Source: Lytechinus pictus (Eukaryota). From it: DNA of 64,000 nt. Location: the NCBI RefSeq assembly GCF_037042905.1, contig NC_087245.1, forward strand, positions 3,970,001 through 4,034,000, read 5' to 3'. The position numbers were made by a program, and so were the translations under genes. How positions within the stretch are numbered: position 1 is the first letter of the stretch; each line of letters starts with the position of its first letter. Below are positions 1-64,000 of the stretch, in pieces. The notes under the pieces are model-generated. The model was not told the origin of the DNA and did not search any database. It saw only the letters and a program-made list of their open reading frames with translations.

Positions 1-3000
1 GAGAGAGGACACACACTTATAAAGTGAAAAAGAAAGAAAAATTATATGAAACTGTAAAGGAAAGAGAAGACCAGATAAGAAGAAAGAATAGAGGATCTGG
101 GAAAGGAGAGAAGGGAGGAAATATGAATAAAAAAGTAATAGAAAAGGGACAAAAAGAGAGCAAAAAACAAAAGAGTACATAATTCATCAACAATATTGCG
201 TGAACTATAGATGGGAAATTTAATAACCAGAATTAAGTGAGATTTAGGTGAAAAAGTTCATTATTATATCATTTAGAAATTAGAGAAAAAAGGCTGGATG
301 TGACTGGTCCACCCTATGAGATAGGTGTAGTAGAGGTCTTGGTCTGCTGTGTGATCAAGACTTGGTCCTTATCTCCCAGTTTGTTGGTAACTGTACACAC
401 CTTCACTATCAAGTTACACATGGATTAGTCTGAAAACTGCATGAAAACGTTTTCAGAAATCAGAGGGATGACATCAATTGATCAATGGGGGAGGGGTTGA
501 TATGCAAAAAAAATCTGAGAGCTAAAACCATGTTGCAATTTTTTTTTTGTATTAAAAGTTGAAATTAGGAATATTCAATTTTTCCATATATGACAGAGTA
601 GAAAAATGACTTATCCATGTGTTCCTTGATTATCTACACGCAATGACATGTTACAAGTAAAAGGACTTGCCTATAAATCCCTAAAAGAGCACACCTTGAG
701 GTTCTGTGATATCCTGTATCCTTTCCGTGGTTCTTGATATCCTTGTTGCCTTTGAAGTGTTCAGATTCTTGTTCTACTTGAGTTGCTACATTCACCACCA
801 GACCATGATGAGTCTCAACCAACCATGACATCCCCCTCCCTGAATTGCTGAGAGATACTAGATGCAGGATTTATCCATTAAGAGCTAGAAGGTCTTAGAT
901 TATGTCTCAAACCATAGGAATCAGTGTCCTTCTGGCATTGAACGGATGTTGATAGGTCAGGATGTCTTTCCTTCATATCTCCTGTATCCTTCCCTCATCA
1001 CTCATACCTTCATCATACATAATTTGAAGCAAGGTGACATTGACAGCTCAAGGAATGAATAAGGTTGTTGAATACCAGCTTTGTGAGATTCAATATCGAT
1101 GCTAATTAATATGAATAACACCAAAAATAAAAAAGTATTACTTGACATCATAAGATGCATTTATTCATTTATACATCTTCTGATCTGTATTTGGTATCTA
1201 ATATTGTTTATGGAATTTAGAAGGTTATTCAGATTAACCCACAGAAGGGAAGTCTGCCCATTTTGTATAATTTATTTGTTGAATGTTTTATAATCTGTAA
1301 AAAAATGGATTCATAATTTCAGGGATCCCGCATGCTTTGTGATACATATAGATGCTAAACATCTTGTGACTTATTTGTGTTTCATTGTAGATCTTAACCA
1401 ATGTTATTTTACTATTTTATGGTAGACTTGAACATCTAGGTCTGTAACATTCTAAAATTGTGGCATTTGATGATGTTGTTATTGATTGATGATTGGCAGA
1501 AAGCATTACCCCAATGTCAAAGAGCATGAGTCAAAATATTTTCAGCTTACTATCTGCTTGGAAAGTTTGCGTGTGTTGTGATATCCCCTAAAGAGGGCAG
1601 CATGTTATTTAGTTGCCAGGGGATTTCCCCTTCTAGCTTCAATAGAGCCTGACCCTCTAAATATTTGGATGCAATTATCAACGTCCTTCCCATCATGCAT
1701 AGGGCATGAGTTTCTTGATCCAATCAGTCAGGGGGGTCTTTCCTTTCATTTCACTTCTCCCAAGAGTGTTCCAAACTGTTTTCTTAACCTAAATCAGAAG
1801 ATGTAAGAAAACAGTGACTGTTATTTCTTTTAGTGATGAACATGCTTTTTAAGTGATATTCAGTCAAAATGTTTCTTTATGGCTGATTTGAAGCAGTCCA
1901 CACTTGATTGCTTTGCTGTTGGTAACAAAGTGCATGCGTTTCCTGGGTTGAATCACAGTATCCTATCACACATGTCATTTTCTTATTTTCTCTGTATGAA
2001 TTCGCTTGATGACGCGTCTCAGCAACAGGTTGTGGTGATGATTAAAACTGTCACTTTGGTTGGCTTGAAGGGCTGTCATAGTATTTGTGTAGTGAGTGTC
2101 ATCTTGAGGGGAGTTTGACCCCATAAACTGTTTGGATGGAATTATGAAAGTCCTTCCTGCTTGCTTGTGGCTAGGTATCTCACACATCAACCCTTTCCAT
2201 CTCTACCCCTTCCTCTTCCCAAACCCTGTCCCCCAATTCTCTTCCTTTGTTTCATTCTGTAACTGACATCTTATTTTGTCTTAGTCTTTGCTCACTTTTG
2301 AAAATTACCTTGTGATAATTCAAGCTTTGTTTCATGAATTCCCTTAAAGTTTTGAAGTAAAAATTAAGGTTTGTCTTGACATCAACGATGAATCTAGACC
2401 TACTTATAAAATATTAATTTTGATATTTGTCCATATCCCTCAACTTAATCCCCTCTTATTTTCTCTCTTTCTTACTGAAGAGTCCACATCGTCAACATGA
2501 ATCAACACTGTACATAAAAATGGGAAGGAAAAAGAAATGTACATATATTCGGTTCTAAATATATTGTTTTCAATGGTCAATCACCCTCTGCAAACTACTC
2601 TTATGAAGGAAGGTTCTCCTTCATCCAGTAGTGCCAGTATCTTGTTGAACTTGCAAATTGGTTTCAAGTAAAGTGAGCCATCTACAGTCAATATTCTTAT
2701 AGTCACAATCACAGCTCCCACTGTTTGAAGTACACTGTGTATTGTAGGACCTGGGTATGAATCACTCACAATTAGATGATTACAATGATGATGCATTCGT
2801 GGAGACCTGAATATTAAATGACTAATGTTACTTGTTAAATAGAAGATGACATCTTAGACGACTTTAGTTGATTACTCTCTTTTATTTGTATACTCTGACT
2901 AATAATGATTTCTCACCCCACCCCCACACTCATTAAACGTTACAGTGAAAAAGACCTATTTATTGTGCTGCTTTTCTTATATATTTTCAAATTGAATGAA

Positions 3001-4559
3001 GGTCACTTTATTTATGAAATACTTAATGAACTTGCTTATACCAAAGAAGTCCAAGGTTTGATTTTATTTGAATTTCGTCTTTAATGCTGGATAGTTATTT
3101 AAAGTTTAGGTTTATTACCTTAAACGAATCGTCCACTGACTTTCCTCTCTAGACATGAATGAATTGGATTAATTTCTTCTATCTTCATTATAATCTATTA
3201 TATTTGTGTAAATAACAATTAAAATGCAATTATGTTCATAAACAGATTTGTTATTCATTATACATATACATGAAGGGGAAAATTTTTATATTAGTATAAT
3301 GGTTAATAAAAACATTTATTATCTGTAACAAATATCAATAATAGGCTTACTCAGCAAACGGTGAAAAATTCATATTTTTAGTCAAACACTGATAAAACAC
3401 ATATGAGTGAAATGTGACTCAGTGGAATAAATTTCTTCTTTTTAACACCACTCTGCTTTGAAAGAGCCATCAGGAAATTAGAATGGGGATGAAAATGGGA
3501 TTAAATTGATGAAAAATGGGTCGGAATCAACAGAAATCTCCGGCTGTTTAGCTTCATGAATATGCAGAGACATGATTTCTTCTTCATGCTTGCTTTCAGG
3601 TGCACATGATGCACCTGTGCCAATAAAACATGGCTGGAAGATTTTAACCCCTTTGATACTGAGTGTATTTTGGTAAATGTTAGAAAAGATATGTGGGGAT
3701 AATTGTATAGGATTGAAAGGGTTAGAGATTTACAATTGCAGAGCAGGGTTTTTGTTGGAAAAGTAAAATAGAATGGATATATTTCAGTGAAGTAAGTTTT
3801 ACTTTTTTTGTTCCCAACCTATATTAATTACAGATTTAGTTGAAAATAGAAACATAATATCATAACAAATTGAATTGGTTGTTTATACTGTAAAGACTGA
3901 ACCATGTGTTTTTCTGCATTTGTATGGCCTTGTTATTCGTAATAATTTCGTATTAACTTTTTTTAATTATTATTTTCATAAAGGCATGATTAGCCCATGT
4001 TAAAAGCAGCCCTCATCAGTATATCACCCCAAAAACCTTGCACCCACATGTGAATTCTTGCATTCTTGTTAAAACACTCCTGCAGATAACTTATGACGTA
4101 AGTCTCAACAAAGATGTGCTTACATGGCATTCCATGTACATCTCATGGTAATTATCAATCAATGAAAGTATGTGATATAGCATGTTAATGAGTAATTAAG
4201 GCAGGAGGCAATTTACCGTGCCGTCCTTATACTCCAACAAGGCGTGGGTATTTAATTTAGCAGACGGAGGCACTGTACAGAGTGTATCAAAAACTATTTA
4301 CTGTAAATGTTTAGTGGTATGTGAGTTGGTGGTATGTCTTTCAAAAAGATTGCAATTTCCTTAACCTTGATATCATTGCATGACTAAATGATGACATAAG
4401 GGTGTTTACTGTGTAGGCAAACAGTTGAGATGTTTGGTATAGGCCTACAGGACTGTACTGAAAGGAGACAAAGGGGGCAGCTCTCCTCCATGCTTGGGGC
4501 TTTGGAGCTCTGCACTTTTGTGCTAATAAATATAAGCAATCAAACAATAATGGGGCATT

Positions 4560-4900
4560 AAGAGAGAAAATGGATGAGGGGAAGGGGGATGGGGAATGGG
4601 TGTGATGGAGTGAGATAGAAAGGGAGGGTTTGAGATAAAAGAGGAGGAGGTGAGAGTAAGGGAAAGAGGAAAGGGATGAAGTGAGAAGAAGAGAGGGAGA
4701 GAAAGAGAGAGTGAGGTTAAAATCTGTGTACAGTTTACTACATGAAACTTTGGGAATGGACTTGAAGTGGACATGAAGGATAGAGGATTCGTACAAAGAC
4801 TTGAAGATTTTGATAGGATAGAGAGGAAATGAGCTGGTAGAAGATGAAAGAAGAAGAGAGAAAAGAAGAGTTGTAGAGCAAAGGAGAAGACAAAAGGCAT
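4560..4900. repeat. Purine-rich (GA-rich) low-complexity tract
   Basis: Strong strand asymmetry producing S/L/P/F-rich pseudo-ORFs. Similar tracts lie at about 1-180, 6330-6500, 19515-19695, 32900-33130, 36820-37060 and 55210-55550. Confidence 0.8.
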
Positions 4901-7500
4901 TGAATTCTAGCGCTCATTTAATCACATTTATTTCCACGTCTTTGTGGCAAGGCGGAAACATGCCTTGTGTTTGCTCAGAATGAATTACGAATCTGCGCAA
5001 ACTAATAAACGAAGCCTGGCATGGGACCAGGCTCTCTGCGCGGGGAGCATAACGTTTACTCGGTCCCATTATAAGAGGTAAAGTGTAAGCGTCTTAACAA
5101 AGGATGGTCACGTAGTGGGCCATGGATAGTTAGTTTCAATATCGACCTCCGCCATAGTGTATTGGTTCTCGAATACATCACAGACAATGGTGGAAGAATT
5201 ACTGATGCCGTTCCTCTTGACGTTTTTAATGTGAAAATCAGAAATACATCAGTTATTACTCAATTTCTGCACTAGAACAAGGTGCGATGAACTGTTTGTG
5301 TAAATGTGCATTTCACAAGTACTAAATTCGATATTGTATTTTTATATAGTCTTTATTACAAAGCTTTCCTCCAGTTTTGAGAAAGTGCAATGTGTAAGAT
5401 AGAAATAAGCTAAGGGGCATGTGATCAGGAGGTGTGTCACCAAACCTATTACCTATATAGGAATAAGAAAAATGATATACTTTGAATTAATGAGCTGCTA
5501 TAAAGTGTTTTTACCTTGAAGAAATATTTTAGGAGTTACAGAACCTTTATGCAGAGTAAAGTTTCTCCCCACGTACAAAGATAGTTTACGATTTTAGTTA
5601 CTCTTTATGTATTATTTATATTTTGTTATGTACAACAATGTTTGTTAAACTGCAGGTGGCCTTATTTTCATAAGGGCTGAACAGGTCTTCTGTGCATTGT
5701 AAAATGAATAAAACAAAATTAATATGATAATTATAATTAATAATTTTCACTTTTGATAAAATGTTTCAATGATGTAACATTCATTATGGTTATTTTAAAT
5801 ACTATTGACCTTCTGTTTGACCTTCAAGCATTGATATAGCATGAGACTAACTATCCCTTGTTATAGGGAGTCACTGGAAGTCTTCTTTTATTTTAGAAAA
5901 GAAGAACAAAAATTTTAAAAACAAATATGATAAATACCAATAGTTTCTTGTAATTTCTAATGGGGTGTAAATTGTGTTTTGTTATGTTTTTGTAAAATGA
6001 TAAATTGATATGGGGATTAGAAAGTCACTTTTATAATCGTATGTTGATTGATAAAAAAAGATAAAAAGTAATAAAAAAAGCAAATCAGGGGTGAGGGATG
6101 TAAACATGAATAATCTTTTAAAGACTATTGTAAACTGGTGTCCTACATATATGCCAACTTATTATGAGAGGAATATTCGATATAGAGGGGAGGTATGAGT
6201 CATGTGGAATCATATAACCAGGTGAGAGGCATAACAGCCAAGAAGCTTAGCCAAAACTAATCTAATTGAGGGACAAAAATTCATATTGTATGTCTCCCCT
6301 GCTCCTCACAGTCTCAACATGTTGTCTAGTCTCATCTTGTTCTTTCCATCTCTCTCACTCTCTTTTGTCTTCTCTCTCTCTCCCTTACACCCAACTCATT
6401 CCATTTCTATCACTATCTCGCTACCCTTCTCTCCTTCTTTTACTGTCTCTCACTTTCAGTCTCCCATATACCCATCTCTCTTTCTATCTACAATAAAGTC
6501 CTCTTCTGATGCTCTTGGGTATTATAGTACTTCTCTCAGGTGCAGTAGAGATCAATAATTCCTTGAAATGTATATGGTTGGCTTATTTTTCCAGATATAA
6601 AATAATTTCAATGAAAGATTAAAAATTCATCAAGAGTTGAATCATAGTTTCTTTAAAAAACCGACAGCATATTAGATTTAAAGATTTAAAGAAAGAATTA
6701 CCCCAGAGTATTTTGTGATATGCTTCCTGCATGCTGTGTAATTTACAATTATCTCATTGCGTATTGACTGGAATTTGACAGGCTTTGTATCAAATCTATG
6801 GGAAGAAAATTATTTTAAAAATCAAACTGATATAATTCTCATCTTGCTTTAAAAAATAAAGTTATAAATTATGAATAGTTAGAATGCAAGTTAATCAACC
6901 CAAATACTTTGATTGGAATATCTGTGATGGTAAATATGATTACACATTATAATTACAAATTAATTAAATTGAATACATTCTTCATGATCTGACATTCGGA
7001 GGACATAATGAGGAAACACACAATTCACAGGATCATTGGTAGAAAAGCAATGACATTGCCATGAAGCTGATTTATAAGAAGTCTTTGGTGCCACATAAAT
7101 TTCATGAAAATCTGACCAATAGTATTTGTTGCCCTTGTAAATCTGCCTGATCGTGATTATATTATTGAGTGACCATTCATTTTCTATAGATTTTCTAATA
7201 TCTTGAGTGAAGAGTTGTGAGGGATCAAGGCCTGGGTAATACTTTGGGAACTTGATCCTTCGTATACTGTTAATAACGAAGGAGGGAATGGGAGGAAAAA
7301 TAATATTGATTGTTTTTGGTGGGATTTTGTCAGATCTGATGATTAGATGATGGAAATAAGCTGATTTTTACCTGCTATTGGAAAGTAGGTCAGAATAATC
7401 AATACTGAGCGCAGAAGATATAATGCATTGGCTAATGATCAATATCTAGACACTGATGTAATATTCATGATGGAGATGAAATTGCAACTTGCACCTTATA

Positions 7501-8138
7501 TTGTCGGTGGTCTTGTCGTATCACACATACGACGGTGCAAACCCATTTCAGAGAAAATCAACTTCAAAGTTTACTATAATTTTCACACTTAGTTCCTTCA
7601 TTGCTAGAAAAATACATGGTTGGAAAGACCAAGACAATTGCTTGACAATTGTATCCTTATTTTTACACAAAAGCAAGGATCAGAAAAAATATCGCAAAAG
7701 AGCTACATGCTTGTAATTTCAGTTTAAGCGGTTTAGATTTCCCCCGTACGCCATAGGGAATACAACAACCCTGACCGCGATTTCAATGCGCGCGGTCAGT
7801 CATAACGCTGTATCGCTTTTCACATGCAAAGTCAATGCAGTGCAGATGGCCGATACAACATTTTGGCTGACCACGCGCATTGAAATCGCGGTCAGTCAAA
7901 ACGTTGCATTGCTCTGTTACAGTACACGTTTCCAATGGGATTCGCACATTTTATTTAAAAAATGTAAGGCATCGCCGTGAAAATCCTCTCATATCTCAGA
8001 AAATAAAATAAATTGCTTCTTAGAAATTTAGTTATGAATAGAGTAGGACTTGTACTTAAGTTTTTTCAAAAATCTCAAAATCAATATTTTTTGGGGACCA
8101 AAATTTACTGATACGACAGTTCGGATGACCGCCGACGA
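7501..8138. mobile_element. Non-autonomous DNA transposon (MITE) with TA flanks
   Basis: Left end ttgtcggtggtc-ttgtcgtatca matches the reverse complement of the right end tgatacgacagttcggatgaccgccgacga, with a short deletion on the left. TA lies on both sides. Internal 29-bp inverted repeat at 7771-7799 / 7867-7895. Confidence 0.65.
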
Positions 8139-8689
8139 TATGCATGTTGCCTTAGGTGGTTAAATTCATAGATAAGATAGGTTGGGTTTATAATTCCACT
8201 TCCTATTCTTTTTGATGTGGAGATGGAAGTTTGTTCTTTTATTGGTATTCAAATGTGATAAATTCAATGAGAATACAAATCATAATCAGAGTGGCGGGGG
8301 AGGGGGGGGGTATGGCCAAGAAGGATATATGGACGGATCATATTTAGTGGGGATGGACATGAAGAGCTGGTATCATTGTTCTGTATATAAATCACTATGT
8401 GATCTAAAGGAGATGTGGATATACTTTATAATAGTCTTAAAGCTTGTGGGTAGAATATTTGTAGGAAAAGAAAAACTAAAAGTTATAATCAGTATGGATA
8501 TGGGGATACATGGAGTGATATATAACAAGGGAGGGAGGGAGGGGTTCTTTATACTGTAGATGGTTATGTTATCTAAAGGAGATGAAGAAGTATTTCATAT
8601 ATTGTATGTCTTTGACGAAGCTACATTACAAGAATGAAGTTTTGTGAGTATATATTAAAACAGGCAGTTTAAGGGTCTCTCTCTTTACC

Positions 8690-9111
8690 CATCTGTCTTT
8701 CTTTCTCTCTCCCTTTCTCTCTCTCTCTCTCATGGTATTGATCCACTCAGACAGCGAGACACTCTTGCAATCCTAGTATAGCAGTCTACATGCAAACAAG
8801 CTTCACTCACTCGACTCTTCTCACTGGCTCTCCCTCTCTGCACACCTTTTCATCGTCGTTGACGACGGCTGCTCCAGTCATTCTATCCAACCAAGGTGCT
8901 CTATTAACATGCATGCTCTTACACGCATACACTCATACCTGACATCCATTCATGAGGGAGCTTTGTTTTTCTCTGAATTGCCAGGCAAGCGCTCTGTTGT
9001 TTAGCCACGCTCAGTGTCTTCGTTGGTGTATTGTTTAGAGCAGCGGGCGCTCATTAACTGCTGCCTACCACGTGTGTCTTATGCTTGGTCTATAGAGAGA
9101 CAGGGAGAGAG
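8690..9111 (+). promoter_or_regulatory. Possible alternative promoter / non-coding first exon
   Basis: (CT)n tract followed by about 400 bp of locally GC/CpG-richer unique sequence ending in the donor-like GAG|GTAATG at 9111/2. No ATG-initiated frame continues into the 54463 exon. Confidence 0.3.
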
Positions 9112-12100
9112 GTAATGTTAAAAACTTGATGCAGTGACTGGCTTTCAGACTGCTGGCAGGCAGGAAGTCGAGTGAGGTTTGGCAGGAGGTTTTGAAGCCG
9201 TTGATGAGCTCGGAGAAATGAGTGTTTCGATGCTGTTTTGAAGGTTTTCTGTGCGAATCAAGCAGTTACTTTCTGAATGGCTTGCATACATTAGAAACCG
9301 TTCTTTGATATGCTTCGTAATATTTATGGGTATGAGGACATTGTCACAAAAGTTAATGGAAGATGATGTGTGCCTAGCTTGATCACAATAAAAGATATTG
9401 TTAAAGGTAAGGAAACACTCGTTTTTTTAATATGTTTGAGATATTTTTGTTGCTGGATGGAATGAGGATTTGTGTTATGATATCATTGAATGAATTTCCT
9501 TGTTTTTCTTTTCCAATACAAAGAATAATGTTTTTTGTTAAGTCATTATGTAACAATTTTATCACCCCTGCAGTCAAAACATTCAATTTTCTTGTGTGTT
9601 TCTCATTTTACTTGTCAATATTTTCCTATCAGGCATTGTCTCAAATTTGCATATCTTTCATTTTCAAAGTGTTTTCATATATTGACAACTAGGCCTTATG
9701 ATGGGAGAGAAACAGAATAATATCTTCTATGTGATTTTGTTGTCTAATTGTAAATTGAATCTAGTTTTAAAAGTGCATCGTTTCAAGTAATAAGATATCT
9801 TGATCTTATTCAGGCTTAGAGCATGACACTTATTGATATCTGTACAATCATGCTGTAAGGCTTGATTTACATGATGCTGAGGCAAAAATTAATATGAGTG
9901 ATGCTTAACAAATCAGCATCTTTCCCTTATAATATCAACATACAAGCTTTACTTGCTTCCTACACCCCTAATGACTCAATCGACATACCGGTACACTCCC
10001 CACGTTCCATTTCCTTACAACCTTACCCCCTCATACCTCTCATAATAATAATACTGATGCCCGCAGGTCTTGTAATATAGTGATGGAATTTATTGCTTTG
10101 TAGCTATGTAACCCTAGCCTTTGAACGTGTCCAGCTATGACCCAGGATAGGGAGTGAGGGTTTCTTCAGGATCTCCTTCGCCTCTCTATTCCGGCTCCGG
10201 CTCGCATCATCTAGTCTTCTGATTTGATTCCGATTATGGGTAGCGTAGTCTTTGCTTACCAGACACTTTTCTGGCTTCCCCTACTGAAGCAGAGAGATAC
10301 CAGCAATATCCTTTAGCTCCATATTCAAGGGAAATATCTTGTGAAGTTGCAAAATAAGGACATGTTGGTTAGTTGGCCTTTTTTTTGTCGGTTTATATTG
10401 CTTACTACAGCCATCAATATATACTTCCTTTATCAAAACCTCTTTGATCATTTAGCAAGAAATGCTGTCACAGCATATTTGTCTGAAACTACTTAATTAG
10501 TGAATTAATTTAATATGTTCTCACACTTTATGCAACATTTGATTTGTTTTACTGTGATCCTGATTTGATTGTTAGAATTTATGAGTAAAATTTCATTCAA
10601 ATTCAAAGGACTGGTTTCCTAAACTAGTTGGTCAGTCTGCGGAGCTTGATCAATCCAAGAGAGATTTATTATGTTTTCAATTCAGATTTTATTTTTCATT
10701 ATAATGAGATCACACATTCCCTTGGCTTGTGGTCCACTGTGACTGGATGCCATCCAAAGGATGATGATTTCATCAACAAATGATGGATTCTCTACAATCT
10801 TAGAAAGAAATCTCCAGTTCAGAAGAGATGCCCTGAAAACATTGCATTTCTTTGAAATATGAAACTGATGTTATACTAAAAAAAAATACCCAATTGTGTA
10901 AACAAAATAAAAGAGTCAAATTGAAATCAAGAAGATAGAGAAGTCAACGATGTGTTTAGGGAAGCTGGATGGAGGAAAACACCTGTAAAAAGGTTGTGAC
11001 CTTGCTTCATTATTGTAACAAAAATGCTGCTTTCAAATCGGTCTCAGTAATTTCTTTGAGTTAAAAATCCTGATAAATTCAGTTGCTTTTATTGACAGGA
11101 CTGTTTCGGCATAAAGCAATTTTGATTCTGAAATAAAGAAAGGGAAGCATTTTCATTTGCCCTCAATATTGCCTTAGTGAGTTGAACATCCTCTTGAGCA
11201 ACAAATTTCCAATGAATGTTGCATGAGTTTATCTTTCATAGATAGTGAAGTAGTACTACCTTCGTTCTCTCCAAGTAATAAGGGTTTGTAAGATAAAGTA
11301 GAGATGCTGTACATTGGGGTGATGTATCCAAATAGAATTATTCTCCCTTTCCGTAGCAGGTAATGTGATTAATCCAGCCATAGCTTCGCCATCGTCTATG
11401 TCTTCAAGTCCCCTCAGGTATCTAGATGTCCGTTCTTGTAGATCTAGAAAGTGATAAAGTGTTTGGTTGTTATAGTATGGCATTTCGCATTTCCCATAGG
11501 AAAAAAACCTGAGCTATATGGATGATGATAATGGTGTTTAGATTGTTCTTTCTTCATCTTTAATTTATTCCCAATTCAATACCTTTCTTGATGTTCCTCC
11601 ATCTATCTTGGTTGATATGAGTACTGTAAGAAAAAAATAAAACCTGTTATATCATGGATTCAGAGAATATAAAATATTGAAAATAAATAAGACAAAACAT
11701 CTGTGACATTAAAGAGGAGAAGAAAAACAATTTTATAGAGATCACTTGAATATAGGAATATATTTTATAAGAATATTGAAATAGGAAATGTTATTTCACC
11801 TGGCAGATTCATTTTTCCTACAAGCAGAAAAATTCAAATACTATTTTTGCGAGGAGGGGCCCTGTTTAGGTCATTGAAAATACTATGCAAATTGCTATTT
11901 TGATTTCCAATGAATTTAGGGCAAATTGCTACCCGATACTTTCCACTTCCTTGGTTTCCACAGATTGCTTTGGGCTGAATTTTGCTTTGAAATTTAGATT
12001 TCCCGCAAGACCCCAATCCTAGCCACAATTTCCATACATAAATCCTAGTGCTTATTTCTTTTCTGACTAAGCTGGGATCTTGAGTAGAAATGAAAGAAAT

Positions 12101-13419
12101 TACTCTGCAAACTATCTAATTCATTTTGTGATTGGATTTTTTCAACCCTACAGTTCAAGATCAGATTCAATATAACTGTATTTAAATGCAACAGGCAATG
12201 TATTTTGCTCTTTTTTAGAAAAATGTTTTTCATTTCATTTTCACAGATATATCAAGACACAATTTGATTCAGTTAGCATCTATAATTCAGATTGGTGATA
12301 ATAATGACTTAAACGAACTGTTAAATCATACTTGAAATTGATGTTCACACTTATATTCTTATATCATGTATTTATGACTGTGTTCATTTTCCATCCAAAA
12401 TATCTTCAGAACAGTGAAATAAAGTCCATGTAACATTCTGTTCTTGGATAATGTACGCAAACACTATCATATTGTATTAACTAAATATTTTTTTTTATAA
12501 AGTTATAATACCATTATTAATTGCTTGTATAAACCTGCATTGACATCAAGTGAAGAGAGTCATGAAAAAACACCAAAAAAGTATTCTGTACTTTAAATTC
12601 TTTAGCATATAACTAATTTAATAAATAACTTGACTTCCAAATCTAAAATATGTATTACTCGATTGTTACGAAATAAGAATGAAAACAGGCTTATATTCAT
12701 CATATGTACTCCTGTGATCTTTCATTTTGCTCTTGATACATACACATGAATGTATTTTGTTGGTATCTTCTTGTGATGCAAAAACCTTGCAATTACATGT
12801 ATTCTTAATAGTTTTCACTTCCTTTCCATCTATGATTCACACTTCTCACATAATGGGAGACATTCTGTCCATTTCATGCTTCAATTATTCTTCAAATAAG
12901 TGACTTTCAGCTCTCATCATTCGTTCTTTTATTCATTGTCTTTCATCTCCCTGTCTCATCATTTCACTGCTTTATACCGAATACTCCGTCGATGAATCAT
13001 GTTACTTCATGAACACATTCTCTTGAAGGTCCTGCTGCGATTGTTGCTTAGAAATGCAAGTTCCCCGCTGTGTTCTAACACCACCATCCCCTGACATTCG
13101 TTTCATTAATTTCTTTCTGATTGGCTGAGAGAGTATGTTGGACTGATGCAGGCAAGGTGTAGTAGGAATTAACAAAGCTCATTCACACACCTTAAAACAG
13201 CAATCCAATTGCGTTTTGAATCTAGCTTATTCTTGCACCAGTTTACTAATGGATCATGGATCCATTTTAGATCTACTTTGTTCTATGATTGCTATATAAG
13301 ATGCTTTGAAGACATTCTATTAAACACAGAAGAAAGCAGATATTTGATATTCGTTTTTATGTTGAAACTGTAATCACAATAACATATCCAAAATCTGTTA
13401 GTTTCTTTTCTTCCTTTAA

Positions 13420-14354
13420 GGACGTTCCACAGTTAAAGTGAAATCCATGTCATTTTCACCAAACTTTGCACAAAGATACTTTAGAACCTTAATATTCGAA
13501 ATATGCAAAAATTAACATAGGTCCATGTGCTTGATTTTTTGCTATAGAGCTTCAAAGTTCACCCAAATTGATGTTCTTAAGAATTGCGCATTCAAAAGAA
13601 TTTGGCATTTATAGACCGCCCAAGATTACTACAATGAGTTTAAACCTCCATTACTCATTCAAAATACATGGAAAAAGTCATCAAATTTCGCAAGAGAGTT
13701 AATAATTGTATCGTTAGAATGGAGAATCTATTAATAGTGCTATTTGTTTGCAATTTTAAGTTTAACAGCACTGTCAGTTCTTAAATATGGCGTAAAAGAT
13801 AACAAAATCCCAATCTGAAAAATGTAAAATTTCAGTAACAAAATACAAACGTACAATAAATGCTGCACTTTATTCAAAATCCATGTCATTTTCACCAAAA
13901 TTTGCAGAGTTGTAGAGGAAGGTATACCTAAGAGGTAGAAACATTAAAAAATAGGGTTTCATGTGCTTGTTTTTAAACTATCAGCATTTTTATTAGAGCA
14001 AATGTGCTTTTTAAAACACCAAAAATGGGCCGAATGCTTAGTATCTATGTGAAGAAAAAATCAAAACCACTCTACCATTTATTCAAACTCGGGCTAATAT
14101 TTGTGATTCTTGGCAGCACTGCAGAGTAAAGTATTTTGAAATTGTAGAGAATATTTTTTTGAATGGTCCATGGAATAATTCAATTTTTTAGCTTCATGAA
14201 ATAACGCATCGGATCTGCAGTTAAGTGCAGAAGACGAGAAAAATCAGCTCATACCCGCAGCTAATTAATACCTGTTCATCCATTGTGACGTCAGCGCGCA
14301 GAGTGTAAACTATGCGCAGATCATAATGCGCACAAATATAACTGTGGAACGTCC
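13420..14354. mobile_element. Kolobok-like non-autonomous DNA transposon (935 bp)
   Basis: Perfect 16-bp terminal inverted repeats (TIRs) GGACGTTCCACAGTTA / TAACTGTGGAACGTCC flanked by TTAA (13416-13419, 14355-14358). Purine-purine termini with a TTAA TSD fit Kolobok rather than piggyBac. Internal direct repeat aaatccatgtcattttcaccaaa at about 13441 and 13878. No transposase ORF. Confidence 0.85.
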
Positions 14355-15147
14355 TTAAGCTTGTGTTATAAAAGGTATAAGAAAATGGATGGAGTTTAGC
14401 AAAGTTTGATGGTTAAATATTTGTGTATGAACATGCTGTCTTGTTGGATAGAATGATTTGCTGCTGTGGATTAGATTGAGATTATGCATGAGTTCATAAT
14501 TCCTCCTTACTAGTCTCTCCATTTATGTTCATTCTTGGATGATCATCATCATGTCTGGCTGACTCCTTAGCATTTCAATTAAAATAGTTTAAAAGAATTG
14601 TATGCCAATGAATATAGCTTATTATACACAAGCATGCATTAAATAAAAACCTTATTGTTTCATACATGTAGAAGCAGTAATATATTGACTGTGTATTTTT
14701 GGAAACAAATATATTCACTTCTTTATGAAGATCTCCAGTAATATTCTTGCTGTTAACATTTTACCAAAACTTTAATCATTTCAAAACAATATTTTTCGAC
14801 AATTTTTCTTTTTTTATCCTGCATTCTGAGCATTGAATGATAATACTTATGCACAGGTGTTTGCGTTATAATATATTCCTTCATCTGTTTTTATTTTTTT
14901 TTAACCTCATACCTTCCTGGGCTATTCAGACACTATTCTTACAATGCAGTTTATATCTGGTTTACAGGAACATTGAAATTACATATTCAGACATCTTTCT
15001 TTCCTGGTAATATGAGGATTAGTGCATCTAGTTTGTACACAGGTGCATGTAATGAAAGAGTGCTGTCAATCACTGGAATATTTGATGAACAGAAGCAGGT
15101 GTTGTGACATGTTCATCAAACATTTGAAATCAATCATTCATTAATAT

Positions 15148-15220
15148 AGGAGCGCCTTGAGCACCTAACAAGGTGGATATGTGCGCAATATAAATACCCT
15201 ATATTATTATTATTATTATT
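15148..15220 (+). mobile_element. 5'-truncated 3' end of an L2/CR1-type LINE or related SINE with (TTA)n tail
   Basis: agcgccttgagcacc...ggatatgtgcgcaatataaatacc followed by (tat)n is the typical layout of an L2-clade/SINE 3' tail. The family is not identified. Confidence 0.6.
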
Positions 15221-18200
15221 AATTCAAACTTTCAGAAGTACGCTGAGAAAGACACGAAAGGAAAGGTATATTGATGCTTTCAACCAATAAAAGCAAATAT
15301 TTATGTCACAAAAATGAAAATATATGCCTATTGATGAAAATTACATGAGGGAAGCAGGTCATCATAATTTGAAAGTGATCAGAAAAAAATAAAATCAAGG
15401 CACAACATCCAAACCTGTCTCGAGGGGTCGCTGGATGGTTAGGGAGAAGATTTTTAGCCAACAAACTGAATATTCAAGAATTTATATTGTCAATGGCAAT
15501 AATATTGAAAGTATTTTTTGAAAATTCACAGCGATCCTTGTTATGGCAACTTATTTTAGAACAACCCAAATTTTTTATGTTGATGTTTTGATAAACCCAC
15601 AAGAACATTGAAGTGATTAGTAAAATAGAACTGATGAAATCAGAATGACAATTTTTGGAATCAGATACAGCACATATATCAGTGTGTTTGCAAGGGAACA
15701 CACCCCATTCCAGCATTAAAGATGTCATTTTAGAAACAACCTCCCATGACTGTAATTTCAAGGATAGAATCTTTAATTGTGAGACTTAATCTGAAGAGCA
15801 CTGGAGCAATCAAGCGATTGATTGCTGTATATTGGTTTTAAGCGAGGATGCAGGAGATCTCACCATGCCATCTATTGAAAGCTTGTATACACGCAGAAAG
15901 GCGACCTTGGCCATACAACTACATGTATTGCAACACATGAGGTCTTATGCAAAAGGTGAATGTTTTGACTGAAAAATACATTACACGTGAGCACAGTCAA
16001 GGTGTAACTTCAAAATGAAAATATATTTTGATAAAAATATACCTCCTTCTTCACCCTTTGTAGGGTGATTTTATTCTAATGTTGAAATTTGAGTGTAAAA
16101 CTAGAAAACCAGTATTAATTTTGTATCGGTTTAGATGTTACAAAAATGTGAAAATGAAAACAACAAAATAATGAATGTGGATAGAAATAGAAAGATTAGT
16201 ATAGGGGGGGGTAGGGGGAGAGAAAGAGATTGGGGGATAGATGCATGCAGAGATGATTCTTTGTTCAATATGAGTTCACTGGGAGGTAATAAGTGATTAT
16301 CTCAGTGGAAAAACAATCATGATAAAACAGTCTGGTAGCTGTATCATCTTCTAATCGAGGTAGGAAACCAGTGAACCATGTGTTGTTTTATTGCAAGCCA
16401 TCTGCGTTGGTATTTCTCTTAACTTTCTCTAGCTTTCTCCGCCCCATTTGATTCCCTAAATAGAGTCGCTTCCCTACATGTCAGGCATGCCTTAGGCAGG
16501 GTCAAATCTTCAAGAATCAGATTTTCACTTGCACAAGTAGTGCACTTTTAGCATTCTGATACAGGCAGAATTAACATAATATCTTATATGGGGGTGGGTT
16601 TGCTGATGTGAATTTGTATATAGAATCTTGGGCAAATAACATGACTATAAATGCCCAATGCCAAAATTTTTATTAATATATCAACACTTTAATAGTGGAA
16701 ATGCAATTCTCTCAAATCCTGCATACTCCTTAATTTTAGTTATTTTTATTCTGTGTAAGCATGTTAATGTTAATCACTATTTCTTGCTTTCTTTCTAAGA
16801 GATGAACTCACTGTCGTACACACAGTCTTGAATACTGACATAGATCGCTTTGAGTTTGGTTATTTACCTGGTTGGATTTTGCCGTATCTAAAATTCACTT
16901 AACAGCAAGTTAGCTATTTTTTTATATCTGGTATACAGATTTTGCATGTGGAAATTATACTAGATAATTTACATTTTTTTTCTCAAAATATGGGAATTAC
17001 AAGTTGCTTCTATTGATGTTTTAGGCTTTCCTTGAAAAGCTTTCTTGAATTTGTCCCGATAATTGCTAGCAGATCTTATTCCAGTCTTGACTGTGATGAT
17101 GTTTGAATGGTTCTAGATTGATATTATATCCTAGCTAGCATGGGTCTTTGAGATACTTGTCTGTACTCTTGAGTCTGTCTTTCCAGAACAAAGGAATTGG
17201 TTGAGAGCTATGTGAGTCTAATATCAATGAGTCAATTAATCCTTATTGGCCTTTGTACTCTCAATCTAATCGTTGAAGATGGTAACGTTGCGCTAACTTG
17301 GCAGTGATGTACGAGCTTTGTCGCTGCCCGCGACTGCAACGAGCGGGAGAAGATCGTTCATTACTCACGACATGGTAATGGGGTAAGGGTTTGGCGTGAA
17401 TCGAGAGGGATATTTGATCGCCGTAACTAATGTACACATTAGTGAATGTTACAACAGACGATGCAATGTTGTCCACTTCTCAAGGGCTCCAGATAGTGTC
17501 TATGTTTATGGCTTGTTTAGGTATCAATGTTCAGTTTACACTCCATCAATTCATGATGGGAAATGTCGAGATTGGGACATCGTCCAGAGATTGTGGTGTT
17601 CTTGTTAAGAGAAAAGTGATTTGAGAGTTCTCACATGTCTACTAAAACATGTAAAATATTGCTTCGAAGCTTTATCTCATGAAAAAAAAAACTGCTCACA
17701 TTAACTTACAGACATGTATGTTGTAATTATTTTTTATTCTACTTAAGTTTTAGCCATAAAGCATGTTTTTGATACTTTAAAATCATCTAAGCACCTACAT
17801 GGCTACATAACCAGTTCATAATTTGCTGACATGAGATGAATTTTCTGATTCCTTGTTTCCAGTTGAGAAATGTTCAAGATCAAACTTTGAAACTTTCTGT
17901 AAAGTTCCTGAATCAGAAGCTTTGCTTGAATTCCATCAAACGATCTACTGCATAGATGAAGGATTGCACTGGCCTGAGAGAGAAACCAGAGATTCGTAAT
18001 TAAGGCAAATATTACCATATTTGCCATCGGAGCACAAAGGAAAACCAATGTTATCTGTCACCCCCCAAAAACTATGATAGAACACACTGTTTTAAATTGC
18101 CAGATCTACTTTTCACGTCCTACTTCACACCAATATGTAAAAGAACAAAGTCATGAAAATTTGCAATTTGATGTATGACCAGTGAGTGGCATTTAAGATT

Positions 18201-21200
18201 AATGACCTTGAGAATACGATACTAGAATGAAAACATTGGAAGCTTAGAATGGGAATGGATACCACGGGTGACACAGTCTAAGGGTGATAAAAGGAACGAC
18301 TAATTCGGCTATTGATTTCGTTCATGCACTGAATAGCATGATTCATTGTGGGTTTGAATTATAGCATTCATGAATATATGGATGGAGGATTCATAGAAAG
18401 ACATAAAAATGAAGAATTAAGAATGTTGGAGGGATACATTTCTATGGAGGTTGACAATGGAGAGAGAGGAAAGGAGATGGAGGACCGAGATGGGGAGAGG
18501 GGAGGGCGACAAGGGATTTTATTTTGTTTAATAAGTTCCCCATAATAATACATACATTAAGGTGGATTGAGGCAGAGAAGAAAGAGGATAAAACCATGAG
18601 AGCTAATTATAGAAAGATCAAGAGAGAGCGAATAGAAATGAAAGAGAAAGAAAATGTTGTCTAATGTAGAGTATCGTATCTCCACGCCATTAATCCAGCT
18701 ATGGTCTGTTCAACAATGATAGTATCATTTTGCTGTAAACCATACCACGTCGACTTATTACAATCAGCCATATTATGGGTCATTTCATGCATAGCTAAGT
18801 GAACATGATAATATTGACCTTGGTTCTGTATGTTATCAGATATGTAGCATGGGGGAAAGCATTGGAGATTCGATTGGCTGAGATAGAAGATTGTGTAATA
18901 GGTTTTCTGGATTCTATTTCTCTTCTTTATAGCCAGAAATGGTGTGAGAAAAATAATTTGAAATATATTCCTGTATAAATGGGTGTCTTTATACGGCCTT
19001 TGTGTCTGAATGTTATTATCTTGTTACATCAAGAAGGACATTTTGTATGCATTAAATTTAATGGTATCTTTGATAGTGCAAGACCTGGGTGTTTCCTCTT
19101 GGTGTTGAATCTTGCCAATTTGAATCAAATTTCTCAGAAAATAACTGCTTCATACAAGGTTTTAGGAGATTGTGTTATATGTGTTTCTCAGGTCTGACAT
19201 TTTCAATCATATCCCTTTATTTCTTTAAATCCAGATTTGTTTTTTCAGTTCCAGCTATGACTTTAGCCAAAAAGGAGATTCCTCTGCTATTCTTTTTATT
19301 TTGAATCTACCTGTCGTACTACTAAATGTGATTGGTAATATACATATGCACCCTGTCTGATATACCATGACTATTGCAGCTGTGTGTGCTTAGTTTATCC
19401 ATGGAGGAATCAATAGCTATGCAATCAACTTGTGAGTGTGTCACTCCCTGGCCTATCCTTGTTGTGAAGATATGAGCTGGACTTGAAGTAATGGATCTGT
19501 GAATGATCACTTTCAACGACAGAGAGAGAGAGACACACAAAAAAAGAAGGAAAGGGGGGATGAGGGAGGTAGAGAAGAGGGGGCTGGCTTGGGAGAGGAG
19601 AGATGGAGAGGGGAAGGGAGTGTAGGAGGAGATGTTAGTGGGTGTGTGAGGAAAAGATTCAGACAGAGCAAATAAGAGAGAGAGAGAGAGAGACCAGCTG
19701 ATACCCTCTACTAGATGTACAATGATAAATGCTGAATGTGACTGGTGGTGTTGAAGTAATTGAAGATGACTTTTGTTGCATATCTCAAGGCCATTCATGG
19801 TAAATAACTGAATAATGAATGATATGGAGGAGAAATAATTTAGAATCCTCATGAAAAGGGATTTGTCAAGGAAGAAAAGCTATTATCTGTCTTGGAAGAT
19901 AAATAGTTAATTCCATGTGATTATTCTGGTTTGAAATTGTGCATTATGAGTTGAGCCGTTAAAGATGCAGCCAAACTTGGGCAGATGAGCATCATTCCTT
20001 TCTTGATTCTGAAAATGCAGTGCGATTCCCAAGCAAAACAAAGTTACTCTCTGAACATTTTGGTGATTTAAACATCTTTAAACGGCATACCCCTATTCTT
20101 CAGTGTGTTTCAATTAACATAATCACTTTGACTTTCTTCTAGAATTCAATCTTATGCTCAGAAAGCGTGCTTTATCTTTAAAGAGAGAGACGGCAAATAG
20201 AAATCATTGGTGGTTGTACCACACCCCTCTAATACCTATCCATCAAAGAGTTGAGGTGTTTTAAAGCATTGCCCAGGAGGGAGGTTGGAAATGCATCTCA
20301 TTCTCTGCCTTGGGTATGGTAGCTCTTACACGGTCTGTTCACATTGTTACATCCATTCATGTTCATGATCATCACTTTGTGTATTTGAACTTGCATTGGA
20401 AGGTCTGTTTGCATAGCTATTCTTGTTATGAATGTCATTGATTTCATGATTGTGTAAGTGTAAATGTAGTTTGTAACAGTAGTTGTTCATATCTGTGTAT
20501 TTTTTATAATGGAATTTGGAAATGGAACATTTCTAAAGTAGTATGTCCTGGGGGAAAAGACCGGATCTGAAATGAAAGTGTGATTGATAATGGGTTTCAT
20601 TTAAATAAAACTTTTTAAGAATGAAGATTCAAAGAAGCAAAAAAACTTTGATTCCTAAACTAGACAGAAAGTGAAAAACCTCTATTTCTAAACCATGCCG
20701 CAAGGAACATACCTCCCAAGTGATCAAAATTTTCATGAATTGTTATGTATTTCATTTGAATGCGATATTTCTTAGTCTGTTTTCAAACATTAGATTGCTT
20801 CGATGCTGAGATCATATAGCACATATAATTCTGAATGAATACTAAAGAAGAAAATAATGGATGATCATTTCAGCGGCAAGTGAAATAATGATAGAAACTT
20901 CAAATATTAGAGTGAAACTTCAAATAGTTCTTTTGAATAAACATTTGAAAAATATCAAATACAGCTGTGGGGGAATCATAATTCATTAATTTTCTTGTTA
21001 GATATTAGAATCATCTACACCTTTAACAAAACTACAATTCAAAAATAGAGTTGAATCAATACTTGATTGGATGAAATGCATTTTACAGATTTTTAGAAAC
21101 AATATATAAAAGGAAACATGTTTGTTTAGCGCTTCACTTTCTTCTCACTGTTTTCATATGACACATCTTTAATCTTGTGGAAAGCAACCCCACAAACAAA

Positions 21201-23549
21201 ATGCGCCATACAGTTTTAGACAGCAATGCAAATGTAGATGGGGGAATTCAATACTCTCCTGTTGTGGAAGACATTTTCCCTTGTATTATATGTCATGGTT
21301 GAACAACAGCTTTTATGCTTTTCCATTAGGTCTGAAGGATATGGATACTTACGCCTTCACGCAAGCGTGCCATAGAAATATTGAAGAGTCTTGTCAATTT
21401 ACATAATATTTCTGCAGATCTTTTTCATGATGAAAGATGAAATGACATGGAGAGTTTACTCATTGAAAGTCAAGAGGATCTCAATTGTCATAGTTAATTA
21501 TTTGATGGAGGATTGATGGGGAAATGATGTGTAATTTGCCTAATGGGAGCTGGAAATCAGAAAAACATCGGTAGCTTGATGAAAATTGTTGAGATGGTAT
21601 TATCGGAGGGTAATTAGCATAAAATCAAATGATAAATCAAATCAAACTAAACTAAAAAATTATTTGGTATGTACTTTCACAACTGGGTTTATATTCACCC
21701 TTTTCACTTATTGTGTGAACTCAAGTTTAATATTGAAAAAATGAAGAGATTGGAAATCAAATAGAAGACAGATTTTGCTTCCAGTTTTAATGTTAAATTG
21801 AAGTAGGAAGCTGTTTGATATTTCCTTGATTGATATGAGAGACAAAATCTTGTAATAAAGAAAGAAGGAGTCCGGAGACAGACATTGAATTGACAAAGAA
21901 AGGATAGTATGACAGGCTATCATCGAGAAAGAGTGAAAGAAGTGTAATAGATATGAAGAATTCTAAAGAGAAAGTGAGAGGGGGGGGGGGGAGAAGTCAG
22001 CGAAAAATAAGGAAAGAAAAAGATGTGGGCGGGAAATCTTTAAGGCATATCACTTCAAAGTCTAATTATAAACTTAGAAGATCCATGTCAGTCCTTTCAA
22101 TTTTCAGGCTTTCAGAAGTAGAATTAATGGAATGAAATAGCAGTAAGTGGTATCCATAACATTAGGGGAAAGCGAAGGTCAGAGGGCAGACCCAAGGCTA
22201 TAATATGATCCATCAAGGTCAAAATTAACAATTAGGAAAGATTTCCTCCTGGTTGGAGAGGATTTGATATGGGGCTGAGATTTCTCAGTGATGGGGGCAG
22301 ATGAATTATTAGAGGACACAGATTAATGTCAAGTTCACCATCATGGAACGGATGGTAATCTGAGAGGACCCTTCCCGACCCCTAGGAATGAGAGTAAGAA
22401 GAGGATGTCAAAATGATTTGTTTTGCCAATAGGGGGAATATTCCATTTCACTATGACACGGCACATTTTTAGAGTTGAGCTGGTAACTCTCTGATCTCAC
22501 TATGATTTGGTGGAAAGACTAATTTTACAGGCAGTTATGATGGAGATGTCATTTTATATTATCCTTCAAAAAAAAAAGAGAAAAAATAAGGGAAATGGAT
22601 CATTCCTGTTTTTGTGGAAGGAACGTAAGTGATTAGAAATATGAGAATCAACCCCGTGAAATGTCATGCACTCAGAGAAACCAATAGTCAAAGCACAATA
22701 TATAGGATTGAGTTGCCTCAGAACCAGAGGGCCATGTCCATTACGGAATAACTTTATGAATTAAAAATAAAAAGAATGTATTCAAAAGGAATCATCATCC
22801 CATTTTGTGAATAAACATTTAAGTTAAAAGATTATGGACAATATCAGGGGAATAACATGACTTCTAAATTAATAGCAATACATTGATTGAGATGAAAAAA
22901 AATTAGACATTAAGGTCATCAATATAATTCATTACAAATCTGTCAACACACCAAAAATTAGAAAAAAGCCCCCCAAATCAGGATGGCCTAAACCTTGAAT
23001 GGAGTACTCGTATGTAATTTGTACCAACCGACGGGTATGATACAAAAGCATACAATTTTGAATATGGAAAGAATGGAATGAATGCAGACTAATAGTAGAC
23101 CTCATGCATGAACTTGACACCAGAGATAAATAATGTCAACAGAAATTCATGAGACTGGCTGAGAAGCAGTGATGTCCCTCTTGCATTGGCTGAAAGGTTT
23201 GTAGGATTGTTGGCTGGGGATACCAATATTGGGAGCTAGGCTTCTCTCTAGTAGCATCATCAAGCTACCATGTGAATCATACACTATTTGTTTTGAGGTG
23301 ATGGTGCATACATAATGTGTGCTTTATGATTAACTTTCTGTACCACTGAAAGTCTCACCTTCCAATGTTTATGATTATGAATTCACTGTTGGTGATAGCA
23401 TCAAGACGAGAAGATTATTTTTATTTCATTTATTTATAAAAATATTTCAGGCAACTAGTAATAAAACATTGCTAGTATTCCATTATTGCCAAGTGTCTCT
23501 ATGCACTTTCAAAGAACCTTTGGTATCATTTTCCTGACTAATAATATGC

Positions 23550-23776
23550 AATAAATGTATCTAAGCCATGCATATAATTAACCTGGCTTTAGCATAGCTA
23601 TCATGATCAGATGCTCAAGTGTTGAAGGAGTTTCATTTTCGTATGGGTACCAATAGGTGAAGGGTAGTGAATTGTAGATTAATGTCTTTCCAAAGGATGC
23701 AAATGTTGTGGCAGGATTTGAACCCTGGACCTCATGATTCAAAGTCCAGAGACTTATCCACTGACCCACAACACTC
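23550..23776 (-). mobile_element. Degenerate tRNA-derived SINE
   Basis: The minus strand reads gtgttgTGGGTCAGTGGataagtctctggactttgaatcatgaggtccagGGTTCAAATCCtgcc, i.e. Pol III A- and B-boxes at tRNA spacing, followed by a non-tRNA body. The 3' boundary is approximate. Confidence 0.7.
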
Positions 23777-26700
23777 TACCTGAAGCAACCCAAGTGATGA
23801 GGTACTCAATTGCTTCACTTGGGTTGAGTGCAGCACAACAGTGATGAATTTCTTGCTGATTACATTTTTTTTCAAACATATAGGAAAATGATCTAAAGGA
23901 ATCCCTTAAGCTTTTAATTCCAGTTAACTGATTAAACAATGTACATGAACTACGATAAAACAACTTATAACACACAATCCATTACAAACTAGATTAGAAA
24001 CATATGCAGTTATATACAATGTGGCACTTTGTATACCACCAGTATACCACCATAAAACCTGTTACAGCTTACACACTTCTGATTAAGGACTCGGCGCTTG
24101 CTTATGTATGCAGAATGGCATGCATGCTTATGAATCATAATGGGTTAGATTCCTTCATATTCGTTGATGATGAGGAGGAAAAGAGGAGGAGAAAATTGTA
24201 ATTTTAAGAGACAAGAATGACAGGTAAGGAACACCTGACATACCGAAACGGTGATTTGAGTGTCAGTTTCACGCATCTTATAAATTTATAATTGCTGCGG
24301 TGGCTTTAGAGTGCGAGTGGTTTCCATGGTAATAGGCATGTAAAGGTATTGTCTTGGTGGTGCCCAGGGTCATCTAGTATCTTCAAGGACAATGTAGGAT
24401 AATAAGCAATGTGGTGTTCAGTTTGGGAGTATGAATAGCCATGAATAATTCCTCTACTTGGTCGAGTCTGTAATAAATTTCCTGTTTCGGTACAATATAT
24501 TTCAGCCCAGTTTTGTGAAAGAATACATACTCTTTATTTTGGTTTGAATATTAATTTCAGACCTTTAAAAAAAGTGATAGAGCACTGGTCATGCAATCCA
24601 GGATCCTGGGTTCTAAACCAAGTCTGAAACAAAGTGATTTTTCACATTGTTTTCTATGATTAAAGGAAAACAAATGAATTGATATTTTGAGAGACAGATA
24701 CACACAAAGACAGAGATAAGATCCACTCCCCACACTCCCTCTTTTCTTGTATTTAGTAAGATAGAAATCCACATTACAAATTTGGGAGGGGTCTTAGTAA
24801 AGATGCAGTTGTACCAAACCATTTGGTTTTTGTGTTGTGTTTGTGCAGTAATAATAAAGCAATTCCCCTTTTAAAAAAGCTTCCACATTTAAAACATTTG
24901 TTTTGCCAAGACTTAATTGAATTCTCACTCAGACTTGTGTGTAGGTAGAGTATTAGAGAAACAAACACATAAATCCATGTGGTTTGCCAGCCCATGTGAT
25001 AAAATGTCACCAATGTCCCTAGATAACATGATCTGCCCAACTTGACCATGTTTGGTCAGGGTCTCCTGGCTTGCTTCAGGGTTGCAGTATATGCTATCAT
25101 CACCTGAGACACAGAAGGACTTTAGCATTCACAATCTTACATTCGATTAATGCCCTTTAGCTCTGAATACTTGATATATGAGAGACATGATTGAACGAGA
25201 CAAAGGGCTCTTAATGGCATGGATCTACAGAGGACAGCTGTGGGGGAAATGTTATAGTACATGCTTTGAAAATTAATGGTAAAATTCCAGAGAACAATTC
25301 CACATTTTTTTTCTGTTGAGTACAAGAATGTGTAATATCCTATGGCAAAGCATGGATCTGTATTTTGCCAATCTCAACCCAGATGTTATGATATAGGTAC
25401 CCAGTATGATGTGCAAGCCAATGTATGTTAAGCTTTTTAGCTTGAAATGCTTCCCTGGAAGTGGAGAAAGTGCATTCTTTGTATGTGGGCAAGCTGGAAT
25501 CTGACACGCAATGTAAGGCGCTTCCCATGTATTTTGTGCTTACTTATATATATATATATATATGTATGTATGAAAATGAATATATTTCAATGCAAGCCTT
25601 TTAGTATAGTTGTATGAATATAATTTACTTTGGGTAAAGGGTCATAATATTCACCTGACTATATTACCCATTACTTTCCCACTCAACCCTTCCTGGATCC
25701 AACTCCGAACCATTGTCTTTACATACAGGATCCATCTTGATGGACACGATTTTTCCCTAAGGACACTGATTGCTTAAACATGTGTACATACAGCTGTGTG
25801 ATGTTTGAAAAGGGACCTAACATCTTTATAACACAAGGGAATATGTATGCTTGTCAATCAAAGACATTGAAGTCTTTCATGATGATCTAAAGAAGATGAT
25901 GAACAACTGAGCATCAAACACACTTTTGAATGCCTTTTCTTCATTCTTTTTCTCACTCTCTCTTTTCTGGTTTATTTCACCCTTTCCCACACATACCATT
26001 TTTTTTTGGGGGGGGGGGAGCTGAAGGATAATTAATGTTAAGAATTATTTGAATGTGAAATTCAAGCTTGAGTCATTGTGAATGTGGTGGCATTGTATAG
26101 TAAAAATGTAATTTCAGTCAAAAGACTAATGATGCGGTAAAGAATGCCAATCTCATTTTTAAAGTGAATGTTCTTTGGTCTTAATATGTGAAGGATGCCC
26201 TTACTGCAAAGATGCTAGTTCACCTTCAGATTTTTGTTTTTGTTTTGATGTAATTTAGATTAACCACAGTACCAATCTCTTTTAACAGAATAACTATTAC
26301 TGTCTTTTTTGTTGTCATAATAGTAGTTTGGGAAATTCATCAATTTGAACGATTATTAAAAAAAACTAAGATCATCCTATGTGGCTAGCCAACATAATTT
26401 TATTGTTTGGATGTTAAACTTTCTTTGCTAGAAGACTGAAGAGTGCACCCCCATCCCCTGCGCATAACATTATATCCTTTTGAATCAAAGTAAACAAGAA
26501 GACTGTTAGATAATGTTAAAAATGGGCTTGCAAGTGCAACCTTTGTATGTAGCATTCAAAATGAAACACTTTATTTTTAATGTGAATTGTTTGCAATTGT
26601 TTAGGAAGGTGTAACATTTCTTTGCTATCTATTTGAACAGTAGGTCATTGACTTTCTTTTGCCTGTAACTTTTTTTAATTGTATTAGAAATTCAAAGATT

Positions 26701-29700
26701 GATTAAATTTGTCTTCTGGACAGTTGTAGAATTTCACATAAATTGGAATCTTACATGGCTTTTCATTGAATGTCACAGTAAAATTGTTGAAAGAATCATT
26801 CCTTTTGGACTCTGGCAATGTTGATCAAATTTCACCGTGAAAGATCTCATTCAAGATGTGGACATATTCTGTGTCTCTTGGGAAAACATCATTTTATATC
26901 TTACAAGAGGTTTTAGTTTTCATATCATTACTGCCTGAAGAGAGACAGAACATTATGTAAAACTGAATGAAGCCATTGGGTATACGGATTCCATTACAGC
27001 TCGAATACACAATTATTCAAATATCCATTTTTCTTATTTACATTGAACTGTATTTTTCGGTCAGGGACTGCGTTATCCTGAGAAAAATGCCTTTTACTAA
27101 TTTCCTCTGCCATTTTTCTCATTTTCCATCTCTATTGTTTGTGTCCTTAAAATGGAAGTGCAATTAATCTGTGGTCAAAATGAATGCTACTATTCAACTT
27201 CAAATCAAATTAAGTTCCACACAGTTTTTCGACAGACATGTTCACAAATTGTGGTTGATTGCAATATCATCATAATGGCTGAAACAGTTGTTCAATTATC
27301 CAAATGAAGGCGTTTCAGAGTCTCTCGCCAAACAAGGCATTCTCCCTCATTTTCTGCTTTTTTCTACTTTTATTTCTTTTGTCTAGTAGTTAGTCATCTA
27401 CACGTAATTCTGAAAATGAGAATCTCTGGACAGAAATGTAGTTGCACCGTTCATGATTTCCGCATATCTTTATTCCCTTTGTACTATTTCATTGAGAAAC
27501 ATGTGACTACTATATCTTACTGGTATCTCTTTGCCAAAGCTATTTTGCTGCAGGCTCAATTTTTGGTCTAAAAGATTGGTTCACCTCAATTATTCTGCTG
27601 GGAATTGGATTAATTTCAGGAGTAAAATGGACCCGATGCTGACTATACTACCAGGCCAGGACAGAAACCTACAAATGCACTTTCTCCAATTTTACTAATG
27701 CATCTCAATTTTTGCTCATTCAGAGCTTCATTTCTTCCTCCTGTAGTTCTCTTGTACATCTCTTTAGGTTAATCTCCTATCTCTATATCTGCATTTTTAT
27801 TAGCCAATGTCCTTATGGCTCATTGGCCTAACAATTTTATATCGGTTCTTCATGATTTTGCTACATAATACGATTGTTTGTATGCCATTACCTGATTTAT
27901 CATATAATTTCCCCTTCCATTAAACACTTATTGTTTTTCATAAACTTAATTGTTGTTATCATGTCCATCCAAACTTGCTTTCATGAAATCATAATTAATA
28001 ATTGCAACAAACTTTCTAATTCTCATTTTGTTTTCATAACATTCTACACGGATGTGATTGAAGAGAGAGACACACACGTACCTTCTATCGCAATGCTTTC
28101 CCACTCTTGTTAAAAGCCCCCCTGCCCTGCCCTGCTTCTCTTTCTCTCTTTTAATTTACATAATTTTTTACACCACTTCTTAAATTCATCCGATATAGTC
28201 CAAGCTTGGCCCAATATCCCACATCTTCATCTTACACTGCATGCCCACCTTAGACTATTCCAACCCATAAACATTTCATGGATCATTTCTGCGAATCTCC
28301 ATCTCCATGGCAACTAATCTCATTGATGCATTAACCAAGATATGCTGTGGATTTAGGAATGGTTAATCCAGCAATATAGGATTATCTCCCACTCTCTGAT
28401 CCAGTTATAACCATGTTTGATGCAGTGCTTCTCAGGTAACAGTGAGGAGCAATAGTTAACTCACTGCTGGGAAACAGAAAGAGGAAGAGAAATAGAAGGA
28501 GTTTAGGTAATGAAGAAATATAAAAAAATTGGGAAATAGAAGCAGGGAAAAGGCTTTAATGAACACGTAAGAAACACTTATGATACTAAGTCACAGTGAG
28601 AGGAATTACACACAAAATCACCCTGCAATATAGAGATTTTGGATTAAAAAAAGAAAAATGTTGAAGATAAAGACAAAATGTAGATTGCACACCACTGAGA
28701 GGAGATGGGGAACACCTGATGGACTGTCATAACATGTAAGATGTGAGGCTTGATAACTCTGTGTTATATAGGCATATTATATGATGGTTGACAGACCTAG
28801 AGATGTGTCTGAGATATTGATGGGTTATGGTGAGAAAGATTAGAGGATGATGCATGAAGCTTTGAGATGTGAATGGGAGTTGAGGTAAATGAAAACAAAT
28901 CTAATACTTGTATTGAATATTCAAGAAAATGAAGGAGCTATGTTAGTTGAGATGGAAAAATGACAATCTAATGGAGGAAACAGATTATAGAGGAATTGAA
29001 AGGATAAAGTGAGAAAGAAAGAGAGAGATAAGAGACTGGAAGAGGGGAGGAGAGAGAATGAGAAATTGGTTGGAGAAAATGAACACTTTAAATGAGATTA
29101 ACAAAGACAAAATATCAGATGAATGTACAAATCTGCATTGATAACATTCTTGTATGAAGAACAACAATTTATTAGTGATTACAAACTGTGATATGTCATC
29201 TGTATAATTTTAATGGACATATAATAAATGCAATATTCAAGATAACAACTGTAATCCTACAGCTTTAATAATAACAGATGATTTAACCATTGTATTCATG
29301 CAAGAAGAAAAAGAAAATAGATGAAATGAACATGAAAATATGTGTCAACAAGAAAATATAATGTTGCTGAAAGTTGAAGATGATTTTTTCCCTCTTGCTT
29401 AGTTAAAACACATATCCAAGAATTACCTTCAAAACCTGTCACTCAAGATGACAATTAGTGGTTGAATTGCCGCTGGACTATTGCATTAAAAGCTACAAAT
29501 CTGGTGTGGCAGTATCTAGCCAAGGGGAAATATATCTATGTATTGGCCCCATTCTTGTTTTATTTAGCAATAGCAGGCGAAATATGCATTCCTATACATT
29601 GCCCATTTCGATGGTCTAAAATGGGATAATTTCCTGTCAAAAATGGACAAGAGAGGGGATGAAATATTTAGGTTTGGGACAGGTGGCTCTGAGATGGATT

Positions 29701-30082
29701 TTTATATAGAGATGAAATGAAATTGGTGTTGGAGTGTAGTGAAGATTTCTATGATCTCATTTTGATGAATGGAATTGAGGAATAAATTATTGGTAGCCAA
29801 ATGCATCATGTACAATTTGAGTATATGAAAAATAGATTGGTTGTTCTTTATGAAGGTTGGTGGGAGAGAAAATGTCATTTCAGCCTCAGTAAAGCTAGGG
29901 TGAATGATGAAACTGTTTCATGTGATATTGCATAAAACTATGTAAAGCTTTATTTTACAAATGGCCATATTATGACAAGCTAGATACTCTTAAACTAAAA
30001 TAAAACAATCCCTTATAATAACCTCAATTAACATGATATTAATTTAAATTGTATTTCTACTCTTTTCTTTTCTCTGTTGCAG

Positions 30083-30123
30083 GTAAGATGTTTTCTAGTT
30101 AAAAATTACTTTGATGAAAGATG
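30083..30123 (+). other. Candidate 41-nt non-coding/poison exon starting at a recursive-type splice site (AG|GTAAG)
   Basis: Long polypyrimidine tract tttctactcttttcttttctctgttgcAG is followed immediately by GTAAGA. A second consensus donor ATG|GTAAGT lies 41 nt downstream. No reading of the exon joins the 54463 exon in frame. Confidence 0.6.
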
Positions 30124-30959
30124 GTAAGTATTGTCAGACCTTCATTAATTATTGTGCTATGCGCATTTGAACAACTTGCTTTCAAACCTCAAATGCAGAA
30201 AAAATACTATTAAACATAGATGAAAATTCTCTTTTCAGATTAATTCAGCAATTGAATTGCAAAGGGTAGCTTTAATGATCTGTTCCATGTATGATTTTAG
30301 TTTTTGTTTTGTAGTTTAGCATGTGCCTGACAAAAGCAGGTAAAATGAAATATGATTTATGAACATTGTGACTGGGTCAGGGCTTGAGGATGTAATTTCT
30401 GTCCTCATGAACAAGACTCTCTCTTCGATGTCATTGACAAGAAGATGACTTCAAACAAGACGAGTGTTGTTGGAGGACTCTCAGTGGGCTGTTATTTCCA
30501 CTCTGTCACCTCGATCCAGCCAATACCAGAGTCTATAATGCTAGTCAGATTGGCCATGCCATGCAAAGTTTACTTACCGTACCAGTCATCATTTATACTG
30601 GACTTCCACTCGCCCCTGCCAAGCAAATACATTTGTCATCTTATTTGTTGACAGTGGCTAGTTTTCCATACAAAGGAACACTTTAGAATACTTTTTTACT
30701 TGGTGAGACACTAAATGTTATGTCTTGATTAAATGATTAGTGAAATGTTTCTATTAAGAAGATGCTTTCTATTTTCTGATTTAATTATGTATTCCTTTAT
30801 ATGATATAAACATGCTTAATATATGCTGCAGTGTTATAGAACAGTCAAATGGTTATTTTAGAAAACAAATATATTGCCCTTGTAAGGTATAGTTGTGTAA
30901 ATGCTTTAAGAAAATATAAATTAATATTATGACAAATTTATGCTAAGCTTAATTTCGTA

Positions 30960-31234
30960 CACTGCTAGAAAATTTATCCTGAAATAAAAGAAGTTCCTGC
31001 AGCAGTCTCGAGAACACATGTAATCTTACCAGATTGCATAATCTTACAGGAAATTGGTATTTGGTTTATGGAATCTTACAAATTTACTTGAATAAAACAT
31101 CCTTTTCCCCTTTTTAAACAGACCTGTTCTGTTAAATTGCAGAAAAATTCCTGTTTTATGAATTTACAGAATGATTCTGTTATTGCATTCTGCAAAATCT
31201 TTTTTTCTGTAAAATCACATTTTTTAAAACAGCG
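30960..31234. mobile_element. Degenerate short MITE, TA-flanked, CACTG...CAGYG termini
   Basis: ta-CACTGCTAGAAAA ... TTTTAAAACAGCG-ta imperfect TIRs, with internal ttacag/ctgtaa-like sub-repeats. Confidence 0.4.
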
Positions 31235-34200
31235 TATGCATGTCATAACGGTGAGGTTCTTTTGATATTTTATGGAGACGGAACACTATCTTTTACAGCT
31301 ATAATGTTTCAACTCCTGTTATTTCATATAAATTTTACACCATTTACATATTAATAACAAAATGGCCTTCCAAATATGGTTCTTCATGGTTTGGTAATAT
31401 ATGACACCAAAGAGACCTAGTGGGAACTGGCAATATATAGCAAGGACAGTATTGCACAAAGCAGCATGGTATAACCTTGTTAGGTGCAGTACAACAGCTT
31501 CCTGTATGTAGCTCACCATAGATTATCATAGAATGCTCTTCCTTCAATAGAAACCTTGTCGCAGGCTTGCTGCTCGATTCATTTCTTCCTTGATCAAATG
31601 TCAAGTTCGTTCAGCTATCGATACATTAATATTGATTCAATCGGGCCATGGGCTGTATAGACTCTGCCTTTCTCTTTCCTATGTGTTCTTGCTAGTGGGC
31701 ACTGTCTTATTTAATTCTTCATCAAGGTCTAGCGATGATTGCCATTGAGAAGTGCCTCAAGGATATCCCCATATATCTCACCATGTATCTCTCATGATCT
31801 CCTCTATCTTCTACATCAAGTAAGGTGACAATAAAGAACTATTAATTAGGAGCGTGCATGTATAGGATACAATTAACTTGCTCAAAGGAGTAATCCTAGG
31901 AGTTTCCAACATAGAAAGAGTTTCATAGAATGGTTCATAGAATGGTTCATAGAAGCTCATGCCTAAAAGGTATTTGTATACTGTTACTAATTCATGTAAC
32001 TCAGTCTTTCATGGAGCTGTTGTTAGTTTCAAGATCTTGATGGAGTGACTATGCATATTTATGTATCTGATGTTTCCTAAGTATTTTCCTGTTCTTGAGC
32101 CATTTTCCTTCCTTTTTAAAGTTTGGTTCCCCTTAGCATTTTTAAGTCATTCATGGATAAATAGAGATTCAAAATTGGTTAGCATAATATTTTTGTAAAA
32201 AAAGAAAGTTTACATTTTCTTATTTGATAATTATTTTGCTTCTAATATTCCTTTCCCATTACCATGAATTAGAAGGCAGTCCAGATTTACTTCAAGTTTT
32301 GTGTAGAAATCTTTTTTATAAATGACTTACATTCTGAAATTGCATTCTATTTTATATGCTTGATTGAAATATTAGACAACAATCTATACTATTTTATTTT
32401 ATTCATTTCAAAGCCAATATCCCATTTTCCCGAATTAATGACAAAACATAAATGGTGGAAAGCTAGTCTCAATATCATCAGAAATGACCAGACTCCTTCC
32501 AGATAAGTCCTTGATGATGAATGTTTTCATTGCTCAGGCTTTACCTAACCCCAGACTATGATAGATCTATCATGGATCTCATGTGAATCACTTTTCATTA
32601 AATTTTTAGAGGCAAGAAGGCTTTCCTTTCCTTGGCTGTTTCCTCCCAGACCCACATCTCCCAGAATTAAGCTGCCTAATTTGATTAATATTTTCTCGCA
32701 GATGCGCAAATCTTTCACCGCCCCAGCGCATGGCTTTGAAGCAAGGCAGTCATGTTTGGAAAGAAAGAGAGCGGGGAGAATTATTAGAAGCAAAGATGGA
32801 GTCAGAGTCTAATCAATATTTCTGCATGACTGGAAACATAGAGCCAATGACTTGGGCAGGATATTGAAGAGAAATATCACACATTCACCTTTTTTTTTAA
32901 GAGGGAGAGAGAGAGAGAGAGAGATAGAGACAAATTTTCTGTATTTAATGCTCAGCATGATACCAAGATTGTAACGGTGGAGGAGGAATATTGTGAGGAA
33001 AGTGATATATGTAGAGATAAGATAGATATTGGAGAGAGAGGGAGAGAGAAATGAAGACACAGATAGAGATGTAGAGTGAGATTGGGTATATGTCATAAAG
33101 ATAAATGGAGATGAAATAGAGTAAGAGAAATTGGCCATTTGATGACCTCATTTCTTGAGAGTGTTGAAGTCAAATCTGTATATAGATATGATGTCATATG
33201 GCTTCTTATCACTGTTGTGGTTCAATAAGAGTGTCGGTACATGAGTGCCCATTCCTAGATTTCAAATTGATCAGGGATGATGCAGCTGTTAAAAGAATCT
33301 CTAATGTTTGTGCATGTATTCCATAATCAAAATAAACTTTTTTCCTGCATGGGTCCTGTTGCATAAAATCTAGATTTCCTTGAATTTGATTGGCTGTAGA
33401 TCCATTTTTCATGGTAATTACCATTAATAATATAAAATTTCATAAAATATTGTATATTTGAAATGAATATTCTAGTAAGTTGTTTCTGAATAAAAGTAGT
33501 TGAAGGAATGACAAAGTGGTAAATACAACAAAGGGATGAATTCTTTTGACAGAAAAAATAATACCTTTTTAATAAATATGATTAGTTGAATAGGTGAATT
33601 AGAAAGCAGACTTAAATCTTTCTTTAAAAATTGATTTCCATGCTCTCATTGTATTTTGTGTACACCAGTGGGAAAGGTAACAAAAGAACATTTATATTAT
33701 CTTTACAATCAGAATGATGTTTTTAAAGGATAAATGTAAGTTTTCACTTTTTCTTTCATTCAGAGTCAATGACCTGCTGAATTCAAACAGGAAAAAGCCA
33801 AGCCATTATACAAATCAATCTCAAATGCATTTGTTGCATGTTTTGTTTTTCCAGCACAGATACAAAGAACCCCTATACTTCTGAAGTGAAAATATGAGGT
33901 TTGAGATTTTGTTTTTCCTGTGTTCATTGATGGAGAAAGCATCATCTTATTTTTAGCTCCAAGGACGAGGGACAGTAAGGTAGCACCACTTTCTATTAGA
34001 ATTTCATAAGAAGACAACGACTTTACCCCAGGAGTATGGGAGTTTATTCACACAAACATTATTTTAAAAACATAATAAAAAGTAAAAAAAAACTATCACA
34101 CTTCTTGATTTCCTGTCTTCAAACATGATATGTACAAACATATTATTGTTAGTAAGATTTCTACAAAAAGTAGAAAGCAAATGACATTAGTTGTTGTATT

Positions 34201-37200
34201 TCTTTCTCTGGATGTTGATTTGTTAAATGTGGTTTCAGAGAATTCTATGATAATTTGTTGTTGACTGTTACTTCAAGCATTAGTTATTGTAAATTAAGTT
34301 TGAATTATTGACTTCTTTCCCTTACTCATGAAGTTTACTTTAGGACAAACATGTTGTGGATGTGTGATGATTGCCTGTTTTGAACATTATTTGGTCCCTG
34401 CCATACCCCCCCCCCCTCTTTCACCACCTCTTCATCTGCATCATATATATGTTACTTCCTTCTTGTCTTGATTAAAAAAACCATATGTTTCAGACTAAAT
34501 GAAATGGGTAGATAGGAATCCCTTTAAATCATCCAGCTTCAATTTGAATCCAAAGATAAGTAGTGTATATCGCTATCTACATTAGATGTGTACATAGTGT
34601 TTGTAGATATTATGTTAAAAATGTAGTATGATCATCACTTGGCGTAATACTTTTATGTTGTAGTTGATATTGGAATAGTATGTTTTATCTTAGGAATTAA
34701 TCCCATGTTTTAATGAGTTAGTCTATAAAAATACTTAGCAAAATCTTTATTGTGCTTCCCCATATTTGAGGTCTTTGTCGATATTTATTCCATTCTTATT
34801 TTTACTCTAAAAAGATAGAATTCATTGGTAACATTTCGATGCAGTTATCCCATTTTTATTTCTCTCTTAAAAACAAGATGGAATACATTGTTAACATTTC
34901 AATGCAATTGATATACTTGTTAATAGATTTTTTTTATGTTTAGATTTAAAAGTGATAATGAAAGAATAATAAAGCCAAATGTTCAAACATACATGTATTT
35001 TCAGCTATATCTAAAAAAAAAATTCTTTTCATTTTAGGCGTTGAAAATTTCCCCCATATTGAAGTAGATTGACCTATCTGGTGGTACTGTAATGAAAAAA
35101 TGAGACTTGAATTCCTGCCAGCTTCTGTCATCATCTTCCAATATACCAATATTCTCATCCTGGTCTTCTGAAACCATCAAGACTTTATTTTTGACCCAAA
35201 TATCTATAATTTCTTTTGAGTTAACCTCATTTTGAAGGCAGGCTTGTCCATATGGTTGCACTGATGGGGCCTATGATGTATAAGGTTCGTTCACATTTGA
35301 GGCTGTGTACCTTAATAAAGTAACAACCAAATGGAACGTTAAGGGTGATCTGCATTTTACTGTCTCTATTTTCATTGTCCGCAAACATTTTTTTAAAATA
35401 TGTTTTCCATTTTTCCTAAAATTTGCAGTCTTGAAATTTAAAATATCAATTTTTCCTATTGTGGTTGATGGAATTAGCTTAGCTTATTTATAAATGTGTA
35501 TACCGAAGATTGTCTTGTTGGAATAGGCTTTTTGTTAAAACAAATATGAGAAATATGTTTTGCTTAATCAGAAACTAAAGGTAGTTATTACAACGCTTTC
35601 TCGGTTTCTTGTTTCAGTAAAAACCTGCTACATCTAAACACAATCTTGAGAACACTTCAAAATATCATATGAAATTATTCAATTGAAACGCATAACCGAG
35701 CATTGGTCTACCACTAGTAGACATGGAAAGTATATTGAATGTTAGACTCAAGGGTTATAACCCGAGTGTTGTTAAATGGAGAGTTAAAGGGGCTGGGTTA
35801 ATGCACACAAAAAATAGCGAATAATAAATCTATATTAAAAATTGAGTAGAAAAGGGCTATCTTGATATAAAAATGCCTCTATGAATTCCTTCAATACTCT
35901 ATTTCATCAGGGTTTTTTTTTTCTAATCATCAGCCTGTTTTAAATGCAATAAGAATGGTATTCTGTGTTGAATCAATAAACACTTGGATGCAGTTAGTTT
36001 ATAATAAAAGCAGGCAAATTTCAATGAATTTAGCAATTTCTTTTTGTCTCTTTAACTGTAAATGTATTCTTTGAAAAAGAAACAAATAACAAACCTCTAC
36101 ATATTTGGAAACTTCAAGTATGATGTTATTGTCCTATTTTATAAGAAGGCAATGATTTAAAGGGTTTCAAAACTGGACTAAACAAATACAAGCAGAGTAT
36201 GTCCTAAAAACATGGTATTGGGGGTTCCATTAAACCTCATTGTACTCCATTGCTAATGATGTATTACAGGATAAAGTCATGTAATTTGAGGCGCAATGCT
36301 GGTCGTCTGCGGTGTCCGATAACATCCCAGTGCGGGTAAATTCCACTAGTCTTAGTGACGCCACCCCCTCATAAAGGCGGCTCGCATCCCCATTTCCGTC
36401 ACACACTTTACCAGCGCCCCGTTTCCCCCCTCTTCTAATGATGTCATAAACAAGGTATAGAAATGTTATGTGCTACAAGTGTTGTGGCCTATATTTGAGG
36501 GTTAATTTCTTTCATTATACCATTTGCACTCTCGAGTTGCAAGGATTGATTTTGATATAAATTGGGGCGTTGGTTGGGTCCGATTACGGGAGATGTATGG
36601 GAATGTCTAATGAGTTGAGCATAGCAAGGAGAGGCGTCGGGATGGGGGTTGATGTTGTGTGATTAAATGCTGTGTCTGGAGGCATGGTATGGTGTGATAT
36701 GAGAATGTGTCTGAATAATAAAAGGCTTATGAAAGATATGATAGATTGGTATCAGTAATGCTAGGTTTAATGAGGCAGTACATATTGATGGTAGGATGCA
36801 GTGTACACCCTCCCCCTTGGATGGTGCCCCTCCCCCCATTCCTCTCTCATTCTGATCCTTTTCATTCCTTATCTCTTTTAACTTTTACTTCTCTCTCCCT
36901 CTGTTCCTCTCTTGCTCTCTTTCATGTTCTCTCTTTTCTCTCGCTATTTTCTTTCCTACTTTGTCTTCCCATATTCTTGTATTTTCTTTTTCTGTATCGT
37001 GCACTCTCAATCTCAATCCTTCCCTTTTTTTCTGCTTTTGATTTGTGATACTGCATATCTCTTCCCTTTACCATCTAGCATAGTGCCATACTTCAAATGC
37101 AAACTGATTTATCATACACTTCATAACTATCAATAAGCAATCATTTATTAAACCCTCTCCCTCCTAAGAACATTAATATTCTTGGTTGTTATTTTACGAA

Positions 37201-40099
37201 CAAGATTTTCAAGTTATATTGCTTTGCTTACTGACAACAGCAAAGTGCCTATATGGTTGCGTGACCGACCACATAGTTTGGTTGCCCCAGGCAAGTGGTC
37301 AAGTGGTTTTGTAGCCCTCTCCATCTCCCTGATACCATTATGTTAATGATGATGCTATCCATAGTTTCCATGGTGATATCAAGCTGGTGGAAGACTCTTG
37401 GTAAATATGAACAATCGTTTACTGCAACAAGATAGAGGAGAGGAGACCTTAGGTTGGCTAGATTCTCACGTATCAAGAGTATCTGGTAGCAATGTAAACT
37501 ACTTCAATGAATTATTTGCCATGAAATTGGCGTGCCTATCGATCTAATTCTATTTGCTTAGATGGAACATTGATATCCTAGAAAAAAATTATGATTACTG
37601 GAATACGATTTGTAGATAAGATTTGAGATTGCAGAATGAATAATCCATTTCTATGCAATGTATGTATCTAAATTTTTATTTGTTTATGATTATGATTATT
37701 ACATTATACCATTTCATTTAAATTGAATATTATTTTCACTGAAAACTTATTTTGTGTTAACATTAATCATTTTGATGGTGAATGCTTTCCATTGCCACAT
37801 CAAACTTCCAAAGATGACTCTTTGTGCACATTCTTTATTTTCATATTTAATTGTTTATTATCATTTTGAGAGAGAAAAAAGGAAAGTTTGTACTTAAGAT
37901 GCAGTGAGGATCATTATAAATATCTCTTCAGGTTTTGAAAATGAGAATCTTATGCACGCGTTAGGAAATGCAAATTCACCGGCATGAGCTACAGATTCTT
38001 TCTTGATGTTTGAGATATTCTTAATCGAAAGCAACACCGATGGTCGCTGGAGTGAGTACATTAATTATTCACCACACACTATCTGATTCTGACTTCTTGA
38101 AATGATAATGGCAGCATTAAAATGATATGTAGACACGTGCCTATGTACGATATAGGTCCACTGTAGTCTACATCTCTAAACATGTTGATATCATGTTGTT
38201 AGAGTATATTGTAAAAGAAAATATGGTATTGAATGAAAATTAGAAGTGCAATGAGCAGGTAGTCTGAGTTACACCATGAAAATAACACTGTTATTGGACA
38301 CACTGAAAAAAAGGTGTTCTGTGTTAAAAATATATTTTGAAAAACTTCCTCAGATGAATGGCTTTGGGCAATTAGTATTTGTGATTTTTCTGGGATTATT
38401 TTTTGTACATAATAATATTACAAAGTTTATTCACAGAAAGAATTAAGACATGGTGTCTATTCTTTCTCTTGTTCATCCGTCATTGAAATCTTTACTTCAT
38501 AAAGGAAAGTTAGTAAGGAATAACTTGAATTGATTCTGATTGCATAAGACTAGGTGGCTTATTTTCATGAATGAAGAGAGATGCTTAGAAAGATGAGTGC
38601 CATTAGCCAGCTATCTGTATCCTCTAATCTAGGCCCTCTCATTAAATATCCTCATTTATTCTGCCTTCTCTCTCAGACTTCTCTTTCCACCTATCTTCAT
38701 TTTTATTAGTTATTCACTTGTGCCATCTTTTTTATCATGATTATTTTATTATTTACAATATTGGTTTTCTCCTCTTGATATTTTTCTAAAGCTCAATTTC
38801 ATTAGAAATGGTAATTTCTTATTTAAAGTTCAGAACATTCTAATTTTCAATGATTTGAAGTTATTCCAAATTGACTGAATATAGTGTCCCTCAAACAGTT
38901 GATTTATTTTGAATCCTAAGTATTTCTTTTGAAATATGATTGATTTAAATTCCTATTTTAGCCTCATTCAAATCCATAAGGTTTTTTTTTTAAACTTAGT
39001 CATTATTCACAGCCACTCTGGATTAATTTCAAATATTTTTTTTGTAGTTAATATATCCATTCCTTTATTTCTTCTATCGTTCTTCCTATGTTTCCAGTTG
39101 TACTTTTTAATTTTTAAAATGCTCATTGTAACATTTCTGTATGGTTTATCTTTCATATGGAAATGTCTTGTGAGCATTTCCTCTTCTTCAAGCCTGCTCC
39201 CATCTTTCCCTTTTTATCTTATGGAGATGTTAACCTATCACATTTCTATTTTGAATGATAACTTGAAAGAAAATTCTTTCTTTGATACTTAGTTTGTGAT
39301 AAGAGTCCTAGTATAAGATGGATTTCTTTAAAAGGCACATCAGACAAGTAATGCTATCCATTCCCGACTATCCTATGTTTTTAATGCTCGTCACGTCTCG
39401 CCGAATTTCACATCCACTCCCCAGCGTCTGGACGCCCAGATCACCTCAAGGGCCTTTGCAGACGAGCGTGTCGGTCACTTTATGCAAATGGGCTGGTCAG
39501 TGTGAAATTAATATGGCTAGTCGAGTGAGTCATTAAGAAAAGAATTAGAAATAACATCCCTGTATGTATGTATCCCAAGGCCTATTCACAGTGAGAGTTG
39601 AATACAGCCTGTTGTGTACTCATCTATGCCATTATGTCTTGTTAAGACCTGTTGCAGCACTTTATCTACAAAATACAATATTGAAATGTGATATTGCAGT
39701 TTTGGATTGCATAATGAATCATTCCACTTTTAGAAATAAAATTTTTGTATGTCTAGGGCTATAATATTGAACGTTTTTAGCTATATTTATATAAAATTTT
39801 GTTTTTTAACCCATTGCCTACTGGAGCCAGGTGCTCTTTTACAAAGCGTATTGGAATCACAGAATTCATTAGTGAACAGGTTAATCAAAATTTAGGTAGA
39901 ATGTCAGAAATAAATGAGTTGATTTTATTTTCTGATTGGGATATTTGTTTGAGGAATCAGGAATTACTTATTAGTGACATTATGTTTCAGAATTTTAAAT
40001 TGACATCAATGTAATTAGTTTCATCATTTTACATTACTTCCTACTATTTTTAATAAAGCATTATTTATTTTGTAAGTTTGTTACATTCATATATTTATT

Positions 40100-40271
40100 T
40101 GTTCAATTGGTTGTTCGAAGTCCAACTCATCCAAAATCCAACACATGCCTGTTTTAGTGGGAACTTCATTTGGCTTTGGTAATAAATATGTTCAATTGGT
40201 TGTTCGAAGTCCAACTCATCCAAAATCCAACACATGCCTGTTTTAGTGGGAACTTCATTTGGCTTTGGTAA
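40100..40271. repeat. Exact tandem duplication, 2 x 83 bp with a 6-bp insert
   Basis: 40100-40182 is identical to 40189-40271 (read base by base). The copies are separated by taaata. Confidence 0.95.
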
Positions 40272-41821
40272 AAACCCATCCCTTATCCCAAAATGAATCG
40301 ATAACCCTGGGTTTGACTTTCCAATTTAAATGGAAGGTATTCATCAGAAAAACATGGGGATCCTAGGGTCATTTCAATTTAAAACTATTTGACCACTCTG
40401 ACTCACCATGTGTCTGCCATCTGAGTGGATACTTGAAGTGATCTATCAATTAATTACCACTGACCATTGTCCTGATGACCACTGATAGTGACCAATGGTA
40501 ATGACCATTGCTCTAATGAGAATGAGATAGTTTTGTTGATGGTTGGATTAATTGGAATGGAATTAGGCATGATGTAGATGCTTTGTTTGGAACTGTCCCA
40601 CATGGTATTGATGCTTGGAATATCATTTACAGATTCTAAGTTCTTTTCAAGGCATGCTTTTCAGTGCTGGGTTGATTTTCATTAAAGACAAGACTATGCA
40701 AGAATATATAATGTGAATTGCTTTATGAATAACTACATAGTCATGGTCTGTGCAGAGTACATAAACTTGAAGTCATGGATAAGTGGTTAAGAGATATGCA
40801 CAGGATGTTTAACCTAAAAAGTATAATTTTTGTGTCCTTAAAACTTATATTATTGATTTAGAATAATATGTAAAATTAATATTAAGAACAACAATATGAG
40901 ATTCTTATTAAATATGCTTAACACAAGATTGATCACTAGACGTCTCTGAAAGTTTAGTCATATTGAATGGCTTATTAGATAAGAATACCGTAATCTGAAA
41001 AATGGATCAAAATGTCATAATTTAATCGGATTCCTATTGTTGTTAATATAAATTAAAGTTAGGAAAATATAGACTCAGAACAGTGCCTAGTGGGTATATG
41101 CAACTGCCTTGTTTTGATATGGCACCAACAAGTTGTTTCAACGCCAGGAGGTGTTATAACCCTGACCTAAACGCACTTTCTCCATGAATATTTATGAGAA
41201 GTGATGTAATATTTGACCTTATTAGCCTAATTTCACCCATAGAGTCCAATCATACACCCAAACAGACGCCTGCTGACCTCTTTATTTGGACTGGACAGAC
41301 ATACTCTGTCCACTCCAACACCATCAGGATCTGGACGATTCATCAACATTAATTTTCAGCGTCCGATTTTCGCGACACTGATCATAAATTCTTGCATCTC
41401 AGTCCCATCCACCCTCGGGCCTTGTGATGATGTCGTTCTGCCCCGATTGCACTGCTACTGTCTGTTTGGGCCTCTTATTTATTGTTTTGTCAGATGAGAA
41501 AGATATATTAGTAGGGTCAGTTATAAATTGCCCATCATGTTGTTATGATGAGTCATATTGTATAAGGTCACGCAGTATGATAAACATGTGATGAAATTAG
41601 CATCCATGAGTTCCAGAGAAGCCCTGATCCAACCATTTATACTTGCATCCTTTGGCAAGGCATTTATATACATGTGCCACTCTAAATCCAGGTGTAGTAA
41701 ATGGGTACTGTCGGGTGGGAAGGAATTCCTTGAATGCTTTAGCATATGATTTCAGTAGCCACGCTTAAGGGGGGTAATAGTACGCACCACTAACAACATT
41801 GAATTAAGCGTTATTCTTACA

Positions 41822-41951
41822 AATGTTGGGCAACATACTGTCCACAATACTGTGTAGTTTTCACCCAAAGCACACATTATTGGTTCAAACTTACCCAGAA
41901 TTGGATAAAGTTTTTACCAATTGTTGTGTGGACAGTATGTTGCCCAACATT
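41822..41951. mobile_element. Small MITE-like foldback element
   Basis: Perfect 25-bp inverted repeat aatgttgggcaacatactgtccaca (41822-41846) / tgtggacagtatgttgcccaacatt (41927-41951). The true termini may extend about 10 bp further. Confidence 0.7.
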
Positions 41952-43329
41952 CTTAAAAGTGTATCTGTAGGTGGAAAAATTACAGATTATATTTTGAAGT
42001 TGGAGATTAATCTGGTGACACAGTTAAGCATCGGAGGTATCTTTAAACAGGAGTTTCTGAATCAAGCAATAAAACAATTTGACACTTGGGTATTGACTAT
42101 GAAGTGACCATTAAATCTGTGTTAAGCTATGTTGTGGTTGTTCTAACATCCCTTTGAGTCAAGAATATGTCACCATTTAACATCTGGCTTTCATTAGAAC
42201 ATGTTCCCAACTGAATATTATGAATATTTATAGACTAGAGATTCATCCTAATAAAGTAGGATTTAGTCAAACAAAAGTCATCAATCGTCATTTGTTTAAA
42301 TTGACATGAATCTCAAAAGGTTTATGCTTAGAATATTTTGCAATTATATTGTTGCTCATTTGAATAGTCATGTAACACTATTTGTGGGTGCTGGGTATAT
42401 CATTCTCAGCAGTCTTTCATCATTTTGGTGATCACCGAACTCGCAGGATAAACTGATCATCAACATTTTCTGAACACTAAACTTAGGCAATTATTTTTTT
42501 ATGCGGTTTTTACATGGGTATGCACTTGTCTAGTTCCATTTCATCTTGTGTTAATTTGAATTTGATATACCTGAACATGTTGTAAATCTGTGTCACTCTG
42601 CATAATCAGGAGTGGATAATTTATCTTTTTATTTGTGGTCATGGTTGATGACCATAAATAGCCCATTCTGAAAATGGGTCCCATGTGGCCGAAATCCAGT
42701 AGATTACTGCTGTATTAATTCGCTTGATTCATTCAAGATTTACAACTGTGTGAGAGTAGAGTGCTCGCCAGCCTAATGGGGAATAGTCTCAAACACCAGG
42801 CTTAATTATTTTAATTGAACAGTGTAACCTTTTGGAGATTTAGTAGTTGTCCATGCAAGGTCTCATTTTCTTTGGCATATAGTATTGATTTGATATGGTT
42901 GGGAAAATCATAAATTCCAATAAATGAGCCAGTTGTTGATTGTATGATTTTGCATATTTGTTACTCAAAATAGGTGCAATGAAATAAGTTAATTTGAATA
43001 GGCTGAAAGTGATAGACCAGTTAATTAAAGTGTCAGTTGCCTCACTGAGGCAAAGATTCCATCAAGTATTGATTAATTATAGGTGTTTGATTTTCCCTTA
43101 CTTAGCTGGAAATAAAAAAAAAGGATTGACAAGGCAATTTTTTTCTTTAGAAACAAATGTCCAATAATAATAATGAAGTGATGTCTGCAAAGACAGAGAA
43201 AATGAAGAAGTTATCCTGATTTTGTGATAGAATCTTTGGATTTCAATCTTTGTCCTTCAAACTAAATAGTTGTTGACGTGTACATATACCTGCATTCTCT
43301 CTCCTTTATGAGATCTTTATTATGTATAG

Positions 43330-45559
43330 GGGTGGTATTCTGAAAATTGTCTTAACTTTTCTTGTAAGTCAGCAAGATAACAGCTCGCTAAAATTCTCTT
43401 AAAGTTGAATTAAGAAGACGATTCCAAATATTGAGATATTTACATTAATAGCAACCTTACAACCCCCCAAACACTAATAGGTGATTCGACCCCCCATTTT
43501 CTTTTTTCAAAATAGTGAATTTGAACGATTTATCCCTACCCATTTTCCCTGAGTTCGCTCCTGCAATGCCTACCGAGACGGGTGTTCTTTGAGTGTGACG
43601 TCACCGGGGGGTATTCGGTCCCGGAAGGCAGTGCCGTTTTGTGTACTATGCACGTACTCCTTCATATGGAATAACTGCAGTTGAAGTTGTATCTGCGAGC
43701 CATAGAACTTGCAAAGAGGAAATGATTAAAATATTTGTGGCCGTACTATTATTCCAAATATGTGAATTCCCTCAGAATGATACCATAGACCCTAAAGGAA
43801 TAATTTCAAGGTGAATAATATGAAATTTGATCGAGATCTTCTCACCAGTCGATAACGTAGCAGACGTGTTATTATGACATATTTATCCGCGTGTGACGCG
43901 GCTCTTGCAAAAAAACACAGTTGGTTGCGGAATTGCTTTGTGCCGACCGGCCGCCCGCTCCGGCGCAGCTAGCTGTCGAGCTACCGTACCGTTCTTGTTG
44001 TCTTCAACTTAACCATAGAGATGTATACTAATTACTATATATATTTCTGTCTTCAACTCACTTCCGAATTGCGTTTGTATGTGTGACGGTGACCCCTAGC
44101 GTAATTAAATATAGAAAACAACTCAGAAGGCCGAGAAAGAATACTATACGTTTGGTTCAATATTGTTCTGTGGAATGAGCTATGAGTGGAAATGATCCAG
44201 AGGATATAAAAGTGGAGTCAAAGACAAAAGAAAAGAAGAAAAAACGCCAGGGGATCGCTGCACGGCCATGAACTAAGTCGACATACCAGACCATAACAGT
44301 ACACTCAATGCCTGGGTGTATGTTGTGTGTACTAGTATTATGCGTTCAGCGCGCGCTGAGCTAGCCGCCGGAATTACTTTCCAGCTACTCACTTGATTGA
44401 ACATCGTGATAAAATAAATGAGAAATAGTGAAAATATCATTCAATAACTCACTGTTTGCTATCTTACATCATGATTGAAGAGTTCATGGTGGTTATTCAT
44501 ACTGTTTTTTATACAGGGAAAGTAAAGATTTGTACATATCAGTCCTATTTGTTTGATTTGAGTTGCTTTGAAAAAAAATTGTAAAATATCTTTCTCTCTC
44601 TGCATAGCATTTCTGTATGACATTCAGGCACCTCTTATACTAAATTCCCCCCGGTGACGTCACACTCCGAGTGACTTTTCTGTACCCTCGTCTCTCGGGC
44701 TCTGACAGGTGGCTAATTTCATAGACTTTCAAAGCAAAATATCGAGAAGGCAGAGGATTATTGTGACATGCTATGTGTTTGAACAACTTATATATACTAT
44801 ATATTGTATGTAGAACCTATATTTATGGAAACTCACCCCCTTCTTAATTCAACTTTAAATTGGTATTCTAAAAATTGTCTTATCTCTGTAAGGACGTCCC
44901 CTATTTTATCTCTGACACGCCCAATATTTCATCATCAACCAATCATTAAACTTGTTACATGCTTAGGTCAACCTATAGAAGCGTCTCTTCTGAAAAATAA
45001 TGAAGCGCATTGTTGATACGAGGCGTAATTTCCTTGCGCCCCCGACGCTTGTGCTTTTGCGCTTCTGTGCTAAAAATACACGTGGCTCTTCTCAAAGACA
45101 TTTTTTATCTGAAAAGATTTATCGGCTCGAACACCAAATTTTAATTGCTGAAAAGTCTATCAATCCGTTGTTATAATGTCTTTGGAATGTCTCCTTTTGT
45201 AAAACATGATGTTCTGGCGGGATGCAGCAAGAAATAATTATTGCAGACGGACAAATATCGCATGCAACAATAAGTTACAATAGCCCCCTACCTCTTGTAA
45301 ATTTTCTTGTATTTTCCAAGGAAGTTAACAGAACGCAAAGATAAGAGAATTTTCAGAATACCTTTTATCTCGATATGTTATCTTGCGCAAAGGGATATTT
45401 ATGCGCTGTTTTTAACTTTACGCATAATTCTAGCTCTGACATCATACGCGCTCAGTGAAAGTTACAAGAAAATTAACAAGAATTTTCGGAATACGGATTT
45501 TATTGTAACTCTAAAGATACAAGAATATTTCTCAGAAGACAATTTTCAGAATACGGCCC
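43330..45559. mobile_element. PIF/Harbinger-like MITE interrupted by a nested insertion
   Basis: TIRs GGGTGGTATTCTGAAAATTGTCTT / AAGACAATTTTCAGAATACGGCCC with a 3-bp TAG duplication (43327-43329, 45560-45562). Subterminal copies of the TIR motif at about 44862, 45349 and 45481. About 0.77 kb once the nested element is removed. Confidence 0.8.
43403..44854. mobile_element. Kolobok-like non-autonomous element (1452 bp) nested in the Harbinger-like MITE
   Basis: TTAA|AGTTGAATTAAGAAG ... CTTCTTAATTCAACT|TTAA: perfect 15-bp TIRs and a TTAA TSD. Internal perfect inverted repeat gagtgtgacgtcaccgggggg (43591-43611) / ccccccggtgacgtcacactc (44647-44667). CpG-rich interior with no long ORF. Confidence 0.82.
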
Positions 45560-48044
45560 TAGATCTTTATGTTAATGTCTAGCTATGTCATGGTCAAGTT
45601 GTATAAGCCATGTTCCATTTGCGTCAACAGTGTCCACCTTGGCTTAATTGCTTTGGCCAATAATGCGGAACAGAGTTTGTCCGCAACAACCTCTGTTCTT
45701 ATGGGTTTGGTTCTGTAGAAGATGTGCTTTATGGTCAGTCGTCAACTTGGTATCTTAAATTTTCCATATCCTTGCATTCTGTTTTACTTGATTAAGAACA
45801 AGTGCATTTTTCTTTTATTCCAAACTAGAATTTCAAATATGAATTTATTTTAGTTAAGTATTCAATCTGTATGTTCTAGTTGAGATTATACAATGCAGGA
45901 AACCTATAGAAATTGTTATCTAAAAAACATCTGTCTGATTCAATTCATACAACAGATTGAAATGTAAAGGAAATAGATTCAGTAAACTATGTAGCTAGCA
46001 ATGCATATCCACTGCTGGTAAACACTGAGAAGAAATTTTTGTACAGCCTTTGCCAGTGTAAATATGGCCAGGACATTTCAAGATGCATGTAGATAATATA
46101 GGAATTCTGCATTCGTTGGTTTATCATGGAAGATATTCATTATTGCATTCAGACATGAGCAATATTGTCATTACGAACACACATGCTATCTACCTCCATG
46201 ATTAATCCAATCTAGCCCAGTATTGCATTTTGTAAGTCTTAATTACTAGAATTGGGAGTATGAACAAAAGTATTGTCTTTACTTGATTCGTTCCTATACC
46301 AGTGATGAATCAAAACAATATTTCATCTTTCCATGACTGACCTCTCGCGTGGTTCTTATTTATGATAGCCCTTGTGACCGTGTCGTAAAGCCTGCAATCA
46401 ATTTAGAGGAGACTCTTCTGTAATGACGCTCGTCAAAATCTTCATTGAGCGGCTCGTTCTTCATCCCCAGCCGACAATTTATACGAAACCGTGACTGATG
46501 TATCCCATAATCCCCGAGTATCGCCGTTGTCATCCGAGATGGGGAGTGCATCATGGTCTATTTAGAGATCTCTGACTTCATGAAGGGAGTTCATGGAGTA
46601 TTTTGGGGTATCCCGACTTTAGTTGTTTGGATATTTTAAACCCCAGGATGCGGTGAACTTGAATAAAACACTTACACTGATGAAATGATGTGAAGAGAAG
46701 ATGAATAAAAGAAAGTAATAAAGAGATGGGGTTGAAGTGGAAATTTGTAGGCATGAAGAGGGTACGAAAGAGAGAGAGAGATTTAAAAAGAAATGTTTTT
46801 AAACCAAATAGAAAACATTACATAATAGCAATTATAGAATTTTATGAATTACAGAAAGCTGGATCAATTTTACAAAAGGAACAGATGGGATTGGAATAAT
46901 GTGTGATTGATAAATCAAAGCAAAAGAAAAAAGTAAATAATGTTTTAAGCCCAAGATATATTGGTAGTTAGAAATCAGATTAAAAGAAAGGTTGATACAA
47001 GATTGATAACACAATTAAAAGAAAAAATGAAAACATGGGAAGATTGGGATGGTGGAATATGCAAAATAACTAGCATTATTATTCTTTCTTTGAATTCTAT
47101 GGATGTTGATGCAAGCTTTTACCTTTTATGCAAGAGCTCTATCTGTTTTGATGATAAATTAATGTTTGATTGCTTCTCTCTAATCCTCTCTCCCTCTCAA
47201 GCTATTTGTGAGTGCCCATGTAGCCCTTGGCGGCCTCTCTTTAACCTCTAATGACTGTAATGAATTGGATAAGTGGTCACTCATCTCTCTTGACCGCTAC
47301 AAACAGCCTTTGATGGCCAATTTGCTACCTGACTTAAATTACTAGACTGAACTTCTACTTGACTGCCCTAAGTATCCCATTGAATGGTGTTTTTCATTAA
47401 AGGAAACTGACTCTTCAATGAAAGCTGCACCCATGATGCAAGCAAAAGCCATTTCTATTTTAATGCTCACATACTTTAATAACATATGTATATATATATA
47501 TACTTTAATAACATATCTATATTTAGCCAGTTATGCTTAGAAATGAGACTCACTTGGGGTTAAAATTGGGAGGAAAATGCATAATGTATAAGTAGGTCTA
47601 ACAAAGTTAACAAATAATAATTGTTTCAGAATGCATCGCTATTACATGTATTAGGTGTAAATTTGTGATGGCAATAAATTCCAGGATCTATTCCTTAAAA
47701 AACAACAACATAGATCTTATGTTTTTCAATATTATAATATGATTGCTCATAAGATAAATAGGCACTAGTCTATTGAGATGTAATGTACTCATACTTTGAT
47801 ATATTTTTGTTCTAAAACCAAAATATTCCTTCATCATGAAAACATGAACTGTCTTCAGCCAAAAAGATTGTTATCTAATTATACTGTACACTAGAAGTTC
47901 AATATTTATATGTCTCCTATCAGAAATATACAAACACACAGTAGTTGTTTGACTTTTGTATGGAAATAGAAGGATGAATTATGCATAATTTTTATTCAAA
48001 ACAACTCTGAGTAAAGCCCTGAATGGAGTTAACTTTGCCATTAA

Positions 48045-48644
48045 AGGGATGGTTTGGGCTGAAAATATTTATATCTCAATAAATAGAGTAAACTTCACCA
48101 CGGAGCAAAATGCTGAAAATTTCATCAAAATTGGATAACAAATAAAGTTATTGAATTTTAAAGATTTGCATTATTCTGGTGAAACAGTTCTAGGCATGTC
48201 TTTATGAATACTTATTATAGGTGGGCTGATGACGTCATATCCCACTTGTTCTTTTGTATTTTATTATGTGAAATTAGGTTTATTCAAATTTTTTCTACCA
48301 AGAACTAAAACAATTGGATTGACAACTGATTAAGTGCATTAGTTGTTATTGCCGCAACTTATTTCATCATAATGGAGACACATCATTTACACATGTATGA
48401 AAAAATGAAACATTTATGATTTCATGTAATAATAAAAAGGAAAGTGGGGATGTGACATCATTAGCCTACATAATGAATATTCATGACGATGTACACATAA
48501 CTGTTTTCACAAAATATTGATAAACTTTAAAATTCAATAACTTCCTTAGTTGTTATCCGATTTTGATGAAATTTTCAGCATTTTGCTCTGTGAATTTTAC
48601 TCTATTTATTTAGATATAAATATTTTCAGCCCGGACCTTTCCCT
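48045..48644. mobile_element. Kolobok-like MITE (600 bp) with long imperfect TIRs
   Basis: TTAA|AGGGA...TCCCT|TTAA. The inverted arms match over roughly 200 bp (gggctgaaaatatttatatct..., gagcaaaatgctgaaaatttcatcaaaat...). Confidence 0.88.
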
Positions 48645-48973
48645 TTAAACAAAATCTTACCTAAAATTACATACTAGTATTTGCTTTTTAGAAGCTTAAA
48701 TATTTTTTCACATGCAAATCCAGGTTGTTACCTATTAACGGTCCTTGTAAGTTATCTGTATAGCTTTAAAGTATTACTGAATAAAGGCTGTTCTTGGTAT
48801 GGTGTTTCCTTCTCAAAGGATGCCCAGTTATTAAGGGGCTGTATCTAAATGATGGATGATATGTTTCTCCAAAGTGGAAAATACTCCTCATCTTGATTAT
48901 CATCTAAAACAATCAATCAATCTCTTCTCATTTCAGTGTCCAAGGAGTTTGGGACAATTTGGACTGTATCCAT

Positions 48974-49840
48974 AGGGCCGTCTGCACCATCCCGAGTTTT
49001 CAAATTAGCGCGCTATTTCTGATCCGGCAAATTATCCCGATCTGAAAAATCTCGAGATAGTTGGCGGTGGAGACGCAATTATCGCGCTAGTTCGTAGGAT
49101 TAATCTCGAGTTTATTTGCAAAATAGCGCGCTATTTTACGAATTATCCCGCTAATTCGTCGGTGCAGACGCACTCGAGATTGGACTCGGGGTAATTTATT
49201 CATGACGTCAGTCCATAATCCAATTCGCGTTCCACTTCTGCCTTGGTCAAAACATAAACACGTGCGAAAGTCAACTTTATACATGCGAATAGCGTTCATC
49301 AATTGCCTAATAAGCAACGATGGTGTCCCACCAGTGAATGGATTTTGGGAGAGACCAGACCGAAGGGGGAGGCGCTCATCGACGATGGTCATATTCAATA
49401 ACAACACTGACAGCAGTGTTGTCTTATTCCTTCGCAAAATGTGAGCAAATAGCATTTCTTTCCTCCTTCTCTCCCTCTCTCTCTCTCTCTGTCGTTGCCT
49501 CCTACTCCGCCATCATATTTAACGAAGAATACATCACTTCTTCACTCGCTGAGCAGAGAGGATTGTTGCATAACACCGGTCGAATTCGGCGAAAGTGCTA
49601 GTGAAAGGAGTACATTGCTTGCATATCGCGGGAAGTTATTCAAAAGCGCGGGCCGTTGAAACTCCAAGATCCGAAAGTGCGCATGCTCGTAACATCGGGC
49701 TTGTTGCCTCGCTCGAGCAGGAATCGCTCTTCTTGCGATGGTGGAGACGGGGTTTCTTGAATCTCGAGATTAATCGCGAAGTGGGCCGATCGGGCTAAAA
49801 TCTCGAGATTGAGCAAACTCGGGATGGTGCAGCACCACCT
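48974..49840 (+). mobile_element. Harbinger-like MITE, copy 1 (867 bp)
   Basis: TIR core ctgcaccatcccgagttt at both ends, AGG...CCT termini, and a 3-bp CAT duplication (48971-48973, 49841-49843). Many internal atctcgagat palindromes; CpG-rich. Confidence 0.85.
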
Positions 49841-50046
49841 CATGATTGTAGTGATTGTAATATGTTTTGCATATGCCTTTTCTGCCCATTTTCTTCTCCA
49901 TTGAGTTACCATTGCCATGTTTGCATTCATGCACATCATCTACATCAGGAATTACAAGTAACTTCTCTAACCATCAACATAAGCATTTTAATGATGATTG
50001 TGATCTCCATCATCACCAATACCACAAGTTGTATACTATTATACCA

Positions 50047-50098
50047 TAATCATCATCATTATCATCATCATCATCATTATCATCATCATTATCATCAT
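50047..50098. repeat. (ATC/ATT)n trinucleotide microsatellite
   Basis: catcatcattatcatcatcatcatcattatc... in the spacer between the two inverted MITEs. Confidence 0.9.
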
Positions 50099-50111
50099 AT
50101 ATAATCTCATG

Positions 50112-51017
50112 AGGCGGTGCTGCACCATCCCGAGTTTGCTCAATCTCGAGATTTTAGCCGGATCGGCCCACTTCGCGATTAATCTCGAGATTCAAGAAAC
50201 CCCGTCTCCACCATCGCAAGAAGAGCGATTCCTGCTCGAGCGAGGCAACAAGACCGATATTACGAGCATGCGCACTTTCGGATCTTGGAGTTTCAACGGC
50301 CCGCGCTTTTGAATAACTTCCCGCGATATGCAAGCAATGTACTCCTTTGCTAGCACTTTCGCCGAATTCGACCGGTGTTATGCAACAATCCTCTCAGCTC
50401 AGCGAGTGAAGAAGTGATGTATTCTTCGTTAAATATGATGGTGGAGTAGGAGGCAACGACAGAGAGAGAGAGAGAGGGAGAGAAGGAGGAAAGAAATGCT
50501 ATTTGCTCACATTTTGCGAAGGAATAAGACAACACTGCTGTCAGTGTTGTTATTGAATATGACCATCGTCGATGAGCGCCTCCCCCTTCGGTCTGGTCTC
50601 TCCCAAAATCCATTCACTGGTGGGACACCATCGTTGCTGATTAGGCAATTGATGAACGCTATTCGCGATAATATCTATTCGCATGTATAAAGTTGACTTT
50701 CGCACGTGTTTATGTTTTGACCAAGGCGGAAGTGGAACGCGAATTGCATTATGGACTGACGTCATGAATAAATTACCCCGAGTCCAATCTCGAGTGCGTC
50801 TGCACCGACGAATTAGCGGGATAATTCGTAAAATAGCGCGCTATTTTGCAAATAAACCCGAGTTGACTTGGGATTGCAATCTCGAGATTAATCCTACGAA
50901 CTAGCGCGATAATTGCGTCTCCACCACAAACTATCTCGAGATTTTTCAGATCGGGATAATTTGCCGGATCAGAAATAGCGCGCTAATTTGAAAACTCGGG
51001 ATGGTGCTGACGGCCCT
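50112..51017 (-). mobile_element. Harbinger-like MITE, copy 2 (906 bp), inverted relative to copy 1
   Basis: Near-exact reverse complement of 48974-49840, as mirrored by the duplicated ORFs in the track. Flanked by ATG/ATG (50109-50111, 51018-51020), which is CAT in element orientation. Confidence 0.85.
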
Positions 51018-54000
51018 ATGGATGCATATATCCATACTCCTCCTTAGAATGTTAACATCCCCTCCAAACCACAATCATTCCTCTCTCATTTATCCAGCTT
51101 ATTCCTCCTCCTTCTCATCTATCTCTCTGACCGCAAGCATCATCTAGATGAAGGATGACCCATCTTCCTTTAGATGTATTTCTCTTTGGTCTCTTTTCCC
51201 TGTAAATCCCTCATCCATCACTTGTCCATTCTACACCTCTTGCGTATTTCACTCTCCTATATTGACCACTTTCACTCATAATGGCGACCATGCAGGTAAC
51301 TACATGTATTTGTTCTCAGGACCCCTCTATTTATTTGACTATAAAGATCTGTTTTTAGTTTTTATACAATGCTGATTTTATTCATTGTAATTTTAATTAT
51401 TTTATTTCTACTAAAATGCAATGAATATCATTTGATGCTTGCTGAGTCCTATATGTGCTTAGTTGCTTACCATGAATAAGGTATTTTCATAAGGAAATTT
51501 CTTGATAAAAAGAGAAGAAATTCAATTGAAATCTTGTCATTTTGAGTTATTTTAATGTGATTATATGCTGTATTTTCAGGTTTAAGTCTTATTGAAGAAG
51601 GAAAAAAATAAATTTAGACTCTGAATATTTAACTTTGTGGTCTTTTTAAAAATAGATAATGGTATGTAACAGTTGTGTTTAGCTCATCATCAGTTGGTAC
51701 ACCAATATATTAAACTGCAATACAGCTTTTATTGCTTCAAATTGATAAATCTCTGATACTGATACTAAACCTGTTTTGTCAATAGAGGGAGTGCTCTGCT
51801 ACAGATATATTTTTGTTGAGCTGGGGTCCTGAATATCCAATTTGACATCAAATGATCCATCTCTCTCACAAACTGCCACAAGCCCATCCAAGTGCGCTAA
51901 CGCATGGCGCGAGAGGTTTGCTTTTCTTTTCAAATCCCTCAGAATTGATTGTGTGACTTTTTGACAAAAGCACCTGCATTTTTAGGGGAATTAACTGGAG
52001 TGTAAAGTAAAGACAAAAGCATATGGAATATGGTGAGTTTTTATACCATATTTTTTCTGAATTTGTTACCTAGTATAGTATTCTGATGAAGTTGAAATTA
52101 TGAGGACATTAGTTACTTTTATCATGAAACTGAGAGATAAAATAAAAAGAGGGAGAAAGAGAATGAGGTACATGTGTGAAATACATTTCTTTTTCTCTTA
52201 ACCATTTTGAAACTTCTATTTTGTACAAACTCTGCATCCATTTAGATGTTACATTTTTTAAATCATTTTTATGCTTCAAAAACATTAAAGTCAATCATAT
52301 CTTGAAAAGAAATCAAAATACAGATAAGCATCATATATTTGAATTGAAAAACAGATGAGAAATTTGAGCCTTCACTTGAATTGCAATTCAAACAGAACAG
52401 ACATATATTTTCAAAAATGGAGATACTACACTATGTAGTGAATTTTTATAAAAGAACTAAAGAAGTGTGTGTATTAGTGGTTGCTATGTTGCCTTCAACC
52501 TGGCTCTATGTGTGTTCGTAATGAAAGTATAACAGATTGGCTTCCTTGAGAAGCTGGGAAGGATAAATATACTTTACCGTAAGTCATCCATCTTTTATGA
52601 AACCTACCGTAGTGTCAAGTCAATATTGAATTCAGAGAGCTATTTCTCATACTGCATGGCAAACCAAACCATGCTAGGTTGCATTCATCTGTATATATTA
52701 TAATGTCCAGGAAAGTATTGAGGCTTGAAATCTGATTTTTTTTTCCTTTTTGTGATGAATTGTCTCTTCATTTTTTTTCTTCCCCCCCCCCCCCCCTGGA
52801 CTCTTATTATGGGGAGGGGGTCTATTTTATCCTTGTCAGAATCAAAAGTTTACTGAGGCTTTGGTGGAAAAGGGTAAGGAGTTGGATGTTTGAACCATAC
52901 TTCTTCAAAAGCTATTGAATAATATATTTCTAAACCATTGCATTGGTTAGCATTTGTTTAATGGAAGATTCATCACCGAACCAAGTATTTTACTGTGGAT
53001 ACCAAATATTGTTTTCATCTTTAGTAGATGTAGACATAGTCTGAATCAAAACATTTAAAAGGTGAAAGTTATGAGGGGAAATGTTTTAAAACATCAATTG
53101 AATAATCATTCATACAAGATTGAAGGGTGTAAAAACATACACAACCTAGCAGGTAATATTTTAATATATTCTGTATGCATTTTCAAACATGGCTTTTGGT
53201 TTACCAGTACATCATCAGCAATGCAGTAATGATAGCTTCCAGATAGTTACTAGATTATATAACTTCCTTTTCTGTATTCATAAAACTTATTATTCAAAGT
53301 GAAAACAAAGACTGTGTTGAATGTCTGTTACTTGTTGGATTACAGTCAATAGATAAATTAAAAATGGCAAAATAATCAGAGCATATGATAGAACCAAATG
53401 ATGTATAATATAGATAAGGAGGGAAATTAGGTGAAAGTTAGATGAAACGGATGTTGACAGAGGGAGCTGGAAAAAGGGGTAGACAAAATGTTCTGATTTT
53501 TTAAGAGCTAAGAAGATGGAACACACATTAAGAAGAAATTTAGGAGGAAGGAAGGGGAGACATTGTGCTAATGAATTGGGTCTATTGACTGTCACGGATC
53601 TTAATGGTCCTTACACTCCACTGCTAAGCAGATACGACAGTGAGTCCTCTACCAACAAATCAGCCCCTCTCCCCTGGTTTGTTGCTTTTCAACCAGCCAT
53701 TGGTGGAATAATATTAAGCAGTGTAGCTGTCCCATAGGTGCATTAAAGAGCTGAGAGTCCAGGCTTAGAATACATGATAGATGAAGGGATGAAGCTTATA
53801 CATCACTGATAGTCTTGAGCTTCTCTAGAGATTGTCAGTATTAACATTTTTCTTGAGGTGCCCTAAATCTGTAATGGGAATATATGCTTTGATGTGATGA
53901 TGGTTGATTCAAGCCAGTCTGCTGACTTTGTATCAGATCTTTACATGCTGATAAGCATGAACACTTTTCCCTCTCTTTCTCTCTCTTCATTATGCAAGTA

Positions 54001-54462
54001 TTATTAGACATGCCAGCCAGGGATACTGTAAATATTAATAAATTCTGATGCTTAATTTCTTTGTGCTAATTTTCAAACATAAATGAATGTCATATTTAGT
54101 TTTTTGAAGTTACATTTCTATGTAAAAATTAACTTTAGAGTAACATTCATTTAAAATGGATATATAATATAATTGCTTTTAGCTTCCACATTTTTTTATT
54201 TCAATGAACAGAAGTGAATGCAAATCTTTGTGTTGGTGCAAGAATGCCCTTAGCAAAACATTACCGTGCATTGTGCATCGTTGCAATGCATTAATGCACG
54301 CTGCTAAGGGTGTTTTTGAGAGCATGTGAAGTGTGAAAGTGTGGTATTATCTACGTTCTTGCACCGACTCAACAAAATATATAGCACGGCTTTGATCCTC
54401 TGAATGAAGCTATATCTTGTCAATGCTCTCACATGTGTATGATTATTTTGTGTTTATTTCAG

Positions 54463-54526
54463 AGAGAAGCTGTCTGTAGCCAGACTCCAGAGGGAGCTAG
54501 CTAAAGCCAAGAGTGAGGGCAACATG
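54463..54526 (+). CDS. NCKAP5: Internal coding exon (64 nt) of an NCKAP5-like coiled-coil protein
   Basis: Acceptor ttttgtgtttatttcAG and donor ATG|GTGAGT. After one base completing the previous codon it reads EKLSVARLQRELAKAKSEGNM. This closely resembles the human NCKAP5 segment I recall as EKLAVARLQREVAQRTSEGAM (from memory, no search run). Enters in phase 2 and exits in phase 0. Confidence 0.88.
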
Positions 54527-56968
54527 GTGAGTAATTTTTCATTACCTAACAATCCAGGTATAGTCAAATTCATTTTATACATGTATCCTCTCCTTCTGTA
54601 TTTTTTTAATGTTTCATATATTTTTTTCATTTCAATTGTGCTTTTCATCTTTTTTTTGTGGAGTGGGGGGGGGGGGAGGTTTGGATTTTGGATGGTACAA
54701 AATTTTTACTAATTTATGCCAAAAAAAATTTTGCTTTCATTTAGTCAACATCCTATTACCATTCTATTTTTCTTTTCTTTAGTTTCCATTTTCGTTTTCG
54801 TTTTCCCTGCCAGACCTTCCCATTTAAAGAAATGGATGATATTAAGGTTCATGAAATGCTAGGCATTATAATGTATGCCTATATGTAACTTTTATCAAGT
54901 TTGTTTTGTGTAAATTTTACTGGAGTGTATCGATGTGAAAACTGCCAACAAGACTAAATGAACAGAAAACATGGGCTATACTTCTGCACTTCCAAACCCA
55001 TGAACCGATGAGGTGCGGGTTCTAAGTTCCAAGAATTGAAAGCTTGGATGTTCGTGCTAAGCTGTAAACATTTAGTCTTGTCCACAGTCTTCACGATGAC
55101 GCACTACCTTTGATATTGACCTCCTTATAATAACCTCAATCTTGAGCTTTGGAGTCATGGGACTATAGTATCCTGTACTAACCACCCTCCCAGCTGACTT
55201 GATAGGAAATGAAAGGATGAGGAGAATAGAGGTAGTGAGAGGGGGGAGTGGGAGGGATAGAGAAAGGGAATGAGATCTGGATAGAGATGAAAAGAAAAGT
55301 TAAATTGCCAAAGAAAGAGATGGGGATGAAGAGGGAGGAAAAGAACAAGTATGTAAAGAGATCAAAAGGGGAGATTTAGTGGAAGCAATTACAAAAAGAG
55401 AAATACAAAGAAAACTGGTGGAGATAGAAAGAACGATGGGTGGGATTGAGAAAGGTAGATACTTTTTAATATGAAAAGAAAAGGGTATGGAGAGAATGAT
55501 AGAAAGCAAGAGAGAGAGATAGAGTATGAGAGAGATAACGAAGGGGAGGAAGAACCTACTTTTTATTGTAATTTCCTCCTGCCTTCTGCACATCCCCCAT
55601 AGAATCAGAGGCCCTTTGGGATATGGCTTTGGTAATATTTGGTTTGATTTGAGAATAAATTTTCAGGATAAGTTCATCCTGAGGGGAAAGGGGGTGCTTC
55701 TTGACTTAGTCTTGTCTTCCTTGTTTATTCAAACGTTTTCTTAAAATGCATCAAGATGAAAATCATTATCGTTTAAAAAACATTTGATATTACAATCTTT
55801 TTATCCTCACATGGCAGATAAGTGTAATGAGATAAGACGTTGGGGAAGAAATATCTCAGTTAAGATTCTCTTTGCTAATCATTTTTAAAAATTGAAGATC
55901 AATCATTTTGTTATGTTTTTTTAGCGTGTTCTGAAAATCAATAAAATTTGATACAATCACAAAATAAGAACCAAAAATGTATAGATATTAGCTGGATCAT
56001 GGACGTATTGGCTGGATCAATCTATTGATTACAAATTTATTTGTGTTGATAATGTGGGGCGGTCTCAATTTTTTCAAGTGCTTTGAAAAAAAAAGTTAGA
56101 GATGAAATGTCTGTTCCTTTAGACTATACAACTTCTCAACAGCAAGGTATATTTTGAAACTTTCACATAGGACATGGAAGGAGAAAGGAGGGGTAAAAGT
56201 TGGCATGAAATATATAGAAGAGGGATGTAACCTTAAAACTCCCTCCTTAAATGGGACAGAACCTGATTTAGATTAGGATAGCAAGAACCGTGTCACAATT
56301 ACCACAGTTTTATATGAGAGTGTCAAAAGAAATTGGACGAGTCATGGTGGAACAGAAAGAAAATTTTGCCAAGTATTAATATTACTTGATTTGATGTGCT
56401 TTGTGAACAAAATGGATGATTCCTCAGAAAGCAGTGAGAGGTGTCGGGAAGAGGTGCGACAAAAGGAAGGGGTGAGTCCGTGATTAGATTTTAATCATTG
56501 CAAGACAATTTTTGTTCTGATTTGCCCCTCGTTTGTTCAACAAAATAATTAGTCATTGTAGAGTAGAAACTGCTGCAAGGGATATAGTTTGATGACATAG
56601 TACCATAACTAAAAAGCCATGTATGCATTTTTAATGGTATGAATAAACAAAACCTTTGTTGTCAAGAGATAGGTACAAATCAAGAAGAGATCAATCTAGC
56701 ATAACTGAATTCTTTAAGTGATCCTAAGGACTGATCTAGGAGCTTTGTAAATTATTTCCACAAATGATGAATTTGAACAAAGTTCTGAGGTCCTAAGAGA
56801 CTTTATTTTAGGCAAGTGCTAAACTCATTTCTTTTTAATTTGTGAAGCACTGGCATTTTAGAATATTTGATCTTGTTTTTTTTTTTCTCTCTCTCTCTCT
56901 TTTTACTCTCCATGAAAAGGACAAGTAGGGTCCATTTGACCCTACCCCACCCAACCATAGAGTCTTAA

Positions 56969-57570
56969 AGGGCAAGTCCACCCCAACAAAAACTTAATTT
57001 GAATAAAAAGAGAAAAATCCAACAAGCATAACACTGAAAATTTCATCAAAATCGGATGTAAAATAAGAAAGTTATGACATTTTAAAGTTTCACTTCATTT
57101 CACAAAACAGTTATATGCACATCTCGGTTGGTATGCAAATGAGGGAACTGATGACATCACTCACTCACAATTTCTTTTGTATTTTATTATATGAAATATG
57201 AAATATTTTGATTTTCTCGTCATTGTCATGTGAAATGAAGTTTCATTCCTCCCTGAACACGTGGAATTCCATTATTTGAACATTTTGTGGTTCAGGCAAG
57301 GAGGTCCTAATTGTCAATTTCGTAAAAATTAAAATATTGCATAATTCAAACAATAAAAAACAAAAGAAATAGTGAGTGAGTGACATCATCAACTCTCTCA
57401 TTTGGGTGTAACTGACTCGTTCATATAACTATTTTGTGAAAATAAGCGAAACTTTGAAATGTCATAACTTTCTTATTTTACATCCGATTTTGATGAAATT
57501 TTCAGCATTGTGCTTGCCTGATTTTTCTCTATTGATTCTAATCAATATTTTTCTGAGGTGGACTTGACCT
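56969..57570. mobile_element. Kolobok-like MITE (602 bp), related to the 48045-48644 element
   Basis: TTAA|AGGGCAAGTCCACC ... GGTGGACTTGACCT|TTAA with long imperfect inverted arms. Shares ctgaaaatttcatcaaaatyggat and cttttgtattttattat blocks with the 48-kb element. Confidence 0.88.
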
Positions 57571-60202
57571 TTAAGCACTTCACACATTAATTTATATAAT
57601 TTGCAATACTTGAAATTGCTCACACCTGTAAGGGTTATGTCCTGTCTTGTAATGAAAATAATATTTTAAATAGTAATTTACTGTTCAAAATATGATCAGG
57701 ATTTCATCTCTTCATGAGCTCCTTTACAGGTACATATTAGAAATAGCCTTTGTTGTTCAGGGACATACTTCCCACCAAATTAGTTTTGACATCCATGACG
57801 TTAGTCACCATCTTCATATTCCCTTTGTCCCACATGTGTGATTTTATGTTGCATTTACGTGAGCAATGTGTTATTTGTTACCTTGATCAAGGCATTTTGA
57901 GTGCAAGAAAGGTGTAACATAGGTGGCAAGGGGGCCCCACTTGTTGCAAGAAAATGTGTGAGCTAACTGAAAAAAACTTTTATAGAAGCTTAAGTCGTTT
58001 TTTACATTGTCGGATCCTTGCAGAAGGTAGCAAGAGGGGAAAAATTGGGTTTAGCATCGTCATCAGTCTTCCTAAAGTGCACTTTTTCTTGTTTGTTAAT
58101 AGATTAGAATTTTCACTTTTTTTCGTAAAGTGGATATGAAGGAAGCATCTGTGCAGATATGAGTAGATACAGCTGTAGAGTGCATGTATGCCATGAAGAA
58201 TGGAGGAGTTAAAATGGAACATTAAATGGAATCGTTGCCCCAAAAAAGGGCAAAGACCGACACTTTCGATTATAAACCCCTAGTGGCCACTGCAGATTCC
58301 CAAAAGCCAGGCTTAACACACTGGCAGATTACAAATTCATGCCCTATTATCATTGTTCAGCTTGGCGAAGATTTTCACGCCAGGATCTCCACCCGAACAA
58401 ATGCCCAGCGCTGCAAGGAACGTTAATGGAGGGGGATTGTCGATCTCGAGTTTCGTCAAATTTCCTGGACGATGTCAGGAGGTGTCTGATTTCAGGACCA
58501 AGATCAAAAATTCAATCATCTTTCCTTTTCTTTTGAGAGTGTAAGTAGTTTGAAGACCACAGCAACACTCTTAGTGAGAGCCACCTTGGAGGGGGAAACG
58601 GTTTGGCTGGTCTGATTTTGCTTTTTATTAGGACAATTGTTGAAAAGTGGAAAGGAAAAGCGTTGTCACTGCCAGTGGCAATTGTTACACCATGGCACAA
58701 TTAGGTGTTAGAAAACTCTTCAAACAAGATACTCATTGATAATTTCAATTAAAACAAAAGGACTTGGGTCCAATAAAAACAAGCACAATCATATCCTGCT
58801 TCTGTCTATACTTTATAGTTCAATTTCTTGGCTTCCTTTAATCACTTATAAACTTCTATTTTTGTTACATTTTTGCAATTTCGTTCTTAGCAACTAGGTT
58901 TGAGGTAGTTTCTACTTAGCTCATATAGATAATGAATTTTCGAATTATCTACTCTATGGTGACATTGGGTGTTTGTAGATAGAATTGATTGATTATGACA
59001 TGCTCAGGGCAGTCACCCTACACGATGAATCAAATTTCATTACATTTCTGCATCTCATTGTATATAATAAAGCTCTGGAGCATTCACACCTCCTTCTTTC
59101 TTCAAAATTAATATCTTCTTAGTTAAATCTCTATAGTGGCTTATTTCTAGCATTTATTTTTAATGTTAAATCAGACCTGAATAAATTTATTCATTAAACA
59201 TTCTTATAAGGTTCATGGATATCTTGCCATTTTTTCTTCAAATTTTCGATATTTAAATTATAATCATATCAATTAGTATTGGGCTAGTACTTGCATCAGT
59301 CTTCATAACGTAATGGTACAGCTACCATGGAAAGTTTCCCAGCTATTAGATTAAGTGCAGTTATGTTTTTATATAAATTTATATGTATAATGTTAAACGT
59401 TCCCCTCTTGATAATTCATAGTGATGTGTGAAAGCCAACTGCCCCTCCAATTTTGATCCATCTATTAACCTAATCCAGGACAGATTGTTATTTTTAGATG
59501 AAGTAGTCAACACATTTTATGCCTCTCTGATTAATTTCACCCATCATAATCTATTCTGTACTGTGGTTAATGTTTGTGTCTTTTTTAATCTCGTGAAATT
59601 ATGCATACTTGCATGCATTTGAGTGACAGGTTATTTGATACGTTCTAATATTTGCCCCTCTCCCTTCTCATTTCTTTATGGAATCTAAAGATGAAAAATG
59701 TTTGCATTTTTTTAATTTTCTCTCAGTTTTCTTTAAATTTGTTTTCAAGTAAATTTATGCACATTTCATTTCTGTTAAACCAGATTACATCATTCTCATT
59801 ATATCATAGTGATGGCGAGGCTTAGAATAATAAGTCATGAAAATACGTATACTATTCTCTACTAAAAAAAAATGTAAATGATCATCATTCTCTCATTGAG
59901 TTTGTTGGTCTCTCTTCTGCTTTGCTCTAATAATGAAATGAAATACAATGTATAAATAAATGAAGGACTAATTGAATACAGTTTTATAACTTATTAATGA
60001 AGTATTACAAGATTTGAATGATCACAATTACACTGTTTATGTCTGGGTCTTGTCAAATTATTACTGAAGTGTTTCTCTAATTATTACCATACATTTCTAC
60101 TTTTGTCAGGGTGGTAAATTCCCTTTAACATCCCCTCCTGTTTACTTTAACCCTTTCGAAGGTCTTTGCTTTTTACCAATTTCATTTATTGAAATACAAG
60201 CT

Positions 60203-60335
60203 GGGTAGGATTTCGTGAAAAGTTCTTGTAATTTTCATAAGTAGATATATAAGCTAGTGCAAATTTTAGCTTTTGATTGGTCGAGAGCAAATTAGTCGCT
60301 GAAAATCAGTGACAAAACTTTCATGAAACACCCCC
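60203..60335. mobile_element. Degenerate short MITE
   Basis: gggtaggatttcgtgaaaagtt ... aactttcatgaaacacccc imperfect TIRs, about 130 bp. Confidence 0.4.
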
Positions 60336-62487
60336 TCTTCCAGGTTCTTCTATTCTTGGCTATCTTCAATCTCTTTGTTTGCCGAGCCCGCGACACATGA
60401 TGCCGTTTTCATTCATGCTCTCATCATGTGAATGTAGAGGTGTCATCTACACATGATTGCCTCAGGAAAAACACAAACAATAACAAGTGCAATTGATTTT
60501 ATCCTGTCCAAAATTAGGAGGAAATTTCCCCAAAGTGATGCAATCAGAGAGCCTTAATTGTCAGCTGCAGAAAAAAGAGAAACCATGGAATGTAATAATA
60601 GGCCCAAATCAGCATAACGAACGAGGAGGGTTAAAAATTAGTTCCTAAATATGAAATTACGAACAAGCTGTTATCTGAAATAAAATCAATCGTGTCATGA
60701 TTGGAAGCCGGGGAAGCTGATGAGCGCCTAGGAATCCCGGAGGGCTTACTGTCAAGGCGAAAACTCTCAAGACAAACAATACAATGATATCAAGGACACA
60801 TTAGATGAATTTTAGCTCTTGAAAATATTAAATTACAAAGTTTTCACGAAAATAGAGGGAGGAGAGATTCATGTAACGCCATCATAGTAGGGTTTGTCAG
60901 CTATGTTTGCAGCCAATTTCAGATTCAGTATTGGATTTCTCTCTGGTAATCACAATGATTCGGTTATATGATTGATATTGAGGTAACATGATTTTAAGAA
61001 GTTTCCACATTCTGATATTGGATATTTCTTTATTCCAAACAGAAGAGAAAAAAAAATAGTGGTATTGAATTGAAGAAAGATAGTTGTTAATCTAAAAAAA
61101 TATTGCTAAAGTAACATACATTTAGAGCAAATTGAGTTAAGGAATTGATGAAATGTATTATTTGTGATTTTTTTTTTGCATTAGTAGAGAATTCTTGTAG
61201 GGTTCAACAGTTCCCAAACCAAGTTCTGAAGCAAGATAGAAAGATCTGAATTCACTATGTCATCTTGCCATGCTATTAGAGAAAAAAAAGGAAGAGAAAA
61301 TTAGGAAAGAAAGGAGAGGACAAGGAAAGAATATGATAAAGATGTTGCCTATTTTCCTTGGGATATCCCAATGCAGTGACTCACATCAACCTATCCTACG
61401 CTTCCCTCAATTACTGGGCAGAGGCTCAGTAGTGCCCCCCCGGCCATGAATTATCAATAGATGAAATGAAATGTTAACCTCATCGGCGGAGCTGGGTGTG
61501 AAATACATTTCAGCTAAGAGGCCTCTTGATTTGTCCCGTAATGAGCACCTCTTACATCTAGTGTGATTTTTATTGCTTGATTAGTAAGATAAACTAAAGA
61601 AATAGTCAAGTATTTGTTGTTATTATGGAGGGCATCACCCTGTGAGGGGTCATCATGGTAACTGTTTAAGGTAGGAAAACTAATGCTTGGAGTGAGGTGC
61701 AAACCAAGTTCACTCACCATTCTTCATTCGGGATGGAAGTTATGCTCACCAGCAGAAACTGAAAAGTATGAATCTCTTGTCCCCTGGAGGACTAACTATT
61801 TTCTTCTCATGTTTCCAGTCTGTAACACCTTAGATCATGCCCTTTCCATCTTATCATCCGTTGGATGGGGCTGTCATCTTTTGTTTTTTAGCAGCATTTT
61901 GATTGGATGGGGCATTTGGAAGGAACAGGGGAAGTCATTTGATTGGTTTGCACTAGGCATGGTACTCTAGGTTAAAAGTTCATGAGCAACAAGACAATCG
62001 TTTGTGTGCCGTGGTGATGTGGTTCTTTTCAATGAATGGTACCAAAGACAATAATTTTTATTTGTAAAATAATTTGTGAACAGTATTGATCTGTGTTCTG
62101 GAGCAAGTTTTATGATTTATTTGAAAGGATTTGTCCTCATCATGAAATATGTGAGTATCCCATTTTAATAGCAGGCTATACTGAGTTTATTCCCCTACTA
62201 CTCTTGCCTACCTTTCTTTCACCCTCCACCCAAACTTTCTCTCCCTTTATGATATAAAATTTCAATCCATGAGGACCTTTGAAGGGTTTCTTTTTATTAA
62301 TGATGTACCATATCATGGTTAACCATTATCTTCATCTAGCTCTCTACTTACCTTTGTTTGTTCCTTTTGTGTGTGTTAAAAAAAAAAGGTTTAACAAAAA
62401 CATGCAAACTAAATTGGTTTATGATCCAAGTTCCAGAACTATGAACTTAAGAATGTAAAAACAATGTCTTCTCATTAAAGCTTAAAT

Positions 62488-62636
62488 CCTGTTGCATAAA
62501 ACTTTTTACCTAAGAAAACTCAGGTATTTTTTACCTGAGTTTTTGCCCTGTGTTAAAGTCAATGGCAGAAATCAGACTAACCTTAGTTTTCAGATTTTAC
62601 CGGAGTTTTCTCAGGTAAAAAGTTTTATGCAACAGG
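62488..62636. mobile_element. Short MITE (about 150 bp) just upstream of the 62739 exon
   Basis: 34-bp inverted repeat with one mismatch: cctgttgcataaaactttttacctaagaaaactc / gagttttctcaggtaaaaagttttatgcaacagg. A related terminus, gggtcctgttgcataaaa, occurs at about 33351. Confidence 0.8.
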
Positions 62637-62738
62637 CTGCAGGTACATGTATGCTTACATAGGCCTAACTATATTTTGTCCTCTGAGGAAGCGTAGTTAA
62701 ACATAAAGTGAAGTTGTTTTCCTTTCTTCTTTCTGCAG

Positions 62739-62936
62739 AAAGAGACGACGATGCGGGAGCTGATGCAAGAGCGTGAGGCCCGTAGTTCTCTGGAGAAGCA
62801 ACTAGAGGGTGCTGTAGCAGAGAATAAGTCGTGCAATGCTCAGCTGGAAGCATTACAAGAAGAGATCATAAGGCTGAGGAGTGCAAGTAGTGTGAACTCA
62901 CTTTGTGATAATGCGGAGAGTTGTAAACGGTTACAG
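62739..62936 (+). CDS. NCKAP5: Next coding exon (about 198 nt) of the NCKAP5-like gene, coiled-coil
   Basis: Strong acceptor ttttcctttcttctttctgcAG, and phase-0 entry matching the previous exon's exit. Reads KETTMRELMQEREARSSLEKQLEGAVAENKSCNAQLEALQEEIIRLRSASSVNSLCDNAESCKRLQ. The first 45 aa align without gaps to the recalled human HEKLIHELEEERHLRLQSEKRLQEVTLESERNRIQMRSLQQQFSR. The donor CAG|GTAATA at 62936/7 is the best candidate, so the 3' end is less certain than the 5' end. Confidence 0.85.
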
Positions 62937-63035
62937 GTAATAATGATTTTAGAAATGATTGGTGTTCCCTTTTCTGTCATCTTATTGCTGATGTAGTTCT
63001 CTGTAGTTAAACGAAAGCTTTTATTAGTATAAAAA

Positions 63036-63245
63036 TTAAGTCCACCCCAAAAGAATTGATTTGGATAAAAAGAGAAAATTCAACTAACATATTGCCAAAA
63101 ATTTGAATAAAAAATGAATATAAAATAAAAAAGTTGTGACATTTCAAAGGTTTTGATTATTTTCACAAAACATTTACCTTCTCTACCTGATGATATGCCA
63201 TGATGTCAAAGTTTCAATATTTATTTTGTATTTTATTGTAAGAAT
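63036..63245 (+). mobile_element. Decayed copy of the 56969-57570 Kolobok-like MITE family (left arm)
   Basis: aagtccaccccaaaagaattgatttggataaaaagagaaaattcaac...aaagttgtgacattt...ttttgtattttatt is colinear with the left arm at 56974 onward. The right end is not resolved. Confidence 0.7.
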
Positions 63246-64000
63246 TGTAGGGTTTTTGCAGATATGTTTTTAAGGAACCCTTTGATCGAATCACAAAAGG
63301 TTGCCACATATTCAGAGAAGAATTTTAAACTTCTGGTTTCAAATTTTAATGAGGAAAAATGTGCAATTTTACCATGATTGCAAAATCTCGATGAAACAGG
63401 CCCAATAAATATTGTTTGATCATCATTCATTAAGTATGTGATATTTTTTCTTGGTTTGATCCAGGATCAAGTTGGGGGCAGATACTGTCCTATATAACCC
63501 AAACACATATCTAAAGACTCTTGGATTCAGCACTTAAGTTTCAGACCTGCTAAAAGTGCTTAAGCTCTGTCTTAATGAATTCACACATCGTGTTCTTTTG
63601 TTTCCATGACAACAGAATGGGTTATCATCAACTGACACTGGTCTTAGTGATGTGGAGAGAGAAAACTGTAATGTAGTGGTATCCAACAAGCAACTTGAAT
63701 TAAAGGTAAAAATGATTGGACTCGATCTTACTTGTGGGTTATCAGTACTTTACTCCATGGTCTGACGAAGCAAACTTAGGATCATTTGTGAGGATTATCA
63801 ACTCTCTGTCATACAGACAATCTAGATCTCCATGGGTGGACCTATGTGGAGCTTAACAAGTTTATTGTAACAGTAGGCTCTCAAACAATCATTGCATTTA
63901 GAACTTTTGTGAGTTGCCATTTGGCATTGATGACAAGTGTGATGAGACTTGACGCGGGGGGGGGGGGGGACGTTTCAAAAAGTAAAGAGTGACTTTAAGA

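Follow-up and report, generated by a model that had tools for sequence, protein, structure and literature searches.

Candidate recursive splice sites with stop-bearing RS-exons in two giant NCKAP5-like introns of a sea urchin

In the NCKAP5-like gene of Lytechinus pictus, two consecutive giant 5' introns each carry a site, here called RS1 and RS2, at which a strong 3' splice site directly abuts a 5' splice site, with a second donor following a short distance downstream. From their sequence, these sites are probably cryptic RS-exons—i.e. ratchet points—and we give this reading a probability of about 0.7. Membership in the ratchet point/RS-exon class is likewise probable, and the feature itself is real, well formed, and probably functional. 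The anatomy of the sites, the sizes and phases of their introns, the stop codons that they bring in, and the rarity of the layout by chance are all direct observations. The mechanism is already known; what is new is the presence of RS1 and RS2 in an NCKAP5-like gene, with RS1 lying beyond the window in which RS2 had been noticed. This window is a stretch of 64,000 nucleotides (C1:3970001-4034000 of the 812-Mb genome), to which 200 kb upstream and 30 kb downstream were added for the analysis.

The initial annotation had called the host gene NCKAP5-like, and homology agrees that it is the L. pictus NCKAP5-like gene. The translation of coding exon D (62739..62936, + strand) is identical to a L. 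pictus protein named NCK-associated protein 5-like, and the N-terminal 165 aa of that protein have 63 relatives at E ≤ 0.001, most of them named NCKAP5 or NCKAP5-like, with the best match in amphioxus (E = 9.8e-23). The family was tested on the N-terminal coiled coil, the map stopping short of the C-terminal PF15246 region. Coding exons C (54463..54526, ending in Met 54524) and E (63616..63705) lie on the same + strand, and exons A and B were placed by tblastn with amphioxus and further homologous proteins. Specifically, coding exon B (C1:3969869-3969936, + strand, window-relative -131..-64; donor AAG|GTAAGA) shares 62% identity over 24 aa with the homologue P0070, and a probable coding exon A of low complexity (C1:3912892-3913006, + strand, window-relative -57108..-56994; donor GAG|GTAAGA, phase 0) matches P0071 at E = 1.5e-8 with the filter off. 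A single open frame runs through the joined exons A, B, C, and D.

Because exon B ends 64 nt before the window, intron B-C (+ strand, 1..54462 within the window) measures 54,526 nt, and it is in phase 2, as expected from the earlier description of a phase 2 intron of more than 54 kb. The preceding intron A-B (+ strand) is 56,862 nt long and in phase 0, and the following intron C-D has 8,212 nt. The two database proteins of the locus, P0001 and P0005, are fragments of 204-226 aa without exons A and B; P0001 starts at Met 54524 and P0005 begins with Met-Arg. The start of each is placed in exon C or immediately upstream of it, so homology is the basis for the long A-B-C transcript. For the Met-Arg start of P0005 there are six ATG-AG/CG donor candidates in intron B-C, none of which is convincing. 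The 3' ends of both proteins pass a donor near 70.65 kb and read into the intron, and compared with many homologues of 1,800-2,200 aa these database models look incomplete. We looked for an exon upstream of exon A and for an exon after 70.65 kb in the following 23 kb, and found neither. Past 70.65 kb there are two weak YAG|GTAAG sites (near 71.7 and 79.7 kb, with 13 and 10 pyrimidines out of 20, respectively), both without a downstream donor. The 200 kb upstream (L007-L021) contain reverse-transcriptase-like and other mobile-element ORFs, recognised by eye, on the - strand near -145, -142, and -111 kb; a neighbouring gene may be the source of lysine/glutamate-rich ORFs found around -183 kb on the + strand.

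RS2 lies on the + strand of intron B-C. As first reported, a strong acceptor abuts AG|GTAAGA at 30082/3 and a second donor follows 41 nt on: CAG at 30080-30082 is directly followed by GTAAGA from 30083 (CAG|GTAAGA, 30080..30088). The polypyrimidine tract of this candidate recursive acceptor (30054..30078, + strand) holds 23 pyrimidines out of 25, has TT at -6/-5, and sits inside a 97-nt AG-free zone, the nearest upstream AG being at 29982-29983. Pattern matching also returns candidate branch-point-like motifs at 30028..30045 (+ strand; TTAAC at 30028 and TTAAT at 30039). The competing downstream donor, ATG|GTAAGTAT (30121..30131, + strand, junction 30123/30124), would close a candidate cryptic RS-exon of 41 nt (30083..30123, + strand), and it is the sole + strand GGTAAGT in the window. 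RS2 ranks first by pyrimidine count (18/20) among the 27 + strand YAG|GTRR sites of the window, and the surrounding 400 nt are single-copy in the genome. The next coding exon, exon C, starts 24,380 nt further on, which matches the distance of 24 kb given before, and RS2 would split intron B-C into 30,146 and 24,380 nt.

Splicing of exon B to RS2 would give AAG|GTAAGA and so recreate the 9-mer of the natural exon B donor. Inclusion of the 41 nt would shift the frame and bring in a stop at the very next codon (TAA, 30084-30086), both of which had been predicted, with an in-frame TAG at 30096-30098. The exon also holds three ATGs (30088, 30114, and 30121), all of them out of the protein frame and all reaching a stop before Met 54524. 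We considered and rejected the 41-nt exon as a coding microexon, given that its sole open frame ends in TG, which makes TGA with exon C, and that the phase does not fit.

A scan of 264 kb with the criteria already set by RS2 yielded RS1, a second candidate RS-exon of 107 nt inside intron A-B (C1:3947896-3948002, + strand, site at window-relative -22104), of the form YnTAG|GTAAGT ... AAG|GTAAGT. The RS-exon layout recognised at RS2 is correct, and the case for it is strengthened by a second site in the preceding giant intron. At a threshold of at least 14/20 pyrimidines, the scan returned 5 candidates on the + strand and 2 on the - strand, and the two strongest on the + strand are RS2 and RS1; one - strand candidate with 19/20 pyrimidines lies at -194446, far beyond the mapped gene. 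RS1 has stops in all three frames, and its inclusion would end translation at the ninth codon. Neither exon can code, both being frame-shifting and stop-bearing.

RS1 would cut intron A-B into 34.9 and 22.0 kb, compared with 30.1 and 24.4 kb for RS2 in intron B-C. Exons A and B end in AG, and consensus donors would therefore be rebuilt at both junctions. Exon A joined to RS1 gives GAG|GTAAGT, and at the sequence level the two regenerated donors match or surpass those naturally present at exons B and A. The tract adjoins the AG at both sites, and both acceptors have 18/20 pyrimidines vs 15, 14, 14, 18, and 14 for 5 real acceptors of the gene; TT at -5/-6 is present at RS2 and absent from RS1. 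Each of the two consecutive giant introns has exactly one strong-tract site, and this site is on the sense strand. Specifically, 2 of the 7 sense YAG|GTRAG sites in both introns reach at least 16/20 pyrimidines, compared with 0 of 6 on the antisense strand, and no such strong-tract site was found on either strand of the 8.2-kb intron C-D.

How often would this arrangement arise by chance? YAG is followed by GTAAG in 11 of 13,121 cases in the 264 kb, and a GGTRAG lies within 150 nt of random positions at a background of 0.039. Acceptor-like tracts at 16/20 number 125 on one strand of the 264 kb and 100 on the other, and 29 sites of this kind, with 16/20 pyrimidines or more, lie on the sense strand of intron B-C. 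Using local frequencies, the 16/20 threshold, and an assumption of independence, the number of motifs expected by chance is 0.024 in intron B-C and 0.019 in intron A-B, or 0.00095 and 0.00075, respectively, when a downstream donor (G|GTRAG within 150 nt) is included. As RS2 had been singled out by eye among many windows, its chance figure alone overstates the case; RS1 was found after the criteria had been fixed by RS2 and is, as such, the fairer test.

At the scale of the genome, the strict motif shows no clear excess, and strong-tract sites are few. The pattern Y14-N4-YAG|GTAAG, designed to fit both RS1 and RS2, has 44 matches in 812 Mb vs 36 in a reversed control, RS1 and RS2 being two of the 44, and Y14NYAGGTAAG has 21 matches vs 39 in the reversed control. 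By our own count, at least 18 of the 44 belong to one repeat family on many contigs, poly-C + TTCATCTCAG|GTAAG, which would inflate any ratchet-motif count in this genome. GTBAG variants of the Y14-N4 pattern, counted by eye, total 49 (22 GTCAG, 13 GTTAG, and 14 GTGAG), and the roughly 26 GTAAG matches outside the family compare with 22 GTCAG and 13 GTTAG among the dead donors. A further count, 105 YYYYNTTNCAG|GTAAGW vs 61 GTTAGW, was not accepted as evidence, since exons that end in pyrimidines and have ordinary CAG|GTAAG donors fit the pattern as well. The full layout with a gap of 15-45 nt has 2 matches in the genome, RS2 and L030, vs 1 in the control. L030 (C1:1291231-1291275, - strand) is a 24-nt unit with a TAG|GTAAGT at either end; a pyrimidine tract precedes it.

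We also compared downstream donors between 20 non-repeat matches picked from the Y14NYAGGTAAG and Y14-N4 sets, with RS1 and RS2 left out, and the first 20 non-poly-C matches among 35 with dead donors. A G|GTRAG is found within 150 nt in 7/20 of these other genome matches and 2/20 controls (P = 0.064), an excess that is suggestive only, and at least 2 of the 20 test matches (L037 and L039) resemble ordinary coding exons. L039 (C11:21706446-21707046, - strand) and L037 (C8:13669299-13669899, - strand) are apparent coding exons starting with GTAAG, and candidate RS-exons of the annotated type; the exon of L039, which carries a TASHNP motif, presumably encodes part of a phosphoglucomutase/phosphomannomutase. 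Two same-strand pairs within 60 kb are present among the 16 matches left after dropping 28 poly-C/repeat matches, with 0.009 expected (0.07 with all 44 matches kept); one is the NCKAP5 pair, which was ascertained, and the 49 control matches also hold one close pair, made of identical poly-C matches. The second pair (C17:28625896 and 28645807, - strand; L043 and L049) consists of two sites with a tract and CAG|GTAAG, 20 kb apart; neither has an open frame, and their G|GTAAG donors follow after 77 and 52 nt.

The features found at RS1 and RS2—i.e. YnNYAG|GTRAG on the sense strand of a long intron, a donor regenerated at the junction, a downstream donor, and a premature stop on inclusion—are those of ratchet points; of the sequence-level features tested for this class, only the donor-strength tendency and, at RS1 alone, the TT are missing. 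Like the Drosophila ratchet points Ubx-RP, kuz RP1/RP2, and Bx, both sites combine YnNYAG|GTAAG with a strong tract in long introns (Duff et al., 10.1101/006163; PMC8605326). Fly ratchet points have strong acceptors, with TT at -5/-6 in 196/197, and segments of 2.6-63.6 kb, a range that includes those of the RS1 and RS2 introns (10.1101/006163), and 15 of 115 fly genes have two recursive introns (10.1101/006163; PMC8605326). In flies as here, inclusion breaks the frame, segments reach tens of kb, and a single gene may hold two recursive introns; the downstream donor of the short cryptic exon lies at about 50 nt in flies and at 41 nt (RS2) or 107 nt (RS1) here. Unlike the fly sites, RS1 lacks the -5/-6 TT, which may be fly-specific, and RS1 and RS2 are described here at the sequence level.

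Vertebrate RS-exons (Sibley et al. 2015, via PMC5126111, PMC6224609, and PMC8605326) switch in a binary manner between the donor that is regenerated and the one that the exon itself carries, as proposed here, and they share with RS1 and RS2 a premature stop on inclusion, a long gene, and a deuterostome host, although the host here is an invertebrate. The Ubx m1/m2 microexons and the zero-length exon of rat tropomyosin (PMC2773006) also start with GTAAGA or GTAAGT and have a strong donor of their own; however, the Ubx microexons are expressed mRNA isoforms, whereas the RS1 and RS2 exons would shift the frame and stop translation.

Sea urchins have been covered by bulk statistics. Introns of more than 50 kb (n = 209) have 0.540 vs 0.066 RP-sites per 100 kb, a ratio of 8.2 and an enrichment on the sense strand (Shepard et al. 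2009, PMC2773006, Table 2), and these RP-sites have the same motif, intron size class, and animal group as RS1 and RS2. The rate of 0.54 per 100 kb predicts about 0.6 sites in these 111 kb, and 2 are seen here. As far as the consulted parts of that paper go, its counts name no gene and do not consider downstream donors or stops. Annotated RS-exons have also been counted in sea urchin (Blazquez et al. 2018, PMC6224609, Fig. 7). In view of these two reports, the earlier remark that no description was known of recursive splicing in this gene or in echinoderm-like genomes needs correcting. For NCKAP5, our literature search, with most subscription papers outside it, found no report of recursive splicing. 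The same search, within the same bounds, found no experimental recursive splicing in echinoderms, and NCKAP5 is absent from the searched supplements of the human RS surveys PMC6110456 (files 10 and 13-15 excluded) and PMC10156609.

By analogy with these systems, the strong acceptor and the downstream GTAAGT donor would define a short exon (41 or 107 nt) and recruit the spliceosome in mid-intron. The upstream coding exon would then be joined to the hidden exon, and its terminal AG, together with the GTAAG at the start of the hidden exon, would rebuild a consensus donor at the junction. Use of this rebuilt donor to reach the next coding exon would remove each intron of about 55 kb as two pieces of 22-35 kb, and the mRNA would keep no trace of the hidden exon. 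If the downstream donor were to win instead, the exon would be retained, with a premature stop and probably decay. The actual use of the sites, the order of the steps, the ratio of skipping, and NMD are here modelled on flies and vertebrates.

Pairing with U1 is at least as good at the downstream donors as at the regenerated ones, an observation that counts against a pure skip model: by a crude duplex score, the energies are -11.0 vs -9.5 kcal/mol at RS2 and -11.7 vs -10.7 kcal/mol at RS1. In fly cryptic RS-exons the ratchet-point donor is mostly the stronger, and hth is skipped despite a weaker one (PMC8605326). RS1 and RS2, where the downstream donors look stronger, resemble this less common case, and they depart from the fly tendency for the regenerated donor to exceed that of the RS-exon, which has exceptions and is not a strict criterion. 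Because each exon carries a donor that matches or exceeds the regenerated one, there is room for real inclusion. It is conceivable, though doubtful, that RS1 and RS2 are tandem splicing switches rather than plain stepping stones. A regulated share of transcripts would then retain one of the exons and no longer yield the full-length protein, either through decay or through re-initiation at Met 54524, which would give an N-terminally shortened form as in the database models. If true, an invertebrate deuterostome would use recursive splicing to switch dose or isoform, in a mode between that of flies (mostly skipped) and that of mammals (EJC-repressed, included).

Reads were mapped on 24001-36200 from three 2026 rRNA-depleted total-RNA runs (about 6% of each) and from a contig set, X1, taken to be RNA by guess. 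Depth at RS2 is 0 in 3/3 total-RNA runs, with the flanking unique intron also nearly all empty at about 6% of reads used, so that these runs weigh neither way, and joints number 0 in 4/4 runs over this interval. X1 has four unique contig pieces, at a depth of about 3, at 28356-29963 upstream of RS2 and, among the matches listed, none in 30106-30919; this distribution does not have the direction expected of a saw-tooth and is far too thin to weigh much. The sole well-covered bin is a dispersed repeat at 30958-31240, where the RNA reads come from many other loci, are 90-95% alike, and have many loose ends. This repeat, at about 30958-31240, best explains the many small-share run matches (14 runs, X1 alone of them mapped), and among the indexed runs that share sequence none is on record as RNA. 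A search of metagenomes with the 20-nt site pattern gave 5 matches, all 5 in unrelated sequence without tract or second donor, and thus chance.

The room left for inclusion would also suit poison cassette exons, included or skipped in one step, in which the GTAAG start would serve as a stop codon or be incidental, and the regenerated donor would normally be blocked, e.g. by the exon junction complex (EJC). The stops on inclusion at both sites fit such exons, and so do the findings of PMC6224609 that in mammals annotated RS-exons have their regenerated donors repressed by the EJC, and that the sea urchin share of annotated RS-exons is deuterostome-like. We consider this unlikely, however, as it leaves the GTAAG start of both exons unexplained despite the rarity of GTAAG after YAG, and as the GTAAG of RS1 gives no immediate stop, translation running on to the ninth codon. 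That both sites are chance pseudo-exons ignored by the spliceosome would agree with the empty depth and lack of joints at RS2, in an intron whose flanks are equally empty, with the missing genome-wide excess, with how common acceptor-like tracts are, and with the selection of RS2 by eye. Yet the full layout is expected only about 0.001 times per intron, each giant intron has one site, on the sense strand only, and a sense-strand enrichment is published for sea urchin (PMC2773006), all of which makes chance quite an improbable source.

The initial annotation itself had raised another option, in which the 41-nt exon is a 5' UTR exon of a short isoform with an internal promoter and a start at Met 54524; a variant has 30083 and 30124 as alternative donors of an unmapped first exon. 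The start of P0001 at this Met, the Met-Arg start of P0005, which has no placement, the low-depth X1 contigs just upstream of RS2, and four homologues (P0026, P0032, P0131, and P0134) with unrelated N-termini joined at the equivalent of exon C are all compatible with it. It nevertheless appears very unlikely, given that RS1 in the previous intron is unaccounted for, that three out-of-frame ATGs would precede Met 54524, and that all 1-kb bins between exon B and 30083 stay below 38 CpG. Two CpG-rich spots, at 49-51 kb and -63 kb, were inspected and rejected as promoters, both being copies of a foldback repeat. The first of these (window 48965-51026, in intron B-C) is a 2.06-kb MITE/foldback-like element with four nested arm pairs of 149-317 nt, about 900 nt per side, that are 97-99% complementary and flank a 261-nt spacer containing a CAT microsatellite; in the pre-mRNA it would fold into a long stem of dsRNA. 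A related single foldback arm lies near -63.3 kb upstream.

Read as cryptic RS-exons, RS1 and RS2 would offer precise targets with known flanking exons, and a specific case in which to test recursive splicing in echinoderms, in a species for which stable knockout genetics is reported (PMC9245184). In the literature found, experimental recursive splicing is described in flies and vertebrates, and sea urchins are represented by bulk sequence statistics only. Proof at these two sites would bear on whether recursion based on exon definition is ancestral to bilaterians, and on the timing of EJC repression of regenerated donors.
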